Shown piece after piece: positions 1-62,229 of a stretch of DNA of 62,229 nucleotides. This stretch comes from Myxococcota bacterium (GTDB lineage Bacteria > Myxococcota > XYA12-FULL-58-9 > JABJBS01), in assembly GCA_036230545.1 (NCBI GenBank), contig JAZAIZ010000212.1, forward strand, positions 1 to 62,229, read 5' to 3'. The notes under the pieces were generated by a model that was given only the letters and a program-made list of their open reading frames with translations, did not search any database and was not told the origin of the DNA. The position numbers were made by a program, and so were the translations under genes. Within the stretch, counting starts at the first letter, position 1, and each line of letters begins with the position of its first letter.

Positions 1-2
1 AA

Positions 3-272
3 CGCACCTCCTACGAAGACCTCGAAGCTGGTCCCAATCACGAGGGCGTGCTGAAGAGCCGCATGCAGACCCAGCACCGAACCATGCTCAAGCGATTGGT
101 CGAGGGAGACTTCGACACCATCATCGCAGAGCAGCACTCAATCTCTGAGCCATCATCTCCCTCAAGCTCTCCCCAAAACAAGGCTTCGGCCCCTCCCCGC
201 TCCCTCCGGCGCTTCATTCTTGACTATCTCGCCCAAAACCCTGAGGATTCGTCCATTCGTCCTTGCTCCTAA
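3..272 (+). CDS. 3' end of a CDS entering from upstream of the window (hypothetical protein)
   Basis: Frame 3 is open from base 3 to TAA at 270-272; the ORF track only starts it at Met 48. Ser/Pro-rich tail, no recognisable motif. Confidence 0.3.
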   Translation, partial: RTSYEDLEAGPNHEGVLKSRMQTQHRTMLKRLVEGDFDTIIAEQHSISEPSSPSSSPQNKASAPPRSLRRFILDYLAQNPEDSSIRPCS

Positions 273-297
273 AATCACCCATCTCCAGGGGGACCCC

Positions 298-861
298 ATG
301 CCGGTCTTGATCAACATCGCAGCGAACCTCCTTTTTGGCGCCGGAATGGCGACAGTCACACGACACTCTCCCTCATTTCGAGACCGCCTCCTCAACTGGT
401 CCCTGCTCTCTGCCTTCGCCTTTATCGCCTTGGTCATCACCCCCGCAGCCACCTACACCTTTCGCTTCTACCCCCATTGGTCGGTGCTCTATTTTTTTGA
501 TCCGCAAGTGTTTCCCGGATTCGAATACTGGATTAACGGCCTCTCTTTTCTGGCAGTCCTCGGAAATTTTGGAGCTACCCTGCTTGGCTACGCCATCACT
601 CGACACGGCTACCTTCAGGAGGTCCGGTGGGTCTCTCTGATCTCATTCCCCGCAGGCGCCCTCGCTATTTTAGCGGTGGCGGCCTTTTATTTTGAACGAG
701 TGGCCTTCGTCGGTGATTACGACGTCTTCTGGCAGGGCAATGCGGAGTGGTTCTTTTTGAAGACACCCGGGCTCGTGGGCCCCGCGGCTTATCTCGGCGC
801 CCTCCTTTTTACCCTTTGGATCAACACCCGCTTTTCAGGGCGGGATCCTCACTTTCTCTAG
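298..861 (+). CDS. Integral membrane protein, function unknown
   Basis: ORF 220..861. The internal ATG at 298 is preceded by AGGGGGA. The translation has several long hydrophobic segments (LINIAANLLFGAGMATV, LLSAFAFIALVITPAA, LSFLAVLGNFGATLLGYAI, AGALAILAVAAFYF). Confidence 0.55.
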   Translation: MPVLINIAANLLFGAGMATVTRHSPSFRDRLLNWSLLSAFAFIALVITPAATYTFRFYPHWSVLYFFDPQVFPGFEYWINGLSFLAVLGNFGATLLGYAITRHGYLQEVRWVSLISFPAGALAILAVAAFYFERVAFVGDYDVFWQGNAEWFFLKTPGLVGPAAYLGALLFTLWINTRFSGRDPHFL

Positions 862-867
862 CTCCCA

Positions 868-2355
868 CTAATAGCGAAAGGTGCTCGACAAGAAGAGGTA
901 GAAGAAAGACTGAAAATAATCCACCCGCTGAAAATCCTGAGACGCATCAAACGCCTGCTTCACATCGTTGACGGGGATGACGTCATAGCCATGACCAGAG
1001 TTGTAGAGGAGCCCTACCCGGCTGAGGGCATGCTCACCAAAATAGCCCAAGGATAACACAAAGCCCCCAAGATCAATGTCCGGCTGCTGCTCGGTGGCAT
1101 AGGTCATCTTCCTGAGAGGATCGGCCGAAGAGAAATCGGAGAAGACCCCCACCGCAAAGCTGACCTCCCGGATAAGCAGGTATTCAAATCCCAGATTGAA
1201 ATTCAGTACCTGATTACGATTGATTTTGGGGTTGAAGGGCAAACGCTCGGTGCCCTCTCCCACTAGATTCAAGAGGGTATAACTGGTGGGGAAATGGTAG
1301 ATGAGGTCTGCGCTCACGGTTAATTTGTAGGGAATCGAGTAACTCATACCAGCACGAATCGCGGGAGGATGCTTCGTCTCAGATTCAACACGCCTGGGCT
1401 CGGGCGACCAGAACTGGCTCGTCCCCCCCCCCACTAAAACCCCCTCATCCCCACAGGCAGGCGAAGCCGAAGCGCCACTCCAGTCCGCACAATCCACCTC
1501 GGGAATCGACTTGCCGTTCTCAAACCTTAACTCAGCTCTGGAATGCACCTGCAGAGAGGGAGATCTCAGAGAGAGACCGTAACTGAAGCGACGGGAGCGG
1601 TATTTCAACCCAGCAACCAACACGAGGCTCCCATTGATAAACGAGATATCGTTAGAGGCCAGCTGAAAGACCTCTTCGGGGTCTGCGCCCGAGCTGAGTT
1701 CCTCGGTCAACGTGGCGTTGGAGGAGACCTCCTCCACCGCCACCATGCTTCGCAACACATAATGAGCCCCCACCCCCAGCCGCAGACCATTCGACAGTTT
1801 TTTCGCGTATCCCACTCCCGTCCAGAGAGAGCGGTCGGTGACCCGTCGGCCGTAGGAGAGCTCCGACGCCTGAAAAGCAGGATCGTTGGTCTCTCCTCCC
1901 GAGGAGTAGGGCGCTTTGATCGAAGAGCTGCGATAGGAAGGGACCATAATCGAGAAAGAGTAGGCCTGGGTCGGCAACCCATCCGGCCCCTTCTTACCAA
2001 AGGTCTTCACCGCCCCGGCGCTCACCGGGACGATAATCAAGTCCGTAAACTCGACGCTCAAGCTATCCACACCGGGGATCGGCAAGGTGATCACATCCAC
2101 ATTATAGGACCCGCGCTCAAAGCCGTAGAGACTTGTAGACACCTGCAGGCTCAACTGACGGCTGTCCACAATCCCCGCTGGGTTGTAAAAGAGACCCGAG
2201 GGGTCATCCGCAATGCTCGCGAACGCCCCCCCCAAACTCACCGCGCGGCCTCCCACCAGATGATCCTGATAATGGCTGTCATCCGCTTTAAGTGGCGACG
2301 CCCCAAGAAGCAGCCCAAGAACAACAAGCGCTCCCCTCATACTTATTCGCAACAT
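868..2355 (-). CDS. Outer-membrane beta-barrel protein, FadL/OMPP1/TodX-like transporter
   Basis: Signal peptide MLRISMRGALVVLGLLLGASPLKA. N-terminal GGRAVSLGGAFASIADDPSGLFYNPAGI resembles the FadL-family N-terminal motif. Alternating beta-strand pattern with a C-terminal aromatic end (STFRY). ATG at 2355 is preceded by GGGGGAAGA. Confidence 0.55.
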   Translation of the reverse strand: MLRISMRGALVVLGLLLGASPLKADDSHYQDHLVGGRAVSLGGAFASIADDPSGLFYNPAGIVDSRQLSLQVSTSLYGFERGSYNVDVITLPIPGVDSLSVEFTDLIIVPVSAGAVKTFGKKGPDGLPTQAYSFSIMVPSYRSSSIKAPYSSGGETNDPAFQASELSYGRRVTDRSLWTGVGYAKKLSNGLRLGVGAHYVLRSMVAVEEVSSNATLTEELSSGADPEEVFQLASNDISFINGSLVLVAGLKYRSRRFSYGLSLRSPSLQVHSRAELRFENGKSIPEVDCADWSGASASPACGDEGVLVGGGTSQFWSPEPRRVESETKHPPAIRAGMSYSIPYKLTVSADLIYHFPTSYTLLNLVGEGTERLPFNPKINRNQVLNFNLGFEYLLIREVSFAVGVFSDFSSADPLRKMTYATEQQPDIDLGGFVLSLGYFGEHALSRVGLLYNSGHGYDVIPVNDVKQAFDASQDFQRVDYFQSFFYLFLSSTFRY

Positions 2356-2476
2356 TCTTCCCCCTGAACCGCACAATGGATACGCAAGCCACTGTGAGCG
2401 TACCAAGGTTCGGAATCCGATAGCAAAAGATTAAGGCCCATGGGAGACAGAGACATCACAAAGAAAGCAAGATCTT

Positions 2477-3346
2477 TCAAGTTGCCGGCAACAGGCTCCC
2501 CAGCCAATCCGCGAGCAGGTTGGAACTCACCCGCAATCGGTAGGAAGCGGTTGAGCGAATATCATCAATGGGAGCGAGTTCCCCCTCAAGAGCGCCGCGA
2601 GCCGCCGCAATCAGGGCCGGCGTGGCTGCCTTGCCCCTTAACACCCTCTCCGTCGCAGTGCACCGAAGCGGGATGGGCGCCACGCTGCCAAACGCCAGAC
2701 GCACGTCCGAGATAATCGCCCCCTGCATCGTCGCGGTCGCCGCGATACACACCTTGGAGATGGCCTGTGCTTTGCGGGTACCCACTTTCCGATAATAGGA
2801 CTGCCGAACCCCAGAGGGCCTCGGAACTCGAACCGCCCGCAGCAGCTCGTTTTGCTGACACATCGTCGTCTTGTAGCCCTTATGAAACTCTGCATAGGGC
2901 ACCCAGCGGCTGCCTTGCAAAGACACAAGCTCCACCTCCGCATCATAGACCAGCAACGCCGGAGGCGTGTCCGCAGCGGGGGACGCGTTAATGATATTGC
3001 CCCCCAACGTCCCTCTGTTCTGAATCGCGAGGGCTCCCGTCTCCCGAGCGGCCTCTCCCAGCATCCCAAACTCCTCACGCAAAAGCGGGTTCTCGCGAAT
3101 CTCTGCGTAGGTGGTCAACGCCCCGATGGTGACGTGATCTGCCGCGCTCTGAATCCCCTTAAGCTCCTCCAGACCCCAAATGTTCATAAAACGCCCCGGG
3201 GGCAACATTCCCGCCTCCAGGAGCACCATCAAATCCGTTCCTCCTGCAAATGGCCGAGACTTGTCCGAATCTGCCTCCAAGGCCCTCAAGGCTTCCTCAA
3301 GGGAGTCCGGCGACCACATGTCATAACGGGGGATGTTGGCTCTCAT
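2477..3346 (-). CDS. Xanthine dehydrogenase family, FAD-binding subunit (CoxM/XdhB-like)
   Basis: FAGGTDLMVLLEAG and RGTLGGNI motifs of the FAD_binding_5/CO-dehydrogenase flavoprotein fold. Start MRANIPRYD at 3346 overlaps the stop of the upstream 2Fe-2S subunit by 4 nt (ATGA). Confidence 0.85.
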   Translation of the reverse strand: MRANIPRYDMWSPDSLEEALRALEADSDKSRPFAGGTDLMVLLEAGMLPPGRFMNIWGLEELKGIQSAADHVTIGALTTYAEIRENPLLREEFGMLGEAARETGALAIQNRGTLGGNIINASPAADTPPALLVYDAEVELVSLQGSRWVPYAEFHKGYKTTMCQQNELLRAVRVPRPSGVRQSYYRKVGTRKAQAISKVCIAATATMQGAIISDVRLAFGSVAPIPLRCTATERVLRGKAATPALIAAARGALEGELAPIDDIRSTASYRLRVSSNLLADWLGSLLPAT

Positions 3347-3834
3347 GACGCCACCTCCATGTTCCTGCAGGCCTGAACCACCGACTCGAAGATCTTCATA
3401 TAGCCGGTGCATCGGCAAAGGTTTCCGGCCAGGGCCTCTTTCATGTCCTCTCGGGTCGGCTCTTGATTCGTGCGAAGAAGGTTGTGTGCCGCCAGCACCA
3501 TCCCCGGAGTGCAGATCCCACATTGAGCGCCCCCATACTCCAGAAAAGCCCGCTGCACCCCATCCAGCCCTGCGCCCTCTGCCACCATTCCTTCGATGGT
3601 GGTAACTTCGGCCTCAGCAGCCTGAAGCGCCGGCACCAGGCAGCTGTTCACCAGGCGACCGTTCATAAACACTGAGCAGGCTCCGCACTCCCCTTCGCCA
3701 CAGCCCTCCTTGGTGCCCGTCAGCCCGATGTCCTCCCGCAGAACATCCAAAAGACGCTCCATGGGGTAGGCGGCCACACTCCGGGACTCCCCGTTGACCA
3801 CCAATTCAATCTCACATTTTGCAACATCAGCCAT
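3343..3834 (-). CDS. Xanthine dehydrogenase family, [2Fe-2S]-binding small subunit (CoxS-like)
   Basis: CGEGECGACSV (plant-type 2Fe-2S) plus QCGICTPG and CRCTGY (second cluster). 163 aa is the typical size. Overlaps the large-subunit stop by 8 nt. Confidence 0.9.
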   Translation of the reverse strand: MADVAKCEIELVVNGESRSVAAYPMERLLDVLREDIGLTGTKEGCGEGECGACSVFMNGRLVNSCLVPALQAAEAEVTTIEGMVAEGAGLDGVQRAFLEYGGAQCGICTPGMVLAAHNLLRTNQEPTREDMKEALAGNLCRCTGYMKIFESVVQACRNMEVAS

Positions 3835-6067
3835 GATCGGCCTCCTTCCGGGCGTCGAATGCCTCCATTAAATCCTCCGGGAGCAGGGGAATCGTGTTCA
3901 CCGGCAGCCCCGTCGCGTGCTCCACCGCCGATAAGATAGCCGGGGCGGCACCATCCATGGGCAACTCGCCGATTCCCTTCGCTCCCCAAGGACCGTAGGG
4001 GTTGTCGCTCTCCTCAAAGAAGACGCGAATCGGCGGTAAATCAGCCGCCGTTGGCATGATGTAATTGGTCATTCGGTTGTTCAGCATATTGCCCTTATCC
4101 CAAACCACCTTCTCATAAATACCGTAGCCTATGGCCTGAGCCACTCCCCCCTCTATCTGACCCTCCGCCAGAGTCGGGTTGATCACCTTGCCCACCTCCT
4201 GCAAGGCCACAAAGTCATCCACCTGTGTCTCATAGGTGACCGTGTCCACGGTCACCTCCGCAACATACACAGCCCAGGCATAAGAAGCGTACGCGTCTCC
4301 CTCATAGGTGTCGTCATTCCACGTAATGTTGGGGGGCTGCTTGTACTGGCTCAGACTCTTCAACGCGCCATGCTCTCTGCGATAGGCTCCGACCGCGGCC
4401 TTAAACTCATCACGCGAGTACCCTTTCTTCAGGAGCCCGCTCTGCAGCAGGGTTTCTTTCAAGCCGATACACGCCGACTGCACCAGCTTGCCCACCACCA
4501 TCACCGTCCGTGAGGCCACTGTGGGACCACTGTCAGGGACCTCACGGGTGTCGGGCTGGCTGATCACAATATCATCGCACTCCACCCCGAGCGTCTCCGC
4601 TGCGATCTGAGAAAAAATCGTTCGGGTCCCTTGCCCAATCTCGGTGCTCGCCGCAAGCACCCGGACATTACCCTCGTCGGTGCCTTCGACCCCCGCGACG
4701 GACGCCAGGTGCACTTCACCCGAGCCCGTAAACCCCGCACCGTGTAGAAAACTCGCGAAGCCAATGCCCTTTTTGAAGCGCGCGTTAGGATCCTGAGTCG
4801 CGAACTCTGCGACCTTCTCGTGGTAGCCCGACTCCTTGAACGCGCGATCCAGCATCAGGTTCATATCCACCTGATCACGAACCACCTGCTTGGTGGCCAT
4901 GATGTCCCCCTCAGCGAGAAAATTGCGACGCCGCACTTCCTCCCGACTCATCCCAAGCTGCCTTGCAATGGCGTCAATGTGGCGCTCCAAAGCGAAGATG
5001 CTCTGGGGCGCTCCAAACCCTCGAAACGCTCCGTGCGGGGGGGTGTTGGTGGCATACGCCGCACTGGTTATTCTCACATTGGAACACCGGTAAGCCCCCA
5101 CCGCGTGAATCGTTCCCCGGGAGAGCACCACCGGAGAGAGCGTCATAAACGCTCCCCCGTCCAAGGCAAACTCGATGTCCATCGCCAAAATGGTTCCATC
5201 CTCGGCGACGGCGGTCTTATGCCGCGTCCACGAAGGGTGCCGTTTGGTCGTGGCCGCCATGTCCTCGGCTCGGTCGTAGATCAACTTAACGGTCTTTCCT
5301 GACTTCAAGGCCAGCAAAGCGGCGTGTCCTGCAATGATACTCGGATAATCTTCTTTGCCCCCAAAGCCTCCCCCGGTCTCCGCCTGAATAATCCGCACCT
5401 TCTCCGCGGGTAAATCCAACAGAGGCATCAGGGCTTTATGAATATAGTAGGGGCACTGCAGTGAGCCCCACAGAGTGACGCCTTCCTCAGAGTGCGCGAC
5501 GGCCATCATAGCGTTGGGTTCGATATAGAGCTGCTCCTGTGCGCCGGTCTCGTATTCGCCTTCAACAATATGAGCTGCGCTCTCCCAAACAGAGTCGACA
5601 TCCCCCTTCTGGACAAGAAAACGCTTAAAGACGTTGTCTTCACCCCAGATCACCTCACTGCACGCTCGGGAGTCTTCGATAGTGAAAACACCGGGCAGGG
5701 GATCTATCTCGACGCGAACGTTGCGCCGGGCCTCCTCCAGCAGGTGCTTGTCGGGATGCGCCAGCAACAAAATCGCCTGCTGCACATGGGCCACCTCCTT
5801 GTCCGCCAGAAAGGGCTGATCGGTGTCCAGACACGCCACATGATTCTCTCCGGGGATGTCCTTGGCGGAGACCACCACGATGTCATCCCAGGGGAGGTCC
5901 CCCTCAAAATGGATCGCTCGAATGTGTCCTCGAGGCACCTCACTCCGAACCGTCACCCCATACCAGCAGCCCTCTGGCTGGAGGTCATCGAGGTATTTCG
6001 CCTGACCGGTCAGTTTGGACTGCCCCTCCTTGCGCAGCTCGGACTTTCCAACTCTCGTGTGCTTCAT
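3827..6067 (-). CDS. Xanthine dehydrogenase / aldehyde oxidase family, molybdopterin-binding large subunit
   Basis: 746 aa. GKAKYLDD N-terminus, QAETGGGFGGKE, GFRGFGAPQ and a GAKGIGE-type C-terminal motif, all typical of the MoCo hydroxylase family. Confidence 0.9.
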   Translation of the reverse strand: MKHTRVGKSELRKEGQSKLTGQAKYLDDLQPEGCWYGVTVRSEVPRGHIRAIHFEGDLPWDDIVVVSAKDIPGENHVACLDTDQPFLADKEVAHVQQAILLLAHPDKHLLEEARRNVRVEIDPLPGVFTIEDSRACSEVIWGEDNVFKRFLVQKGDVDSVWESAAHIVEGEYETGAQEQLYIEPNAMMAVAHSEEGVTLWGSLQCPYYIHKALMPLLDLPAEKVRIIQAETGGGFGGKEDYPSIIAGHAALLALKSGKTVKLIYDRAEDMAATTKRHPSWTRHKTAVAEDGTILAMDIEFALDGGAFMTLSPVVLSRGTIHAVGAYRCSNVRITSAAYATNTPPHGAFRGFGAPQSIFALERHIDAIARQLGMSREEVRRRNFLAEGDIMATKQVVRDQVDMNLMLDRAFKESGYHEKVAEFATQDPNARFKKGIGFASFLHGAGFTGSGEVHLASVAGVEGTDEGNVRVLAASTEIGQGTRTIFSQIAAETLGVECDDIVISQPDTREVPDSGPTVASRTVMVVGKLVQSACIGLKETLLQSGLLKKGYSRDEFKAAVGAYRREHGALKSLSQYKQPPNITWNDDTYEGDAYASYAWAVYVAEVTVDTVTYETQVDDFVALQEVGKVINPTLAEGQIEGGVAQAIGYGIYEKVVWDKGNMLNNRMTNYIMPTAADLPPIRVFFEESDNPYGPWGAKGIGELPMDGAAPAILSAVEHATGLPVNTIPLLPEDLMEAFDARKEADHG

Positions 6068-6285
6068 TCCGGTCTCCCTGGAAACCTATCGTCTTAAGTC
6101 TCCCAATAGAGTTTCTGCAATGCAGAGAAACCGACCCCTCCGGTCCGTCGTTCGAAAACGACCCCTACGCCGGGTTTCCCAAGGCCGGAGGTTCTAGAGA
6201 ACTTTGAGCGAATTGTCCATAAATCTTCTAAACATAAGGGAGCATCCGCCACCGGCGCGCTCCCAGGGCGTCACTCGCCCTTAAC

Positions 6286-7359
6286 TCACTCTCGGGGGCT
6301 CAGCGGCTCCACCGTGGCTCCCAGATCATCGGCGGGTACCGGGGGATTCACCAACCAGCCCAAAAACGCGTCCCAATCCTGAGGGCTCCAGGTCAAACTG
6401 CCATCCTCGGAGCGCTCACACCCCCGCCCCGGTGGAATAGTGGCGGGCCATTGGTCCACCTGCTCAAACAACACCCGAAACTGGTCATAAGGCTCGCGGC
6501 GAAGGGGCCCAAGCTCCCCGGTGAGCAAGGTCTGCATCAGGCCCTTAAACTTCCCGTGGGCCTGATTGAGCAACGCCTGATAGGAGTGAACGCTCGTCAC
6601 CGCTTCATCAAGGCCGGCTCTATCCACCTCCGCACCCAACCGCGCTCCGATCTCCATCAAGGCGGCGGCGCGCTCCTGAAGCGCCACCACCAACTCTCCG
6701 CTGCTCAACGCGCCCTCGCCCCCCGGCCCTCGACGGGCCAACTCCGCCCCTGGCTCAATCAGGTCCCGAGCCTCACCCAGCCCCGCCACGGGCGTCTCCT
6801 CTTTGCCCTCCCCGCCAGCGGCGACCGCCTCAGAGAGCTTTTGCAAATCTTCAGCGGCCTGACGCTTCGCATCCGCTGCCTGCCTGTCCTTCGCGGATTT
6901 CTCCTTGGACTGCTTTTTCCCCGCCAGCTGCCCGCCGATTTTGTCGTCGACGAAGCTCCCCGCGATGATATCCGCGGCGTCCAGCACTTCAGAGAGTTGA
7001 TTTAAGAGCGCCGAGATTTTTCCCAGCTCCCCGGCTGCCTTGCGACACTGATGTTCCACAGGGCCCTGCTTTCCCTGCTCCACGGGCTCCCGGGTGAGGC
7101 GGGCAGCGCCCCGCTCCTCCTTCCCGGAGAAGACGGATTTCGAACGGGCGTCTTTCGCCGCAGACTCAAATTGGGAAGCCTCCCTGACCTTTTGAGCTGA
7201 CTCCGCCTGGCGGCTCTTTTCGGGACCCCGCTGCTTCGAGGTCTTCTGCTGGTCCTGTTTTTTTTTCGCGGCCCTCCCGGCCTGATCATCGGCAAAGTCC
7301 CCGACTTTGCCTTTGGGCCCCGGCGGGACACCCCCACCACCGATACTCGACATGCGCAC
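6286..7359 (-). CDS. Hypothetical protein, largely low-complexity/charged (Lys/Gln/Ala/Glu-rich) with a Gly/Pro-rich N-terminus
   Basis: 357-aa ORF, 15 nt downstream of the preceding co-oriented ORF. No catalytic motif recognised. Only the C-terminal ~120 aa look globular. Confidence 0.45.
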   Translation of the reverse strand: MRMSSIGGGGVPPGPKGKVGDFADDQAGRAAKKKQDQQKTSKQRGPEKSRQAESAQKVREASQFESAAKDARSKSVFSGKEERGAARLTREPVEQGKQGPVEHQCRKAAGELGKISALLNQLSEVLDAADIIAGSFVDDKIGGQLAGKKQSKEKSAKDRQAADAKRQAAEDLQKLSEAVAAGGEGKEETPVAGLGEARDLIEPGAELARRGPGGEGALSSGELVVALQERAAALMEIGARLGAEVDRAGLDEAVTSVHSYQALLNQAHGKFKGLMQTLLTGELGPLRREPYDQFRVLFEQVDQWPATIPPGRGCERSEDGSLTWSPQDWDAFLGWLVNPPVPADDLGATVEPLSPRE

Positions 7360-7374
7360 CCTCCCACTCTTGCT

Positions 7375-8085
7375 CTAATTGGCTCGAGACGCCTCGCTGC
7401 TCAGCACCCGCAGACGCTCAAGGATTGCCCGGGACGAAACGTTGCCCCGCCCTTCCATGCTCACATCACGAAGCGGGATCAGCGCCAGGATCGGCTCCAC
7501 CACCTCCTCTTTGTGCTCAGCGCTCATGGTCTCACGCAGCACCTCTTTGTCATTCTCGATCACAGCCACAATCCCGGCCAAAAGCGTAGAGCGAGCCTCA
7601 TCCTCCTGAAAATTGACGAGCACCGTGAGGATTCGATTCAACAAATCGCTGTGCAGACGGTCAAAGCATTTCTTCACCGCCGCGTTGTTTTTGGGATCAA
7701 ATTTGGAGAACATATGCAGCGCCGCCAGATCGTTCTCAAAAAGCTCCGCCAGCCGTTCCTGCCCCTCCTTCGAACGGGCCAGGCGAGCAAAGACACCGCT
7801 GAGAACCCACAGCCGCTGCCAGCGCTCCTTCACGTCCGTCGATCGGGTCGCTTCCATAAGCGTCGTAAGATCCGCAACTCGCGCTCGGCTCAGATAGGTC
7901 AGGGCTGAATAGCAGTCGCTCCCCTCAATGAGACTCTCACAGGCCGAGACGACTCGCTCCATCTCCAAACCCGGCATCTCCTCCTGAGCCACGAAGCGAA
8001 AGGGCTCCCCAATCTTCATCCCGCCCGTGCCCCCTTTGGAGCCCGAGCCCGGCAGGCCCCCCGGTGGTGGAATTTTGTGTGCCAT
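7375..8085 (-). CDS. Hypothetical protein (helical), Gly/Pro-rich N-terminus
   Basis: 236-aa ORF with coding-like codon usage. N-terminus PPPGGLPGSGSKGGTGG. No motif recognised. An alternative start at the internal MKIGEPF is possible. Confidence 0.45.
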   Translation of the reverse strand: MAHKIPPPGGLPGSGSKGGTGGMKIGEPFRFVAQEEMPGLEMERVVSACESLIEGSDCYSALTYLSRARVADLTTLMEATRSTDVKERWQRLWVLSGVFARLARSKEGQERLAELFENDLAALHMFSKFDPKNNAAVKKCFDRLHSDLLNRILTVLVNFQEDEARSTLLAGIVAVIENDKEVLRETMSAEHKEEVVEPILALIPLRDVSMEGRGNVSSRAILERLRVLSSEASRAN

Positions 8086-8244
8086 TCAGCGCTCCCTCAT
8101 CCCTGCAATCAACGCTCCCGAGTATCGTATGGCATTCCCGCACAAAAAACCAACCGGGGCTCCCTCTCAAACCACATTCCCTTGCTTTTTCCCCCAAGGG
8201 CAGTCCATGCTGCCCGGACCTCTCGGCAACCATGGGAGCGCCCA

Positions 8245-9168
8245 ATGCTTGAACGCTATTTTCTCGCCATCGCCATCGCCTTCTCCATCGCCGCCCTTGG
8301 TTACCCCGAGCCCTTCGCGGCGAGCAAAGGGGCCATCCCCTATCTGCTGGGAGTTATCATGTTCGGCATGGGGCTCACCCTTGAATGGAGGGACTTTCTG
8401 CAGGTATGGCGCCTGCGCAGGCTGGTGGTTCTTGGCCTTGTGGCCCAATTCACCGTCATGCCCCTGGTGGCCCTGGCCCTTGGGCACCTCTTTGGTGTCC
8501 CCAACGACATCCTGGTGGGCCTCATCATCGTGGGCGCCTGTCCCGGGGGAACCGCCTCCAACGTCATCGCCTACCTTGCCAAGGCCAACGTAGCACTCTC
8601 GGTCACCATGACCCTGGCCTCCACCGCCCTGGCCCCCTTTGTGACCCCACTGCTCATCCACACCCTGGCTGGCGAGCTGGTCGAAGTGCCTTTCCTGGCC
8701 ATGGTCCAATCCGTCTTCTGGATCGTGGTCTTTCCCCTGGTGGACGGGCTGCTCATTCGACAGCTCTTCCAAAAACGCCTCACGCCCCTTCTCAAGGTCT
8801 TTCCCAGCGTCTCCATCGTGGCCATCAGCGTGGTCATCGCCATTGTTATGGCCCTCAATCAAGCCACCATCCTGCACTTTCCCCTGCTCATCGGGCTGGC
8901 GGTCATCCTCCACAACGTCACGGGGCTGGCGGCGGGATACGGGTTGGGGTGGCTCCTGCGCTGTGACGAGCGGGACCGCCGAACCCTGGCCATCGAGGTG
9001 GGAATGCAGAACTCGGGCCTCGGCGCCTCCCTGGCGACGAGCTTCTTCAGCCCCCTGGCGGCCCTCCCGAGCGCGCTCTTCAGCCTCTGGCACAACCTCT
9101 CGGGGATCGCCCTCGCTCAGCGCTGGGGCCACAATTCCCCGGGGCACAAATCCAACGCTTCTCCCTAG
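8245..9168 (+). CDS. Bile acid:sodium symporter (BASS/SBF) family transporter
   Basis: Start MLERYF at 8245. Polytopic, with GMGLTL..DF, GACPGGTASNV and EVGMQNSGLG, which match SBF-family signature regions. Confidence 0.8.
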   Translation: MLERYFLAIAIAFSIAALGYPEPFAASKGAIPYLLGVIMFGMGLTLEWRDFLQVWRLRRLVVLGLVAQFTVMPLVALALGHLFGVPNDILVGLIIVGACPGGTASNVIAYLAKANVALSVTMTLASTALAPFVTPLLIHTLAGELVEVPFLAMVQSVFWIVVFPLVDGLLIRQLFQKRLTPLLKVFPSVSIVAISVVIAIVMALNQATILHFPLLIGLAVILHNVTGLAAGYGLGWLLRCDERDRRTLAIEVGMQNSGLGASLATSFFSPLAALPSALFSLWHNLSGIALAQRWGHNSPGHKSNASP

Positions 9169-9234
9169 TCAGCCTGCCTGCGCCATGATAGCCCCTCGCT
9201 TCGATTGATGACCTGAACGATGGAGGTTTCCCCG

Positions 9235-11877
9235 ATGACGACAGCCACACCCGAAGCGATTTTTCTCAAGGATTACACTGAGCCGGACTTCTGGATTGAC
9301 ACGGTAGATCTCCAGTTTGAGCTGGGGGAAGACTTCACCACCATTGAGTCCACCCTGAGCCTCCGCCGCAACCCCAATCGCCCAGGTGGAGCTCCTCTGG
9401 TGCTCAACGGCCAGGACATCACCCTGCAGTCCATCTCCCTCAACGGCGAGACGCTCTCCGAAACGCAATACCAGGTGGACGAGACCACCCTGACCATTGC
9501 GCACATGCCGAGCGAAGCCATCCTCAAGACGACCGTGCGGGCTCTCCCCCAGAAGAACACCAGCCTGGAGGGGCTCTACAAATCCGGCTCCCTCTTTTGC
9601 ACCCAATGCGAGCCCGAGGGCTTCCGAAAAATCACCTACTACCTCGACCGCCCTGACGTCATGGCGACCTTCACCACCACCATTATTGGAGATCCGGAGC
9701 AATACCCGGTGATGCTCTCCAACGGCAACCCTGTCAAAACGGGGATGACACCAGACGACAAGCGCTGGATTCGCTGGGAAGACCCGCACAAAAAGCCAGC
9801 CTACCTCTTCGCCCTGGTGGCCGGCCCCCTGAAGGCCATCGAAGACACCTTCACCACAGCCTCCGGCAAAAACGTCAAGCTGGAGATCTTCGTCGAACCT
9901 GAAAACATCGACAAGTGCGACCACGCCATGGAGTCCCTCAAGCAATCCATGAAGTGGGACGAGGAGGTCTTTGGGCTTGAATACGACCTCGACATCTACA
10001 TGATTGTGGCGGTCAACGACTTCAACATGGGGGCCATGGAAAATAAGGGCCTCAACGTCTTCAACTCCAAATACGTCCTCGCTCGCCCCGACACCGCCAC
10101 CGACAACGACTTCGCAGGCATCCAGGGGGTCATTGGACACGAGTATTTTCACAACTGGACCGGCAACCGCGTCACCTGCCGCGACTGGTTTCAACTGAGC
10201 CTCAAAGAAGGCCTCACCGTCTTTCGAGATCAGGAATTCTCATCGGACCTCAACTCCCGAGCGGTGGTCAGGATTCAGGACGTCAACCTCCTTCGAACCT
10301 ACCAGTTCCCCGAAGACGGGGGGCCCATGAGCCACCCCATTCGTCCCGCGTCCTATATTGAGATCAACAACTTCTACACCCGCACCATCTACGAGAAGGG
10401 CGCAGAGGTCATCCGGATGATCCACACCCTGCTGGGCAAGGAGAAATTCCGCAAGGGCATCGACCTCTACTTTGAGCGCCATGACGGGCAAGCAGTCACC
10501 ACCGATGACTTCGTCCTCGCTATGGAGGACGCCTCCGGGGTGGACCTCACCCTCTTCCGCCGCTGGTATCACCAAGCGGGCACCCCCACCCTCAAGGTCG
10601 GCTTCATCCACGACGCCGAGGCACAAACCTGCACCCTCAAAACCTGGCAGTCCTGCCCGGCCACCCCGGGTCAGGACACCAAAGAGCCCTTTCATATTCC
10701 CCTCAAGGTGGCCCTCTTTTCCCAACAAGGAGAGCAGCTGGGGCTTCGCACCGAAGATAATGGTGAAGCCCTCCCCGAGCGGGTGCTCAACGTCACCGGC
10801 CCCGAGGAAGAGTTTGTGTTTTACGGCGTCAAAGAGCGCCCCATCCCCTCGCTCCTGCGAGGCTTCTCCGCTCCAGTGAACCTCGAGTTTCCCTACTCGG
10901 ACGAAGATCTGGCCACCCTGCTCTCCCACGACAACGATCCCTTCGCGCGCTGGGAGGCCGCACAGTTGCTCTACACCCGCGCGGTGTTCAAGCTGATCGA
11001 GTCCCGCAACGGGGGACAACCCATGAGCCTGAGCCCCACCCTCATCGAGGCGGTGAGAAACGTGCTCAACGCCAGCGAGGGCGAAAAGGCGCTCCTGGCC
11101 CAGGCCCTCAACCTCCCCAGCGAGGTGACCCTGGCCCAACAGATGGAGACCGTCGACGTTGACGGCATCCACGCCGCCCGAAAGTTCCTGCAACAGGAGC
11201 TCGGGAAAACCCTGCGAGAAGATTTTCAGCGTCTCTATGACGCCCACGAGGAAACCGGCCCCTACACCTTTGACGCTCCGAGCTATGGCCGGCGGCTGCT
11301 CAAAAACACCGCCCTCTCCTACCTCGCGGCCATCGATGACTCCCACGCCCACGCCCTCTGCTTCAAACAATTTGAGCAGGGCCACAATATGACGGACGTC
11401 ACCGCAGCCCTGAGCGCTCTGAGTCATACCGAGAGTGAGGAGCGACGCAGTGCCTTCGAAGGGTTTTACACCCACTGGAAGCACGACGTCCTGGTGTTGG
11501 ATAAGTGGCTCACGCTGCAGGCGCTCTCATCCCGTCCCTCCACCCTGGAGGACGTCAAAGCCCTCACCGGGCATGAGGCCTTCACAATCAAAAACCCCAA
11601 TCGGGTACGTTCGCTGCTGAACGCTTTTGTGCAGGAGAACCCCGTCCATTTCCACGCCAGCTCCGGCGCGGGCTATGAGTTTATCGCGGATCGAGTGCTG
11701 GAATTAAACACCCTCAACCCGCAGGTGGCGGCGAGGTTACTCAGAACCGCCTTCACCCAATGGCGCCGTTACGATACGTCGCGGCAAGAGCTCATGCGAG
11801 CCCAGCTACAAAGGATCGTCGACGCCAAAGACCTCTCCCCGGACGTCTTTGAGATCGCCTCCAAGAGCCTGAATTAA
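9235..11877 (+). CDS. pepN: Aminopeptidase N (M1 zinc metallopeptidase)
   Basis: GAMENKGLN exopeptidase motif and HEYFHNWTGNRVTCRDWFQLSLKEG (HExxH-18-E). About 880 aa. GGAGG lies 8 nt upstream of ATG 9235. Confidence 0.9.
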   Translation: MTTATPEAIFLKDYTEPDFWIDTVDLQFELGEDFTTIESTLSLRRNPNRPGGAPLVLNGQDITLQSISLNGETLSETQYQVDETTLTIAHMPSEAILKTTVRALPQKNTSLEGLYKSGSLFCTQCEPEGFRKITYYLDRPDVMATFTTTIIGDPEQYPVMLSNGNPVKTGMTPDDKRWIRWEDPHKKPAYLFALVAGPLKAIEDTFTTASGKNVKLEIFVEPENIDKCDHAMESLKQSMKWDEEVFGLEYDLDIYMIVAVNDFNMGAMENKGLNVFNSKYVLARPDTATDNDFAGIQGVIGHEYFHNWTGNRVTCRDWFQLSLKEGLTVFRDQEFSSDLNSRAVVRIQDVNLLRTYQFPEDGGPMSHPIRPASYIEINNFYTRTIYEKGAEVIRMIHTLLGKEKFRKGIDLYFERHDGQAVTTDDFVLAMEDASGVDLTLFRRWYHQAGTPTLKVGFIHDAEAQTCTLKTWQSCPATPGQDTKEPFHIPLKVALFSQQGEQLGLRTEDNGEALPERVLNVTGPEEEFVFYGVKERPIPSLLRGFSAPVNLEFPYSDEDLATLLSHDNDPFARWEAAQLLYTRAVFKLIESRNGGQPMSLSPTLIEAVRNVLNASEGEKALLAQALNLPSEVTLAQQMETVDVDGIHAARKFLQQELGKTLREDFQRLYDAHEETGPYTFDAPSYGRRLLKNTALSYLAAIDDSHAHALCFKQFEQGHNMTDVTAALSALSHTESEERRSAFEGFYTHWKHDVLVLDKWLTLQALSSRPSTLEDVKALTGHEAFTIKNPNRVRSLLNAFVQENPVHFHASSGAGYEFIADRVLELNTLNPQVAARLLRTAFTQWRRYDTSRQELMRAQLQRIVDAKDLSPDVFEIASKSLN

Positions 11878-11937
11878 GCGCCTCCAAAAGGCGGGGCCGC
11901 CTCCTCTTCGGGAGCGGCCTTCTCCTCCCCCCTTGAG

Positions 11938-13788
11938 CTAGAGCGCTTTATAACTTTCCAGGAGTTCCTGCGCTCGCAGCCTGTTTCCGCGATCCAGCTC
12001 CGCTCTAGCCCACAGCCCCAGCACTGCGTGAGCCGGAGAGTCCTCCGTCTCGGAGACATCCCCCCTTTCCACCAGGGTCCAGGCGCGCTCCAGCGCCTCC
12101 GCCGCGGCGTTTGGATCCTTCAACGCACAATAGACCCGACCCGCCAGATAAGCGTCCATCCACCCGGCCCCAAGAGAGGCCAACCCCTCCTCCGCAAGCG
12201 TCCGCGCCGCCCCCAACGCTCCCTCCTCCAGGTGCAGGTGGATCAAACGATAGGCCGCCACCCGGTAATCGCTGTTCATCGCGAGAGCCCGCTCATAATG
12301 GTGCCGGGCGGCCTCTCCCTCTCCCTGCTTCTCAAGAACTCTCCCGAGGTGCTCATGCACAGGGGCATAGGCCGGATTGGCGTCGCTGAAGCGCTCGTAG
12401 GCCTCCCTGGCCCGCTCCAGGAGCCCCGCATCTTCGAGGGTCTCACCAAGCAAAAGGAGCGCCTTGAGGGAGCAGGGCTCGTGGTCGAGGGCCTCCTCAA
12501 GGGCCTTGATCCCCTCACCCCGGTCCGGATGAAGCGCCCCTTTATAGAGAAGAGACAGGGGCGACACCCCCATGGCCTTTACCGCTTCATCCAGATCTTC
12601 AAGGGCCTGCCCAGGGTCGTCCTGGCTCAGCAGGGCGTTATAGAGGTGGCCCTCTCCCTCGCTGTACAAAAGCTCGGTGTAGCGCGAGTCCGGATGGTCC
12701 TGACGCCATCGGTGCCCCTGCACCCCCCTCTCTAAACGCTCCCAACGCTCTCCCCGGCTGGCGAGGTGCGCGGCGCCTCGCTCGCGAAGCAGCCTCTCAT
12801 AAAAATCGAGCCGTCGCTGGATGTGCTGGCGCTCAAGCCGCTCCCCGCAGACATAATCCCGGGCGTTCTCGGCGATCTCAAGACAGGAGGGGATGTCCTC
12901 AAGCAACCAGCTTAAACACGCCTGGAGCTCCTCCGGCCCGCCAAAGAGGACGCCATTTTCACCGGGGGTGATCGCATAACGATAGGGCGCGTCGTCACTA
13001 CACACCGGGGTGACCCGTCGGCTGGCATACTCCAGGTACTTAACGTCCGAGCGACATCGGTTAAACTCCGTGGACAGAAGCGGCGCGAGGCCGATATGCA
13101 AACCTGAGACAAACTCAAGGTACTTCTCCAGGCCCGCGGGGGCGCGAAATTGAAAACGCTCCGGAGGCGCCCACGCGAACAAGGGGCGCACCGCCTTATC
13201 GGACATAATCGAAAGTTGAACCGAGGGGTAGGCGTGCATCATCCACTGCAGAGTGGGGAGCATCCACTCCACATCCTCAAGGTGACCGCGGGAGCCCCCC
13301 CAACCCACGGTGAGCGCCCCGGGCTTCTCAATCTCCTTTGGGGCAGGCTCCCAGAGATTATTCGGAAACACCACCGAGTGAGCGTTGAGGTGGCCAAAGG
13401 TTTTCCGCAACTCCGGCATACTGAACTGTACCCCGTCGCACTCCCGGGCCAGCTGCAATATCAGGGAGCGATTGGCGGGCTTCCCATAAAACACGCTCGT
13501 GGGATTCCACGGGTGAACGCTGAGAAAGTGGTCGTTGATCTCATACACAGACACCAGCCCGCGAGCGCGCCGCCTCTCAATCAGGGGCAGGTGCTCCAGA
13601 TCTGCGGCGTCACAAAACACCAGCACATCACACACCTCCATCAGCTCACTCATGCAACTCGAGAGCCCCGTGCCACTGACCACCTCCACCCCCGGGTGCA
13701 TGCTCAAAGCGCGCCCCGGCTGAACGGTCCTGTAGATATGGTCTCCCTGCGCCCCAAAATGCGGTGGCTCCACCTGTACAATTCTCAT
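11938..13788 (-). CDS. Glycosyltransferase-like (GT-B-like) N-terminal domain fused to C-terminal TPR repeats
   Basis: Start MRIVQVEPP at 13788, preceded by GGGGGAGAG. The C-terminal ~250 aa contain repeated TPR-like A/Y/L patterns (EAYERFSDANPAYAPVHEHLGRVLEKQGE, ARHHYERALAMNSDY). The GT assignment rests only on general resemblance. Confidence 0.5.
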   Translation of the reverse strand: MRIVQVEPPHFGAQGDHIYRTVQPGRALSMHPGVEVVSGTGLSSCMSELMEVCDVLVFCDAADLEHLPLIERRRARGLVSVYEINDHFLSVHPWNPTSVFYGKPANRSLILQLARECDGVQFSMPELRKTFGHLNAHSVVFPNNLWEPAPKEIEKPGALTVGWGGSRGHLEDVEWMLPTLQWMMHAYPSVQLSIMSDKAVRPLFAWAPPERFQFRAPAGLEKYLEFVSGLHIGLAPLLSTEFNRCRSDVKYLEYASRRVTPVCSDDAPYRYAITPGENGVLFGGPEELQACLSWLLEDIPSCLEIAENARDYVCGERLERQHIQRRLDFYERLLRERGAAHLASRGERWERLERGVQGHRWRQDHPDSRYTELLYSEGEGHLYNALLSQDDPGQALEDLDEAVKAMGVSPLSLLYKGALHPDRGEGIKALEEALDHEPCSLKALLLLGETLEDAGLLERAREAYERFSDANPAYAPVHEHLGRVLEKQGEGEAARHHYERALAMNSDYRVAAYRLIHLHLEEGALGAARTLAEEGLASLGAGWMDAYLAGRVYCALKDPNAAAEALERAWTLVERGDVSETEDSPAHAVLGLWARAELDRGNRLRAQELLESYKAL

Positions 13789-13807
13789 CTGCTCTCCCCC
13801 TGAAACG

Positions 13808-14257
13808 TTACCCGAGGTACGCCTCCTCAAGTCGCCCAAGCTCCTCCACTCCCGCAGCCCCCTGAGGGTCCTCCACGGGGGCGTCAAACCACTGCTCAAG
13901 CACCTCCAACACCAGCTCCGAACTCATCAAACGGTTAGACAGGGCCAGAACGTTAGCGTGGTTCCACACGCGAGCTCCCCGGGCCGTCTCCGCATCACAA
14001 CAGAGCGCGGCGCGAATCCCCGGAACCTTGTTGGCGGCCATGCTGATGCCCGTCCCGGTCCAACAGAAAAAGATGCCCTCCGCGCAGTCCCCCGAGGCCA
14101 CCGCCTCCGCCGCCTCCCGGGCCACTGCCACCCAGGGCTCTTCCGCCCCGGAGCGCAGGCTGCCAAACACCACCGGCTCATGACCCCGACGCCGAAGTTC
14201 CTCCAGCACCACCCCATGAATGTCATAAGGCTCGTCACTGCACACCGCTACTCTCAT
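13808..14257 (-). CDS. rpiB: Ribose-5-phosphate isomerase B (RpiB/LacA/LacB family)
   Basis: MRVAVCSDE, CWTGTGISMAANKVPGIRAA and ARVWNHANVLAL are typical RpiB motifs. About 150 aa. Confidence 0.85.
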   Translation of the reverse strand: MRVAVCSDEPYDIHGVVLEELRRRGHEPVVFGSLRSGAEEPWVAVAREAAEAVASGDCAEGIFFCWTGTGISMAANKVPGIRAALCCDAETARGARVWNHANVLALSNRLMSSELVLEVLEQWFDAPVEDPQGAAGVEELGRLEEAYLG

Positions 14258-14437
14258 CCTCATCTCCCGTTGCGTCCCAGCATAAAGCTCCAGAGGACCC
14301 AACGCAATCTCCCCTTGCTCTCGACACTACTCTCAGAGTGTGGTTTGAAAGTAAGAGGGGGTGCATCTCCCCTCCAGGCCAGCCGGGGGCAACTCTTTGC
14401 CCGGCAGAGCGACACAAGGGGCAAAAAGGTTAGCACC

Positions 14438-17368
14438 ATGACGACGGCAACAGCAGACTCTCCCTCCATCCCAACGGTCACCACTCCCCTCCGCGAAGAG
14501 TTGCTTGAGCAACTCAACGCCCTGCGACAAGATGTCCAATCCAACCCCCTGGCCAACCCCATCGAGCTGCTGGGACTTGAGATCTCCAATCGACTGGGAC
14601 AGGGGAAGCTCGACACCCCTGCGATTAAAGAGCTCGTACAAAAGCTCCTGGCCAGAACCTTCTTCAAACGCGCCGAGCGCCTTAACCGTTATATTGGCCA
14701 AACCAACATCGCCGCCAATCAATCCAGCATGCAGAGCATCCTTCACGCCCTCGCCCACAAGGACGGGGAGCTGCGCTCTTTTGAGGACTTTCAGCAAACC
14801 ATGGAGCGGGAGTTCGCGGGAATCGTCATCACCGCCCACCCCACCTTTGGCATCAACGCGAAGTTGAATCACCACCTCGCGGAGGTCGCCAGCGGACACA
14901 GCCCCGAGGGCCAGCCCCTCAGCGCCGAGGACCTCAAGGCCCTGGAGGAAACCGTTTCCTCCATGCCTCATCACCCGCAAAACGATTTGACCCTCCTGGC
15001 CGAGCAGGCCCTCTCCCTGGACGCGATCCGCAACATTCAATACGCCCTCCGACTGGTGTACACCGAAGCCGCCAGGCTCGCCCAAAGCCTCTACCCCGAC
15101 CGATGGACCGAGCTGACCCCGCGCCTGATGACCGCCGCCAGCTGGGTCGGCTACGATCTCGATGGCCGCTCCGACATCGGTTGGAACGACACGCTCCTCA
15201 CTCGCGTCAAGGTGGCCCTCCTGCAAACCGAACACTACAGGGACGCCGTCGGGGAGTTGGCGGACGCCCTCGACGAAGAGGACGCCCTGCGCACTTCGCT
15301 CAAAACCCTCGAAGCGGCCCTCGACGCCACTGCCACCGCCAACCACCAATCCCTTGAGCTGCTCCCCAACGCCAACAATAGTCCGGAGGAGGCGGCCCTG
15401 CTGGGACGGCAGCTCGCGGCCGCCACCAACGAACACCTCACCGACACCGCGCAGCTCCTTGAGGTGCTCTCGGAGGTCATGGCCTCCACCGACAACGAGG
15501 ACCTCAAGCGCCAGGCCTTTATCCTCAAGAGTGAGGTCGCCAATTATGGCTTCGCCATGGCCCACACTCACGTTCGCCTGAACTCGGCCCAGCTGCATAA
15601 CGCCATCCGTCATCAAATTGGCATCATGGGAGATCCGGACGCGCCAGGGAACAGACGCCTCTTTATTAAAGAACTCACCCGCCTTCTCGACGAAGTGGAA
15701 CCTGTCACCATCAACTTCGGTTCCATTCTCACCGAAGGCACCAGCGCCAAACGCACCTTTATGGTGATGGCTCAAATTCTAAAACACGTCGACGCCCAAA
15801 CCCCCATTCGTTTTCTGATCGCAGAGTGCGACACGCCCTTCACCATCCTGACCGCGCTTTATTTTGCCCGACTCTTTGGCATCGAGGACAGAATCGACAT
15901 CTCCCCTCTCTTTGAGACCAGCACGGCCCTTGAGCGCGGCGAGACCATTATCGAGAAGCTCCTGGAGAACCCCCACTACGTGGATTATATCCGCACTCGG
16001 GGCCGAATCTGCATTCAAACCGGCTTCTCAGATGCGGGACGCTACCTCGGTCAAATCGCCGCGGGCATGGCCATTGAGCGACTCCGCATGAAGCTGGCAC
16101 GGCTCATCGGCCAGCACAGCCTCGACAACATCGAGCTTGTGATCTTCGATACGCACGGCGAATCCATTGGACGCGGCGCTCACCCGGTTAGCTTTAAGGC
16201 GCGCCTGGACTACGTGTCCCCTCCGGCGAGCCTCCTGCTCTTCGCTGAGAACAACATCCACTTCAAACAGGAGTTAAGTTTTCAGGGGGGAGACGGCTAC
16301 GTCTATTTTCTCACCCGGGAGTTGGCGTTCGCGACGGTCTGCCGAATCCTCGAGAAGACCCTGGCCCCGCCAACAACTGCCGAGACCGATTCATTTTACA
16401 CCGACACAGACTACTCCCTGGATTTCTTCATTACGATTAAAGAGTTTAATGAAAGAACCATGGACCTCCCCAACTACGCTACACTCCTGAGCGCCTTTGG
16501 ACCCAACATGCTCTACCCCACAGGGTCGCGCATGGTGCTGCGTCAACACGAGGGAGTGGCTACCACCGTCATCGAGCATCCCTCCCAGATGCGTGCCATT
16601 CCCCACAACGCGATCCTCCAACAGCTGGGGTTTTGGTCCAACTCCGTGGGTGGCCTGGGTCACGCCATCGCCAAAGACGACGAGCGCTTCGTTCGGCTCT
16701 TCAACAACTCCGCCCGCTGCCGCAACTGCGTCTCCATGGCCGCCTACGCCGACCAGCTCAGCAGCCTGGATGTGATGGCCTCTTACCTCGCCCTGCTCAA
16801 CCCCGACTATTGGTTTCAAAAGCTCAAACTGGAGACCGACGAGCAGCGCAGGGAGCAGATGCGATTGGTGGGTGACCTCCTCGACCGGGGTTCACGCTAT
16901 GAAAAACTCCGTCGAATCTTTCGGCGCTTCCGCAAAGACGCCCTCGACTTAAACGCCGGCCTGAAGCTGATCCCCCCCGAACACCACGTCAATCCACATG
17001 CAGAGAGCCACCGGGAAGATCTCGATCTCCTGCACGGACTCCGCATCGCCCTCATCGCCGAGCTCTTCCTGCTGGCCATGCAGATCCCCAAATTCACCAA
17101 CCAGGCGGCGGTGACTATGGACACCGTCATCGAGCGACTCATGGCCTTGGACGTGCTACCGGCCCTTGAGGTCCTTAAGCGGGCCTTTCCCGCCGACATC
17201 GAGCCACTGGACGATGATTTGTTTGGAGAGGTCGCCAGCTACAAAGGCAGCGCCGACCAGGGATACGCCCAGGAGCACCATCAGCTCTTTGAGCCCATTG
17301 GAGAAATTTACGACTTGCTCCGGCAGATCAGCCTGGCGGTGAGCCACTTAATCGGCGCTGTAGGCTAG
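14438..17368 (+). CDS. ppc: Phosphoenolpyruvate carboxylase (divergent)
   Basis: VITAHPTF (TAHPTE-like), GFSDAGRYLG (GYSDS.KD.G-like), FDTHGESIGRGA and a C-terminal Gly. The start is placed at ATG 14438 (MTTATADSP), because the upstream 160 codons of the ORF run antisense through rpiB. Confidence 0.75.
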   Translation: MTTATADSPSIPTVTTPLREELLEQLNALRQDVQSNPLANPIELLGLEISNRLGQGKLDTPAIKELVQKLLARTFFKRAERLNRYIGQTNIAANQSSMQSILHALAHKDGELRSFEDFQQTMEREFAGIVITAHPTFGINAKLNHHLAEVASGHSPEGQPLSAEDLKALEETVSSMPHHPQNDLTLLAEQALSLDAIRNIQYALRLVYTEAARLAQSLYPDRWTELTPRLMTAASWVGYDLDGRSDIGWNDTLLTRVKVALLQTEHYRDAVGELADALDEEDALRTSLKTLEAALDATATANHQSLELLPNANNSPEEAALLGRQLAAATNEHLTDTAQLLEVLSEVMASTDNEDLKRQAFILKSEVANYGFAMAHTHVRLNSAQLHNAIRHQIGIMGDPDAPGNRRLFIKELTRLLDEVEPVTINFGSILTEGTSAKRTFMVMAQILKHVDAQTPIRFLIAECDTPFTILTALYFARLFGIEDRIDISPLFETSTALERGETIIEKLLENPHYVDYIRTRGRICIQTGFSDAGRYLGQIAAGMAIERLRMKLARLIGQHSLDNIELVIFDTHGESIGRGAHPVSFKARLDYVSPPASLLLFAENNIHFKQELSFQGGDGYVYFLTRELAFATVCRILEKTLAPPTTAETDSFYTDTDYSLDFFITIKEFNERTMDLPNYATLLSAFGPNMLYPTGSRMVLRQHEGVATTVIEHPSQMRAIPHNAILQQLGFWSNSVGGLGHAIAKDDERFVRLFNNSARCRNCVSMAAYADQLSSLDVMASYLALLNPDYWFQKLKLETDEQRREQMRLVGDLLDRGSRYEKLRRIFRRFRKDALDLNAGLKLIPPEHHVNPHAESHREDLDLLHGLRIALIAELFLLAMQIPKFTNQAAVTMDTVIERLMALDVLPALEVLKRAFPADIEPLDDDLFGEVASYKGSADQGYAQEHHQLFEPIGEIYDLLRQISLAVSHLIGAVG

Positions 17369-17376
17369 CGAAACGC

Positions 17377-17652
17377 TTATTCGGTGGGGGCCACAAACTC
17401 CGGTGGCTTCTCGAGTTCATCCTCTCCAAAAAAGAACTTCTCCATCTGCTCAAGCAGAATCTTCTCAGCGCGTTCCTCAGAGGGATTCAGGCGGTATTCG
17501 TTGATCACCATGGTGGAGTGCTTAAGCCACAGCTTCCACGCCTCCTCGGACACTTCATTATAAACCCGCTCCCCCATGGACCCTTTCATGGGCGCATATT
17601 CCAAGCCAGGGAGCTTCTTCTTCAGTTTTGCACATTCTACCAGTCGCGTCAT
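17377..17652 (-). CDS. yggX: Fe(2+)-trafficking / oxidative-damage protection protein YggX
   Basis: 91 aa. MTRLVECAKLKKKLPGLEYAPMKGSMGERVYNEVSEEAWKLWLKHSTMVINEYRLNP is collinear with YggX. Confidence 0.85.
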   Translation of the reverse strand: MTRLVECAKLKKKLPGLEYAPMKGSMGERVYNEVSEEAWKLWLKHSTMVINEYRLNPSEERAEKILLEQMEKFFFGEDELEKPPEFVAPTE

Positions 17653-17752
17653 AACCGTCTCCTTCTGAGGCCCCGCCTCCGGGTAATGGAGCAGGGGAGC
17701 GCCTCTCCCTTAGCACAGGCTCCCCTCCTTTGACGAGAGCCTCCGTGCCCCC

Positions 17753-17989
17753 TTAGAGTTCTTTGTGGGAGCCGTCACAGAAGACGCCGTTTTTACTGTG
17801 CTTACAGACGCAAAGCGCGACCCGGCGGGTCTCCTCCACCTCAAACTCCGTGGGCGAGAACTCCCCTCCCGCGTGGGAACCGTCACAAAAGGGCTGCTTT
17901 CTCGACTCACCGCACGCACACCACCAGTAGGTGCCCGCAACCAACTCCATCACAATCGGCTTCTTCCCTGCGATCACGGGTTGTCCCAT
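17753..17989 (-). CDS. CDGSH-type iron-sulfur domain protein (two CDGSH motifs)
   Basis: CACGESRKQPFCDGSH and CVCKHSKNGVFCDGSH. ATG 17989 is preceded by AGGAGGAGGGAG. Confidence 0.85.
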   Translation of the reverse strand: MGQPVIAGKKPIVMELVAGTYWWCACGESRKQPFCDGSHAGGEFSPTEFEVEETRRVALCVCKHSKNGVFCDGSHKEL

Positions 17990-18020
17990 GGCTCCCTCCT
18001 CCTTCATCCTGGGCGCGGGC

Positions 18021-18584
18021 TTAAAGCACGATGGACACCGGCGGCGCCTCTTCCCCCTTATCAACCCGTCGAATCAACTGCAAAATCTCCCAGTTTCGGG
18101 AGTCATTGGGCTGCAACTTGCAGGCATTGGTGGCCACCCCCAGCGCGCGCTTCACCTGACTGTTGAAGAGGAGCACCAAAGCGTAGCTCGCCAACATGTC
18201 AGCGTCCTCGGTATTCAGCGCCACGGCAGCCCGCGCGTACACCTCGGCGTCATCGCGCCTCTCCAACTCAAGGGCCAGCACCGTCAGGTCCCGGTACAAA
18301 GCCGGAGAATGCTCATGACTTGCCGCCGCCCGCTGCAGCAGGGCAAAGCCCCCCGCCACATCGCCTCCAATTCGCAGCAGCTTCCCCATCCCCCACAGGC
18401 TCTCCCAGCCCTCAGGCTCCACAGCCAAAGACGCTTCAAAATGCCTCCGCGCCTCGTCAAGCCGACGCTTCGCCAACCACCCCGGCTCCACCCCGCCCTG
18501 CTCATATTTGGGCAACAATTTGTTCAGCGCGCGCCAACCGGCCTTCGCCTCACGTTCAGATGCGTCGTTTGTCCCACCACTCAT
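18021..18584 (-). CDS. TPR-like repeat protein
   Basis: 187 aa of helical repeats (ARRHFEASLAVEPEGWESLWGMGKLL, ALYRDLTVLALELERRDDAEVYARAAVALN). Sits in an operon-like arrangement between gloA and the CDGSH gene. Confidence 0.5.
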   Translation of the reverse strand: MSGGTNDASEREAKAGWRALNKLLPKYEQGGVEPGWLAKRRLDEARRHFEASLAVEPEGWESLWGMGKLLRIGGDVAGGFALLQRAAASHEHSPALYRDLTVLALELERRDDAEVYARAAVALNTEDADMLASYALVLLFNSQVKRALGVATNACKLQPNDSRNWEILQLIRRVDKGEEAPPVSIVL

Positions 18585-18612
18585 GGTCGCTCCCGTCCCC
18601 CAGGCGCCTCTC

Positions 18613-18996
18613 TCAAGCGCGCTCGATCAACTCAATTTTATACCCATCGGGGTCTTTCACAAAGGCGATCACACTCCCTCCATGCTTCATGGGACCCGGC
18701 TCCCGGCAGATCTCTCCCCCGCTCTCGCGAATCTTCTCGCAGGTTGCGTAGATGTCCTCGGCAGAGAGAGCGATGTGACCAAAGCCGTCCCCAAGTTCAT
18801 AGGAGGTCTGCCCCCAATTATGGGTCAACTCAATCACAGCGTTGTCCGCCTCGTCACCGTAGCCCACAAAGGCCAAAGTGAATTTTCCGCTGGGGTAGTC
18901 CTTGCGCCGCAAGAGACTCATCCCCAGCACCCGGGTATAAAAGTCGATCGAACGCTCCAAGTCTCCCACTCTGATCATAGTATGTAATAGCCGCAC
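18613..18996 (-). CDS. gloA: Lactoylglutathione lyase (glyoxalase I)
   Basis: [44 protein letters not shown]. Full-length match to the GloA pattern, 127 aa. Confidence 0.9.
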
Positions 18997-19064
18997 ACAC
19001 TGCTCCCTGGTTCTGGATGCTGATTAATTCAGTTCACACATAGTCCACCTCGACTTTTTTCGCT

Positions 19065-19772
19065 ATGACCTTTGCCATGCAAATCAAGGAGATCCAACTT
19101 CAAGTGGGGCCCGATCGCTACGCCGAGGCGGTTGAGTTAGCCAACCAAAGCGCCGCGGACACCGGCCAGGCCATGCCCCCCACCCACGCCCTCCTGTGGG
19201 AGCTCCCCCAGGAGATTGGCTACATCCTAAACCAGCGGGGGGTCTCTGCAGCGGAGGCCCTTGACCTTCTCTTCACCCTTTATGAGGAGATGCCCTGTTA
19301 CGGTCTCCTGGCGCTGCTTGGTGATCTCTATGATGAGATGGACGAGGAAGAGCGGGCACTGCTGTGGGCACGCTGCACCGAATTTCTCGACAGCGCCGAG
19401 GAGCGGCTGGTGCGCCCGATGGAATACTTTGTCTGGTGCGACTTCTTCGAAACCGGCCACCGGGTGGAAGAAGCCTGGCAGGCTCTGGTCCACCTGGACA
19501 CGCCCCACAACGCGCTTCACTCCCTCCTTTTGATCTCCGGCCCGGTCCCCTTTGACCTCAAGCTCCCCCTCTATGAGTGCCTGCTCCCCGATCCTGCCTG
19601 GTATCACCCCATTTTCCTGAGCCTTCTCCACAGCCAATTCGAGGAGCACGGGCAGATCGACCCCCAAGAGGCCGCCAACATTCTTCGCCGTCTTCACCTC
19701 CCCCGGGGCACCCCCGACCTGCGGAAACTCCAGCAAAGTCTCGGTATTCGTCCTGCCCTTAAAATCCTCTAA
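19065..19772 (+). CDS. Hypothetical protein (acidic, helical)
   Basis: 235-aa ORF with coding-like third-position GC bias. No motif recognised. Confidence 0.45.
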   Translation: MTFAMQIKEIQLQVGPDRYAEAVELANQSAADTGQAMPPTHALLWELPQEIGYILNQRGVSAAEALDLLFTLYEEMPCYGLLALLGDLYDEMDEEERALLWARCTEFLDSAEERLVRPMEYFVWCDFFETGHRVEEAWQALVHLDTPHNALHSLLLISGPVPFDLKLPLYECLLPDPAWYHPIFLSLLHSQFEEHGQIDPQEAANILRRLHLPRGTPDLRKLQQSLGIRPALKIL

Positions 19773-19825
19773 GAATCCCCCCTCGGACATCTGGAAATAC
19801 CCGCCTGGATCTGGTATCGGCCGCC

Positions 19826-20263
19826 ATGCAAGGAACAACCATCGCCTACGAAGTTTTTGGCAAAACCGGAGTGCTCGTTCACGGAGCACAGCACCCCGCC
19901 TCCGAAGAGTGGGAAACCTTCATCGGAGAGCTGCGGGAGAACGTCCTTGAGAAGAAAAAGCTCAAGGGTCTCGTGGTGTACTCCGCCGGCGGCGCCCCCA
20001 CCGACAACCAGCGGGAAGCGCTCACCAACCTGACCCGCTTTCATAACGTCCCCACCGCAGTGATTCTTGAAGACCACGTGAGCTTCATCGACGCCGGAGG
20101 GTGCCTGGTCAGCGGCATGAACTGGACCGGTGCTCTCAGCGAGTCCACCTACTCCCCAGGGCAACTCAGCGACGCTCTAACCAGCCTCGAAACGGACGAT
20201 CACGCTGAAGTCCTCGAAGCTCTCCAGACGCTCCGCACCGATCTGGGAGCTGCCTCCTCTTAA
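19826..20263 (+). CDS. Hypothetical protein
   Basis: 145-aa ORF, 53 nt downstream of and co-oriented with the previous ORF. Coding-like codon usage. No motif recognised. Confidence 0.45.
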   Translation: MQGTTIAYEVFGKTGVLVHGAQHPASEEWETFIGELRENVLEKKKLKGLVVYSAGGAPTDNQREALTNLTRFHNVPTAVILEDHVSFIDAGGCLVSGMNWTGALSESTYSPGQLSDALTSLETDDHAEVLEALQTLRTDLGAASS

Positions 20264-20363
20264 GCCCGCTTAAGGAGAGAGGGAGAACCCGGCCGAACAA
20301 GAGCCTTCAGCTTGCTTAACCAAAGGGTTTTGGCGTAATAAAAGCCCGATAGGATGTAAACCC

Positions 20364-20774
20364 ATGAATCAGGAACTCAATACCATGACTCCCTACCGAC
20401 GCTCTAAAGGTGGACGCTTGATGCTCTTAGGCATCGGCCTCTTTTTTCTCTCCTACGGCATTGGAATCTTCATCTCCGATCCCGGGACTGCCCTGCGCGC
20501 CTTCTCCCTAATCGTCATGGCCGGAATCACCGTTATGATCTTCGCGGTGCCCATCAGCTTCTCCAACAACGCCTACACCGGAAAGACCATCTTCTATCTC
20601 TGTGTTTTTCCCTTCCTGGTCTGGCTCATCGGACCTGAAATCTCCAAGAGCCTCTTTGGTCCCAGCACCGTACGCACCTTCTGTATGTGCATGGGGATCA
20701 TCTCTCTCTTACTGGCCTCCGATCCCCGCGGCGGCGAGACCAACTCGGTTCCAGAGACCGCCCCGGCTCCCTGA
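20364..20774 (+). CDS. Small integral membrane protein (about 4 TM segments)
   Basis: Hydrophobic segments LMLLGIGLFFLSYGIGIFI, FSLIVMAGITVMIFAVPI, IFYLCVFPFLVWLIG, FCMCMGIISLLLA. Visibly less GC-rich than its neighbours. Confidence 0.45.
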   Translation: MNQELNTMTPYRRSKGGRLMLLGIGLFFLSYGIGIFISDPGTALRAFSLIVMAGITVMIFAVPISFSNNAYTGKTIFYLCVFPFLVWLIGPEISKSLFGPSTVRTFCMCMGIISLLLASDPRGGETNSVPETAPAP

Positions 20775-20811
20775 GCCAGGGTCCCGCTCCCCTTATACCT
20801 CCTCTACCGGA

Positions 20812-21315
20812 TCACTCCGGACGGGTACCGCTCTCAAGCGCCTCAAGAATCTTATCAACCCGTCGCGTCTCGGCATCAACATCCAGGCCGACCTTTCTGG
20901 CCCCATCTAAAAGAGCGATAAGCAACATCACCAAATCAAGCGCCTGGCGGGGCTGGTCGGGGTGGTCGTCTACGAGATGTTTTAGCTTCGCATAGAGTTG
21001 ATGAAAATCTCCCAGGCAGAACACTGCCACCGGCAACTCCATGGGACCGGTGTTTTGAAAATCCGGGCTAAAGGCGAAGCCCTGCTGGCTCAACACCAGC
21101 TGTGCTCCATTCTCCAGCATTAATACAAGGTAAGAAGCCCCCGTCTCGGTGTCGACCCTTGACTCCAACGCTTCAATGGCCCCCGGTGTTAAGGGCAGCT
21201 GCTTTCCGCTGCCGATCTCCAAAAGATGCCATTGGGTTCCCTCCTCCTGAAAAGCAAACACCCGAGGGTGCTGGAGAAGCCATTTACGAATCGTTGTGTC
21301 ATGGGGAGATATCAT
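20812..21315 (-). CDS. Hypothetical protein
   Basis: 167-aa ORF. No motif recognised. Confidence 0.45.
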   Translation of the reverse strand: MISPHDTTIRKWLLQHPRVFAFQEEGTQWHLLEIGSGKQLPLTPGAIEALESRVDTETGASYLVLMLENGAQLVLSQQGFAFSPDFQNTGPMELPVAVFCLGDFHQLYAKLKHLVDDHPDQPRQALDLVMLLIALLDGARKVGLDVDAETRRVDKILEALESGTRPE

Positions 21316-21402
21316 AGGCGCCTCATTAACCAGCCAAACTCATCGAGTCAATGTGCCCCGCCCCTCGTTGCGAAAGCCCCCAATTCCCGTTAAGAATGCC
21401 CC

Positions 21403-21780
21403 ATGACACCCGAAGAGACTGAAGCGCGGCTCGTGGACAAATTAGGCATCCACGAGACCAAACGCCACATCCTGCTCTGCAGTGACCAGACCAAGCCCAA
21501 ATGCTGCGACAAAGAAGCCTCTCTGGAGTCGTGGAACTATCTGAAAAAGCGATTAAAAGAGCTGCAGCTCTCCGAGAAGGGGGGGATCTATCGCACCAAG
21601 GCCAACTGCCTGCGAATCTGCCAGGACGGCCCCATCGCGGTGGTCTATCCCGAAGGTGCCTGGTACCGAAAATGCACTCCCGACGTGCTCGAAGAGATTA
21701 TTCAAGGTCATTTAATTGGCGGAGAGGTCCTCTCCCGTCACCTCATCGCCGAGCACCCGCTGCCCGGGACCGATGGCTAA
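21403..21780 (+). CDS. Thioredoxin-like [2Fe-2S] ferredoxin family protein
   Basis: [14 protein letters not shown] ... ANCLRIC ... [13 protein letters not shown] resembles the TRX-like ferredoxin / sucrase-ferredoxin pattern. Convergent with the last suf-operon gene, with a 4-nt overlap. Confidence 0.6.
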
Positions 21781-22148
21781 TGTGTGGGGTATTGCTTCAT
21801 AGCATGCCCATCGCCGTGGAGACTCTGACACGCTTCGCAAGGACACAGCTCCCTTAGCACCTCCCAGGAATAGATCCCGGTGGCGTGATCATCACTGAAG
21901 CGAATGGAGACGGCATAATTGCCGACGGGCTCGATGGTTTGAATCCCGATATCATCCGGAGACTCGATAAAGGTCCAATCCCCAAGGTCATGCCCCTGAC
22001 ACTCCGCGCAGGGACAAAACCCTCGCAGATAGCGCAATGAAAAAGAACTCTGATGTTCATCACTCCACTGCACTGAGAGCTCCTGCTGCGCGCTCTTTAG
22101 CTCGATCTCAGTGGGAGCCGGTGCCAAATCAGATGGCTTACTCTGCAT
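21777..22148 (-). CDS. DUF971 (gamma-butyrobetaine-hydroxylase-like N-terminal domain) protein, last gene of the suf operon
   Basis: [27 protein letters not shown] ... [22 protein letters not shown] matches the DUF971 pattern. ATG 22148 is preceded by GAGGTAAG. Confidence 0.7.
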
Positions 22149-22189
22149 ACTTCTTACCTCGATTCCTGATAAAATTCTGTGTTCGTCTC

Positions 22190-22759
22190 TTACATCATCC
22201 CGGTCGCGAGGCGCGCGGCCTCGGACATCAGGGCTGGACTCCATGGGGGGTCAAAAACCAGCTCCACCGCCGCCTCTTCCACACTCGCCAGCTTCTCCAC
22301 CTTGCGCTTAACGTCATCAGCGATCACCTGCCCCATCCCACAACCAGGGGCGGTGAGGGTCATGGTGATATCCACGCGTTTGCCACCCGACTCCGTGGGC
22401 GTGAGCTTCATCGTGTAAATAAGCCCGAGCTCCACGATGTTTACGGGAATCTCGGGGTCATAGCACATCCGCAGCTGGCCCCAGATGACCTCATCGGTCA
22501 CCTCACCGCCAGCTTCGTTCAAGAGCTGCAGCCCCTCCTGTCGCGGGGGCTCTCTGCCGAGGCTCTTCGCATACTCGCCGTCGATGCGAAACATGCGACC
22601 ACCAAGACCCCGAACGGTAAAATCTCCACCGAGTTCCTGGAGAATCACCACCTCAAGCCCTTCCTCCAGCACGGTCTCCGTCCCTTCCGGCACCTGCACC
22701 GCGGGGGTGTCCTTCGACAACATCACGCGCTCTTTATTGAGACTTAATAATCCAGCCAT
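22190..22759 (-). CDS. sufT: Fe-S cluster assembly protein SufT (DUF59/MIP18 family)
   Basis: C-terminal DUF59 core: VIWGQLRMCYDPEIPVNIVELGLIY ... TLTAPGCGMG. About 185 aa, as for SufT. Located in the suf operon. Confidence 0.75.
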   Translation of the reverse strand: MAGLLSLNKERVMLSKDTPAVQVPEGTETVLEEGLEVVILQELGGDFTVRGLGGRMFRIDGEYAKSLGREPPRQEGLQLLNEAGGEVTDEVIWGQLRMCYDPEIPVNIVELGLIYTMKLTPTESGGKRVDITMTLTAPGCGMGQVIADDVKRKVEKLASVEEAAVELVFDPPWSPALMSEAARLATGMM

Positions 22760-22764
22760 CTCGA

Positions 22765-23220
22765 TTACTCCGTTGAAACCGACGCAGAAAACTCGTCACT
22801 TGTGACACCCGTCTTCACTGTATGCCAACTCAGCGTGGCGCACTTGACCCGAGCCGGAAACTCCCGCACCCCCGAAAACACCGCCAGCTTGCCGAGGGAG
22901 TCGGTGTCGAGCTCTTCGGCGAGGTCTGCGGTGACCAAATGATGAAATTGGTCAAAGAGCTCCAGCACTTCTCCCTGGGTCTTCCCCTTAACGGTCGTGG
23001 TCATCAGCGACGCGGAGGCCTTTGAGATCGCACAGCCCGTCCCCGTGAAGGAGATCTCCTCAACCCGCTCTCCGTCCATCTTGAGAAAAATCGTAAAGTG
23101 ATCCCCACACAAGGGGTTGTACCCTTCAATCCGACGGGTAGCGCCCTCCAGCTCACCAAAGTTTCGCGGCTTCGAATTGTGGTCAAGAATCACCGTCTGA
23201 TAGAGCTCTCTTATATTCAT
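22765..23220 (-). CDS. sufU: SUF-system NifU/IscU-like scaffold or sulfur acceptor (SufU type)
   Basis: LYQTVILDHNSKPRNFG, NPLCGD, GTGCAIS and KCATLSW are conserved SufU/IscU Cys motifs. Overlaps the sufS stop by 4 nt. Confidence 0.85.
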   Translation of the reverse strand: MNIRELYQTVILDHNSKPRNFGELEGATRRIEGYNPLCGDHFTIFLKMDGERVEEISFTGTGCAISKASASLMTTTVKGKTQGEVLELFDQFHHLVTADLAEELDTDSLGKLAVFSGVREFPARVKCATLSWHTVKTGVTSDEFSASVSTE

Positions 23221-24449
23221 AGGCCAAACACCTCACGCGCCTTCAGCAGCGCCTTCACCAACGCGTCCACTTCTTCGCGAGTGTTATAGATTCCGAAGGA
23301 CGCACGAGCGGTGGCCGGAACGGCGAAGCGCTTCATCACGGGCTGTGCACAGTGATGCCCCGTCCTGATCGCCACGCCCTCCAAATCAAGGAGCGTCCCG
23401 ATATCGTGGGGGTGCAGCCCCTCCACTTCAAAGGAGCAGACCGCCACCTTATGAGCGGCGGTGCCAATCATTCGAAGTCCCGGGACCGCCCCTAGCGCTT
23501 CAGTGGCGTACTTCAGCAGGGTCTGCTCGTATTCGGCGATTCGATTCATCCCAATGGCCGTCACATAATCAATGGCCGCACCAAGGCCAATGGCCCCTGC
23601 GATGTTGGGGGTGCCCGCTTCGAATTTGGCCGGCAAACCTGCGTAGAGGGTCTCCTCGAAGGTCACCGAGAGGATCATATCCCCGCCTCCCTGCCAGGGC
23701 GGCATGGAGTTCAGAAGATCTTTCTTCCCATAGAGCGCTCCCACCCCGGTGGGTCCATAGAGCTTGTGTCCTGAGAAGGCATAGAAATCACAATCGAGGT
23801 CCTGAACATCCACCGAAGCGTGGGGGACCGCCTGCGCGCCGTCCACAACCACCAGGGCCCCTGCCTTGTGAGCTTTACGAATAATGTCCTTAATGGGGTT
23901 GATAGTACCGAGAGCATTCGAGACATGCCCCACCGCGACGATTCGGGTCTTCTCAGAGAGGAGCCGCTCGTACTCTTCGAGAATCAACTCCCCCTCATCG
24001 TTGATGGGAATAACCTTCAGGGTGGCGCCTTTGCGCTCACAGAGCATCTGCCAGGGCACAATGTTGCTGTGGTGCTCCATCTCCGAGACGATCACCTCGT
24101 CTCCGCTCCCCACGATCTGCTCCCCGAGACTCGACGCCACCAGGTTAATGGCTTCGGTCGTGCCACGGGTGAAGATAATCTCGCTGGCCTCTGCAGCGTT
24201 CATGAAAGCCTGCACCTTGCCACGAGCCGCCTCATAGAGGTCGGTGGCGCGCTGACTCAATTGATAAACTCCGCGATGAATGTTGGCACAGTCCTGGTCA
24301 TAAAACGCCGCCAGGGCGTCAGTCACCGCACGAGGTGTCTGACAGGTAGCCGCGCTGTCGAGATAAACCAGCTTTTTCCCGTGTACCTCTTGATCGAGGA
24401 CCGGAAAATCCTGGCGAATCGACGAGATATCCAGATGTGCCGTTTCCAT
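23217..24449 (-). CDS. sufS: Cysteine desulfurase SufS (class II aminotransferase V)
   Basis: IRQDFPVL, YLDSAAT, FSGHKLYGPTG (PLP Lys) and RTGHHCAQP (active-site Cys loop). ATG 24449 has a GGAGAG upstream. An alternative start lies at 24473. Confidence 0.9.
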   Translation of the reverse strand: METAHLDISSIRQDFPVLDQEVHGKKLVYLDSAATCQTPRAVTDALAAFYDQDCANIHRGVYQLSQRATDLYEAARGKVQAFMNAAEASEIIFTRGTTEAINLVASSLGEQIVGSGDEVIVSEMEHHSNIVPWQMLCERKGATLKVIPINDEGELILEEYERLLSEKTRIVAVGHVSNALGTINPIKDIIRKAHKAGALVVVDGAQAVPHASVDVQDLDCDFYAFSGHKLYGPTGVGALYGKKDLLNSMPPWQGGGDMILSVTFEETLYAGLPAKFEAGTPNIAGAIGLGAAIDYVTAIGMNRIAEYEQTLLKYATEALGAVPGLRMIGTAAHKVAVCSFEVEGLHPHDIGTLLDLEGVAIRTGHHCAQPVMKRFAVPATARASFGIYNTREEVDALVKALLKAREVFGL

Positions 24450-24486
24450 TGCTTTGCTCTCCGAACCAACCATGGTTCCACCCCGA

Positions 24487-25809
24487 TTACCTGGTTAAGC
24501 GTGCTCGCACCAACGACTCCAATGACTCTCGCACCGTCATGTCCTTAACGGAGGCCAGCACTTCGTTGGCGAAGGCGTGGGTTAACTCCCGTCGGGCCGT
24601 CTCCAGATCCAAACCACGGGAGCGAAGATAAAACACCTGATTCTCATCGAGCTGTCCCACCGTGGCCCCGTGGGCGCACTTCACATCGTCCGCGTAAATT
24701 TCCAACTGCGGTCGCGTGTTGGCTTGAGCCTGCTTCGATAAAAGCAAGTTGTTGTTACGTTGGACGGCGTCGATTTTTTGCGCTCCCTCACGAACCACCA
24801 CCCTGCCGTCAAAGACACTGGTGCCCTTATCATCCAGCATCCCCTTGAAATACTGCAGACTGGTGCCATGTGCCTTAGCGTGGTCCATCACGATGTGAAT
24901 ATCGGCATGACGTCGACCATCCACCCAATAGAGTCCGTGCAATCGACAATCTGCCCCTTCGCCATTCACCGAGGCTTCAATATTGGTTCGCGCGGTCTCC
25001 CCTCCCAAAGAGATAATGTGCGAATTGAGCTGGCTGGAACGCTGCTGCCGCACCGCGAGGCTCGCGATATGATACGCGTTGGGGCTCTCGTCCTGTAGTC
25101 GAATGTGCGTGAGATTAGCGTTTTCACCAAGGTGAAACTCCGTCACACAATTGTTCAGATAAACAGCATCCCCCACGCCTTGATAGGACTCGTAAAAAGA
25201 CGCCTGGCTATTTTCCTCGAGCGCCACCACGCAACGCGGGTGCAGGGCAGCGGTAGACTCTACCGAAGTAACACAGAGGAAATGAATGGGTTTATCCAGC
25301 ACCACGCCTTTGGGGACAACAATCAAGAGCCCTCCTTCAAGAAAGGCGGTGTTCAAGGCCGCGAAGGCCTCGGTCTCAATGTTGACGTGTTTTCCCAGAT
25401 AGCGTTCCACCAACGCCGGTTGTTCCTTGAGCGCCTCGGCGAGGCTCATCACCACCACACCGGAGGGCAAGTCCTCCAGGGTCGAAAGAGCGCTGTCAAA
25501 GCAACCGTTATTCAAGACAACCCGGTAGCCCTCAGTCACCGCGCCCCCCACGCCCTCGAGCGCCGTCGCGTCCAGGGTCGCCGGTTTCACCGGCATGAAG
25601 GGTTTGGCAACAATGGGCTTCACGTTGGTGTAGCGCCAACCCTCCAGCTTTCCTGTTGGCAGGCCTTGATCTTCAAAGCGCTGCAACCCCGCCAGACGAA
25701 GGTCATGCACCCACCCCCCAGCGCCACCGTTAAGACGCTGATGATGCGCCTTCACCGCGTCAACAAAGGTCTCTTTGCCACGCTTACGCTCATCCATTGC
25801 TTCACTCAT
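24487..25809 (-). CDS. sufD: Fe-S cluster assembly protein SufD
   Basis: 440 aa. The C-terminal beta-helix region (QLEIYADDVKCAHGATVGQLDENQVFYLRSRGL) is typical of SufD. Lies between sufC and sufS. Confidence 0.85.
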   Translation of the reverse strand: MSEAMDERKRGKETFVDAVKAHHQRLNGGAGGWVHDLRLAGLQRFEDQGLPTGKLEGWRYTNVKPIVAKPFMPVKPATLDATALEGVGGAVTEGYRVVLNNGCFDSALSTLEDLPSGVVVMSLAEALKEQPALVERYLGKHVNIETEAFAALNTAFLEGGLLIVVPKGVVLDKPIHFLCVTSVESTAALHPRCVVALEENSQASFYESYQGVGDAVYLNNCVTEFHLGENANLTHIRLQDESPNAYHIASLAVRQQRSSQLNSHIISLGGETARTNIEASVNGEGADCRLHGLYWVDGRRHADIHIVMDHAKAHGTSLQYFKGMLDDKGTSVFDGRVVVREGAQKIDAVQRNNNLLLSKQAQANTRPQLEIYADDVKCAHGATVGQLDENQVFYLRSRGLDLETARRELTHAFANEVLASVKDMTVRESLESLVRARLTR

Positions 25810-26573
25810 GCCGCAGCACCACCTTCAAGGCCTTCCAGCCAGCCGTAGCCTTTTTCTTCCAACTCCAGCGCCAACTCTTTACCGCCGGATTTAATGATCT
25901 TACCGCCCGCCAGCACGTGCACATAATCGGGGACGATGTACTCCAGAAGACGTTGATAATGGGTGATCACTAAAAAGGAGCGTTCTTTATCCCGCAAGGA
26001 GTTCACCCCCTCTGAGACGATGCGAAGCGCGTCGATGTCCAGCCCTGAATCGGTCTCATCCAACACTGCGAGGGTAGGCTCAAGCACCGCCATCTGAAGA
26101 ATCTCGTTTCGCTTCTTCTCCCCACCGGAGAACCCTTCATTCACGGGCCGCTCAAGAAACTTCTCGTTCATCTCAAGGAGCTTCATCTTTGCCTTTACCA
26201 AGGAGAGGAAGTCAAAAGCATCCAACTCGTCGTGACCATGATGAGCAAGTTTGGCGTTCAAGGCCGCCTTGAGAAAATAGGTATTGTTCACACCGGGGAT
26301 CTCAACGGGGTATTGAAAGGCCAGAAAGAGGCCTTCACGGGCGCGCTCTTCTGCCTCGAGGTCCAACAACTCCTTGCCTTCAAAGGTAACCTCCCCTTCG
26401 GTGACGGTGTAACCCGCTTTGCCAGACAGGACGTGCGCCAGGGTACTCTTGCCGGAGCCGTTCGGTCCCATGATAGCGTGCACTTCACCGGGTTTGATCT
26501 CAAGATCAACCCCCCGAAGGATCTCATTTCCGCCGACGTTCGCATGTAAATTCTTAATGGATAACATCATCAT
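25806..26573 (-). CDS. sufC: Fe-S cluster assembly ATPase SufC
   Basis: Walker A GPNGSGKST, ABC signature FSGGEKKR, Walker B AVLDETDSGLD. Confidence 0.95.
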   Translation of the reverse strand: MMMLSIKNLHANVGGNEILRGVDLEIKPGEVHAIMGPNGSGKSTLAHVLSGKAGYTVTEGEVTFEGKELLDLEAEERAREGLFLAFQYPVEIPGVNNTYFLKAALNAKLAHHGHDELDAFDFLSLVKAKMKLLEMNEKFLERPVNEGFSGGEKKRNEILQMAVLEPTLAVLDETDSGLDIDALRIVSEGVNSLRDKERSFLVITHYQRLLEYIVPDYVHVLAGGKIIKSGGKELALELEEKGYGWLEGLEGGAAA

Positions 26574-26584
26574 TCCTCAATGCT

Positions 26585-28030
26585 CTAACCAACACTGCCT
26601 TCGAGGCTCACCGTCAGAAGCTTTTGAGCCTCCACCGCAAACTCCATAGGCAGCTGTTTGAAAACTTCTTTACAAAACCCGTTAACGATAAGTGACACCG
26701 CGTCTTCAGCGGAGAGTCCCCTCTGCTGACAATAAAAGAGCTGGTCTTCACTAATCTTGGAGGTCGTCGCCTCGTGCTCAACCTGAGCGCTGTGATTGGC
26801 CACCTCAACGTAAGGAAACGTGTGGGCACCGCACTCCGCACCGAAGAGGAGGGAGTCGCACTGGGTATAATTGCGCGCGTTGTCGGCTTTGCCCTGAATC
26901 TTCACCAGTCCCCGGTAGCTGTTGTGGGCCTTACCTGCCGAGATCCCCTTGGAGATAATCGTGCTGGAGGTGTTTTTTCCGAGGTGAATCATCTTCGTGC
27001 CGGTGTCGGCCTGCTGATAGTTGTTGGCCACCGCCACCGAATAGAACTCTCCCACCGAGTTGTCCCCCTGCAGAATAACGCTGGGGTATTTCCAGGTGAT
27101 CGCAGAGCCGGTCTCCACCTGAGTCCATGAGATCTTGGAGTTGTCCCCACGACAGATGCCACGCTTGGTGACAAAATTATAAATCCCACCGACGCCGTTT
27201 TTATCCCCGGGGTACCAGTTCTGTACCGTCGAATATTTGATGTTGGCACCCTCCAACGCCACCAACTCCACTACCGCCGCGTGCAACTGGTTCTCATCGC
27301 GCATGGGAGCAGTGCACCCCTCAAGGTAGCTAACGTGGCTTCCTTCTTCGGCGACGATCAAGGTGCGCTCAAACTGCCCCGTGTTCAAGGCGTTGATGCG
27401 AAAATAGGTCGAGAGTTCCATAGGGCAACGAACACCCTTGGGGATAAAGCAGAAGGACCCGTCACTGAACACCGCAGAGTTAAGCGCCGCATAAAAGTTG
27501 TCCGAGTGGGGCACTACGGTCCCGAGGTATTTTTTAACCAACTCCGGGTGCTCTTTCACCGCCTCGGAGAAGGAGCAGAAGATCACACCCACCTCAGCAA
27601 GCTTATCCTTGAAAGTCGTCGCTACGGAGACGCTGTCAAACACCGCGTCTACGGCCACGCCGGCGAGGGCTGCGCGCTCGTGCAGGGGGATCCCCAGCTT
27701 TTCGTAGGTCTCAAGCAACTCAGGATCGACCTCGTCGAGGCTCTTAGGAGCATCGGCCTTCGACTTGGGCGCCGAAAAATAGGAGATGTCCTGAAAATCG
27801 ATTTTGGGATACTCCACCTTGGGCCAGGTGGGCTCCACCATGGTAAGCCACCGTCGGTAAGCCTTCAGTCGCCACTCGAGCAACCACTCAGGCTCTTCCT
27901 TTCGGGCAGAGATAGCCCGCACGACATCTTCATTTAATCCCGGAGGAAACGACTCGGACTCAATATCCGTGACAAAACCGTATTTATAGTCCTGACTGAT
28001 TTCTTCCAGGGTCTCAGTGGGAGCGACCAT
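26585..28030 (-). CDS. sufB: Fe-S cluster assembly scaffold SufB
   Basis: 481 aa. Collinear with SufB, e.g. [59 protein letters not shown]. Confidence 0.95.
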
Positions 28031-28037
28031 AATAACC

Positions 28038-28514
28038 TTACCTTCTGACGAGCTTTAAGAGCGGCTCTGTAAGACTCGTTGTATCACCAGAGTCAGCGCA
28101 TCCCTCCTCGGGACGAACCATATCCTCCAGCGTTAACTGCTTAAGCGCCTCACAGACAGCGTCGTTAATCTTCATCCAATTACTTCGAGCCGGACAGGTG
28201 GCCTCCAGCTCACATAGCACCGGCGCCGAAGAGCTACACTCCGTCAAAGCCGGTGGTCCCTCAACCGCAGATATAATATCCGCGATTGAAATTTCGGCGG
28301 CCGGCTTCGCCAATGTGTAGCCACCTTTATTGCCTCGATGCGAAATAAGCAATCCAGCGCGAGAGAGAGTTTTGAGAATCTTCGACACCGTCGGCAGGGG
28401 CAGCCCTGACTCATCCCCGAGCTCCCGAGCGGTACAAAAGGTCTCCGCCGGGCGTTCTGAAATATAACCGGCGAGCACGATCGCATAATCGGTTAATTTG
28501 GACAGTCGAATCAT
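28038..28514 (-). CDS. Rrf2-family transcriptional regulator (IscR/SufR-like) with three clustered Cys
   Basis: [18 protein letters not shown] wHTH N-terminus and [13 protein letters not shown]. Cys cluster [16 protein letters not shown] is a candidate Fe-S ligand set. Confidence 0.85.
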
Positions 28515-28523
28515 ACCTTCCTC

Positions 28524-28844
28524 CTAAACAGAAAAGGACTCTCCGCAACTGCAACTCTTGGTCGCCTTGGGATTGGTAAACTTCCACCCGCTCTTCAAGA
28601 GGTTCGTTTCAAAGTCCAGCACCAGATCCGAGACGAATTGCAGACTCTTGGGGTCACAGACCACCTGCAGGGACTCATAGGCCTCCACAACGTCATTTTC
28701 GTTGATTTCATGAATGAAATCGAGAACATAGCTCATTCCGGAGCAGCCCCCGCCTTTCACCCCCACCCGCAGAATTGGGGGTTTACCTTCCTTTTTGGCT
28801 AGTGTAAGAGCCTTCACAACGGCTCGTGGGGTCAGAGTGATCAT
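28524..28844 (-). CDS. A-type Fe-S carrier (IscA/SufA/ErpA, HesB family), first gene of the suf operon
   Basis: LRVGVKGGGCSGMSY ... NPKATKSCSCGESF: the three conserved Cys of A-type carriers. Confidence 0.85.
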   Translation of the reverse strand: MITLTPRAVVKALTLAKKEGKPPILRVGVKGGGCSGMSYVLDFIHEINENDVVEAYESLQVVCDPKSLQFVSDLVLDFETNLLKSGWKFTNPKATKSCSCGESFSV

Positions 28845-28878
28845 CTCTTTCTCTACTTTTTAGTGCCAATCAGGGTTA

Positions 28879-28901
28879 TACTAAATAAGACTGATTTAGT
28901 A
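28879..28901. promoter_or_regulatory. Candidate Rrf2/IscR-type operator: perfect 8-bp inverted repeat TACTAAAT-N7-ATTTAGTA
   Basis: Read directly from the sequence. It is an AT-rich island in the 139-bp divergent intergenic region between the suf operon (start 28844) and the nuoB-like gene (start 28984), 35 bp upstream of the A-type carrier start codon. Confidence 0.45.
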
Positions 28902-28983
28902 CTATTATGACATGGTGTTGTCAACCCGGAAACATCCGGGAACAAAGAGCAAAAAGTTCGTTAGAATTGAGGAGTTAGGTAGT

Positions 28984-29529
28984 ATGGCGGGTAAATACGA
29001 GCACGATCCGAACACCAGTGTGACGTTCACTTCCTTGGACAAAATGGTCGATTTTGCCATCAATTGGTGTCGAAAAAGTTCCTTTTTCTACCTCCTCTTT
29101 GGCCTTGCCTGCTGCGGCATCGAGTTGATGCAAACCGGAGGCCCCCGAGCGGATATTGACCGCTTCGGCGCGGTTCCCCGCGCGACCCCCCGGCAGTCGG
29201 ATCTCATGATCGTCGCAGGGACACTCACCTACAAGATGGCCGAGCGCTGCAAGCTGCTTTATGACCAGATGCCCGATCCCAAGTATGTGATCTCCATGGG
29301 ATCCTGCGCCAACTGCGGTGGCCTCTTTCAACTGAGTTATTCCGTGGTCAAAGGGGTAGACAAGATCATCCCCGTAGACTGCTACGTTCCTGGGTGCCCT
29401 CCCCGACCGGAGGCGCTCACTCAGGGTCTGATGCGCGTCCAGGAGTTGGCCATGAAGGAGCGGGGCTGGCTGCGTCGCGACTGGCTCAAGGGTCGCCCCA
29501 AGCGCGAGCCCATCTACATTGAGGCCTAA
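28984..29529 (+). CDS. nuoB: NADH-quinone oxidoreductase subunit B (NuoB/PSST)-like protein, stand-alone
   Basis: [21 protein letters not shown] and VPGCPPRPE give the four N2-cluster Cys in NuoB spacing. GAGGAG lies upstream of ATG 28984. No other nuo gene is in the window. Confidence 0.8.
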
Positions 29530-29568
29530 GGGCCTCCCTCCCCTGGCCAACGCTGTTTTCGCATCCCC

Positions 29569-30594
29569 ATGACTTCCCTCCTCGACTCCCTGGCACGCCC
29601 GCTTCGAGCGCTGAGAATTTCCGTCACCGATCGCTGCAATCTACGCTGCGAATACTGCATGCCCGAAGACCATTACCAATGGCTTCCCCGAGAGGACATT
29701 CTTAACTTTGAGGAGCTCTCGCAGCTCGTCGATATCTTCCTTGCCCAGGGGGTCTCTCGCTACCGCATCACCGGGGGAGAGCCCCTGCTGAGACGGGATC
29801 TCCCCGAGCTTATCGCTCAGCTCGCAAAAAAACCGGGGGTTGACGATCTGGCACTCACCACCAACGGTATCCTGCTGCCTCAACACGCCCACGCCCTCCA
29901 AAGGGCAGGCCTTCACCGACTCACCATCAGCCTCGATACCCTGCAACCTGCGCTCTTTAAGCGCTTAACTCGCCAGGACAAGCTCACCGAGACCCTGGCG
30001 GGAGTTGAGGCTGCTGCGCAGGCTGGTTTTGACTCGGTGAAGCTGAACGTCGTGGTGATGCGAGGACAAAACGACACCGAACTCCCCGACCTGCTCCGCT
30101 TTGCCCGCGAGCGCTCCATGGAGGTCCGCTTCATTGAGTACATGGACGTTGGCGGCGCCACCCAATGGGCGGGAGGAAGGGTGCTCTCCCGCGCCGACAT
30201 CCTGAAGCAACTTGCCGACACCTTCGGTCCCATCGAGCCCCTCCCCGGCCAGGGCTCCTCCCCGGCTCAACGCTACGAACTTGAAGACGGCACCCGCTTT
30301 GGCGTGATCGCCTCCACCACGGCACCCTTCTGTGGAGCCTGCGACCGGGCACGCTTGACCGCCGACGGCACACTCCTCTCCTGCCTCTACGCCCACCAGG
30401 GCTTGGATCTCCGCGGGCTCCTCCGCGAGGGAAGCTCCGCAGCAGAGCTATCGACCATCCTTCGAAACACCTGGGGCCGCCGCGCAGACCAGGGCGCCGC
30501 AGACCGCCTCCGGGAGCCCCTGCGCGGACCATTGATCCCCCTGCCCACCCTAAAAAAGAACCCTCACCTTGAAATGCATACCCGAGGCGGTTAA
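29569..30594 (+). CDS. moaA: GTP 3',8-cyclase MoaA (radical SAM, molybdenum cofactor biosynthesis)
   Basis: RISVTDRCNLRCEYCMP (CxxxCxxC), C-terminal CGACDRARLTADG (second cluster), ends in GG. Confidence 0.9.
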   Translation: MTSLLDSLARPLRALRISVTDRCNLRCEYCMPEDHYQWLPREDILNFEELSQLVDIFLAQGVSRYRITGGEPLLRRDLPELIAQLAKKPGVDDLALTTNGILLPQHAHALQRAGLHRLTISLDTLQPALFKRLTRQDKLTETLAGVEAAAQAGFDSVKLNVVVMRGQNDTELPDLLRFARERSMEVRFIEYMDVGGATQWAGGRVLSRADILKQLADTFGPIEPLPGQGSSPAQRYELEDGTRFGVIASTTAPFCGACDRARLTADGTLLSCLYAHQGLDLRGLLREGSSAAELSTILRNTWGRRADQGAADRLREPLRGPLIPLPTLKKNPHLEMHTRGG

Positions 30595-30671
30595 CAAAGG
30601 GGAGCTAATCGGATAGAAATGGTCCGAATACAACCAACCAGAGAACAACCCGTCCGCAGGGAGCACAAATT

Positions 30672-31598
30672 ATGAGCCTGGAAGAAGCAGTACGCGACAA
30701 AATCACCGAGGCCATCGCCTCCAACTCCACCGTCCTTTTCATGAAGGGCAACCGCACCCAGCCCCAGTGTGGGTTTTCGGCCACGGTAATCCAAATTCTG
30801 GAGCAGCTCGGATGCGACTACAACACCGTCGACGTCCTCGCCGATGGTGAGATTCGCGAGGGCATCAAGGTCTTCTCCAATTGGCCCACCATTCCGCAAC
30901 TCTATATTGACGGCGAGTTCATCGGCGGCTGTGACATCGTCAAAGACATGCACGCCTCCGGCGACCTGGGCAAAAAGCTCCAGGTGGATATCAGCGGCCT
31001 CACCCCACCCGCTATCACCATTACCGACGCGGCGGCCCAGGCCCTGCAAAAAACCCTCGGTGACAGCGACGGGCAAGCCCTCCACCTTGACGTGGACGGA
31101 ACGTTCAACACCTCCCTGCAGCTTGAGCTGCCCTCCACCCAGAAGGTCACCGCCACCTCCAATGGCATCACCCTCTACATTCCTGCGGGCGCCATCAAAC
31201 GCGCTGAGGGGATGACCATCGACTTTCTCGACGGCCCCGAGGGCTCCGGATTTAAAATCGAGAACCCCAACGCCCCACCTCCGGTGCATCAAATGGAGGT
31301 CGGCGCGCTAAAGGAGCTGCTCAATGGCGACTCCAACCTGCGCCTGCTGGATTGCCGCACCCCTGAAGAGCGAGCCACCGCAAAGATTGAGGGCTCTATC
31401 CACCTCGACGAGGGCGCTGCCCGGGAGCTCACCGCCCTCGAGAAAGAGGCCATGCTGGTGTTTCACTGCCACCACGGCGGACGCAGCCAACGCGCGGCCG
31501 AATATTTTCGAGACCAGGGGTTTCGCAACGTCCACAACCTGGTGGGCGGCATCGATGCGTGGTCCCAGGAAATCGACTCCTCGGTACCCCGCTATTAA
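30672..31598 (+). CDS. Three-domain fusion: monothiol (CGFS) glutaredoxin, Cys-less A-type-carrier-like domain, rhodanese
   Basis: aa 1-105: FMKGNRTQPQCGFS ... WPTIPQLYIDGEFIGGCD (Grx4 type). aa ~112-201: ITITDAAAQALQKTL ... LHLDVDG ... GMTIDFLDGPEGSGFKIENPNA (IscA/HesB-like, lacking all three Cys). aa ~208-308: rhodanese with FHCHHGGRS active-site loop (Cys codon 31467-31469). Confidence 0.8.
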   Translation: MSLEEAVRDKITEAIASNSTVLFMKGNRTQPQCGFSATVIQILEQLGCDYNTVDVLADGEIREGIKVFSNWPTIPQLYIDGEFIGGCDIVKDMHASGDLGKKLQVDISGLTPPAITITDAAAQALQKTLGDSDGQALHLDVDGTFNTSLQLELPSTQKVTATSNGITLYIPAGAIKRAEGMTIDFLDGPEGSGFKIENPNAPPPVHQMEVGALKELLNGDSNLRLLDCRTPEERATAKIEGSIHLDEGAARELTALEKEAMLVFHCHHGGRSQRAAEYFRDQGFRNVHNLVGGIDAWSQEIDSSVPRY

Positions 31599-31620
31599 GG
31601 GGCATTAATCCACTCCTCTC

Positions 31621-31658
31621 AAGGCCGGCCTTCACCATCGAAGGCCGGCCTTTTTTTT
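31621..31658 (+). terminator. Rho-independent terminator
   Basis: AAGGCCGGCCTTC-ACCATC-GAAGGCCGGCCTT followed by a T run (total T8), 23 nt after the stop at 31598. Confidence 0.75.
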
Positions 31659-31685
31659 GACCTCGACTCTCCGGAAAGCAGTCCC

Positions 31686-35322
<3,637 letters not shown>

Positions 35323-35333
<11 letters not shown>

Positions 35334-36252
35334 ATCGAGCAAAGGGGTTGTCGTTTTGCACGACACGCTTAACAAAATTGGGCAGGGCGAAGGCCGCCTT
35401 TTGAATCTCAGCATTGTAATAGTGTGTCCCCTTTTCGATCAGGGCCGCTGAGTCCACGTTAAAATAATCGTCGGGGCGTCTGGTGTTGCTGGCGTAGGAC
35501 CAGGTCCAACAACCACTGGGGTAGGTGGGGATCCACCCCATGTAGGCATGTACGTGTTGAAACGCTTTGCCCATCTGCTCGTAGATAGTGCCCATCATCG
35601 CAGGGTCCCAATGGGGCGACTCGGTCTGCGCCACCATCACTCCACCGGGTTTCAAAGCCCGAGAAACCTTGCGATAAAACTCTTCCAAAAAGAGGCCCAC
35701 CGCCGGTCCCACCGGATCAGTGCTATCAACGATGATCAAATCAAAGACCCCCTCGTGCTCATCAATGTATCGAATGCCGTCCTGAAAAATCACCTCAGCG
35801 CGAGGATGTTCAATGGCTGATGTCACCCAGGGAAAAAACTGCTCGCTAACTCGCGTAACCCGCTCATCAATATCGCATTGAACGACCCGCTCAAGGGTGG
35901 GGTGCTTAAGAGCTTCTCGCAGGCACCCCGCATCTCCCCCGCCAATGATCAACACCTGACGCGGGTTCTCCATGCTTAGGAGCGGGAGGTGGGTCAGCAT
36001 CTCGTGATACACAAACTCATCCCGCTCAGTCAGCATCACGCAATCATCAAGGGTCAGCACCTTGCCAAAAAAGCCGGTGTCGTAGACCGCGAGCTTCTGG
36101 TAGTCGGAGGACTCCTCGTGCAGCATCTCTTTCACCTTGATGCCAAGGCGAGTTCGACCGGTGCCCTCATAGAGCCACGACCCGTCAAAATGTCCCGTAG
36201 CCCCCCCCTCTTCGCAGACCAGCCCTTCGGGCAATGATGATAATGCTGTCAT
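35323..36252 (-). CDS. speE: Spermidine synthase (polyamine aminopropyltransferase)
   Basis: [70 protein letters not shown] lies before ATG 36252. Confidence 0.85.
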
Positions 36253-36271
36253 GCTCTCTCCTGTCAGCTCG

Positions 36272-36712
36272 TCACGCTGCCTCGTCGGTCCCCAAATCAA
36301 TCTCGGTGGTCATTTTAGTGATCACACTGACGTCGTCAGGACCCACCTGCCCGTACTCGGCGATGTCCTCGGGAAGACCACGCACGATCTCCTGAACCCG
36401 AGCGCTCTCGGCCTTAAACTGGAGGCCAAGGTGCTTGAAGCCGATGTTGGGATCCAAACCACCGCAGGTAAAAATGTCGACCGCGACGTAGCCCACCTCA
36501 GGCCAGGTGTGAATCGAGAGATGCGACTCCGCAATCACAACGGTGCCACTGACACCCTGGGGTGTAAATTGATGAAATTTTTCACCAAGCACCGTGGCGC
36601 CAATCTTCACAGCGGCGTCACACATGTGAGTTTTAATGTCTTCGAGGCTGTTAATGACGTCAACGTCACAGCCATAGAATTCAGCAATAAGGTGTCGGCC
36701 AATCGTTTTCAC
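36272..36712 (-). CDS. speD: S-adenosylmethionine decarboxylase proenzyme (small bacterial/archaeal class)
   Basis: GRHLIAEFYGC and VVIAESHLSIHTWPE (E-S self-cleavage site), followed by DIFTCG. 146 aa. Directly upstream of speE. Confidence 0.85.
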   Translation of the reverse strand: MKTIGRHLIAEFYGCDVDVINSLEDIKTHMCDAAVKIGATVLGEKFHQFTPQGVSGTVVIAESHLSIHTWPEVGYVAVDIFTCGGLDPNIGFKHLGLQFKAESARVQEIVRGLPEDIAEYGQVGPDDVSVITKMTTEIDLGTDEAA

Positions 36713-36967
36713 GCTTCCAAATCCTTCTCAGCCCGATCTCGGTGGGTACTGAATGCCTCGCTCTTCAAGCCCTGCTCTGTCTCCCTGGAGACTAAGACCG
36801 GAACCAAAAAGAGTCGACTGTAAATCTAATGGGGGTGCTCGGGGCTCCAGATCTAAAGCCCGAATTTCCCGAGAACGGCGCGGTCTAGCCCCTGAATTCT
36901 ACTCTGTCAAGGAAGACCCTAAGGGCCCTGTGGGTGAAATTGATCGTTTTTTGGAATGGCCAAAGAC

Positions 36968-39900
36968 TCAGGCTGCCCTAAAACGAGAGGCGGCTTCAAG
37001 GTTCACCGAGACCACCTTACTCATGCCCGGCTCCTCCATGGTGATGCCATAGAGCCGGTCCACGCTCGTCATTGTGTTCTTGTTGTGGGTAATGACGATA
37101 AATTGGGAGACCTTGGAGATCTCACGCAGCATCTCGTTAAAGCGACCCACGTTGGCCTCATCCAGTGGCGCGTCGACCTCATCCAGAACACAGAAGGGGC
37201 TCGGTTTTATCAGAAAAATCGAGAAGATAAGGGCCGTCGCCGTGAGAGCCTTCTCGCCCCCCGAGAGGAGTCCCACGTTCTGCAGCTTCTTGCCTGGAGG
37301 CATCGCAATGATGTCGACCCCGGCCTCCAGCATGTCGTCGGAGTCCACCAACTCCAGGCGGGCCTCGCCCCCCCGAAACAGGCGCGGGAAGACCTTCTGA
37401 AACATGTCATTCACCGAATGAAACGCCACCTCAAAGCGCTCGCGGCTCACCCGGTTGATTCGATTGATAGCCCGACGCAGGGAGTCGAGAGCGTCCTTCA
37501 GGTCCTGACGCTGCTCAGTCAAAAACTCGTGACGCTCCTCCACCTCGGCACACTCCTCGATGGCCGTCAGGTTAATGGAGCCCATATTCTTGATCTTACG
37601 CTCAAGGTCTTCCTTCTGAGCGACCTTCTCTTCTCCGGGCATGCCAAGGGCGTGGTAGTCGCTGAGGACCGAGAGAATATGCAGATCGTAACGCTCTTCA
37701 ATCTGGTCGATGATACGGACCCGATCCATCTCGATTCGTTGCAGGGTCAAGCGACACTGATTCAGCTTCTCCTGCCGGGATTGCCCCCCTTTGCGCTGCT
37801 CCCGCAGGCTGTTCTCCACCTCGGAGATCTTACTTCGATTCTCTTCATAGGCTGCTCGCATGGTGCTCAACTGCTCACGCAACTCCTGAGCCTGCAGCAC
37901 CACGGTCTCCGACGACGCCTGCCCCTCGGTGATCTTCTCACGCAGATCGATCACCAGGTCACTCCCCTCCCCACTAACGCGCTCATTGCGCTCGATACGC
38001 TGCTCCAACTCGGTCTCGGTAAATTCGGAACGCTTCAAACCCTGGCGCATCGCCGCGAGCTTCTCATCACGTCCGCTTATTTGAACCCGCAGTACAGTCT
38101 GAATCTCGGTCGCCTCGTCTAAGCGCTCTGCCAACTCAGTACGCGTCTGCTGTAAAGTCTCAATCTGAGCTTCAATCTCTTCCTGACCCGCCTCGGCTTC
38201 TTCAGCAGCCGCACGTGCGCTGACACTCTCGCGCTCAATGGCCTCAAGCTCTTCTTCACGTTGACCAACTTCATAGGTCAAAACCTCCGCACGCTCCTGA
38301 AAGCGAGACACATCCTTTTCGGCACCCTCGACATCCTTGGTTAATTTTACCAAGGTGATATCCGACTGCCGAATGTCCTTATCGAGCTGCCGCGACTCAG
38401 CATCGAGCTGCGCCCTCTGATGCTCAAGCTCTTCTTGCTGCGCAACGCATTGCTCAATGGCCCCGTCAAGACGCTCCACCTGAGTGTGCAGTTCACGAAT
38501 CTCCCGCTGCTTCGCAAAGACACCACCGTCGGAGACTGCGCCCCCCGCCACGCCCCCACGACACTCAACCCTGTCCCCATCGAGGGTCACCAGGACTGCT
38601 TCCGGAGTGCCACTGAAAGCATCCGCCTCGATCAAAGTTCGTGCCTGCTCAACGCTCTCCACCAGATAGACATTGTTCAGCAGGAGGCGCGCGATACCCT
38701 CGCTGCTTGGCTCCACCTGCACCACATCCATCGCCCGCCCAAGCGTCCCGGAAACAGTCGGCAACTCCGTGGGTGCCTCCGCCAGAAGACGCTGCGGGAT
38801 AAACCCGCTGCGCCCGGCGTCAGCGGCGCGCAAATACTCAAGGGCCGCAAAACCAACGTCCTGCTTTTCTACCACGAGGTATTGCAGTGCCGCGCCCATA
38901 GCGGACTCAAAGGCTCGCTCGTATTCCTTTGGAACTCGGATCGTATCGGCCACAGTGCCCAACACACCCGATGCCACCACCTGAGGGATCGCGGGGAGGT
39001 CGGCGTTGTCGGATTTTCCGAGGAGCGCACGGACTCCCTCGGGAAAACCTTCGAGGCGTTGTGCGATCTCCTCCAGAGAAGAGAGCCGGGACTCCTTTTG
39101 TGAAAACTCTCCCCGCAAACGGAAGAGCTGGTCACTGGTCTCGTTCACGGAGAGAGTAACCGTCTCCAACTGCTCCTGAAGCAGGCGATGTCGCTCTTTC
39201 CAATCACCCGCTTGTGCCGCCAGGGTGGAGTGACTCTCGCTTAACTCCGCCAGGTGTTCATGGGCCTGCAGGTGGTTAACCTCAACGCTGCGCTTCTCTT
39301 CCCGGGCCGACTCCAGGCGCTGGGTAATCCCAACACGCTGCTTCTCAAGCCCGGCGAGCTGAGTGCGTTGCTGAGCGGAGCCGTGTACTTTGTCGAGGGC
39401 GTCACGCCGAAAGGATTCGATTCTGCCATTGACTTCAGCAAGCGCCCGCTGCGCCTGGGAAACGTTCTCTTCGGCTCGCTCGGTGGACTCTGCGTCCTCG
39501 GAGGCTGTGCTGGCGAGGGTCTCGATCTGCTCTCGCAAACGCACGAGTTCTTCTCGAATCTCCAGCAGGCTTACCCTGGCCTCTTCACTGTCACCCGCGG
39601 CGTCCTCGATCCGTTGAGTCACCTCGGCCACTTGATCGCGCCAGTGATTCAGGTCGCGCTCCAACCCCACCAGTTGCGTGTCCGCTTCAGCGCTTCGCTG
39701 TTGGTGCACCTGCAGCTGACTCTCTTCTTCGAGCAGCCGCATCTTGTCGACCTCAAGGTTCGCCTCCAGAGACGCCACGTGAGCATCGCCACTTTGAACC
39801 TCTTCGGAGAGGACCTTGAGCTGGGCCTCGTTAACCTTGTGCTCGCTCATTAACTCAAGGATTCGAATCGAGGCCATGTGCAGATCAATGTCTCGCAGCT

Positions 39901-40567
39901 CGTTTCTCAGGCGCTTGTATCGTTCGGCCTTCTGAGCCTGGCGCTTGAGGGAGCCCAGCTGTCGCTCCAACTCATTGATGATGTCGTTCACCCGCAGCAG
40001 GTTCTGCTCGGTGCTCTTCATCCGACGCTCGGCGGCTTTTTTACGGACCTTGAATTTGGTGATCCCAGCCACCTCTTCAATCAAGGTTCGCCGCTGCTCG
40101 GGCTTGGAGCTGACAATAAACCCCACCCGGCCCTGCTCGATGATTGAATACGCTCGGGTGCCCACCCCGGTCCCAAGGAAAAGATCGACGATATCGCGCA
40201 ATCGAACGGTAACCTTGTTGATGAGGTATTCACTGGTACCGTCCCGGTGCAGGCGTCGGGTTACCGAGATCTCACCATAATCAGCGTATTGGGGGGGCAC
40301 ATTGCCGTCATTGTTGAAGGTGAGGGTGACCTCGGCCATCCCAAGGGGACCGCGAGTGTCCGAGCCCGCAAAGATAACGTCCTGCATGGCGCGGCCCCGG
40401 AGGTGCTTCGCGCTCATCTCACCCATGCACCATCGGATCGAGTCGATGATGTTGGATTTTCCGCAACCGTTGGGCCCTACAACTCCGGTAATCCCTGTAC
40501 CAAAGTTAAGGACAGCCCGGTCAGCAAATGACTTAAAGCCGTGAATTTCCAGTCGTTTTATACGCAT
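36968..40567 (-). CDS. smc: Chromosome segregation protein SMC
   Basis: MRIKRLEIHGFKSF, Walker A GPNGCGKSN, long coiled coils, hinge (GVLGTVADTI), signature LSGGEKALTA, Walker B FCVLDEVDAPLD. 1199 aa. Confidence 0.95.
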   Translation of the reverse strand: MRIKRLEIHGFKSFADRAVLNFGTGITGVVGPNGCGKSNIIDSIRWCMGEMSAKHLRGRAMQDVIFAGSDTRGPLGMAEVTLTFNNDGNVPPQYADYGEISVTRRLHRDGTSEYLINKVTVRLRDIVDLFLGTGVGTRAYSIIEQGRVGFIVSSKPEQRRTLIEEVAGITKFKVRKKAAERRMKSTEQNLLRVNDIINELERQLGSLKRQAQKAERYKRLRNELRDIDLHMASIRILELMSEHKVNEAQLKVLSEEVQSGDAHVASLEANLEVDKMRLLEEESQLQVHQQRSAEADTQLVGLERDLNHWRDQVAEVTQRIEDAAGDSEEARVSLLEIREELVRLREQIETLASTASEDAESTERAEENVSQAQRALAEVNGRIESFRRDALDKVHGSAQQRTQLAGLEKQRVGITQRLESAREEKRSVEVNHLQAHEHLAELSESHSTLAAQAGDWKERHRLLQEQLETVTLSVNETSDQLFRLRGEFSQKESRLSSLEEIAQRLEGFPEGVRALLGKSDNADLPAIPQVVASGVLGTVADTIRVPKEYERAFESAMGAALQYLVVEKQDVGFAALEYLRAADAGRSGFIPQRLLAEAPTELPTVSGTLGRAMDVVQVEPSSEGIARLLLNNVYLVESVEQARTLIEADAFSGTPEAVLVTLDGDRVECRGGVAGGAVSDGGVFAKQREIRELHTQVERLDGAIEQCVAQQEELEHQRAQLDAESRQLDKDIRQSDITLVKLTKDVEGAEKDVSRFQERAEVLTYEVGQREEELEAIERESVSARAAAEEAEAGQEEIEAQIETLQQTRTELAERLDEATEIQTVLRVQISGRDEKLAAMRQGLKRSEFTETELEQRIERNERVSGEGSDLVIDLREKITEGQASSETVVLQAQELREQLSTMRAAYEENRSKISEVENSLREQRKGGQSRQEKLNQCRLTLQRIEMDRVRIIDQIEERYDLHILSVLSDYHALGMPGEEKVAQKEDLERKIKNMGSINLTAIEECAEVEERHEFLTEQRQDLKDALDSLRRAINRINRVSRERFEVAFHSVNDMFQKVFPRLFRGGEARLELVDSDDMLEAGVDIIAMPPGKKLQNVGLLSGGEKALTATALIFSIFLIKPSPFCVLDEVDAPLDEANVGRFNEMLREISKVSQFIVITHNKNTMTSVDRLYGITMEEPGMSKVVSVNLEAASRFRAA

Positions 40568-40922
40568 CGGTCCTCAAACCCATCCAAGTCGCCCAGAGTT
40601 CACACCGCTGCGGTGAACCCCGGATGCTTTGGGTGATTCCATAGCCCACCCATGACGTGACGGAAAGATTTCCGCCCCCCAAAAACGTCGTCCGCCCAGG
40701 CGCACCCAGGTCGAACTTCCCACTCACAAACCCATTGAAGCGGCTCTCAACGAGAGTGAAGAGCCATGTATCCTACCCATACGTACCAGAACCTACAGGT
40801 TCCCGACAAGGCAGGAATCTAAAGGGGTAGCTATTCGCCATCCAGGAAGATCCCACGCCGGAGGGAGGAATGCAACCCATTGTTATTATTAGGTTTTCGT
40901 TTTAGGGGTTCTATAGCAGGGC

Positions 40923-42260
40923 TCAGAGCTTCGAGATATAAAGAATCCCCAGGCACATCTCATCCTGGGTTCCGTCCCCCCAGGCTACATTCCGGGGCTC
41001 CACAGCCTGCCCATCAATCCGGTGCTGATTCTCCGCGCTGTTGTCCCAAGTGCAGCTCATATGCAGTTTATCCCCGGGGTTGAACACCACAGGCTCCCGA
41101 AATCCGTAGGCTCTTTGCCAATTGAAGTCCCAGCGCGGAATGTCCAAAAGGCAGGTCTCAGCGCCCTCGGACTCCACCCAAAGCCTGGTCTGCACCCCCA
41201 GCTCGTGCATGTGCAGGGATGCCCAATGAATGCGGAAGGACTCCCCTGGTCCAAAGAGACCTCCAGTCAAAGCGCCCAGGTAAAATCCCGGATTGGCAGC
41301 GTAGCTATGAGTAACAGACTTCTGTCCGGCCGGGATCAGCATGTTTTCCCCCACAAACCACTGAAAGTTGAGCCACAGCAGGATGGACGCTGGGTGCTCC
41401 ACCTCCGAATCCAGCCTCAATTCAATGGAGGTCTTATCGGGCTGAGGGGCGTTGTCGAGAACGTTATAGTGAACCTGGAGAACAATCCGAGCCCCCTTCT
41501 GAAGCTGAATCCCAGTGCCTTCGGGAAAATCTGCTCCCTCTCCCCCGGGCGCCCAGGCCCCCAACCACTGAAACGCCCCCCGAGATCCGGGCCCGCCAAA
41601 GCACTGGTACCCATCGCCCTCATCCGCCGCATCCTTCTCCTCAATGGTGCCCACTTGGTCTGGAGCAACTAGAAACGCGATCACGTGATGAACGATGCCT
41701 GGGTTTCCGGGCAACGCTCGAAATCCGGTCACATACCCCTCATTCTCACCGGCCTCCCAGTCCAAAAGAAAGCAGCGGTAGTCATCGGGGGAGTCGACGG
41801 GAGTGTAAGCATTCTTCATCGACAAGGTCACATCAGAACGACTCAATTTCACCTCGGTGGCCGGGTTATGAACGGGAGCTCCCTCCTCAAGAGGATCGCC
41901 CTCCGGCCCCCCTTGGTCTACCCAATCGGTCAGGGTTTTCTTCTCGGCTGCGGTGAGCGCACCGCTTCCCGTGTAATCGTTGCAGGCCTCATCCCCCAAC
42001 CACGGTGGCATCGTCCCTCGCTTGACCTCCACCGCGATCGCTTCACGCAACGCATACGCGTCGTCATAAGAAGCGAAAGTGAATGGCGCGACGCCACCGG
42101 TAACGTGACAAGTGTTGCACTTCGAATCCAGAATCGGTTTGGCGTGCTGGTAATAATACACCGCCTCAACAGACTCGGTGTCCGAGTCACATCCCACACT
42201 CAAAACCACCAACAGAGTCAGGAGCAGCGCTCCCCCTAAGGTTTTTCTTATACTATTCAT
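40923..42260 (-). CDS. Lipoprotein with an N-terminal CxxCH segment and a copper type-II ascorbate-dependent monooxygenase (PHM/DBH)-like two-domain core
   Basis: Lipobox LSVGC. CNTCH at 42105-42119. GIVHHVIAF, QVHYN, LHMHELG and DEMCLGILY match the HH..H / HxH..M copper-ligand pattern of PHM/DBH. The ORF-track start at 42263 is GTG; an ATG follows at 42260. Confidence 0.6.
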   Translation of the reverse strand: MNSIRKTLGGALLLTLLVVLSVGCDSDTESVEAVYYYQHAKPILDSKCNTCHVTGGVAPFTFASYDDAYALREAIAVEVKRGTMPPWLGDEACNDYTGSGALTAAEKKTLTDWVDQGGPEGDPLEEGAPVHNPATEVKLSRSDVTLSMKNAYTPVDSPDDYRCFLLDWEAGENEGYVTGFRALPGNPGIVHHVIAFLVAPDQVGTIEEKDAADEGDGYQCFGGPGSRGAFQWLGAWAPGGEGADFPEGTGIQLQKGARIVLQVHYNVLDNAPQPDKTSIELRLDSEVEHPASILLWLNFQWFVGENMLIPAGQKSVTHSYAANPGFYLGALTGGLFGPGESFRIHWASLHMHELGVQTRLWVESEGAETCLLDIPRWDFNWQRAYGFREPVVFNPGDKLHMSCTWDNSAENQHRIDGQAVEPRNVAWGDGTQDEMCLGILYISKL

Positions 42261-42455
42261 CACGGCACCCCTTCGCTATTACAAGAAGAATCACAGGTAC
42301 CATCGCTCTCAGCCACTCGTTAGTCAACGGGCTTTTCATGCTTCTCTTTTCACATCTCTCTCCGCGTAGAAACAAATTCACGTTCTCATGCACCCGCGAA
42401 ATATAAAGCCACAGACGACCGGTACTTAAACCTTGTGCCGCAATCCTCAAGGCCT

Positions 42456-42477
42456 TAAGAAGTCTCCCGACTTCTTA
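42456..42477. promoter_or_regulatory. Perfect 9-bp inverted repeat TAAGAAGTC-N4-GACTTCTTA in the divergent monooxygenase/pntA intergenic region
   Basis: Read directly from the sequence. Lies about 85 nt upstream of the pntAA ATG (42560). No T tract follows, so an operator or RNA hairpin is more likely than a terminator. Confidence 0.25.
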
Positions 42478-42559
42478 TACAAGAGCCGCTCCATTTAAGG
42501 CGCAGCTTATCATGAACCTGGGGAAGCCATTCATTCCCTGATTCAGCAGGAGTATCAAC

Positions 42560-43714
42560 ATGCTCATCGGCGTCCTCAAAGAGACGTTTCCTGGAGAGCA
42601 GCGGGTCGCTTTGATCCCATCAGAAATCTCTCGTCTAACTAAAATCAAATGCAGCGTAATCATCGAAACAGGCGCGGGCGATGCGGCCGGGTTTCAGGAC
42701 GCAAGCTACACCGACAAAGGCGCGACGGTCGTTGACTCCGCTGCGGAGGTCTTCGCAAAAGCGGACTTAATTGTTCAAGTGCAGGGCTATGGAAGCGACA
42801 GCAGCGCCACCTCCGAGAGTCTGAGCCAGTTCAAAAAGGGACAGGGATTAATCGCCTTCTTAAATCCCCTCGGAGCCGCAGAGCGCGCCAGGGAGCTCGC
42901 CAATCAGGGCGTCACTGGGCTCTCCATGGAGCTCGTCCCACGCATCACTCGCGCCCAAAGCATGGACGCCCTGAGCTCCATGGCCACCGTAGCCGGGTAT
43001 AAGGCAGTGCTGCTCGCCGCCAACGAATTGCCCAAGCTCTTCCCCATGATGATGACCGCCGCGGGCTCTTTGACGCCCGCCAAAGTCTTCGTGCTTGGGG
43101 TAGGCGTCGCCGGACTGCAGGCCATCGCCACAGCCAAACGCCTTGGCGCCGTGGTGGAGGCCTACGATATTCGCCCCGAGGTCAAAGAGCAGGTTCAGAG
43201 CGTGGGCGGGAAATTTGTGGAGCTGCCCCTTGAAACCCGGAACGCGGGTGACTCAGGAGGATACGCCAAAGAACAGTCCGAGGATTTCATCAAGCGACAG
43301 CAGGAGCTGATGGCCGACCACATCCGCGCCGCGGACGTTGTGATCACCACCGCGGCCATTCCCGGCCGTAAGGCGCCACGACTGGTCACCGCCGCTCAAA
43401 TGGAGGGCATGCGACCCGGATCGGTGTTGATCGATCTTGCAGCGGACTCCGGCGGCAACTGTGAGCTCACCGAGGCGGGCAAGACCATTGTCCACAAAGG
43501 GATTCGAATCATCGGGCCCTCTAACGTGCCCTCCTCCATGCCCCACCACGCCAGTCAGATGTACGCCCGAAACGTGTCGACCTTTCTGGCGCACCTCACT
43601 GACGACGAGGGCAACCTCAACCTCGACATGTCCGATGAGATCACCGCAGGCACACTGGTGTGCCATGAGGGCGTCATCGTTCATGAGCGAGTCAAACAAG
43701 CGCTGGAGGGTTAA
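42560..43714 (+). CDS. pntA: NAD(P) transhydrogenase subunit alpha, part 1 (dI, NAD(H)-binding)
   Basis: KETFPGEQRVALIP, VFVLGVGVAGLQAIATAKRLGA (Rossmann fold), TTAAIPGRKAP. 384 aa. Confidence 0.9.
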   Translation: MLIGVLKETFPGEQRVALIPSEISRLTKIKCSVIIETGAGDAAGFQDASYTDKGATVVDSAAEVFAKADLIVQVQGYGSDSSATSESLSQFKKGQGLIAFLNPLGAAERARELANQGVTGLSMELVPRITRAQSMDALSSMATVAGYKAVLLAANELPKLFPMMMTAAGSLTPAKVFVLGVGVAGLQAIATAKRLGAVVEAYDIRPEVKEQVQSVGGKFVELPLETRNAGDSGGYAKEQSEDFIKRQQELMADHIRAADVVITTAAIPGRKAPRLVTAAQMEGMRPGSVLIDLAADSGGNCELTEAGKTIVHKGIRIIGPSNVPSSMPHHASQMYARNVSTFLAHLTDDEGNLNLDMSDEITAGTLVCHEGVIVHERVKQALEG

Positions 43715-43716
43715 CC

Positions 43717-44004
43717 ATGACATTTATTGCTACATTGACCACGTTTATTCTGGCCATGTTTCTGGGCTGGGAGCTCATCACCAAGGTGCCCCCCACCCTT
43801 CACACCCCTTTGATGAGCGGGTCCAACGCCATCTCGGGTATTACGCTGATCGGAGCGATCATCGGGGCCGGCACCGGCCACCAGGAGCTCGGCACCTGGC
43901 TGGCCCTCGCGGCGATTATCTTCGCCACCATGAACGTGGTGGGCGGTTTCCTCGTCACCAATCGCATGCTCGTCATGTTTAAAGCGAAAAAAGGAGGAAA
44001 GTAG
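43717..44004 (+). CDS. pntA: NAD(P) transhydrogenase subunit alpha, part 2 (membrane dII segment)
   Basis: 95 aa, three TM helices, with PLMSGSNAISGI and a VGGFLVT-type motif. 2-nt gap after part 1. Confidence 0.85.
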   Translation: MTFIATLTTFILAMFLGWELITKVPPTLHTPLMSGSNAISGITLIGAIIGAGTGHQELGTWLALAAIIFATMNVVGGFLVTNRMLVMFKAKKGGK

Positions 44005-44007
44005 ATC

Positions 44008-45444
44008 ATGTCCATCGCAGAGCTTCTCTCTCCCGCGCAACGAGACATAGCCGTTAATCTGGCCTACCTCATCTCCTCCATCCTCTTTGTGGTTGGCCTC
44101 AAGGGGCTCTCTCATCCAAGGACCGCGGTGAAAGGCAACCGCACCGGCGCCCTCGGAATGCTCCTGGCCACCGTCGCCACGCTCTTTGATCAGCAGGTCG
44201 TCAGCTTTGAGCTCATCTTCCTCGGGATCGTCATCGGCTCCATCCTCGGGCTCCTCCTGGCCATCAAGGTGGAGATGACTGAGATGCCTCAGCTGGTTGG
44301 GGGCTTCAACGGCTTTGGCGGCATCGCGTCGGTGCTGGTCGCCGGGGGCGCAATCTCCGCAGCGGTGTCCAGCAACGCGCCCATCGATGCCCAAATGTCC
44401 ATCTCCATCGTCGTCTCTGCCCTCATTGGCGCGGTGACCTTCTGGGGCAGCATGGTCGCGGTGTGCAAACTGCAAGGGGTCATCGTCCCCTCGGGCGCGG
44501 TGACCTCCCCCGTGCTCAAGGGCCTCAACATCCTTGGCGCCCTCGCCTGCATCGGGCTCTGTGTGGCCTCCTCCAGCGCACCGGAAAACCTCCTGCTCTT
44601 CTGGACCCTGGTGGCGGTAGCCTCCCTTCTGGGGATCACCCTGACGGTCCCCATCGGGGGGGCCGACATGCCCGTTGTCATCGCCCTGCTCAACTCCTAC
44701 TCCGGACTGGCCGCCTGCGCGACGGGCTTTGTGCTGAGCAACTCCGTGTTGATCATCGCCGGCTCTCTGGTGGGAGCCTCCGGGCTCATCCTGACGCAGA
44801 TCATGTGCAAAGCCATGAACCGCAGTCTCGCCAACGTCTTATTTGGTGGCTTTGGCGCAGAGGACTCCAGCGGCCCCGGGCTTTCCCAGGATGCAGTCTA
44901 CACCGGCAAGGTGACCTCGTCCTCCCCGGACGAAGCGGCCATGATCCTCGAGTCTGCCAGCCGCGTAGTGGTGGTCCCCGGTTACGGCATGGCCGTGGCT
45001 CAGGCCCAGCACGCGGTGCGTGATTTCGCGGGCTACCTCGAGGCCAGGGGCACCGAGGTGCTCTTCGCCATTCACCCGGTGGCGGGGCGGATGCCCGGGC
45101 ATATGAACGTCTTGCTGGCCGAGGCCGACATCGCCTACGACAAGCTCATTGAGATGGACGACATCAACCCCAGCTTTCCAGACACCGACATCACCCTGAT
45201 CATCGGTGCCAACGACGTAGTCAATCCTCTAGCGCGTGAAGATCCCACCAGCCCCATCGCCGGCATGCCCATCCTGGATGCGGATAAATCCCGTACGGTC
45301 ATGGTCATTAAACGTAGCCTCTCACCAGGCTTCGCCGGGATCCCTAACCCCCTCTTCGCCGCAGACAACTGCATGATGATCTTTGGGGATGGCAAGAAGG
45401 TCGTGCTGGATTTGATCTCCTCTCTGAAAGAGAACGCGGCTTAA
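44008..45444 (+). CDS. pntB: NAD(P) transhydrogenase subunit beta
   Basis: Polytopic N-terminal half plus dIII: PGYGMAVAQAQH, AIHPVAGRMPGHMNVLLAEA, GANDVVNP. Confidence 0.95.
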   Translation: MSIAELLSPAQRDIAVNLAYLISSILFVVGLKGLSHPRTAVKGNRTGALGMLLATVATLFDQQVVSFELIFLGIVIGSILGLLLAIKVEMTEMPQLVGGFNGFGGIASVLVAGGAISAAVSSNAPIDAQMSISIVVSALIGAVTFWGSMVAVCKLQGVIVPSGAVTSPVLKGLNILGALACIGLCVASSSAPENLLLFWTLVAVASLLGITLTVPIGGADMPVVIALLNSYSGLAACATGFVLSNSVLIIAGSLVGASGLILTQIMCKAMNRSLANVLFGGFGAEDSSGPGLSQDAVYTGKVTSSSPDEAAMILESASRVVVVPGYGMAVAQAQHAVRDFAGYLEARGTEVLFAIHPVAGRMPGHMNVLLAEADIAYDKLIEMDDINPSFPDTDITLIIGANDVVNPLAREDPTSPIAGMPILDADKSRTVMVIKRSLSPGFAGIPNPLFAADNCMMIFGDGKKVVLDLISSLKENAA

Positions 45445-45462
45445 ACCCCACCTCCCTTCCCC

Positions 45463-45497
45463 AAAAAAAAACCCGGTGGTTTTTTCAAACCACCGGG
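45463..45497 (-). terminator. Rho-independent terminator for the Cys-type DsbA-like gene (may also stop pntB transcription)
   Basis: On the minus strand: CCCGGTGGTTT-GAAA-AAACCACCGGG followed by T9. Lies between the convergent pntB (stop 45444) and DsbA-like gene (stop 45524). Confidence 0.7.
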
Positions 45498-45523
45498 CTC
45501 TCGTACCATTGATATAACAAACG

Positions 45524-46309
45524 TTACATCCGCTTCTGGCCTTTGGCTACGATGGCTTTATCGTAGTACTCAGCAGAGGCGAGGCCACTTTCTTTGGCTT
45601 TCTTCAGCTCCTCATCGATGAGCTTCTGAAAAGCGGGAAAAGGCTGTGCGCCGCTCAAGAAACGACCATTAATAAAGAAGGCGGGAGTTCCCCGAGCACC
45701 CAGAGAAACCGCAGTCTTCTGGTCTTTCAGGATCTGCTCCTTGTACTTGTTCGCTTTGTAGCACGCCTTATATCGCGTCATGTCCAGCTCCACTTTCTTC
45801 GCATACCCCTCAAGGTCTGCGTCTTCCAGCGAACGGTAGTTTTCGAACATAACATCGTGCATAGCCCAGAATTTGCCCTGCTCATTGGCGCACATGGACG
45901 CGTTGGCTGCGTGCATGGCCCGCTTATGAAAACCCAAAGGATTGTGCTTGAAGATCACGCGAACGTCTTTAGGATACTTCTCGGTGATCTGCTTGATGGT
46001 GGGCCCCACCCGCTTGCAATAGGGGCATTGGAAATCCGAGATCTCCATAATGGTGACCAGGGCGTCCTTGGGACCGAGAACCGGAGACTTCTCCACCGGA
46101 AAAGCGTAAGTCTTCTGCGGATCGGGACCACGAGGCCGTTGAGGCTTGGCCGCGGCCGCAGCCGCAGCAGGGCGCTTGGCGATAGCGTCCAATTTAGTCA
46201 AAATCTCCTTCTGGGTAGCTTTAATTTCATCCAGATCGGCTTTGGATGCGCAGCTAATCGCGAACACTCCAACCAAAATGAGCGGCAACCGTGTCATGTA
46301 CCATTTCAT
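45524..46309 (-). CDS. DsbA-family thiol:disulfide oxidoreductase lipoprotein (CPYC active site)
   Basis: Lipobox FAISC. Thioredoxin-fold SDFQCPYCKR (Cys codon 46025-46027) ... GTPAFFINGR. GGAGG lies before ATG 46309. Confidence 0.8.
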   Translation of the reverse strand: MKWYMTRLPLILVGVFAISCASKADLDEIKATQKEILTKLDAIAKRPAAAAAAAKPQRPRGPDPQKTYAFPVEKSPVLGPKDALVTIMEISDFQCPYCKRVGPTIKQITEKYPKDVRVIFKHNPLGFHKRAMHAANASMCANEQGKFWAMHDVMFENYRSLEDADLEGYAKKVELDMTRYKACYKANKYKEQILKDQKTAVSLGARGTPAFFINGRFLSGAQPFPAFQKLIDEELKKAKESGLASAEYYDKAIVAKGQKRM

Positions 46310-46428
46310 CGTCGAACCTCCAAGGTTTGTGAATATAGTTAGCTGCCCATAGCACTCTTTGCTTTTTGAGGGCAACAGGGCATAATGCACTGTAATTGTT
46401 TGCCTTTTAAAGACTGGTTCCTCTAAGC

Positions 46429-46467
46429 AAAAAAAAAGAGCCCGGTGGGATTAATCCCACCGGGCTC
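46429..46467 (-). terminator. Rho-independent terminator for the TGA-containing DsbA-like gene
   Basis: On the minus strand: GAGCCCGGTGGGA-TTAA-TCCCACCGGGCTC followed by T9, 25 nt after the stop at 46492. Confidence 0.75.
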
Positions 46468-46491
46468 TTCAAACATCGGCATGAAGACCTG

Positions 46492-47292
46492 TTACATCTT
46501 CTTTTGGCCTTTTCCTACAATCGCTTTGTTGTAGTAGTCTGCCTTGGCGATGCCGCTCTCTTTGGCTTTCTTCAGCTCTTCATCAATGAGCTTCTGAAAC
46601 GCCGGAAAGGGCTGCGCGCCACTCAGGAAGCGACCGTTAATGAAGAACGCAGGGGTTCCTCGGGCGCCCAGACTGGCGGCGGTGCGCTGGTCTTTCAGGA
46701 TCTGATCCTTATATTTGTTCGCCTTATAGCAAGCGCTGTAGCGCCCCATGTCCAATCCAACCTTTTGGGCGTAGCCTTCAAGATCCTTGTCCTCAAGCTG
46801 ACGCATGTTTTCGAAAATGGTATCATGCATTTCCCAGAACTTGCCTTGCTCGTCGGCGCACATGGACGCGTTGGCTGCAGGCATCGCGCGGTTGTGAAAA
46901 CCGAGCGGGTTGTGCTTGAAGACGATGCGAACGTCGTTAGAGTACTTCTCAGAGATTTGCTTGAGAGTCGGACCGACTCTCTTACAGTAGGGTCATTGGA
47001 AGTCCGACACTTCTATGATCGTCACCAACGCGTCCTTAGCTCCCTTGGAAGGAGACTTCTCAACAGGAAACGCGTAGGTCTTCTGTGGATCTGGCCCACG
47101 AGGCCGTTGGGGTTTTGCTGCTGCCGCTGCGGGGCGTTTTGCAATCGCCTCCAACTTTGTCAGCATCTGCTTTTGTGCTGCTGTAATTTGCTTTTGAGTC
47201 GCCTTAATCTCATCCAGATCGGCTTTTGACACGCAGCTAATCGCCGCGATACCGATCACAATGAGAGACAAGCGACCTACGATCGTCTTCAT
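46492..47292 (-). CDS. DsbA-family lipoprotein paralogue with an in-frame TGA at the first active-site Cys position (U/stop-PYC): candidate selenoprotein, alternatively a recent nonsense pseudogene
   Basis: ORF-track fragments 46993..47334 and 46492..46884 share one frame, interrupted only by TGA at 46993-46995 (codon 100). Read-through gives 266 aa collinear with the neighbouring paralogue (SDFQ-TGA-PYCKRVGPT versus SDFQCPYCKRVGPT). Lipobox AAISC. GGAGG lies before ATG 47292. Confidence 0.55.
46963..46981 (-). promoter_or_regulatory. Candidate bacterial SECIS hairpin (recoding element)
   Basis: The minus-strand RNA GAGAGUCGG-U-CCGACUCUC starts 11 nt after the UGA. It gives a 7-8 bp stem with an apical GGUC(C) loop. 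Confidence 0.4.
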
Positions 47293-47411
47293 CAGTGAAC
47301 CTCCAGTGAAAAAATAGCTAAAACGAGTGACCACTCTACCACCGTCTACTCCCTACAATCAATCCGCGAGCAGGGCTTTAAGCATCCGGATCGGCGTAGT
47401 ATAGACTGGTC

Positions 47412-47984
47412 ATGCGAATTATTGCCGGACAGTGGGGAGGGCGCCGACTGAGCGCCCCCAAAGGAAAGATCACTCGCCCAACCCCAGACAGGGTTCGGGA
47501 GTCGCTCTTCTCAATCCTCGGTGACCGGGTGGAGGGCGCCAGGGTGCTGGACCTCTTCGCCGGCACGGGTTGCCTTGGGTTGGAGTGCCTCTCCCGGGGG
47601 GCCGCTCACGGAGTCTTTGTGGAGAAAGACCGGCGAGTCTTCAACCTCCTAAGCGAAAACCTTCAAATCGCCCCCCCGGAGCGCTACCAAAGCCTGAACT
47701 CCCCCGCTCAGAGAGCGCTCCGCCACCTGCAAAAACTAGAGTCCACCTTTGATATCGTCTTTTTGGACCCTCCCTATCACCTCGGACTTCTCCAACCGAC
47801 GTTTACGACCCTCCTCGAATCGGGTATGGTGGAAGCAGAAGGGACAGTGGTGTGCGAGCACTACTCCAAGGATGAGCCCCCAACTCCCAGCGAGCCATGG
47901 TCACTCATTCGTACACGACAATTTGGAGAGGTAAGTATCAGCCTGTTTCAGGTCCCCTCGTCACAGGAAAAGGAAGCACCATGA
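47412..47984 (+). CDS. rsmD: 16S rRNA (guanine966-N2)-methyltransferase RsmD
   Basis: [54 protein letters not shown]. Confidence 0.85.
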
Positions 47985-48475
47985 CCGTCGCACTCTATCC
48001 AGGCTCCTTTGACCCCATCACCAACGGGCACATCAACATCATCCAGCGGGGTCTCAAGATCTTCGACAAGCTTGTCGTCGCGGTGGCCATAAACGTCCGC
48101 AAGACTCCTCTCTTCCCGGCGGAAGAGCGCATGCAGATGATTCGAGACGCGGTGGGCTCCGACCGGGTGGAGGTAGACTGCTTTGAAGGGCTGCTGATCG
48201 ATTACGCCAAGAAGCGCCAGGCCAACGTCATCCTTCGGGGCTTACGTGCCCTCTCGGACTTTGAGTTTGAATTTCAGTTGGCCCACATGAATCGACGCCT
48301 CGGCGCTGATATCTCGCCAGGCCTGGACACCGTCTTTATGATGACCGGCGAGGAGCATTTTTATGTCTCCAGCAGCCTGGTCCGTGAGATCGCGTCCTTT
48401 GGCGGAAACGTCACAGACTTTGTCCCTCCCGGGGTAGAGGCTGGGCTCAAGAAAAAGTTTTCAGAGGATTCCTAA
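47981..48475 (+). CDS. coaD: Pantetheine-phosphate adenylyltransferase
   Basis: [50 protein letters not shown]-like motif. ATGA overlap with the rsmD stop. Confidence 0.95.
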
Positions 48476-48500
48476 ATGAGAGGCTCCCCTAATGGGGCCT

Positions 48501-49061
48501 TTAATGAACCTCGCCGCTGTGCATCAGCTGCATGGGATCAATCCCCATCTTGCGCAGGGAGGACTCCCACACCGACTCCACCGGAACATCGAAAATCAGT
48601 TCATCGGCCACGTCTGTAACCAACCAGGCTCCCGAGATCACCTCCGTAGCGAGCTGCCCTGGTCCCCACCCGGCATATCCAAGAAACACCCGCAAGCGAC
48701 TGGGCGGGGTCTGACTGACCAGTTCAAGGGACTCCAGCGAATAGCTCAACTTGGTGCGCCCGATGATATCTTCCGTCTCGGGCCCCACGTGGTCTGAGTG
48801 ATGCACGAGAAACGCCCGATTGGTTTGCACAGGGCCGCCACTATAAACCAGCCCCTTCTTGTTGCCCTGAAAGGTCATATCCTGGCTTGAGCAAAACTCC
48901 CCAAGCTCCAGCTCAGTCGGACGATTCAGCACCACCCCCATGGAGCCCTCCTCTGGCTGATGCTCCAGCAATAAGACGACCGCACGGGAAAAATTGGTGT
49001 CTGCCAATTGCGGGACTGCGATTAAAATCGCGGGAGCCTTGAGAACAACCTCGGTGATCAT
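48501..49061 (-). CDS. yqgE: YqgE/AlgH family protein (UPF0301)
   Basis: LIAVPQLADTNFSRAVVLLLEHQPEEGSMGVVLNRP ... SGGPV ... GYAGWGPGQL. Confidence 0.8.
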   Translation of the reverse strand: MITEVVLKAPAILIAVPQLADTNFSRAVVLLLEHQPEEGSMGVVLNRPTELELGEFCSSQDMTFQGNKKGLVYSGGPVQTNRAFLVHHSDHVGPETEDIIGRTKLSYSLESLELVSQTPPSRLRVFLGYAGWGPGQLATEVISGAWLVTDVADELIFDVPVESVWESSLRKMGIDPMQLMHSGEVH

Positions 49062-49200
49062 ACCCTTAGCCTATCGGTTATTGACGCCAGCGTCCAAAGC
49101 CAAATCCGGAGTTCACCAGACTCCCCTGATAATGCAGGTGTTCTTCCCGAAGATATCTCCCCCATTGCCCCAGGTGCCAAGTAGATCCTACGAGGCTCCC

Positions 49201-52200
49201 TTAAAATGAAGCGCTGGTTGCCGAAGCCTCATTTAATGGAAGCAGCACCCTGGCGATAACCCGGTCGTCCTCCATCTCCACCTCAATGGTAGGCTCTCCG
49301 GCGCAACGCCTGATGGCCTCCTCCCGGGCCTCACCGCGCTGAGTGACGCTCCATCGCCCCGCCTCCTCGGTGACCTCCAGCTCCCGAAAATCGATCCGGG
49401 CCCCAATGCCCAGGCCCTTAAGGTAAGCTTCTTTAATCGCCCAGAAGGCGGTCAGCAGCGCGTCCTTGTTGGAGGCCCTCCGGACCTGATCCAGCTCGGC
49501 CTCGCTAAAATAATCCCGCTCAAAGGACGTGTCCCGTGACTCAATCTGCTCGACGTCAATCCCCGGACGCTGGTTCTTCTCCAGCGACTGAAACGCCATC
49601 GCCACCCCCGCGCTGTGGGAGATGGAGACCCGAAGGGGCTCGGAGGCCTCCCCCGCGACCCTCACCTGGGGCGCCCCAAGGTCGTCTGGCAAAATGGTGA
49701 TCGCCCCATAGGGAACAATCGCGCCCTCCCGCGCGAAGCGCTCCTCTCGAATCAAGCGCTTAGCCACTATCCGGCCCGCCAACCACTCGAGACGACGTTT
49801 GGGGGTCTTGAGCCCCTCAAAACGTGGAATCTCCTTCTCGGAGAGATAACGCCGAAGAGTCCCCGACGGATCGGCCTCAAGCATCCCCTCCACTTCCGAG
49901 AGCTCCAAGGCGCTCCATGGGGCCCCGTCCCCGGAGCCGCGGGCCGGCTCAAAGCGATCCTCGGGGGGGAGCCTGTGAAGCGTCTCAGTACGATAGCCCA
50001 GCATTTGGTCGAAGCAGCGGCCATCCTCATCGCAGGTCCAGATATCAAAAACAGCGTCAGCGCCGCCGCCCTCCCTCAATCGCACCAGAGTCCGAAGCCC
50101 CCCCTCAGGCGCAGGCTCCGGGCTCAGTAGAATTCGGTCAACCCCCGCCGGCAGGGCCATCCTGCCAAGCTCAGCCATCTCCCATAATCCAGCGGCCTGA
50201 AAACCCACCTCTCGAAGAAAGGGAGATGTCTCAAACTCCCCGTGCCCGTGCTCCCCCAGCCAGGGGGAGCGGCGCTCCACCGGAGACACCTCGACGCCGT
50301 CTTCACCCAACACCGAAACCGCATCCAGCACCTGAAACACCGGACCGTCAAAATCGCGACGGTAGATGTCCTCCCGCGAGATTTGAGGATCCCGAGGCAG
50401 CTCCAGCCCTCGAGCCACGGGGGACTCCAGGGGCACACGTGCACCACCGCACGCCTCGGCGAAGAAGTGCTCCCGACGAAGGCGTTTCCCACTCGGTTTG
50501 GTGAAATAAGAGACGAGGACCGTCTCAAAACGAGAATCCTCCAAGCGCTTCACCTCCACTGAGATCTCCAGTGGTCGATCTTCAAACAACTTAACCGGGA
50601 GCGCGAAACGCACCTCCCGCAGCTCCGCGATGGGCTCTCCTGCAAAATGCGACGCCGCCCCGGCCATCAACTCCACCCCCAACACCCCCGGAAACACCGG
50701 GGTCCCCTCGAGACGATGGTGGTCGAGCCCCAAATCCTGGGCAGGATCAAGCCGGCGAAAATAACACGCCCCCTCACCCTGGCGTTCCCAAGCGTCAAAC
50801 AACCATGGCAGCGGCTCTCCTTCCTGATAAAGGCGTGGAGCCTCCTGCTCGGGGGCCGCAAAATGCCCGAGGGCCCCCGCCACCACCACGTCTCCGGAAC
50901 ACCCCGACGCCGCCAGGGACGCCCCCAGCGCGGCCCCTGTGGCAGCAGGAAGAAGATCTACCCCGGTAGATTCCAACACCTGCTGCACAGAGCCTCGAGT
51001 GGCCATCCCTACGTCTCCCCACGCAGTCCAATTGAGGTTAAGAATGTTGCGTTTCTCAGATCGAGACAAAGCCCCCATCAACTCCTTGGCAGCGGCGTAA
51101 TCGACCTGAGCGCCGTTGCCAAAGCGACCAGCCACCGAACCCATGGTCACCATGCGCTCGGGCCTGAGAGCAAACCATAGCGTCAGCGCCGCGCTCGCCT
51201 TGGGAGCAAACACCCGTTGAAACGCCACCATATCCTTGTCGTGAAGAAACTTCGACTCCTCAAGCCCCGCACCGTGGAGCAGCAGCGCTACACTCCCGAA
51301 GCGCCCGCTGATCTCCCCGGCCACTGCGGACAAAGCCTCCTGGTCGACCACATCACAGGGGAAAACCTCCACCTCGCAACCAAGGCTCCGAAGCGTCGCG
51401 ATGTTTTCGGCCACCTCCAGTCGACGCTCCTCCTTTTCGACCCACTCCCTGAGGGCCACGGGAGTGACCCGGCCCTCGGAGTCGCTCAAGGCCTCCCGCG
51501 CAATCTCCTTGCGCTGCGCCGCGTCTTTACCATGAATGGGGCTCTCCGCAGGAGTAACCCCGAGGGTTCGGGCAACCAGCGCCACACGCAAAGGTCCCTG
51601 GCTGGCGATGTGCTTTAAGAGCTCAAAGGTGACTCCCCGCGTACCACCGGTGACCACCACCGCGGCGCCGGGATCAAGGGTCCACTCTGGCTCCTCCACC
51701 ACAGCGACCCGTTGCAACGCCACGCGCGCTCCCTTCCACCAGGCCAACTCCACCGGTCCCTCCGAAAGCCACTCGCTGAGCGCGAGAGCTGCAGACTGCC
51801 GTGGTTCGTCGCTGATGTCATCGAGGTCAAAGGCACGACAATGAGCCCCCTCCCACTCTTTCGCCAGACTCTTGGCGATCCCACCGAGGGCCCCAAGGGT
51901 CACACCGCTCACGCCCTCCTCCCCAAAGCCGAACGCGCCCGGGCTGCTCCCGGCCAGCAGAAGTCCCGCTCCCCGCATCTCTCCCCGCACCCTTACAAAG
52001 GCCCGGGCCAGCTCAAAGGTCCGCTCAACGTGCCCACGAATCGAGTCGGGGGTGTCCGTCTGCGCGACGTTCACCAAAGAAACCAGATCATCAGGAGCTC
52101 GCTCCCCGAGATGCTGCATAAACGCCTCAAGTGCCTCTCCACTCAGAGCATCGTCCACTTCGACCACCCTCGCCTCCCGAGCGCTCAACTCCTCCCTGAA

Positions 52201-55200
52201 CGCAGCGCGAAGCGCCAAATCCCCTCCAGCCAGAAGAACCAGGCGTCCCTGCAGCGAGCGACGCTCGCCGGCGGAGGGCTCCGCGTACACGGTCCCCACC
52301 CGCTGCACAGTGAAGCGGCTCCCAACCTCCGGAAACCCACCCGGCGACGCCACGGGGTTAAGAGAGGTATCGCTGCTCAACGGCGCAGGGTTCGCCCCCT
52401 CCGCAGCAAACGAAGCGTTGGCGAGCACATAATCCGCCAAGGCGTTGAGGCTTTGCACATCTGCCAGCTTAAAGTTCTCCGTCTGGGGCAGACCAAAACG
52501 CTCTCGAATGACCGCCAGAATCTCAGCCTGTTTAACAGTGTCGATGCCCAGATCTTCTTCCAAGCCATAATCCGGCTCCAGCTCTTCCACATCGTAGCCG
52601 GTCTGCTCAGCGAAGAGCAGTTGAAGCTCGGTGATAAGACCGGAGCGCTCAGGAACCACACCCCCCTCCCCATTCACTTCGTCTGGGTCCTCCTGCCCTA
52701 ACGCAGGGGCCTCACCTGAAATGGTTGCGGGAGTGCCCCCGGTCTGACTCACAACATAGTCCACCACCGCGTTCAGGGTCTGCACCTCGGAGAGTTTAAA
52801 GTCCTCGTCGGAGGCCATCCCATAGCGGGTGCGCAGGAGCGAGAAGATCTCCGCCTGCTTGACGGTGTCAATGCCGAGGTCTGCCTCCAGTTCATAGCCA
52901 GGATCCAACTCCTCCGGTTCATAGCCGGTCTGCTCCGCGAAGAGATTCACCACCTCCTTGAGGAGATCCGCCCGTGAAGGCAGGTTTCCCTCCTCCTCCA
53001 TCGGGGCGGGCGCGGGCACATCGTGATCAATAAAGCTGGCCACATAGTCTGCCACCGCGCGGATCGTCTGTACCTCCGAGAGTTTGAACGACTCGTCGGT
53101 AGGCATTCCGTAGCGCTCCCGCAGCAGGGAGAAGATCTCCGCCTGCTTGACGGTGTCCACGCCAAGGTCTGCCTCCAATTGATAATCCGGCTCCAGCTCT
53201 TCAGGCTCGTAACCAGTCTGCTCCGCGAAGAGACGTTGAATCTCCTCCATCAGGTTCGCTCCCATCCCACTTGGAGCCTGCGCAACGACGGTGTGAGGCT
53301 CAGAGGCCGCCACCAGCGCCTCGGCTCGCTCGATGAGAGGACCTGCGCTAAGGGATAGGGAAGGCACACTCAATTCACTCACCCGCGCGCCCCCCTTCTC
53401 GGCGACCCGCAGGGTTCGTTTAACGATCTCAAGGCCGGCATCCTCCCGACCACATAAGCTATCTAACCAGGCGTGATAGCGCTCTGCCGACTGGAGGCGG
53501 GCCTCCTCCACCGCACGACGCCGATAGGCCACCATTGCAATCTGCGAACCAAAGCCAGCCGCGAATCGAATCGCGATTTCACGATCGATGGGGCTACCAT
53601 CCGCAAAGAGCAGATCTGCAAAGGCAGGGTCGACCTCCCTTAGATTCGCCACGGCCGGCAGCACCTGTCGCTGCAATCCCTTGAGAGACACCACATCTTC
53701 GAGGGTCGCTCCCATGGGGTGGCCGGTGTATCCTTTGGTGTTGGCGATCAGCACCCGAGCCCCGTGCTCGCCAAAAGCATTTTGAATGGCCTCCATCTCC
53801 GCTTGAGAGCTGCCACCCCGAGCCGGGGTGTAGGTTTCATGGGACATGAAAAAGCTTTTGTCGGCCAGGGTTCCAAGATCGTAGCCGGTTTTAACCTGCA
53901 CCTCTTCAACAAACTCGCTAAACACCTCCGAGATGACCCCACCGTCGAGGCGGGTCCCATGAAACGCACTGTTGGAAAAATGGCTGGCGACCACGTCGGC
54001 AATCCCCTGCATGCCTCTCTCTTCAACCAACGCCTCTCTCTCCAGCACAAAGCCCGAAGCCCCGGCCCCGAGAATCATCCCGTTGCGTTTCGCGCCAAAG
54101 GGCACCGCAGCATCCTCGACCTCCGACTCCACCGTAGCGGCTCCGGTTGCGAGAAAGCCCGAACCAATCCAAGGCAGGGTTGTGGCGCTGGTAACATCAT
54201 CTGCGGTCACCACCACCACCCGGTCACAGCGCCCGAGCCTGATCCAATCTGCAGCAACACCGATAGCCTGCCCCCCGGAGGCACACGCGGCGTTCACCGC
54301 GGTGTTGGGTCCTTTCGCGCCGATGGTCTGAGCCAGCTGGGCGTGGCCCATGGACAGAACCCAAAACAAAAACTTTCGATTAAAGCGATACCGGTCTCCT
54401 TCTCGCTCCAGCTCGTCGATGGTCGGCTGAAAATGGTCCGTCAGCCTCTTCACCTCCTCCGGATCTCCCATCTCAAACGCAAGGGAAGTCACCAGCGTGC
54501 GCAGTTCCTCCGCGGTTCGCCCAGCGTGGCTTGAGGCGGCCTGTCGGGAGACGTCGTCAATGAGCCTGTCGATTCCAGGAAACGCGCTTGCGAAGATCAC
54601 CCCCGTGCGTTTCGCCAAAGGCTCGGGCAAAGCCCAGCGGTCGGGCAGCTGCCGGCCGGTGGAGGTCTTTCGATATTTCCGCACCAGGGGCAACCCGGCG
54701 TCCCGCAATGCGTCAACGCCCGCGGCGATGGCGAGACGACTCGCCGTATCGAGGGCATCCACAAAGCCGCTGTCGAGGCCGTAGTCTCCCACCAGATCGA
54801 TGTCCCCGAGCCGACCCGCCAATTGAATCACCTCACCAAGCTCCTGAAGCTTCTCAAACTCGCCGGTGGTCTTGTTCAAACGCAGGACGTTCTTGTGCAC
54901 GATCTCCTGCCGAGCATCGGCCTGAATCGGCTTGATGAAATTCTCGCCCGCAAGAATCGGCCCAAACGAATCTTCACTCAACTCCCCCACGGGGTTCACG
55001 GTTGGCAGCATCACCGACATTCCGCTGACGCTCAGGGTCTCCTCCGCCTGCGAAGGCGCCGGTGTTGACGTCGGGGCTGGGGACACAGCTTCGTCCCGCA
55101 GCACGGGAATCTCAGCGCTCCTGTCAAATTGCACCGGGAGCCCGGCGGCAGCGAGGGCAGCGAGAGCGTCCATCAGGCACTCGTTCCCGGTCTTTTTGTG

Positions 55201-58200
55201 ATGGTTCGTCGCGACTGCATAATGGGGCCGCTTGCCGAGGATATTCCGCACAAAACCCGTGATAGCGCGACGTGGTCCCACCTCCACAAAAGTCCTGACG
55301 CCCTCCTGATAGAGCCGCTCCACCTGCCCGATGAACTCCACCGGCGACTCCAACTGCCTGGCCAAAAGCGTCACCACTTCATCCACACTCTCGGGATAGG
55401 GCTTGGCGTCGACGTTGGACAGAATGGGACACGTGGGCACCCGAATGTCGAGCCCACCGAGAACACGCGCCAAAGGCTTCGCCGCGGGCGCCACGATCTC
55501 GCTGTGAAAAGCATGAGACACCGGAATATGCCGCGCGTCGATCTTGAACTCCCCAAACCTTTCAACGGCGCTATCCACTGCATCGCTCGCTCCGGCGATC
55601 ACCGTCTGGGAGCTGCAGTTCTTGTTTGCCGCGATCACATACCCCTCGACGGTCTGCAAGATCTCCTCCACCCGCTCAGAGTCTGCTGCGACGGTGGCCA
55701 TTTTTCCGTTGTCCTCCACCTTGACCCCGGCCATCTCCCGACCGCGGGCGCTCACCGCGTAGAGGGCATCCGCGAAGGTCAGCACCCCCGCCGCCACGCA
55801 GGCCGCATACTCTCCAAGAGAGTGCCCCACGACAAAATCGGGGCGCACACCAAAAGACTGCAGGAGCCGCATCATGGCCACATCCGCGGTCAACATCGCC
55901 GGCTGGCAAATCTCGGTCTGCTTCAATCGCTCCGCCGCCTCGGGAGAGTCTGGAGCCAGATCCGAGGGCCACACGGTTTCCGTCAGGGTGCCCTCGATCA
56001 GCGGCCTGAGGATATCATCCGCCTCCCGAAAAGTCTGCTCCACCACCGGATAAGTCCCGGCAAGATCTTGAAACATGTTGATGTATTGGGAGCCCTGGCC
56101 AGGAAAGAGGAAGGCCACCTTGGAGTCGGAAGGGGCCGCCTCATCGAGATAAATCCCTTGAGCGGTGAGCGCCCGTTGCCGGCGTCGCTCCGCATCGACA
56201 GCTTTGGTCTGTGCCTGCTTAAGATCTGCGGCTGCGAAAGCCAATCGTACGGGCGCTTTGATGGCCACGTCCCGCGTAGCCACCAGCTGACTTGAGAAGC
56301 CACTGGCATCATTCAAGGTCTGTTGCGCTGTCTTCAGCACCGCCTCCCGAGAGTCTGCGCCAAACACAAACACCGCGGGACTCTCCAGGGGCTCACCTGC
56401 GGCCTCCTCCGCATCGTCGGGTGCCCTCCGGGTTGCGGCCACGTAGTCCACCACGGCGTTGAGGGTCTGAACATCGGCCAGGCGAAAGCTCTCATCGCGG
56501 ACCATTCCGTAACGCTCGCGGAGCACTCCAAAAATCTCAGCCTGCTTCACCGTGTCGATGCCAAGGTCTTGCTCAAGCTCATAACCCGGATCAAGCTCCT
56601 CAAGGTCATAGCCGGTGGTGTCAGCGAAGAGTTGTGTAACCTCCTGCAGCAATTGATCGCGATTCATGTCAACTCCGTGGGAAGGGCCGCGACCGGGCGC
56701 GACGGGGGGAATAGATTGTGGAGAGGGAGCCACCGGAGCAGTTGGAGGAATGGACTCCTCCAAGAGAGGCCCCCTCCCACTCTCTTCGAGGACCACATGA
56801 AAATTGGTGCCCCCAAAGCCAAAGGCGCTGACTCCCGCGCGGCGAGGAAGGCCGGTCTCTTCCCAGGGACGAGCGGTCTGAATCACCGACAGAAACCCCT
56901 GGTGCAGGGGCGACTCCCTGGTGGGCGAGTGAACGTTGGCGCTGGGGGGAAGGGTCTTGTGATGCAGCGCAAGGGCAGTCTTGATGAGAGCCGCCGCGCC
57001 GGCCGCGCTCTTGAGGTGGCCGATCATGGACTTGACCGAGCCAATGGGTGTTTTGGCCGGCGCCACCCCCGACTCCTGAATATAGTCCGAGAGCACCTGC
57101 AGCTCGGTCCCGTCCCCAACCACGGTGGACGTGCCATGGGCTTCAAAGAGCCCCACAGACTCCACGGGCACCCCACAAGACTGGTAGGCCCGCTCAATGG
57201 CGGCGCGCTGTCCACGGGGATTGGGAGCGGTCATCCCCTTACCCCGTCCGTCGCTGGCGGTGCCGACACCCCGAATCACAGCATACACCCGGTCACCGTC
57301 CCGCAAGGCGTCGGGCAGGCGCTTGAGGATCAACACCCCCGCTCCTTCCCCCATCACAAAACCGTTGGCCCGAGCGTCAAAGGGGGCGCTGTGCTCCGCG
57401 GAGAGGGCACCAATCTTTGAAAACTTCGCGTAGGTAGGAGGATCCATAGACCGGTCCACTCCACCGCTGATGGCCAAATCGTACTCCCCAAGCCTCAATC
57501 CCTGCACCGCGGTGTTCACCGCCGCCAGAGAGGCCGCGCAGGCTGCATCGGTGGTGTAATTGGGGCCCCGCAGGTCAAAGGTGTTGGCGATGCGTCCGGT
57601 GATGCAGTTGGAGAGTTCCCCGGGCATGGAGTCTTCGGTGACCTTTGGCAGCCGGGACTTAAAACGCGCCTCGATGTCCTGCAAGAGTTCCTCTTTGCCC
57701 GTGTCGGGGAGATGCTTCAGGGCGCCACTCTTTTCGAGAGCGTCCACCATGGACGGGTACCAGACGCGCAGACTGGTCAAGTCTTCAAACTCGCCCCCCA
57801 TGGCGTTACCCATGATCACAGCGGTCCTCTCGCGGTCAAAGGCACGGCCCTCCACCCCACGCCCGGCGAAGACCTCGAGGCCGGCATCTTCAAGGGCGTC
57901 AGCCACCGCGGTCAGGGCGATCTTTTGAATGTCGTCCACGGACTCCAGGGTACGAGGCGGAATGCGGAAACGTTTTTTGTCGAAGCGAACTTCATCGATA
58001 AACCCACCGATTCGAGAGTAGGTTCGGTCCGGCGCGCTGCGATCCTCCGACCAATAGAGTCGAGGCTCCCACCGGGACTCGGGGACCTCTTTAATCGCCA
58101 CATGCCCGCGACAGATATTCTCCCAAAAAGACGGAACATCCCCCGCGTCGGGAAAGCATCCCCCCATCCCGATAATTGCAACCCCAACGTCTCGTTCAGC

Positions 58201-58251
58201 ATCGTATCGACTCGTCACGCTCTCACTCCAACCCATACGGTGAGCCGTCAT
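49201..58251 (-). CDS. Iterative type I polyketide / PUFA-synthase-like megasynthase, 3016 aa: KS-CP-AT-KS-CP-CP-CP-KR-DH-PPTase
   Basis: Single uninterrupted frame.
- KS1: DAACASSLAAV, HGTSTVVGD, GHLKSAAG.
- AT: FPGQGSQY, GHSLGEY, SHAFHS.
- KS2: NAACASGG, SHETYT, GHPMGA.
- Four carrier-like domains: DLG(I/V)DTVKQAEI.
- KR: VVTGGTRG, YAAAK.
- DH: HHRLEGTPVFP (HxxxGxxxxP).
- PPTase: GIDVEQI, FWAIKEAYLKGLG. Confidence 0.9.
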   Translation of the reverse strand: MTAHRMGWSESVTSRYDAERDVGVAIIGMGGCFPDAGDVPSFWENICRGHVAIKEVPESRWEPRLYWSEDRSAPDRTYSRIGGFIDEVRFDKKRFRIPPRTLESVDDIQKIALTAVADALEDAGLEVFAGRGVEGRAFDRERTAVIMGNAMGGEFEDLTSLRVWYPSMVDALEKSGALKHLPDTGKEELLQDIEARFKSRLPKVTEDSMPGELSNCITGRIANTFDLRGPNYTTDAACAASLAAVNTAVQGLRLGEYDLAISGGVDRSMDPPTYAKFSKIGALSAEHSAPFDARANGFVMGEGAGVLILKRLPDALRDGDRVYAVIRGVGTASDGRGKGMTAPNPRGQRAAIERAYQSCGVPVESVGLFEAHGTSTVVGDGTELQVLSDYIQESGVAPAKTPIGSVKSMIGHLKSAAGAAALIKTALALHHKTLPPSANVHSPTRESPLHQGFLSVIQTARPWEETGLPRRAGVSAFGFGGTNFHVVLEESGRGPLLEESIPPTAPVAPSPQSIPPVAPGRGPSHGVDMNRDQLLQEVTQLFADTTGYDLEELDPGYELEQDLGIDTVKQAEIFGVLRERYGMVRDESFRLADVQTLNAVVDYVAATRRAPDDAEEAAGEPLESPAVFVFGADSREAVLKTAQQTLNDASGFSSQLVATRDVAIKAPVRLAFAAADLKQAQTKAVDAERRRQRALTAQGIYLDEAAPSDSKVAFLFPGQGSQYINMFQDLAGTYPVVEQTFREADDILRPLIEGTLTETVWPSDLAPDSPEAAERLKQTEICQPAMLTADVAMMRLLQSFGVRPDFVVGHSLGEYAACVAAGVLTFADALYAVSARGREMAGVKVEDNGKMATVAADSERVEEILQTVEGYVIAANKNCSSQTVIAGASDAVDSAVERFGEFKIDARHIPVSHAFHSEIVAPAAKPLARVLGGLDIRVPTCPILSNVDAKPYPESVDEVVTLLARQLESPVEFIGQVERLYQEGVRTFVEVGPRRAITGFVRNILGKRPHYAVATNHHKKTGNECLMDALAALAAAGLPVQFDRSAEIPVLRDEAVSPAPTSTPAPSQAEETLSVSGMSVMLPTVNPVGELSEDSFGPILAGENFIKPIQADARQEIVHKNVLRLNKTTGEFEKLQELGEVIQLAGRLGDIDLVGDYGLDSGFVDALDTASRLAIAAGVDALRDAGLPLVRKYRKTSTGRQLPDRWALPEPLAKRTGVIFASAFPGIDRLIDDVSRQAASSHAGRTAEELRTLVTSLAFEMGDPEEVKRLTDHFQPTIDELEREGDRYRFNRKFLFWVLSMGHAQLAQTIGAKGPNTAVNAACASGGQAIGVAADWIRLGRCDRVVVVTADDVTSATTLPWIGSGFLATGAATVESEVEDAAVPFGAKRNGMILGAGASGFVLEREALVEERGMQGIADVVASHFSNSAFHGTRLDGGVISEVFSEFVEEVQVKTGYDLGTLADKSFFMSHETYTPARGGSSQAEMEAIQNAFGEHGARVLIANTKGYTGHPMGATLEDVVSLKGLQRQVLPAVANLREVDPAFADLLFADGSPIDREIAIRFAAGFGSQIAMVAYRRRAVEEARLQSAERYHAWLDSLCGREDAGLEIVKRTLRVAEKGGARVSELSVPSLSLSAGPLIERAEALVAASEPHTVVAQAPSGMGANLMEEIQRLFAEQTGYEPEELEPDYQLEADLGVDTVKQAEIFSLLRERYGMPTDESFKLSEVQTIRAVADYVASFIDHDVPAPAPMEEEGNLPSRADLLKEVVNLFAEQTGYEPEELDPGYELEADLGIDTVKQAEIFSLLRTRYGMASDEDFKLSEVQTLNAVVDYVVSQTGGTPATISGEAPALGQEDPDEVNGEGGVVPERSGLITELQLLFAEQTGYDVEELEPDYGLEEDLGIDTVKQAEILAVIRERFGLPQTENFKLADVQSLNALADYVLANASFAAEGANPAPLSSDTSLNPVASPGGFPEVGSRFTVQRVGTVYAEPSAGERRSLQGRLVLLAGGDLALRAAFREELSAREARVVEVDDALSGEALEAFMQHLGERAPDDLVSLVNVAQTDTPDSIRGHVERTFELARAFVRVRGEMRGAGLLLAGSSPGAFGFGEEGVSGVTLGALGGIAKSLAKEWEGAHCRAFDLDDISDEPRQSAALALSEWLSEGPVELAWWKGARVALQRVAVVEEPEWTLDPGAAVVVTGGTRGVTFELLKHIASQGPLRVALVARTLGVTPAESPIHGKDAAQRKEIAREALSDSEGRVTPVALREWVEKEERRLEVAENIATLRSLGCEVEVFPCDVVDQEALSAVAGEISGRFGSVALLLHGAGLEESKFLHDKDMVAFQRVFAPKASAALTLWFALRPERMVTMGSVAGRFGNGAQVDYAAAKELMGALSRSEKRNILNLNWTAWGDVGMATRGSVQQVLESTGVDLLPAATGAALGASLAASGCSGDVVVAGALGHFAAPEQEAPRLYQEGEPLPWLFDAWERQGEGACYFRRLDPAQDLGLDHHRLEGTPVFPGVLGVELMAGAASHFAGEPIAELREVRFALPVKLFEDRPLEISVEVKRLEDSRFETVLVSYFTKPSGKRLRREHFFAEACGGARVPLESPVARGLELPRDPQISREDIYRRDFDGPVFQVLDAVSVLGEDGVEVSPVERRSPWLGEHGHGEFETSPFLREVGFQAAGLWEMAELGRMALPAGVDRILLSPEPAPEGGLRTLVRLREGGGADAVFDIWTCDEDGRCFDQMLGYRTETLHRLPPEDRFEPARGSGDGAPWSALELSEVEGMLEADPSGTLRRYLSEKEIPRFEGLKTPKRRLEWLAGRIVAKRLIREERFAREGAIVPYGAITILPDDLGAPQVRVAGEASEPLRVSISHSAGVAMAFQSLEKNQRPGIDVEQIESRDTSFERDYFSEAELDQVRRASNKDALLTAFWAIKEAYLKGLGIGARIDFRELEVTEEAGRWSVTQRGEAREEAIRRCAGEPTIEVEMEDDRVIARVLLPLNEASATSASF
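49204..49890 (-). other. PKS domain: C-terminal 4'-phosphopantetheinyl transferase (approximate bounds)
   Basis: LAGRIVAKR, VSISHSAGVAMA, GIDVEQI and FWAIKEAYLKGLG match PPTase (Sfp/EntD superfamily) motifs. Confidence 0.7.
49960..50820 (-). other. PKS domain: PKS-type double-hotdog dehydratase (approximate bounds)
   Basis: LDHHRLEGTPVFPGVLGVELM (HxxxGxxxxP) followed by about 250 aa of hotdog-like sequence. Confidence 0.65.
50930..52330 (-). other. PKS domain: ketoreductase with N-terminal structural subdomain (approximate bounds)
   Basis: AVVVTGGTRGVTFEL Rossmann motif, ...HGAGL..., VDYAAAKE catalytic Tyr-xxx-Lys. Confidence 0.75.
52417..53260 (-). repeat. Tandem triplicated carrier-domain repeat (periods 288 and 327 nt) inside the PKS gene
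   Basis: Three consecutive copies of ...LFAEQTGY(E/D)xEEL(E/D)P(D/G)Y.LE.DLG(I/V)DTVKQAEI..., with long near-identical nucleotide stretches. Thr codons at 53152-53154, 52864-52866 and 52537-52539. Confidence 0.85.
53620..55035 (-). other. PKS domain: ketosynthase 2 (FabF-like, Cys-His-His retained; approximate bounds)
   Basis: LSVSGMSVMLP ... ALDTASRLAIAAGVDALRDAGL ... VNAACASGGQA ... MSHETYTP ... KGYTGHPMGA. Confidence 0.75.
55140..56120 (-). other. PKS domain: acyltransferase (malonyl-CoA:ACP transacylase type; approximate bounds)
   Basis: VAFLFPGQGSQY, VVGHSLGEYAA, PVSHAFHS. Confidence 0.8.
56431..56655 (-). other. PKS domain: carrier-protein-like domain 1, Thr567 at the canonical Ser position (approximate bounds)
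   Basis: LLQEVTQLFADTTGYDLEELDPGYELEQDLGIDTVKQAEIFGVLRERYGM. Thr codon ACG at 56551-56553. Confidence 0.7.
56783..58191 (-). other. PKS domain: ketosynthase 1 (approximate bounds)
   Basis: VAIIGMGGCFP ... DAACASSL ... HGTSTVVGD ... GHLKSAAG ... GFGGTNFHVVLEE. Confidence 0.8.
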
Positions 58252-58975
58252 TCATCCTGACATGCCTACCGGTTAGCAACACCCGGGGCTCCTGTAGCTC
58301 CCGGATCCTGACGCTCTTTCTGCCGGCAACCTGTGCCGATCCCATTGTGCGAAAACGCTCCAGACCCTGCACAGACGCGCTCCCGAAGGACACAAGCCCT
58401 CGAAAGCTCCTGAGCATAAAGCGCTCTCACAGCATGAACCATGCGGCTTGCCCATGGTTCGTTTCTCCAGCGCACTCCAGCGCCGTCTGCAGGATAAGCA
58501 AGAGCCATACCATGCAAGCTAAGGGAGCCAACCAACGCGACTAAGAGCTGAAGTTGACTAATTTGTCGAATTATTTTTGGACGCGGAGCAAGCCTGCTCG
58601 CCCGCGCCCCGCAAAATTCCGCTGCGAAGTGGAAGACGAATCAGCATTCAGTAAACCCTCTTCCTGAAGGCACCTCCCGCTGTTCACCATGAGCAATCCC
58701 CTTGAATCCCCAAACGAAAAACCAAACCCGAAGGAACGCTGCGTCCAGAAGGTGCGTATCTTCCTTCACACTCTCCTCTCGATGCTGCGTCGGGCCATCA
58801 TCAACGAGGGGATGTTGACACCCCTTGGGGCCTTGGTTACCGTGCCCTGAAACCTTTATGAGGAAGCAGGAATGCCAACACCCCGCCCTGAAGTGACCCG
58901 CGACGCCCTCATGCTAAAGGGCGCAAAGGAGCTTGAGCGGAGGCATCCCGGTATTCAAGAATGGAGACTGCCGCC

Positions 58976-59689
58976 ATGCTGAAGCTCTGCCCCGTTGTTG
59001 TCTGGTCACTCCCGCTGCTCCTCCTGCTCAGCGCCTGCGCGGGCCCCCCGGCCCCCGGGGTGCTCTTTGGCCCCACCCAGCCGGTCACCGCCGCCGACTA
59101 CGACACCATCCTTAAGACCTGGACTCGCAGCACACGCATCTATGATGGGCTGGACACCAAGGCCTTCATCACCGCCACCTTTCACGCCCCGGAGTTCAGA
59201 CGGGTCTTCGCCCTGGCTTTTCCGGACATCTACGGTCACGGCGGCGACGTCACCCGACGGGAGCTCGTGGACCTCACTGAAGACGTCGAGCAATACCTCA
59301 ACTTTTTCGTGGCCCTCTACACCCCGGACCGAAAATGGAACGATCTCGCCAAAAACGATTCTATCTGGCGCCTGACTCTGACCGGCAATCATGAAGTCTC
59401 GGTGGCTCCGGTGGAGGTCGTCCCAGTGAAGATTGATGAGAACCTGCGAGCGGTCTACCCGCACCTTGGCAGGTTTGACCAAGTCTACATCGTTCGCTTT
59501 CCCCTGGCCGATCCCATGGGACGCCTGGTCCTGCATCCCTCCAGCGAAGGGTTCAGCCTCAGGCTGGCCAGCGCCCTGGGACACAGCCTGCTGAGTTGGG
59601 AGCTCCAGCCCCCCAGTGGCGACGCCACCTACCAAAAGCGCTACCCCCTCAAGATCAGCAGCTCAAGCCCCATTAGCGAATACCCCTGA
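58976..59689 (+). CDS. Hypothetical lipoprotein
   Basis: MLKLCPVVVWSLPLLLLLSAC (signal peptide plus lipobox). About 237 aa. No catalytic motif recognised. Confidence 0.5.
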   Translation: MLKLCPVVVWSLPLLLLLSACAGPPAPGVLFGPTQPVTAADYDTILKTWTRSTRIYDGLDTKAFITATFHAPEFRRVFALAFPDIYGHGGDVTRRELVDLTEDVEQYLNFFVALYTPDRKWNDLAKNDSIWRLTLTGNHEVSVAPVEVVPVKIDENLRAVYPHLGRFDQVYIVRFPLADPMGRLVLHPSSEGFSLRLASALGHSLLSWELQPPSGDATYQKRYPLKISSSSPISEYP

Positions 59690-59899
59690 CCCCGGAATTT
59701 CCGGGCATCACCGGGCCTTTCATCCATAAAAACATGCTTCTTCAAACAGAGTTCGCCGGGTCAAGGCCTGCGATCGGAGCCACGGACAAGTTGACTTCCG
59801 AGCCCACAGATTGCCTCCGGTGGCTTGCATTCTGCCGCATCCCCCTCCATATTGCGGTCGACCGTGAAACTCTATGAACCTAAAGGACGAGAAGACCCG

Positions 59900-60226
59900 A
59901 TGAGCGAAGCCGTATTACACGTCACCGACGATGGATTTGAAACCGACGTCATCAACGCAACTCAACTGACCCTGGTGGATTTCTGGGCCGAGTGGTGTGG
60001 CCCCTGCCGCGCGCTGACCCCAATCATCAATGAAGTAGCCGAGACCTATGCGGGTAAGGTGCGTGTCGCCAAGATGAACATCGACGAAAACCCCGGCACC
60101 CCCGGAAAATACTCCATTCGCGCCATCCCCACCATGTTGCTCTTCAAAAACGGTGAAGTGGCTGAAGAGCTGGTTGGGCTTGTGACCAAAGCCAAATTGG
60201 ATGAGGTCATCACCAAGCACCTCTAA
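59900..60226 (+). CDS. trxA: Thioredoxin
   Basis: 108 aa. LVDFWAEWCGPCRAL ... IRAIPTMLLFKNGE. Confidence 0.92.
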   Translation: MSEAVLHVTDDGFETDVINATQLTLVDFWAEWCGPCRALTPIINEVAETYAGKVRVAKMNIDENPGTPGKYSIRAIPTMLLFKNGEVAEELVGLVTKAKLDEVITKHL

Positions 60227-60263
60227 TCCCCCCAAACGCCTTTCAGGCAACTAAACGCTCCAC

Positions 60264-61892
60264 TCAGGCGGTGCTTCTGCAGCGCCAGTGGACGTTTAAG
60301 AGCAATCCCAAGCCGAGCATGGTCGTTATGATGCTCGATCCCCCATAGCAAAAAAGCGGCAAGGTCATCCCCACCACCGGGGCCACCCCGATTACCATGC
60401 CCACGTTGATGAGGGTCTGCCACAAAATGAGCGCAGCCACCCCAACGGCCAGAAGGGCTCCATAAGTCTCCCGCGCCTCCGCCGCGATAGCGAAGGCCAT
60501 AATCAAAAGCAGAAGATAAAGCGCCAGCAGAATTGTGCACCCCACAAAGCCCTGCTCCTCGGCCCACACGCTGAAGGCAAAGTCAGTGTGCTGCTCCGGC
60601 AAAAACGAGAAGCGGGTCTGGGTGCCCCCTTTGTGTCCCTGTCCAAACCACCGCCCCGATCCCACCGCAATTAGCGATTGAATGGCGTTCCACCCGGCCC
60701 CGTGAATGTCGTTCTCCGGATCGATGAAGGTCAAAATGCGCCGCTTCTGATAATCCTTCAGGACCCCAAACCAGCCCACCACGGCAACCACGCTCCCAAG
60801 CACTCCCAAAATGGCGATGGACTTCGCTTTAATCCCCACCACAAAGATCATGGTCATTCCGATAAAGACGACGATCCCGGCAGTGCCCAAATCCGGTTCC
60901 ACAAGAATCAAGAGCGCAGGAAGCGCCAGCAAATCAATGGGGGCGATCATCAGGTCGATCAGGGGGCCCTTCCAGCGCCGAAAAGAGAGGATCGAGATGA
61001 TCCCATAAAGCGCAACAAGAGCGCTCAAGGTGCCCCGCAGCCACCATCCGCCGCCGAGGGTGCGGTACATTCCCCCGGAGCCACCTTCAAAGCTCAAGAA
61101 ATTCATCAGGGTGGCAAAGGGATCCCGCAGCCAGTCCCAATCCCAAAACCACGCAAGACAGCACAAGGCCAGGGTCCCAACAATGACCACCCCCCCAATC
61201 AATCGACGCCGACGCAAGGGGGGCCAGGGATTCAGCAGCGCCTGGGCCTGGGACGCGCGAACGATGCTCCAGATTAATCCCCCCGAGCAGACGAAAATCA
61301 TCACCAAACAGAAACAGCGAAACCACATCAGGTCTTCAACCTGAAAAAGAGCGCCCCCCATAGTGGTGTGAATCCACCGCGCCAGCTCCCCCACAGGATC
61401 CAACATCCACGCTTTGTTCCAGCAAACAACCACCACCCCCACCACCAGCAAGGGCCGGCTAATGTTCAAGGGACGAAAGAGTTCCGAGAGAGAATAGCCG
61501 CCCTCTTTGACTCGGGGACCAAAATAGCGGGCCAGACACAATATCGTGGCGATCTTGGCCAATTCCGAGGGCTGAAAGCGAAACGAGCCCAGGGAGATCC
61601 AACGCTGAGCTCCCCCCGCCTTGGTACCAAAGAGAAGCACCGCCAAGAGCAGGACGCAGATGAGCCCGTAGACGAGATACGCCAAGTTCTCACTGAGCCG
61701 ATAATCCACAGCCATGGTCATCACCACCACGACCGCCCCCACCCCCAACCAGGAAAGCTGGGTCCAATAGAGATCGGGATTCTTAGCGGCCGCCGCCGAG
61801 TGCAGGTTATAAACCCCCAGACCCGCCACCAGCACAATGAGGCCAATCAGGGGCCAGTGCAGCTCCCAAAAACGCTCTTTACGAACCTTCAT
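60264..61892 (-). CDS. rodA: Peptidoglycan glycosyltransferase RodA (SEDS family) with a large internal insertion
   Basis: FQPSELAKI, EPDLGTA, QSLIAVGSGRWFGQG, LPEQHTDFAFSV and GMTLPLFCYGGSS are SEDS motifs. ATGA overlap with the upstream PBP2 gene. 542 aa versus about 370 expected. Confidence 0.85.
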   Translation of the reverse strand: MKVRKERFWELHWPLIGLIVLVAGLGVYNLHSAAAAKNPDLYWTQLSWLGVGAVVVVMTMAVDYRLSENLAYLVYGLICVLLLAVLLFGTKAGGAQRWISLGSFRFQPSELAKIATILCLARYFGPRVKEGGYSLSELFRPLNISRPLLVVGVVVVCWNKAWMLDPVGELARWIHTTMGGALFQVEDLMWFRCFCLVMIFVCSGGLIWSIVRASQAQALLNPWPPLRRRRLIGGVVIVGTLALCCLAWFWDWDWLRDPFATLMNFLSFEGGSGGMYRTLGGGWWLRGTLSALVALYGIISILSFRRWKGPLIDLMIAPIDLLALPALLILVEPDLGTAGIVVFIGMTMIFVVGIKAKSIAILGVLGSVVAVVGWFGVLKDYQKRRILTFIDPENDIHGAGWNAIQSLIAVGSGRWFGQGHKGGTQTRFSFLPEQHTDFAFSVWAEEQGFVGCTILLALYLLLLIMAFAIAAEARETYGALLAVGVAALILWQTLINVGMVIGVAPVVGMTLPLFCYGGSSIITTMLGLGLLLNVHWRCRSTA

Positions 61893-62229
61893 GGCACCTC
61901 ACCCCCTTCAAAAGTCGACGCCGCTCCCGACCCAAGGGCCAAGGTGGAGCGCTCTGCCTTTAATTGAAAATAGGCATCGATCACCTTCACCGCGATGGGG
62001 CCGGCCATAGCGCCACCATGCCCCGCGTGCTCATTCACCACCACAACCACAAGCTCCGGCGCTTCAATTGGGGCGTAGGCTGCAAACCAGGCATGATCCC
62101 GGGAGAAATATTTCATATCAGCGGACTTTTCCCGGACGGAGCCAAGGCGAACCACCTGAGCCGTCCCGGTCTTGCCTGCCATGGAGACCACCGACGAGCG
62201 ACGCAGGTATCCCGTCCCCCCCGGCTCCT
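61889..62229 (-). CDS. mrdA: Penicillin-binding protein 2 (MrdA), C-terminal part; 5' end lies beyond the window
   Basis: MAGKTGTAQV (KTG motif), DHAWFAAYAP. The frame is open to the window edge. Confidence 0.8.
   Translation of the reverse strand, partial: EPGGTGYLRRSSVVSMAGKTGTAQVVRLGSVREKSADMKYFSRDHAWFAAYAPIEAPELVVVVVNEHAGHGGAMAGPIAVKVIDAYFQLKAERSTLALGSGAASTFEGGEVP

Follow-up and report, generated by a model that had tools for sequence, protein, structure and literature searches.

Two short minus-strand reading frames in the stretch of DNA analysed here (62,229 nucleotides, hereafter the window) very probably make up a single gene, which encodes a DsbA-like thiol:disulfide oxidoreductase lipoprotein with selenocysteine (Sec) at its active site. 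The fragments of the open reading frame list, 46993..47334 and 46492..46884, lie in one frame, and translation across them gives a gene of 266 codons whose sole interruption is a TGA at codon 100. The TGA is conserved among relatives, the sequence downstream of it is maintained as protein-coding, and the hairpin that follows it is maintained as RNA. Insertion of Sec at codon 100 is what these properties of the sequence would predict.

That the locus holds one gene and not two had been proposed in an earlier note on this DNA, and the translation agrees: read through codon 100, the product runs to 266 aa with no further stop, and around the TGA the frame is open for 119 codons upstream and 166 downstream. 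The note had also described a gene free of other lesions, equipped with its own lipobox, Shine-Dalgarno sequence, start and terminator, and collinear with a neighbouring paralogue to which it looked roughly 80% identical. Each of these elements was found (the lipobox as a lipobox-like motif), and the identity to the collinear paralogue came to 82.6% over 259 aligned residues; the coordinates given in the note all proved right. The protein matches the Pfam families Thioredoxin_4 (E-value 4.5e-27) and DSBA (1.5e-25), its two domain scores of 95.7 and 90.5 bits lying far above the gathering cutoffs of 23.2 and 25.6 (PF01323, PF13462), and it has both the U-P-Y-C motif and the cis-proline loop (...RGTPAFF...). 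Its signal peptide ends in AISC, and the product is accordingly a predicted exported lipoprotein. Gene callers split the gene into products of 99 and 123 aa, public records list it just as the 99-aa fragment (in NCBI nr) and a C-terminal fragment, and a search of the protein collection for a sequence identical to the read-through product, with X for residue 100, found no entry. The coordinates of all features are collected in Table 1.

Table 1. Features of the proposed Sec gene and of its tandem Cys paralogue in the window
Feature	Position	Strand	Basis or remark
Complete selenoprotein gene (proposed), DsbA-like lipoprotein, U-P-Y-C redox motif	46492..47292	-	Translation, Pfam, NCBIfam, purifying selection
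Start codon ATG	47292	-	GGAGG 7 nt upstream, about 47300-47304
UGA codon 100, proposed Sec codon	46993..46995	-	Same alignment column as the leading CxxC cysteine of Cys homologues
Stop codon TAA	46494..46492	-	Translation
Lipoprotein signal peptide (predicted), MKTIVGRLSLIVIGIAAIS/C	47230..47292	-	Lipobox assigned by inspection
SECIS-like hairpin, GAGAGUCG-GUC-CGACUCUC	46963..46981	-	Fold, fdhF register, codon constraint, covariation
Intrinsic terminator of the Sec gene, 16-bp stem and T-run	46435..46470	-	Follows the gene
Tandem Cys paralogue, CPYC, 261 aa	45524..46309	-	Decayed 5-bp hairpin remnant at 46012..45998

A TGA at this position is by no means peculiar to the window. As is typical of bacterial selenoproteins, the UGA falls where homologues have a cysteine (in 266 Cys homologues, the leading one of CxxC) and is conserved in orthologues. 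The closest relative, from a TARA Oceans MAG (L001), is 82% identical and has the same TGA and an identical hairpin. The earlier note had suggested tabulating TGA against TGC or TGT among relatives, and the tabulation came out in favour of TGA: among homologues on other contigs, TGA is present in the three closest ones (L001/L122 with 85% domain identity, L145 and L112 with 62%), and the adjacent paralogue (84%) is the only Cys form above about 60% domain identity. Scanning 185,579 species-representative genomes for the pattern D-F-Q-TGA-P-[FY]-C returned at least 120 stretches, and about 113 of the 120 listed are DsbA-like ORFs open on either side of the TGA; about 70 matches to the pattern would be expected by chance across the whole collection. 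The same-position TGA occurs in more than 110 DsbA-like genes from Myxococcota, Acidobacteriota, Planctomycetota, Chloroflexota, Desulfobacterota and other groups. A second scan, keyed on the hairpin tip GUCGGUCCGAC, yielded 128 distinct genes, every one of them open on both sides of the TGA (128/128); the sets of about 113 and 128 genes overlap.

Multidomain proteins were also encountered. A Myxococcota MAG (L326, JBBTFH010000117) has four DsbA-like domains in one frame, spaced about 654 nt apart, with in-frame UGAs at about 4470, 5127, 5781 and 6432 (gene orientation), each accompanied by the GUCGGUCCGAC hairpin; its product is a candidate four-selenocysteine polyprotein. In L018 (Baikal-deep-G131), a four-domain protein has the order U-C-C-U.

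The hairpin of the Sec gene begins exactly 11 nt after the UGA, as the earlier note had described, and consists of an 8-bp stem and a GUC loop. Counted from the U of UGA, it spans nt 15-33, and the loop nucleotide G23 lies 20 nt after the UGA. According to the published description of bacterial SECIS elements (PMC4605307), the stem measures 6-8 bp and a conserved G sits in the loop some 20 nt past the UGA; the stem found here, directly 3' of the UGA, and the position of its loop G agree with both. The 64-nt context of the hairpin folds at -15.2 kcal/mol (z = -1.8). An Rfam scan of the hairpin gave no match to a SECIS family at E-values up to 10, a weak negative for an in-frame element this short. 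The resemblance to the SECIS of E. coli fdhF that the earlier note had pointed out is exact in its register; the fdhF sequence was confirmed by BLAST, with 5,426 E. coli genomes as the database. The two hairpins both leave 11 nt between the UGA and their first nucleotide (nt 15) and both present a G22-G23-U24-C25 apex in the same register (GGUC at nt 22-25). Unlike fdhF, the window hairpin has no bulged U17, an absence that had been noticed before; moreover, most members have a GUC triloop as their apex, with G22-C26 as the closing pair, and the stem sequences are unrelated. In two RVGPL variants (L120 and L143), the stem is shifted by one position and GGUC forms a true tetraloop at the same place. 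By analogy with fdhF, we regard the window hairpin as a putative SelB-binding element.

The codons of this peptide are prone to self-complementarity, a caveat raised in the earlier note, and for shorter stems the caveat stands: given the peptide KRVGPTL, the codon usage of the window and this register, a stem of at least 6 bp would arise by chance with a probability of 0.16. For the full 8-bp stem, by contrast, the probability is only 0.0105. This figure, together with Sec-specific codons and frozen synonymous sites, led us to reject the hairpin as a mere codon artefact. The seven hairpin codons K-R-V-G-P-T-L are identical between the window gene and L001, whereas the flanking codons have changed synonymously (with codons elsewhere identical at 41% of conserved residues, P = 0.002). 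Over the same seven codons, the Cys paralogue differs from the Sec gene at about 6 of 6.2 synonymous sites. It retains a weaker, 5-bp version of the hairpin in the same register, much as previously described. The trio of Sec gene, orthologue and Cys paralogue represents an unusually clean case of RNA-level selection overlaid on a coding sequence. Among 28 xVGPT Sec genes, collected without any hairpin constraint, all 28 use GUC for Val, GGU for Gly and CCG for Pro, and 22/26 use the rare AGR codons (AGA/AGG) for Arg. Nine RVGPT Cys genes, on the other hand, have mixed codons, encode Arg by CGN only and never by AGR, and form stems of 1-6 bp; the difference in codon choice between Sec and Cys genes gave Fisher p values from 3e-4 to 3e-6.

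Covariation is a second mark of selection on the RNA, and the compensatory changes that the earlier note had proposed looking for are indeed present. In the first unbiased set (n=30), 93% of cells pair and three stem pairs show double changes; the covariation score was reached by none of 500 shuffles (0/500), and registers slid along the alignment scored far lower. The search that produced the 128-gene set left the four outer stem pairs free. In this set, pair (18,30) is paired in 128/128 genes (GC 97, AU 16, GU 14, CG 1) and pair (17,31) is GC in 115, AU in 8 and CG in 2, while the next two column pairs outward, which served as a control, show no consistent pairing. Some of these stem-pair changes alter the protein, from R to K or A and from L to F or V.

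Hairpins of 4-6 bp in the SECIS register were also observed in Cys DsbA genes encoding RVGPT: in L003 (6136), L015 (6591), L017 (6775), L079 (1284) and the paralogue of the window (45998..46012). The same GUC loop is found in one of these 'fossil' hairpins. Their presence fits either descent from Sec ancestors or codon-driven self-complementarity.

Decoding of UGA as Sec would require dedicated machinery, and searches of the 62-kb window and of the organism's other reachable contigs turned up neither selA, selB or selD nor tRNA-Sec; tRNA and Rfam scans of the window likewise found nothing. Past the window's ends, a look-up yielded just contigs of at most 3 kb from marine metagenomes, TARA among them. 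When E. coli SelA, SelB and SelD were compared by tblastn with the window and about 380 fetched loci, two weak matches emerged, one to the SelB GTPase domain in L117 (25% identity) and one SelD-like in L161 (30%), neither of them decisive. We infer that the source organism has the capacity to decode Sec; the frozen hairpin in the window lineage points to a SelB that reads it. In an Acidobacteriota MAG (L292, CAVVHA010000005), a two-domain DsbA gene (Cys and Sec), which has the same hairpin as the window gene, is followed after 225 nt by a tRNA-Sec gene (5037..5134). ARAGORN assigns this tRNA a UCA anticodon, and its Rfam RF01852 score is 75 bits against a threshold of 47. This arrangement suggests that selC is genomically linked with the DsbA-like selenoprotein family. 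Could the UGA be recoded, but as something other than Sec? Near-cognate read-through stimulated by the SECIS might place Trp or Cys at codon 100, or a tRNA-Sec-like tRNA might deliver Cys or Ser, and Sec as residue 100 is a prediction from sequence. Nevertheless, the position is that of the nucleophilic Cys of CxxC, a classic site of Sec; the hairpin geometry and GGUC apex match those of SelB-binding elements; a canonical tRNA-Sec (UCA) adjoins a gene carrying this hairpin in the Acidobacteriota MAG; and UxxC selenoproteins of DsbA-like and DsbG-like type form established families (PMC1088965, PMC13188914). We therefore consider recoding to a residue other than Sec very unlikely.

Alternatively, the gene might be a pseudogene, that is, a redundant tandem DsbA duplicate in which a nonsense mutation turned the TGC of the active-site Cys into TGA, with the hairpin as a by-product of RVGPT codons. 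An intact Cys paralogue adjoins the Sec gene, TGC and TGA differ by one base, stems of 4-6 bp commonly arise from RVGPT codons in Cys genes, and both the gene callers and the NCBI record show a truncated product of 99 aa. However, the comparison with L001 tells a different story. From the TGA to the nearest ATG downstream, a stretch of 43 codons, the two genes differ by 26 synonymous (Sd) and 4 non-synonymous (Nd) changes, corresponding to pS 0.90 and pN 0.04. Such a ratio means that the stretch is translated, and were the UGA to terminate, these 43 codons would be untranslated; this excludes both the pseudogene and the two-gene readings. Downstream of the TGA, pN is 0.04-0.11 and pS 0.90-0.94, and purifying selection acts on either side of the TGA, so that an in-frame UGA is flanked on both sides by conserved coding sequence, as in bacterial selenoproteins generally; synonymous sites between the two genes are saturated (pS 0.72-0.94). 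The degeneration that the earlier note had named as a sign against a functional gene is therefore not seen (pN 0.04 vs pS 0.90 downstream). Furthermore, the same TGA is found in L001, which is 82% identical and lacks a Cys paralogue at its locus, and in more than 110 other genes; the strong purifying selection on the downstream codons (pN/pS about 0.04) comes with zero further lesions across 266 codons; and the synonymous sites of the hairpin are frozen in TGA genes only. The comparative data effectively refute the pseudogene reading, and we give it hardly any probability.

A sequencing or assembly error, or a code in which UGA specifies a standard amino acid (code 4 or 25), has a negligible probability: the source sequences are metagenome assemblies, but the same TGA recurs in five assemblies from different samples with SNPs elsewhere, TGA ends many other genes of the window, and it aligns here with Cys and not with Trp or Gly. 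Specifically, the locus is present on metagenome contigs from six samples, five of which include the Sec gene, and the TGA and hairpin are kept in 5/5 independent assemblies covering the gene; related scaffolds are available in ENA under ERZ23495038. TGA terminates 15/45 long ORFs of the window, and therefore the organism uses the standard genetic code; codes 4 and 25 were ruled out, TGA being a normal stop in the window. In one assembly (L084), codon 153 of the Sec gene reads TGT in place of TGG (W153C) within the conserved KFWEMHD motif; either an assembly error or a rare variant could account for it.

Scanning the window for further TGA-split ORFs gave 52 candidates; on inspection, the DsbA gene alone has a Cys-type redox motif at its TGA, and the remainder resembled out-of-frame stretches or adjacent genes in a common frame. 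Thirty other ORFs of the window are housekeeping genes. A single 3016-aa ORF (49201..58251, minus strand) has a PfaA-like polyketide/PUFA synthase architecture: Pfam matches (PP-binding, KR, PS-DH, ACPS) cover the C-terminal 1194 aa only, and the N-terminal KS-like and AT-like parts, like the roughly five tandem ACP repeats, were recognised by eye in the translation. Metagenome callers truncate this ORF to 1194 aa and place genes of the opposite strand on the remainder. Two unusual redox fusions are encoded on the plus strand downstream of a SUF operon and MoaA, one of glutaredoxin, HesB/IscA-like and rhodanese domains (30672..31598, 308 aa) and one of a DUF255 thioredoxin-like domain with an aldo/keto reductase (31686..35333, 1215 aa). 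Between SMC and PntA lies a homologue of copper type II ascorbate-dependent monooxygenases (40923..42263, minus strand; Pfam Cu2_monooxygen, gene table of L080). Such homologues are uncommon in bacteria.

Thioredoxin-fold selenoproteins with a UxxC motif and pairs of Sec and Cys paralogues are textbook features of bacterial selenoproteomes. The precedent invoked in the earlier note is accordingly well documented for this very fold: DsbA-like UxxC selenoproteins were described in 2005 from 9 Sargasso Sea sequences (PMC1088965) and listed again in 2006, for example from Anaeromyxobacter dehalogenans (PMC1794560), and a 2026 review refers to NF041057 as a 'DsbG-like' UxxC selenoprotein (PMC13188914). 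With these DsbA-like and DsbG-like selenoproteins the window protein shares the DSBA/Thioredoxin_4 thioredoxin fold, a lipoprotein signal peptide, (proposed) Sec at the N-terminal position of CxxC, widespread Cys homologues and a SECIS inside the coding region just past the UGA. Its best NCBIfam match is in fact NF041057, the 'Rcas_1661 family thioredoxin-like (seleno)lipoprotein' (E-value 9.3e-37). Membership in that family was rejected, since the window protein scores 126.9 bits and thus stays below the curated cutoff of 190. The other Sec-DsbA subfamilies that were scored against NF041057 reached 67.8-161.5 bits, all below the same cutoff. The RVGPTL/GUCGGUCCGAC subfamily is, as far as profile scores tell, a sister group to NF041057, and we found no curated model covering RVGPTL, which fits the annotation of the window gene as a 99-aa fragment. 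Among solved structures, the best matches are 4pwo, 7unn, 6nen, 4gxz and 3eu3, representing the ScsC/MdbA/BdbD-type DsbA family (E-values between 1.5e-22 and 5e-10, for an aligned region of about residues 80-244). Shared features are a CPxC motif and a G-T-P loop with the cis-proline; all of these solved relatives have Cys, whereas the window protein has a proposed Sec.

How did the two neighbouring genes come about? Around the active site, the paralogue reads ...SDFQ-C-PYCKRVGPT... and the Sec gene ...SDFQ-TGA-PYCKRVGPT..., the paralogue codon being TGC. In the window, both genes lie between RsmD and PntB; the corresponding locus of L001 has the order RsmD-CoaD, Sec gene, PntB, and the Cys copy is absent. 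Most likely, the Cys paralogue is a lineage-specific tandem duplicate in which TGA changed to TGC and the hairpin then decayed to 5 bp. On this simplest history, the change would have run from Sec to Cys.

If the Sec gene is expressed according to the E. coli/Moorella paradigm, SelB-GTP carrying Sec-tRNA(Sec) would bind the hairpin 11 nt past UGA-100, whose 8-bp stem would present G23 and U24 in the GGUC apex. In competition with RF2, SelB would place Sec at the UGA, giving the 266-aa protein with its U-P-Y-C redox centre. By virtue of its signal peptide and lipobox, the product would enter the Sec translocon and then the lipoprotein pathway and so reach the periplasmic side, where a selenenylsulfide/selenol couple would stand in for the usual disulfide in thiol-disulfide exchange. 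The Cys duplicate would leave the cell with a selenium-independent isoform. More tentatively, the Sec/Cys pair might constitute a selenium-responsive envelope isoenzyme switch, a proposal put forward together with the observations that each gene has its own terminator and that the Cys copy is a recent lineage-specific duplicate. In the same speculative vein, and on a broader scale, RVGPTL might be a case of an RNA element dictating a protein motif. In at least five phyla, the SECIS may fix both the R-V-G-P-T-L peptide and the codons that encode it; it may leave 'fossil' hairpins in Cys descendants, and it may recur as many as four times within one poly-DsbA protein, as in L326 with its four in-frame UGAs.

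In terms of biology, the window gene adds little that is new in kind, as UxxC thioredoxin-fold selenoproteins are already known. Its practical value lies in annotation: more than a hundred related genes of species representatives have the same in-frame TGA that splits the window gene in annotation. With a model built for the RVGPTL subfamily, a widespread envelope selenoprotein of Myxococcota, Acidobacteriota, Planctomycetota and their neighbours would be recovered.

What the first reader, a model, noticed from the sequence alone, without database searches (positions are those of the whole stretch)
49201..58251. Stand-alone 3016-aa megasynthase with non-canonical domain order KS-CP-AT-KS-CP3-KR-DH-PPTase and no partner genes
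Motifs read from the translation give this order: a full KS; a carrier domain inserted between KS and AT; an AT; a second complete FabF-like KS that keeps Cys-His-His; three tandem carrier domains; KR; a PKS-type DH; and a C-terminal PPTase.

This is neither of the two closest architectures I know:
- PfaA-type PUFA synthase is KS-AT-ACPn-KR(-DH), and works with separate KS/CLF, FabA-type DH and ER subunits.
- Enediyne PKSE is KS-AT-ACP-KR-DH-PPTase.

It combines the tandem carrier array of PUFA and heterocyst-glycolipid synthases with the in-cis PPTase of PKSE, and adds a second KS.

No ER, thioesterase, FabA-like DH/isomerase, acyltransferase or other tailoring gene is present in the window. 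Flanking genes are housekeeping (yqgE, coaD, trxA, rodA).

With KR and DH but no ER, the inferred product class is a polyene or a hydroxy/olefinic long-chain 'secondary lipid'. How the chain is released is not evident.
Basis: partly seen in the sequence, partly recalled or inferred. Interest (0 to 1): 0.8.

Follow-up and report, generated by a model that had tools for sequence, protein, structure and literature searches.

The report
Self-activating two-ketosynthase fatty-acid-like megasynthase
The 9-kb gene is real and encodes a one-protein, self-activating lipid-chain factory from a widespread family whose product nobody has determined, and whose carrier domains use threonine where all textbook carriers use serine.

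Summary
ORF 49201-58251 (-) encodes 3016 aa with domain order KS1-CP-AT-KS2-CP3-KR-DH-PPTase. All catalytic residues are intact, every domain is under purifying selection, and no ER, TE, ACC or other lipid gene lies in the 62-kb window.

It is not an orphan architecture. It is a PPTase-fused variant of the 'Type R' secondary-lipid synthase of Shulse & Allen 2011 (KS-MAT-'CLF'-ACPn-KR plus a PPTase gene), whose product is still unknown. KS2 is the family hallmark: a full FabF-fold KS with Cys-His-His and the motif SHETYTPARGG. It has 518 representatives at 50% identity, in many bacterial phyla and in Poseidoniales and Asgard archaea.

Relatives sit in operons with acetyl/acyl-CoA carboxylase, a PPTase and one of three unrelated enoyl-reductase candidates: ACAD/ETF, FabI-like, or fused FabK-like. 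The family therefore looks like a complete iterative fatty-acid synthase, not a polyene PKS. This gene probably uses an ER encoded elsewhere, which is inferred, not shown.

Verdict: new variant of a known but uncharacterised kind; interest 0.6.

The parts
49201..58251 (-). Whole megasynthase ORF, 3016 aa: KS1-CP-AT-KS2-CP-CP-CP-KR-DH-PPTase
   Evidence: dN/dS is 0.12 against the 89%-identical orthologue in L081.
56767..58194 (-). KS1 (aa 20-495), PfaA-type ketosynthase with C238/H372/H412
   Evidence: Pfam ketoacyl-synt E 4e-78. Best NCBIfam hit is the PfaA N-terminus, 422 bits. Catalytic residues invariant.
56428..56664 (-). CP0 (aa 530-608), carrier domain inserted between KS1 and the KS-AT linker. 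Attachment residue is Thr567 (codon 56551-56553).
55117..56139 (-). Malonyl-type acyltransferase (aa 705-1045): GHS811LGE, R836, HAFH916
   Evidence: Pfam Acyl_transf_1 E 1e-42. FabD 232 bits. Residues.
53482..55029 (-). KS2 (aa 1075-1590), the family hallmark. A divergent FabF-fold ketosynthase with C1323/H1471 (SHETYTPARGG)/K1506/H1511 and a helical-hairpin insertion at aa 1227-1285.
53026..53265 (-). CP1 (aa 1663-1742), Thr1700 at the Ppant site (codon 53152-53154)
52741..52977 (-). CP2 (aa 1759-1837), Thr1796 (codon 52864-52866)
52408..52647 (-). CP3 (aa 1869-1948), Thr1905 (codon 52537-52539)
50902..52329 (-). KR with its N-terminal structural subdomain (aa 1975-2450), catalytic Y2385
   Evidence: Pfam KR E 1e-24. 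Best NCBIfam hit is the PfaA KR region. Y2385 invariant.
49942..50814 (-). PKS-type double-hotdog dehydratase (aa 2480-2770): H2512xxxG2516xxxxP2521, and E2681xxxQ2685 in the second hotdog
   Evidence: Pfam PKS_DH_N + PS-DH. Invariant columns.
49252..49854 (-). C-terminal Sfp/HetI-like PPTase (aa 2800-3000). Motifs: KRRxxWxxGRxxAK, SISH (P1b' hShxH), GID2899xE2901, WAIKE2941AxxK.
   Evidence: Pfam ACPS. Weak HetI/AcpS hits in NCBIfam. 40% identical (E 3e-28) to the stand-alone PPTase beside a PPT-less relative in L001. Motifs shared with 25 such PPTases.

Best explanation
The gene encodes an iterative, self-activating, type-I fatty-acid-synthase-like megasynthase. It belongs to the PfaA-derived 'Type R' two-ketosynthase family.

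Proposed mechanism:
1. The C-terminal Sfp-like PPTase converts the four equivalent carrier domains to the holo form, attaching phosphopantetheine to a threonine instead of the usual serine.
2. The malonyl-specific AT loads the carriers from malonyl-CoA.
3. Two decarboxylating ketosynthases extend the chain: KS1 (PfaA-type) and KS2 (FabF-fold, Cys-His-His). They probably divide the work by chain length or between priming and elongation, as the two KS of PUFA synthases do.
4. KR and the PKS-type DH produce a trans-2-enoyl thioester.
5. An enoyl reductase encoded outside this window reduces it, giving a long, largely saturated acyl chain.
6. The chain is passed on, to CoA via the AT or directly to an acyltransferase, without a dedicated thioesterase.

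Shown here: the domain set, intact active sites, family membership, the family's operon partners, and purifying selection.
Inferred: Thr as the attachment site, the trans ER, the product class, and the release route.
For: Architecture and catalytic residues.

KS identities: KS1 best matches PfaA. KS2 best matches the fatty-acid elongation enzyme FabF by sequence (1j3n, E 1e-24; TIGR03150) and by fold (pLDDT 91.5, TM 0.83-0.88).

Family:
- Shulse & Allen Type R is KS-MAT-CLF-ACP(3-6)-KR plus a PPTase gene, with PPTase motif hShxH. The query has SISH.
- Its PPT domain is 40% identical to a stand-alone PPTase from a PPT-less relative.

Operon context of relatives:
- Of 55 species-representative loci with at least 4.5 kb of upstream sequence, 44 have an ACAD directly upstream. 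Its best NCBIfam hit is the reductive acryloyl-CoA reductase AcrC, and 14 loci also have ETF-alpha.
- 40 of the 55 have carboxylase parts (CT-BC-BCCP, or a single-chain carboxylase of about 1850 aa) and at least 33 have a PPTase.
- Poseidoniales loci have a FabI-like gene abutting the start.
- Asgard loci and four bacterial homologues have a fused FabK/PfaD-type NMO domain.
- Three non-homologous ER candidates at the same position argue that the family needs an ER.

Closer relatives:
- P0007, P0013 and P0014 have an acyl-CoA carboxylase CT gene overlapping the stop codon.
- Persicimonas caeni has BCCP and CT downstream.
- A Thermoplasmatota MAG has CT, then the synthase, then BioY, BC and BCCP.

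Threonine:
- 468 of 478 carrier domains in 121 homologues, and 241 of 244 in 80 further loci, carry Thr. The rest carry Ser.
- The Thr aligns with the Ppant Ser of solved ACPs.
- A dedicated PPTase is always fused or adjacent.

Selection: omega is 0.05-0.16 for every domain.
Against: - No ER candidate lies in the 62-kb window. None lies within about 6-10 kb of the other members of this gene's own subclade (L081, L082/L168, L083, L167, L170) or of the Thermoplasmatota members.
- The ACAD could be a desaturase, or merely a beta-oxidation neighbour, rather than an ER.
- No member of the family has a determined product. A 2026 paper still lists only a handful of characterised secondary lipids.
- Phosphopantetheinylation of Thr has no precedent that I could find. 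From memory, E. coli ACP S36T is not modified by AcpS.
- No release enzyme was identified.
- The rest of the source genome could not be inspected.
Confidence: 0.55

Rival explanations
1. ER-less highly reducing iterative PKS. KS/KR/DH cycles without enoyl reduction give a conjugated polyene or a hydroxy/olefinic long-chain 'secondary lipid', as enediyne PKSE makes a heptaene.
For: - There is no ER domain in the protein, no ER gene in the window, and none near the six closest syntenic relatives.
- The C-terminal KR-DH-PPTase arrangement is the same as in PKSE.
- 69 of 121 PPT-fused homologues carry only an N-terminal NMO-like domain lacking the EAGGH histidine. It looks degenerate.
Against: - The family as a whole is linked to ER candidates of three unrelated types.
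- It is tightly coupled to acetyl/acyl-CoA carboxylase, which fits bulk lipid flux rather than a pigment or warhead.
- KS2 is closest to the fatty-acid enzyme FabF.
- There is no PKSE-type thioesterase or enediyne cassette.
- From established knowledge of PUFA synthases (Hayashi et al. 2019, listed), the PfaA-type PKS-DH serves the saturating cycles.
Confidence: 0.25
2. Primary fatty-acid synthase. In this Myxococcota-like lineage the megasynthase has replaced the FabF/FabB-based type II elongation system, and it makes the membrane fatty acids.
For: - The gene sits at a fixed place in a housekeeping block (mreBCD-PBP2-rodA-trx-lipoprotein-synthase-DUF179-coaD-rsmD-SMC) in relatives down to 51-54% identity, which indicates vertical inheritance.
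- It is under purifying selection.
- It is translationally coupled to a carboxylase CT gene in relatives.
- Mu et al. 2020 report that all Bradymonabacteria genomes lack FabB/F and FabI/L. Yet Bradymonas sediminis and Persicimonas caeni carry a homologue followed by BCCP and CT.
- Archaeal carriers of the family lack a type II FAS as a rule (established knowledge).
- Shulse & Allen already proposed such a 'core' role for Types M and S.
Against: - The source genome could not be searched for fab genes.
- The Type R organisms named in 2011 (Koribacter, Solibacter, Roseiflexus) were not flagged as lacking FAS II.
- The Bradymonabacteria claim is KEGG-based, and those genomes also lack FabI/L, so the ER would still be missing.
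- Bradymonas fatty acids are largely iso-branched (from memory), which needs a branched primer that this AT (HAFH, malonyl-type) would not load.
Confidence: 0.3
3. Supplier of a specialised long-chain precursor such as wax esters, storage lipid or hydrocarbons, which unlinked enzymes then convert.
For: - WS/DGAT wax-ester synthase and an AdhE-like aldehyde/alcohol dehydrogenase lie upstream of the operon in several Acidobacteriota loci (L003, L194, L221, L225, L235, L240).
- This is the original 'secondary lipid' proposal.
Against: Those neighbours are confined to one phylum. They are absent from the window and from its close relatives.
Confidence: 0.15

Closest known systems
Type R secondary-lipid synthase (Shulse & Allen 2011, PLoS One 6:e20146; Koribacter, Solibacter, Elusimicrobium, Roseiflexus)
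   Same: - One PfaA-like protein with KS-MAT-second KS ('CLF')-tandem ACPs-KR, and a dedicated PPTase with the hShxH motif.
- Association with acetyl-CoA carboxylase.
- KS2 hallmark SHETYTPARGG shared at 45-50% identity with loci from Roseiflexus, Elusimicrobia and Acidobacteriota.
   Different: - Here the PPTase is fused to the C-terminus.
- One carrier has moved to between KS1 and AT.
- No ACAD, ACC or PPTase gene is adjacent.
- The 'CLF' label does not fit: Cys-His-His is invariant.
- The product of Type R is itself unknown.
PfaA subunit of bacterial PUFA synthase (TIGR02813)
   Same: KS1, AT, KR and the PKS-type DH are most similar to PfaA. Both have a tandem carrier array and work iteratively.
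   Different: - The score is below the family cutoff (852 against 1010 bits).
- A second KS is inserted after the AT.
- Carriers use Thr where, from memory, canonical PfaA carriers use Ser (LGIDSIKRVEIL).
- A PPTase is fused.
- No pfaB, pfaC (KS-CLF-FabA DH) or pfaD is present in the window.
Enediyne PKSE (SgcE/CalE8): KS-AT-ACP-KR-DH-PPTase
   Same: An iterative type I enzyme with a C-terminal KR-DH-PPTase, self-phosphopantetheinylation and no ER domain.
   Different: - PKSE has one KS and one ACP.
- From memory, its ACP attachment residue is Ser.
- It works with a hot-dog thioesterase and the conserved enediyne cassette, none of which is present here.
Type I fatty acid synthases (fungal FAS alpha/beta; CMN-group bacterial FAS I)
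   Same: All activities for chain building sit on a megasynthase. Fungal FAS also has a cis PPTase, and the query's PPT domain gives weak hits to it. In the fungal enzyme release needs no thioesterase (from memory; the acyltransferase transfers the chain to CoA).
   Different: No ER domain, no homology of overall architecture, tandem carriers, two KS, and PfaA-type ancestry.
Type II FabF (beta-ketoacyl-ACP synthase II)
   Same: KS2 has the complete FabF fold and the Cys-His-His-Lys catalytic set.
   Different: About 22% identity, an extra helical hairpin of about 60 residues, the motif HETYTPARGG instead of HGTGT, and it is embedded in a megasynthase.

Membership tests
Type R secondary-lipid synthase (Shulse & Allen 2011) | Single PfaA homologue with KS-MAT-second KS ('CLF')-ACP(3-6)-KR | tested here: met
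   KS1-(CP)-AT-KS2-CP3-KR-DH. It has three tandem carriers plus one relocated carrier. The DH is also present in PPT-less relatives.
Type R secondary-lipid synthase (Shulse & Allen 2011) | Dedicated PPTase encoded with the synthase, carrying the P1b' motif hShxH | tested here: met
   The PPTase is fused rather than downstream. It is 40% identical (E 3e-28) to the stand-alone PPTase of L001. VSISH and other motifs are shared with 25 operon PPTases.
Type R secondary-lipid synthase (Shulse & Allen 2011) | KS groups phylogenetically with Type R reference sequences (Koribacter, Solibacter, Elusimicrobium, Roseiflexus) | tested here: inconclusive
   No tree was built with the 2011 references. Indirect evidence: KS2-specific patterns retrieve loci from Roseiflexus sp., Elusimicrobia and Acidobacteriota with the same architecture at 45-50% KS2 identity.
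PfaA (PUFA synthase subunit A, TIGR02813) | Whole-protein score above the curated cutoff | tested here: not met
   851.7 bits against a cutoff of 1010.1.
PfaA (PUFA synthase subunit A, TIGR02813) | Works with PfaB, PfaC (KS-CLF-FabA-type DH) and PfaD (ER), encoded in the same cluster | tested here: not met
   None of these is in the 62-kb window or in the flanks of close relatives.
Enediyne PKSE | KS-AT-ACP-KR-DH-PPTase with a single KS and a single ACP | tested here: not met
   Two KS and four carriers.
Enediyne PKSE | Adjacent hot-dog thioesterase and conserved enediyne cassette genes | tested here: not met
   Flanking genes are housekeeping. No thioesterase family was found.
Canonical phosphopantetheine carrier domains (PF00550 / PROSITE PS00012) | Conserved Ser in the (D/H)S(L/I) motif as the attachment site | tested here: not met
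   The fold and profile match (PP-binding x4), but the site is Thr in all four domains. It aligns with the Ser of PigH and AcpP structures.
Chain-length factor (KS-beta / CLF) | Loss of the active-site Cys (Gln or other residue) | tested here: not met
   C1323, H1471 and H1511 are invariant in KS2 across 21-31 homologues, including PPT-less Type R-like loci.
Complete type I fatty acid synthase | Enoyl reductase activity in the protein or its operon | tested here: not met
   There is no ER in the protein or the window. The feature is met in most relatives through ACAD/ETF, FabI-like or fused NMO.

The most novel reading that the evidence does not exclude
The two-KS, Thr-carrier megasynthase family is a third, self-contained route of de novo bulk fatty-acid synthesis, made of synthase, dedicated PPTase, carboxylase and an interchangeable ER. 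Under this reading:
- In this Myxococcota-like lineage and in Bradymonadia it has replaced FabF/FabB-dependent type II synthesis.
- In Poseidoniales and Asgard archaea it supplies fatty acids.
- Its carriers are the first natural ones phosphopantetheinylated on threonine, which insulates them from the host's AcpS/Sfp enzymes.
Probability: 0.25. Interest if true: 0.85.

Novelty: new variant of a known kind. Interest (0 to 1): 0.6.

Why it matters
- **Scale of the unknown.** The family is large: 518 representative clusters at 50% identity at E<=1e-30, and more than 600 hits among species-representative genomes. It spans Myxococcota, Acidobacteriota, Chloroflexota, Actinomycetota, Elusimicrobia, marine Group II archaea and Asgard archaea. 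No member has a known product.
- **Reinterpreting 'auxotrophs' and archaeal lipids.** If these enzymes are complete fatty-acid synthases, predatory Bradymonabacteria now read as fatty-acid auxotrophs would need re-examination. Archaea carrying them would have a bacterial-style route to fatty acids, which bears on the 'lipid divide'.
- **Carrier-protein chemistry.** Near-universal Thr at the phosphopantetheine site, always with a dedicated PPTase, would be a new variant of a textbook modification. It would also be a ready-made orthogonal carrier/PPTase pair for engineering.
- **This gene as a test object.** It is the most compact form of the system: everything except the ER is on one polypeptide.

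Tried and rejected
Searches that led nowhere:
- The search for related loci with the single protein found no close relative in species genomes.
- The exact protein is not on record.
- A SufB scan to place the organism was uninformative: 75-81% identity to many phyla.
- The listing of cluster members gave almost no names.
- Literature searches found nothing beyond the 2011 paper. Topics tried: Thr-type carriers, follow-ups on Type R, and archaeal or Elusimicrobium megasynthases.
- Rfam found nothing in the window.
- The 709-bp upstream region is conserved only with the 89% relative, so no leader element could be called.
- Promoter and terminator scans were at background.
It was redone with A4.

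Readings considered and rejected:
- **KS2 is a chain-length factor.** Cys-His-His is invariant and the fold is FabF-like.
- **CP0 is a specialised loading carrier.** It is 56-63% identical to CP1-3, the same range as those among themselves. Carrier position also varies across the family.
- **Recent horizontal island.** GC is within the window's range and synteny is conserved down to 51-54% identity.
- **Pseudogene or annotation artefact.** The ORF is intact and omega is 0.12.
- **Canonical PfaA or PKSE membership.** See the membership tests.
Full report
**1. What is in the sequence**

The minus strand carries one uninterrupted ORF, 49201-58251, ATG start, 3016 aa.

Pfam finds two ketosynthases, an acyltransferase, four PP-binding domains, a KR, a PKS-type dehydratase and an ACPS-type PPTase. 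E-values range from 4e-78 to 2e-14.

I mapped the order with the protein's own domains as phmmer and tblastn queries:
- KS1 20-495
- CP0 530-608
- AT 705-1045
- KS2 1075-1590
- CP1 1663-1742
- CP2 1759-1837
- CP3 1869-1948
- KR 1975-2450
- DH 2480-2770
- PPT 2800-3000

Every catalytic residue expected is present and invariant in alignments of 23 and 31 homologues:
- KS1: C238/H372/H412
- AT: GHS811LGE, R836 and the malonyl-type HAFH916
- KS2: C1323/H1471/K1506/H1511
- KR: Y2385
- DH: H2512xxxGxxxxP
- PPT: GID2899xE2901 and WxxKE2941

Against the 89%-identical orthologue (L081), dN/dS is 0.12 overall and 0.05-0.16 for each domain, including CP0, KS2 and the PPTase.

**2. The second KS**

- Sequence: KS2 matches FabF only over its C-terminal two-thirds (1j3n, E 1e-24; TIGR03150, 131 bits).
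- Relation to KS1: only about 31% identical over 101 residues, so it is not a recent copy.
- Fold: an AlphaFold2 model built on 30 homologues is confident (pLDDT 91.5, pTM 0.90). It superposes on the whole of FabF from several bacteria (TM 0.83-0.88 normalised to target).
- Insertion: the extra length is a two-helix hairpin at residues 1227-1285.
- Hallmark: the motif around the first His, SHETYTPARGG, is invariant and diagnostic.
- Family size: a search of 1.84 billion representatives with KS2 alone gives 518 proteins at E<=1e-30. The best 150 all score above 414 bits, and most of the listed ones are multidomain proteins of 1000-4000 residues.

**3.

All four carrier domains read LG(I/V)D-T-VKQAEI. 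The threonines are T567, T1700, T1796 and T1905. Each sits exactly where solved ACPs (PigH, AcpP) have the phosphopantetheinylated serine.

This is a family trait:
- 468 of 478 carrier domains in 121 homologues have Thr and 10 have Ser. Two proteins are all-Ser.
- 241 Thr against 3 Ser in 80 further genomic loci.

The occasional swap to Ser, and never to a residue without a hydroxyl, argues that the hydroxyl is used. A dedicated PPTase is always fused or adjacent.

I found no paper describing Thr-linked carriers. That is absence in the library searched, not proof of novelty.

**4. It belongs to a family already described but not characterised**

Shulse & Allen (2011, PMC3098273) defined the 'Type R' secondary-lipid synthase. 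It is one pfaA homologue, KS-MAT-CLF-ACP(3-6)-KR, followed by a PPTase gene. They found it in Koribacter, Solibacter, Elusimicrobium and Roseiflexus, sometimes with an acetyl-CoA carboxylase gene between the two. The product was unknown. Its PPTases carry the hShxH motif.

The query matches this description:
- It has VSISH and the other PPTase motifs in common with 25 operon-encoded PPTases.
- Its PPT domain is 40% identical to one of them.

The 120 best database homologues all have two KS. They come in five arrangements:
- KS1-AT-CP-KS2-CPn-KR-DH-PPT: 64
- KS1-AT-KS2-CPn-...-PPT: 21
- the query's KS1-CP-AT-KS2-CPn-...-PPT: 25
- KS1-AT-CP3-4-KS2-KR-DH-PPT (including Bradymonas and Persicimonas): 5
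- ER-KS1-CP2-AT-KS2-CP-...-PPT: 3

Carrier position is thus plastic. In the query, CP0 is 56-63% identical to CP1-3, the same as these among themselves. So the 'non-canonical order' is a permutation of equivalent beads on a string.

The 'CLF' label of 2011 does not fit. KS2 keeps Cys-His-His in PPT-less, Type R-like loci as well.

A 2026 survey still states that only a handful of secondary lipids are known.

**5. What the relatives' neighbourhoods say**

The best 80 loci come from:
- Myxococcota, and a MAG labelled Bdellovibrionales
- Thermoplasmatota, Heimdall- and Promethearchaeota
- Acidobacteriota
- Chloroflexota (Roseiflexus, Kouleothrix, Caldilineaceae, Anaerolineae)
- Actinomycetota (for example Nostocoides australiense, Ilumatobacter)
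- Saprospiraceae, Spirochaetia and Elusimicrobia

A census with phmmer covers the 55 loci that have at least 4.5 kb of upstream sequence:
- 44 have an acyl-CoA-dehydrogenase-family gene directly upstream, and 14 also have ETF-alpha.
- 40 have carboxylase components downstream. These are either CT-BC-BCCP or a single-chain biotin carboxylase-containing protein of about 1850 aa.
- At least 33 have a PPTase.

Further details on the ER candidates:
- The ACAD's best curated match is the reductive acryloyl-CoA reductase AcrC (231 bits).
- In Poseidoniales the gene abutting the start is FabI-like. All its top NCBIfam hits are FabI, at 200-230 bits.
- In Asgard loci and four bacterial homologues a FabK/PfaD-type NMO domain is fused to the N-terminus.

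Three unrelated enoyl-reductase candidates occupy the same operon slot, and a malonyl-CoA-producing carboxylase accompanies them. This is what one expects of a complete iterative fatty-acid synthase. It is not expected of a polyene synthase.

Some Acidobacteriota operons also carry WS/DGAT and an AdhE-like gene.

**6. This gene's own lineage**

The nearest relatives are 51-89% identical. Their source records label them Myxococcota, or in one case Bdellovibrionales. They share the query's architecture.

They also share its position: mreBCD-PBP2-rodA, thioredoxin, a conserved divergent lipoprotein gene, the synthase, then DUF179, coaD, rsmD and SMC.

In several of them an acyl-CoA carboxylase CT gene overlaps the synthase's stop codon. 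One also has an ACAD next to it.

The window has neither, and no ER of any of the three kinds. GC content is not aberrant.

The gene is therefore a vertically inherited, selected, stand-alone version of the system. Its ER, if it uses one, is encoded elsewhere. I could not inspect the rest of the genome.

**7. Most likely mechanism, and its rivals**

Best explanation (0.55): an iterative FAS-like enzyme.
1. The cis PPTase loads phosphopantetheine on the four Thr carriers.
2. The AT supplies malonyl units.
3. KS1 (PfaA-type) and KS2 (FabF-type) share the condensations. Division of labour between two KS is established for PUFA synthases (PMC11962503, listed).
4. KR and DH give the enoyl intermediate.
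5. A trans ER saturates it.
6. The chain leaves without a thioesterase.

The lack of any nearby ER in this subclade keeps this reading alive.

Stronger version of the best explanation (0.3, overlapping with it): the enzyme is the lineage's primary fatty-acid synthase.
- For: the housekeeping synteny and the carboxylase coupling. Also, all Bradymonabacteria genomes are reported to lack FabB/F and FabI/L (Mu et al. 2020), while two cultured members carry a homologue followed by BCCP and CT.
- Against: that analysis is KEGG-based. A later paper makes a similar claim even for Myxococcus xanthus, which I regard as doubtful. The evidence is suggestive only.

**8. Verdict**

The finding is real and well described. 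It is a new variant of a known but functionally uncharacterised kind, distinguished by a fused PPTase, a relocated carrier and the absence of linked partners. It is not a new kind.

The interest lies at family level:
- an unknown product
- threonine carriers
- interchangeable ER partners
- presence in abundant marine and Asgard archaea

Noticed in passing
window 58961-59689 (+): A 242-aa predicted lipoprotein (signal peptide plus lipobox LLSAC) with no Pfam or NCBIfam hit is transcribed divergently from the megasynthase. It is conserved at the same position in relatives, at 93%, 64% and 43% identity in L081, L083 and L082. ORFs of similar size and strand occupy that place in L167 and L170. Its function is unknown, and a link to the synthase is untested.
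   Followed up: partly
homologues P0028, P0040, P0045, P0046 etc. (N-terminal 200-450 aa); P0058/74/86/108 (N-terminal 540-710 aa): 69 of 121 PPT-fused homologues start with a domain homologous to the first N-terminal domain of the ER-fused proteins (hhalign probability 99%). It is only weakly like the NMO/FabK barrel (74%). The EAGGH histidine is replaced (EAGGF/A/L), so it may be a pseudo-ER or a docking domain. The query lacks it.
   Followed up: partly
L003, L010, L016, L019, L021 and about 20 loci among L179-L245, immediately downstream of the synthase: A single-chain protein of about 1800-1900 aa starts with a biotin carboxylase domain. It looks like a eukaryote-like multidomain acyl-CoA carboxylase and takes the place of the CT-BC-BCCP genes seen in Chloroflexota operons.
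   Followed up: partly
L180, L184, L188, L193, L200 (Heimdall-/Promethearchaeota); L009, L012, L015, L017, L022, L166, L169-L173 (Thermoplasmatota): Archaeal genomes carry the whole system: CT, (NMO-)synthase(-PPT), BCCP and BC, or FabI-like, synthase and PPTase. That is a bacterial-type, carrier-dependent fatty-acid machinery in archaea.
   Followed up: partly
window 31686-35333 (+): A 1215-aa ORF combines an N-terminal DUF255/thioredoxin-DsbH domain, a weak GH127/GH88-like middle region and a C-terminal aldo/keto reductase. This is an unusual fusion.
   Followed up: no
window 40923-42263 (-): A 446-aa ORF matches both halves of the copper type II ascorbate-dependent monooxygenase family (PHM/DBH-like), which is uncommon in bacteria.
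   Followed up: no
window 60264-61892 (-): RodA is 542 aa, and the FTSW_RODA_SPOVE match starts only around residue 300. The long N-terminal extension is kept in relatives, whose RodA is 540-547 aa.
   Followed up: no
window 13958-17368 (+): A 1136-aa ORF gives only a weak, partial match to PEP carboxylase (E 6.5e-22, residues 251-743). It may be a divergent PEPC.
   Followed up: no
window 1-62229: GC skew is negative in every 2-kb bin (-0.03 to -0.21) although genes lie on both strands. This suggests the whole window lies on one replichore, with the + strand as the lagging-strand template.
   Followed up: no

What the first reader, a model, noticed from the sequence alone, without database searches (positions are those of the whole stretch)
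52417..53260. All four carrier domains of the megasynthase have Thr where the phosphopantetheinylated Ser is expected (DLG(I/V)DTVKQAEI)
Canonical ACP/PCP domains carry the prosthetic group on the Ser of the (L)G(x)DS(L/I) motif at the start of helix II.

In this protein the motif is GIDT, GVDT, GIDT and GIDT in the four copies:
- Thr567: ACG, 56551-56553
- Thr1700: ACC, 53152-53154
- Thr1796: ACC, 52864-52866
- Thr1905: ACT, 52537-52539

Three different Thr codons are used. This rules out a sequencing artefact or a single recent mutation copied by gene conversion, and means the Thr is conserved at the protein level. No alternative Ser is conserved across the four copies in the neighbouring helix.

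Possible explanations:
- the fused PPTase modifies Thr
- the domains are loaded by another chemistry
- they are non-carrier structural repeats

The three tandem copies also form a nucleotide-level repeat with periods of 288 and 327 nt.
Basis: partly seen in the sequence, partly recalled or inferred. Interest (0 to 1): 0.7.

Follow-up and report, generated by a model that had tools for sequence, protein, structure and literature searches.

The report
Threonine-type carrier domains in a lipid megasynthase
All four carrier domains of a giant fatty-acid/polyketide-type synthase have threonine where every studied carrier protein has the cofactor-bearing serine; the same swap runs through a very large, uncharacterised family of bacterial and archaeal synthases that keep their own cofactor-attaching enzyme, so a cofactor link to threonine that I could not find described is likely.

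Summary
ORF 49201-58251 (-), 3016 aa, reads KS-CP-AT-KS-CP-CP-CP-KR-DH-PPTase. All four carrier domains (CPs) read DLG(I/V)DTVKQAEI, with Thr at the stated codons.

- **Position:** the Thr aligns with the phosphopantetheinylated Ser of solved ACPs and is the first residue of helix II in a pLDDT 95 model.
- **Family trait:** in 121 homologues the site is Thr in 468 CP domains and Ser in 10, and nothing else. The motif occurs in at least 572 stretches of species-representative genomes, bacterial and archaeal.
- **Nearest Ser relatives:** PUFA-synthase PfaA ACPs (LGIDSIKRVEIL).
- **Ser and Thr are interchangeable:** Ser variants are nested among Thr orthologues in the same synteny, and mixed Ser/Thr proteins exist.
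- **Coupled PPTase:** an Sfp-type PPTase with intact catalytic motifs is fused or encoded in the locus, mostly directly downstream.
- **Context:** acetyl-CoA carboxylase genes are frequent neighbours.

Best reading (about 0.62): the Thr is the phosphopantetheine attachment site, loaded by the dedicated PPTase, in an iterative lipid synthase resembling the uncharacterised "Type R/S secondary lipid synthases". The modification itself is inferred, not shown. E. coli ACP S36T is the standard non-modifiable mutant, and I found no paper describing Thr-type carriers.

The parts
49201..58251 (-). Megasynthase ORF, 3016 aa: KS1-CP1-AT-KS2-CP2-CP3-CP4-KR-DH-PPTase
   Evidence: ORF list and translation; Pfam domains; active-site motifs all present
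56782..58182 (-). KS1 (residues 24-490); Cys in DAACA at 235, His in EAHGT at 370 and IGHLK at 410
   Evidence: Pfam ketoacyl-synt and Ketoacyl-synt_C; motifs
56431..56655 (-). CP1 (residues 533-607), DLGIDTVKQAEI; Thr567 codon ACG at 56551-56553
55234..56112 (-). Malonyl-type acyltransferase (residues 714-1006); GHSLGE at 809, HAFHS at 913
   Evidence: Pfam Acyl_transf_1; NCBIfam fabD-like match; motifs
53467..54999 (-). KS2 (about residues 1085-1595, approximate bounds); keeps Cys (NAACASG at 1320) and both His (SHETYT at 1470, YTGHP at 1508)
   Evidence: second ketoacyl-synt stretch and Thiolase_N hit; motifs; weak self-match to KS1
53032..53256 (-). CP2 (residues 1666-1740), DLGVDTVKQAEI; Thr1700 codon ACC at 53152-53154
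52744..52968 (-). CP3 (residues 1762-1836), DLGIDTVKQAEI; Thr1796 codon ACC at 52864-52866
52417..52638 (-). CP4 (residues 1872-1945), DLGIDTVKQAEI; Thr1905 codon ACT at 52537-52539
51016..51663 (-). Ketoreductase (residues 2197-2412); TGGTRG at 2201, DYAAAK at 2384
   Evidence: Pfam KR and adh_short; motifs
49963..50778 (-). PKS-type dehydratase (residues 2492-2763); HRLEGTPVFP at 2512
   Evidence: Pfam PKS_DH_N and PS-DH; motif
49204..49881 (-). C-terminal Sfp-type PPTase (residues 2791-3016); SISHS at 2876, GIDVE at 2897, WAIKEAYLK at 2937
   Evidence: Pfam ACPS and 4PPT_N; family conservation; AF2 pLDDT 92.7; Foldseek best hits 2cg5 and 4mrt; hhalign to Sfp maps H90, D107/E109, K150/E151

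Best explanation
The ORF is an iterative type I fatty-acid/polyketide-like lipid synthase of the PUFA-synthase (PfaA) lineage.

Its four carrier domains belong to a large, old subfamily of PfaA-type ACP domains. In this subfamily the phosphopantetheine-acceptor Ser has been replaced by Thr: DLGIDTVKQAEI instead of DLGIDSIKRVEIL.

**Proposed mechanism:**
1. The C-terminal Sfp-type PPTase domain transfers 4'-phosphopantetheine from CoA onto the Thr hydroxyl at the N-terminus of helix II. In other family members this PPTase is a separate gene in the locus, mostly directly downstream.
2. The holo carriers then shuttle malonyl and acyl thioesters between AT, the two KS domains, KR and DH in the usual way.

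**Shown:**
- ACP fold and the position of the Thr
- family-wide Thr with occasional Ser
- intact catalytic motifs in every domain
- tight PPTase linkage
- frequent acetyl-CoA carboxylase neighbours

**Inferred:**
- that the Thr is actually modified
- that this PPTase clade accepts Thr, and also Ser
- that Thr is selected for, perhaps for insulation from housekeeping PPTases or hydrolases, or for a more stable phosphodiester
For: 1. **Position.** The Thr aligns with the modified Ser of solved ACPs. It is the first residue of helix II in a pLDDT 95 model that superposes on holo-ACPs.
2. **Only hydroxyl residues occur at the site.** Counts are 468 Thr and 10 Ser in 121 homologues spanning 34-89% identity. 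Across 79 genomic loci there are 246 Thr, using all four ACN codons, and 3 Ser. The flanking LEADLGID-VKQAE is almost invariant.
3. **Ser and Thr are interchangeable in orthologues.**
   - The all-Ser proteins P0025 and P0027 are nested among Thr proteins and are not each other's nearest relatives.
   - P0027 has the same bactofilin / megasynthase / carboxyltransferase synteny as the Thr-type P0007.
   - P0107 (CP1 Ser) is 85.5% identical to P0111 (CP1 Thr).
   - Mixed Ser/Thr proteins exist.
4. **Steric coupling with the next residue.** Ser goes with Ile at +1 and Thr with Val. Overall counts are 182 S-I, 859 T-V and 13 of each off-diagonal. Within the KQAE clade, 5 of 13 Ser domains have Ile against 8 of 769 Thr domains.
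5. **A PPTase is retained.**
   - It is fused in 118 of 121 homologues.
   - It is fused or encoded in the locus, mostly directly downstream, in 48 of 60 assessable loci.
   - Its catalytic motifs are conserved family-wide and map onto Sfp H90, D107/E109 and K150/E151.
   - Its fold matches AASDHPPT and Sfp.
6. **A working carrier is required.** All KS, AT, KR and DH active-site motifs are intact. No other carrier protein is encoded in the 62-kb window.
7. **Lineage.** The nearest Ser-type relatives in a 1.84-billion-protein profile search are tandem PfaA-type ACPs, LGIDSIKRVEIL.
Against: - There is no biochemical evidence here for phosphopantetheine on Thr.
- The best-studied case argues the other way. 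[quoted passage not shown] A Thr-competent PPTase therefore has to be assumed.
- I found no PPTase residue that tracks Ser versus Thr acceptors. Only two all-Ser proteins were available, so power is very low.
- Twelve of 60 loci showed no PPTase within about 10 kb. My simple ORF calling may have missed some.
- The window protein has no enoyl reductase domain and no adjacent carboxylase, so its product is unknown.
Confidence: 0.62

Rival explanations
1. **Thr is modified but has no special meaning.** The linked PPTase accepts Ser and Thr equally. Thr was fixed once in an ancestor and is simply inherited, so there is no new specificity or adaptive reason.
For: - Mixed Ser/Thr proteins have a single fused PPTase.
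- There are repeated Thr-to-Ser switches without any obvious PPTase change.
- All-Ser orthologues sit in the same synteny as Thr orthologues.
Against: - Ser is one nucleotide away from Thr (ACN to TCN, or ACY to AGY). Even so, Thr is kept in about 98% of domains across bacteria and archaea, with all four codons in use. This points to purifying selection for Thr itself.
- The Thr-Val versus Ser-Ile coupling at +1 implies a tuned pocket.
- Canonical AcpS does not accept Thr.
Confidence: 0.17
2. **Pseudo-carriers.** The Thr domains are never phosphopantetheinylated and act as structural or docking repeats. Chain elongation uses a free-standing Ser-type ACP encoded elsewhere, and the PPTase serves that ACP.
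For: - S36T inactivates E. coli ACP.
- Most of the genome was not available to search for a trans ACP.
Against: - A non-functional site would drift. Here only Thr or Ser occurs in about 480 domains.
- Helix II recognition residues are nearly invariant.
- The tandem multiplicity mirrors PfaA ACPs.
- The PPTase is fused to or encoded next to proteins whose only PP-binding domains are Thr-type.
- No ACP gene was found in the window, and none appears among the conserved neighbours.
Confidence: 0.1
3. **A different group, site or chemistry.**
- Another residue carries the arm, for example the conserved Thr of TGY (T1679) or of Q-T-L (T1729).
- Or the Thr carries some other prosthetic group.
- Or it is acylated directly as an oxoester.
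For: Two further Thr columns are about 90% conserved. Nothing here measures the modification.
Against: - One of those other Thr residues (the TGY threonine) also appears in a family member whose motif is otherwise PfaA-like (EKTGYP...DMEADLGID-). That both are shared with Ser-type PfaA ACPs is from my own knowledge and was not checked in the Ser-type hits. If so, they are structural.
- The linked enzyme is a bona fide PPTase with CoA- and Mg-binding motifs.
- KS, AT, KR and DH chemistry needs a long thiol arm (established FAS/PKS enzymology).
Confidence: 0.05

Closest known systems
Tandem ACP domains of PUFA synthase PfaA, with their PPTase PfaE
   Same: - Same ACP subfamily: (E)KTGY...LEADLGID-x-K..E helix II, and tandem repeats with Ala/Pro-rich linkers.
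- The PfaA model is the best NCBIfam hit.
- PfaA-type proteins are the nearest Ser-type hits in the profile search.
- A dedicated PPTase accompanies the synthase.
   Different: - PfaA ACPs read LGIDSIKRVEIL, with Ser then Ile. Here the motif is LGIDTVKQAEI, with Thr then Val.
- The protein scores below the PfaA family cut-off (851.7 against 1010.1).
- The architecture differs: an extra CP sits between KS1 and AT, a second Cys-bearing KS is in the same chain, DH and PPTase are fused, and there are no PfaB, PfaC or PfaD partners nearby.
'Type R' and 'Type S' secondary lipid synthase clusters of Shulse and Allen 2011 (PMC3098273)
   Same: - Type R is described as a single pfaA homologue, KS-MAT-CLF-ACP(3-6)-KR, followed by a PPTase gene, sometimes with an acetyl-CoA carboxylase subunit.
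- It is reported in Acidobacteria, Elusimicrobium and Roseiflexus, with unknown product.
- Thr-type relatives found here occur in those same phyla, with the same PPTase and carboxylase neighbours.
- Type S (Desulfobacterium) was suggested to be a core fatty acid synthase.
   Different: - The paper never mentions threonine.
- I could not fetch the named strains' proteins, so identity with Type R is inferred.
- The window protein adds CP1, DH and a fused PPTase.
- Its 'CLF' position retains the catalytic Cys.
E. coli ACP S36T
   Same: The same Ser-to-Thr change at the same structural position, the N-terminus of helix II.
   Different: In E. coli it is the standard non-modifiable, non-functional control (PMC3340395). 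Here Thr is the conserved natural state in a family with intact catalytic domains and a dedicated PPTase.
Megasynthases with a built-in PPTase: fungal FAS alpha subunit and enediyne PKSE (the PKSE comparison is from my own knowledge)
   Same: A C-terminal PPTase domain in the same polypeptide as its carrier. The PPTase halves match the fungal FAS PPT domain structurally. PKSE also ends in KR-DH-PPTase.
   Different: Those systems use Ser carriers. The fungal PPT is a single AcpS-like unit that oligomerises, whereas here the PPTase is an Sfp-type pseudodimer. PKSE has one KS and one ACP.

Membership tests
Acyl/peptidyl carrier protein domain (Pfam PF00550 PP-binding) | Four-helix ACP fold recognised by the family profile | tested here: met
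   PF00550 scores 86.8 bits against a cut-off of 20.8, in four stretches. AF2 pLDDT is 95.4. TM is 0.83-0.87 to solved ACPs.
Acyl/peptidyl carrier protein domain (Pfam PF00550 PP-binding) | Ser in the (L)GxDS motif as the phosphopantetheine attachment site | tested here: not met
   Thr occupies that column in all four copies and in 468 of 478 family domains.
Acyl/peptidyl carrier protein domain (Pfam PF00550 PP-binding) | Covalently bound 4'-phosphopantetheine | not testable with these tools
   Needs mass spectrometry or labelling.
PUFA synthase PfaA (NCBIfam TIGR02813) | Score above the curated family cut-off | tested here: not met
   851.7 bits against a cut-off of 1010.1. It is the best-scoring model, but below threshold.
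PUFA synthase PfaA (NCBIfam TIGR02813) | Partner genes pfaB, pfaC, pfaD in the cluster | tested here: not met
   The neighbours are housekeeping genes: AlgH-like, RsmD, CoaD, DsbA-like, PntAB, thioredoxin, FtsW/RodA.
Sfp-type (group II) phosphopantetheinyl transferase | Two-half pseudodimer fold with the motifs (S)H, GxDxE and WxxKE(A/S)xxK | tested here: met
   Pfam ACPS 54 bits against 25. Motifs at 2876, 2897 and 2937 are conserved family-wide. hhalign to Sfp gives 98% probability. Foldseek best hits are 2cg5 and 4mrt.
Type R secondary lipid synthase cluster (Shulse and Allen 2011) | pfaA homologue KS-MAT-CLF-ACP(3-6)-KR plus a downstream PPTase, sometimes with an ACC subunit | tested here: inconclusive
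   Relatives in Elusimicrobiota, Acidobacteriota and Chloroflexia fit this description. The window protein has additional CP1 and DH domains and a fused PPTase. The named type strains could not be retrieved.
Enediyne PKSE | Single KS-AT-ACP-KR-DH-PPTase chain with one KS and one ACP (own knowledge) | tested here: not met
   The window protein has two KS and four CP domains.

The most novel reading that the evidence does not exclude
O-(4'-phosphopantetheinyl)threonine is a natural, widespread modification. On this reading:
- Thousands of lipid megasynthases in bacteria and archaea use Thr-linked carriers. The archaea include Thermoplasmatota and Asgard-labelled MAGs.
- The carriers are loaded by a co-evolved PPTase clade.
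- Together they form a natural carrier/PPTase pair insulated from housekeeping AcpS and Sfp enzymes.
- The pair powers an acetyl-CoA-carboxylase-coupled type I fatty acid synthase that has so far escaped characterisation.
Probability: 0.45. Interest if true: 0.85.

Novelty: new variant of a known kind. Interest (0 to 1): 0.75.

Why it matters
**It challenges a textbook rule.** Carrier-protein biochemistry treats the DS serine as invariant, and Ser-to-Thr is used as the standard 'dead' mutant.

**If the Thr is modified:**
- A large natural family that keeps Thr would add a new acceptor residue to phosphopantetheinylation.
- It would define a PPTase clade with altered acceptor specificity. Such a clade could serve as an orthogonal protein-labelling or pathway-insulation tool.
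- Motif-based annotation that demands Ser would be shown to mis-score these domains.

**The host enzymes are interesting in themselves.**
- They are single-gene lipid synthases coupled to acetyl-CoA carboxylase. They occur in predatory Bradymonadia, Myxococcota, sulfate reducers, Elusimicrobia, Acidobacteria and archaeal MAGs.
- Their products are unknown.
- In archaea they bear on the question of fatty-acid synthesis capacity.

**It is directly testable.** Cultured carriers exist:
- Persicimonas caeni, WP_141196199.1
- Bradymonas sediminis, WP_111334198.1
- Desulfobacter vibrioformis DSM 8776

Tried and rejected
- **Tandem repeat.** Tandem Repeats Finder on 52000-53600 found no array. The 'nucleotide repeat' is only 64-73% identical domain copies, so it is not a feature in its own right.
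- **Sequencing artefact or gene conversion.** Rejected on three grounds: three different codons, 42-54% third-position identity, and family-wide conservation.
- **Alternative conserved Ser.** None found.
- **Other carrier gene in the window.** None found with the CP HMM or with E. coli AcpP as query.
- **PPTase residues that distinguish all-Ser from Thr proteins.** Nothing convincing. One weak lead: E2904, three residues after the catalytic Glu, is Ala in both all-Ser proteins, but also in 13 other family PPTase sequences (nearly all from Thr-type proteins).
- **Literature.** None returned a description of Thr-type carrier domains. Three attempts to open the 2014 PPTase review failed because it is not held.
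- **Source of the window.** The exact window protein is not on record in the contig collection.
- **Synteny.** The bactofilin-megasynthase-carboxyltransferase synteny of relatives was not found in the window itself. Upstream there is a thioredoxin, then FtsW/RodA.
Full report
**1. The observation**

The region lies inside one ORF, 49201..58251 on the minus strand, encoding 3016 aa. Pfam gives the order KS (24-490), PP-binding, AT (714-1006), a second KS, three PP-binding domains, KR (2197-2412), PKS-type DH (2492-2763) and a C-terminal ACPS-family PPTase. PP-binding is matched in four stretches.

The four G(I/V)DT motifs and their Thr codons are exactly where the finding puts them:
- T567, ACG, 56551-56553
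- T1700, ACC, 53152-53154
- T1796, ACC, 52864-52866
- T1905, ACT, 52537-52539

The copies share 58-74% amino-acid identity and 64-73% nucleotide identity, but only 42-54% at third codon positions. They are old duplicates, not recently homogenised. The 288 and 327 nt spacings are right, but Tandem Repeats Finder reports no array. The 'nucleotide repeat' is simply a diverged domain repeat.

**2. The Thr is at the attachment position**

- phmmer of CP2 against all PDB chains aligns DLGVD-T-VKQAEI column for column with DLGAD-S-LD.VEL of bacterial ACPs and with both PigH ACPs.
- An AlphaFold2 model built on a 40-sequence CP alignment (A1) has pLDDT 95.4, and helix II starts exactly at the Thr.
- The model superposes on E. 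coli, H. pylori and other ACPs with TM 0.83-0.87 and rmsd 1.6-1.8 A.
- No conserved Ser exists elsewhere in the domain. The most Ser-rich columns reach 34% and 32% and alternate with Ala or Gly.
- No other carrier protein is encoded anywhere in the 62-kb window.

**3. It is a family trait, not a local oddity**

A whole-protein homology search returned thousands of relatives. The 120 listed are about 2800-3900 aa, nearly all with a PPTase domain. They come from Myxococcota, Bradymonadia, Thermoplasmatota and other lineages.

*Counts at the attachment column*
- An HMM survey of these 120 proteins plus the query found 479 CP domains: Thr in 468, Ser in 10, one gapped, and nothing else.
- The flank LEADLGID-VKQAE is almost invariant.

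*Taxonomic spread*
- Hits come from Myxococcota, Bdellovibrionales-labelled MAGs, Persicimonas, Desulfobacter vibrioformis DSM 8776, Desulfotignum, Elusimicrobiota, Spirochaetota, Acidobacteriota, Chloroflexia, Acidimicrobiia and Solirubrobacterales.
- Archaeal hits come from MAGs labelled Thermoplasmatota, Heimdallarchaeota and Promethearchaeota.

*Codon usage*
- In those loci the Thr uses all four ACN codons: 114 ACG, 104 ACC, 17 ACA, 11 ACT. There are 3 Ser.
- This locus set was selected on the motif, so the unbiased figure is the one.

*Nearest Ser-type relatives*
- A word-indexed profile search gave 1664 hits at E up to 1e-5. Its top 120 were all Thr-type, and many look like fragments of longer genes.
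- A full HMMER pass over 1.84 billion cluster representatives gave 7118 proteins at E up to 0.001, 3786 at 1e-10 and 1120 at 1e-30.
- Of the 138 newly retrieved top hits from that pass, 103 are all-Thr, 32 all-Ser and 3 mixed.
- The all-Ser ones are mostly canonical PfaA-type tandem ACPs reading LGIDSIKRVEIL.
- The Thr carriers are therefore a sister or sub-lineage of PUFA-synthase ACPs. Intermediate motifs exist, such as LGIDSIKQVEIL, LGIDTVKQVEIF and LGIDSIKQAEIL.

**4. Ser and Thr behave as functional equivalents at this site**

- P0025 and P0027 have Ser in all four CPs. Their nearest relatives are Thr-type proteins rather than each other.
- P0027 sits in the same bactofilin / megasynthase / carboxyltransferase synteny as the Thr-type P0007.
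- P0107 (CP1 Ser) is 85.5% identical to P0111 (CP1 Thr).
- Several proteins combine one Ser CP with Thr CPs and have a single fused PPTase.

A position that tolerates only the two hydroxyl amino acids, and swaps between them in orthologues, is what one expects of a nucleophile. It is not what one expects of a decayed site.

There is also a steric signature:
- Ser is followed by Ile and Thr by Val. Counts are 182 S-I, 859 T-V and 13 of each off-diagonal.
- Within the KQAE-type clade, Ser domains have Ile at +1 in 5 of 13 cases, against 8 of 769 for Thr domains.
- These counts are per domain and are not phylogenetically independent, since only about five lineages contribute. The direction still fits a jointly packed pocket: one methyl moves from the +1 residue to the acceptor.

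**5. The PPTase**

- A PPTase domain is present in 118 of 121 homologues.
- Among 60 genomic loci whose 3' side could be judged, it is fused in 28 and a separate ORF in the locus in 20, mostly directly downstream. It was also one of the two most frequent conserved neighbours.
- Family-wide invariant or near-invariant residues include the SH histidine, GxDxE and WxxKEAxxK.
- hhalign against Sfp gives 98% probability. The alignment maps SISHS, GIDVE and WAIKEAYLK onto Sfp H90, D107/E109 and W147/K150/E151/K155.
- The AlphaFold2 model (pLDDT 92.7) is an Sfp-type pseudodimer. Its best matches are human AASDHPPT (2cg5) and Sfp-CoA-PCP (4mrt).
- I found no PPTase residue that tracks the acceptor type, but only two all-Ser proteins were available.

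**6. What the machine is**

*Catalytic motifs*
- All catalytic motifs are intact in the window protein: KS1 Cys-His-His, AT GHSLGE and HAFH, KS2 Cys-His-His, KR, DH HxxxGxxxxP.
- KS2 keeps its Cys in most of the members scored.

*Family classification*
- The best NCBIfam model is PfaA, but below its cut-off: 851.7 against 1010.1.

*Genomic context*
- The window itself is a housekeeping region. It holds SMC, Suf, MoaA, PntAB, RsmD-CoaD, AlgH-like, thioredoxin and FtsW/RodA, with no pfaBCD.
- In relatives the commonest neighbour is an acyl-CoA carboxylase carboxyltransferase, in 21 loci on the same strand.
- A Thermoplasmatota MAG has carboxyltransferase, BioY, biotin carboxylase and BCCP flanking the gene.
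- Persicimonas caeni has BCCP and carboxyltransferase directly downstream.

*Enoyl reduction in relatives*
- Some members fuse a PfaD/NMO-type enoyl reductase. Examples are the PF03060 hits and the Desulfobacter vibrioformis protein, whose N-terminus I read as a PfaD/NMO-type enoyl reductase (from the sequence; Pfam was not run on it), followed by KS-KS-AT-KS-4xCP(Thr)-KR-DH plus a separate PPTase.
- Others have an upstream gene that looks like an acyl-CoA dehydrogenase (judged from its sequence; not profile-tested) (13 loci).

*Match to published clusters*
- This picture matches the uncharacterised 'Type R' cluster of Shulse and Allen 2011. That cluster is KS-MAT-CLF-ACP(3-6)-KR plus a downstream PPTase, with an ACC subunit in Koribacter, and occurs in Acidobacteria, Elusimicrobium and Roseiflexus.
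- It also resembles their 'Type S' cluster from Desulfobacterium, which they suggested might be a core fatty acid synthase.
- The paper does not mention threonine.
- I could not retrieve the named strains' proteins, so this link is by architecture, taxa and neighbours only.

**7. Mechanism proposed**

CoA plus the Thr hydroxyl, at the N-terminus of helix II, gives O-phosphopantetheinyl-Thr. The reaction would be catalysed in cis, or by the PPTase gene encoded in the locus, using the usual Mg/Glu chemistry. The holo carriers then serve AT, KS1, KS2, KR and DH.

*Shown:* position, fold, conservation, Ser/Thr exchange, PPTase linkage and integrity, intact partner domains, malonyl-CoA supply genes.

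*Inferred:* the modification itself, the Thr competence of the PPTase, and the reason for Thr.

*Possible reasons for Thr (speculative):*
- insulation from housekeeping AcpS or AcpH
- greater resistance of a Thr phosphodiester to beta-elimination

*Main counter-evidence:* E. coli ACP S36T is not modified and is not functional (PMC3340395).

**8. Novelty**

None of the full-text searches, nor the two incidental papers I checked, described Thr-type carriers. Curated annotation calls these proteins only 'SDR family oxidoreductase' or 'type I polyketide synthase'. The library lacks most subscription journals, so prior description cannot be excluded.

I rate it a new variant of a known kind: carrier-domain and PPTase chemistry with a different acceptor residue. 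It is of high interest because it contradicts a textbook invariant, is very widespread, and can be tested with one mass-spectrometry experiment.

Noticed in passing
window 47412-48475 (+): An RsmD-like methyltransferase and a cytidylyltransferase-like gene (Pfam CTP_transf_like), which I read as CoaD (phosphopantetheine adenylyltransferase) from the conserved RsmD-CoaD pairing, lie about 700 bp beyond the 3' end of the megasynthase, on the opposite strand. CoaD makes the precursor of CoA, which is the phosphopantetheine donor. This is probably just the common RsmD-CoaD housekeeping pair.
   Followed up: partly
L081 (Thermoplasmatota MAG JBMYRW010000001), 8301-23063: An archaeal MAG has the Thr-type megasynthase flanked by carboxyltransferase, BioY, biotin carboxylase, BCCP and an enoyl-CoA hydratase. 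That is an apparently complete malonyl-CoA supply next to a type I synthase, which is relevant to fatty-acid synthesis capacity in archaea. MAGs labelled Heimdall- and Promethearchaeota also carry the motif (L029, L038).
   Followed up: partly
family-wide; window residues 1700-1701 and equivalents: The acceptor residue and the next residue covary: Ser-Ile in PfaA-type ACPs against Thr-Val in this family. Ser revertants inside the Thr clade often regain Ile (5 of 13, against 8 of 769).
   Followed up: yes
upstream of the megasynthase in 13 related loci (e.g. L042 3413-5077): A conserved, roughly 554-aa gene that looks like an acyl-CoA dehydrogenase (from its sequence; not profile-tested) sits on the same strand just upstream. 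It is a candidate stand-in for the enoyl reductase that many members lack. A roughly 200-aa ORF of unknown function (I did not scan it against any family library) lies downstream in 6 loci.
   Followed up: no
window 53467-54999 (-) and family: The second KS, described as a 'CLF' for Type R clusters in the literature, keeps the catalytic Cys (AACAS) and both His residues in the window protein. Most of the family members that could be scored also keep the Cys (AACAS).
   Followed up: partly
window residue E2904 (about 49540-49542): Three residues after the catalytic Glu of GIDVE, most family PPTases have Glu, while both all-Ser proteins have Ala. Thirteen other family PPTase sequences (nearly all from Thr-type proteins) also have Ala. 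From memory, this position corresponds to the carrier-contacting K112 region of Sfp.
   Followed up: partly
window 40923-42263 (-): A 446-aa ORF matches both halves of copper type II ascorbate-dependent monooxygenase (PHM/DBH-like). That family is better known from animals.
   Followed up: no
window 31686-35333 (+): A 1215-aa ORF combines an N-terminal DUF255/thioredoxin-like domain with an aldo/keto reductase domain.
   Followed up: no
window 13958-17368 (+): A 1136-aa ORF has only a weak, partial match to phosphoenolpyruvate carboxylase (77.8 bits).
   Followed up: no
P0018: A 3291-aa family member is deposited as a hypothetical protein of Acer saccharum (sugar maple). This is most likely bacterial contamination of a plant assembly.
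   Followed up: no
whole window: GC skew is negative in every 4-kb bin (-0.07 to -0.18). The window therefore seems to lie entirely on one replichore, with C enriched on the + strand.
   Followed up: no
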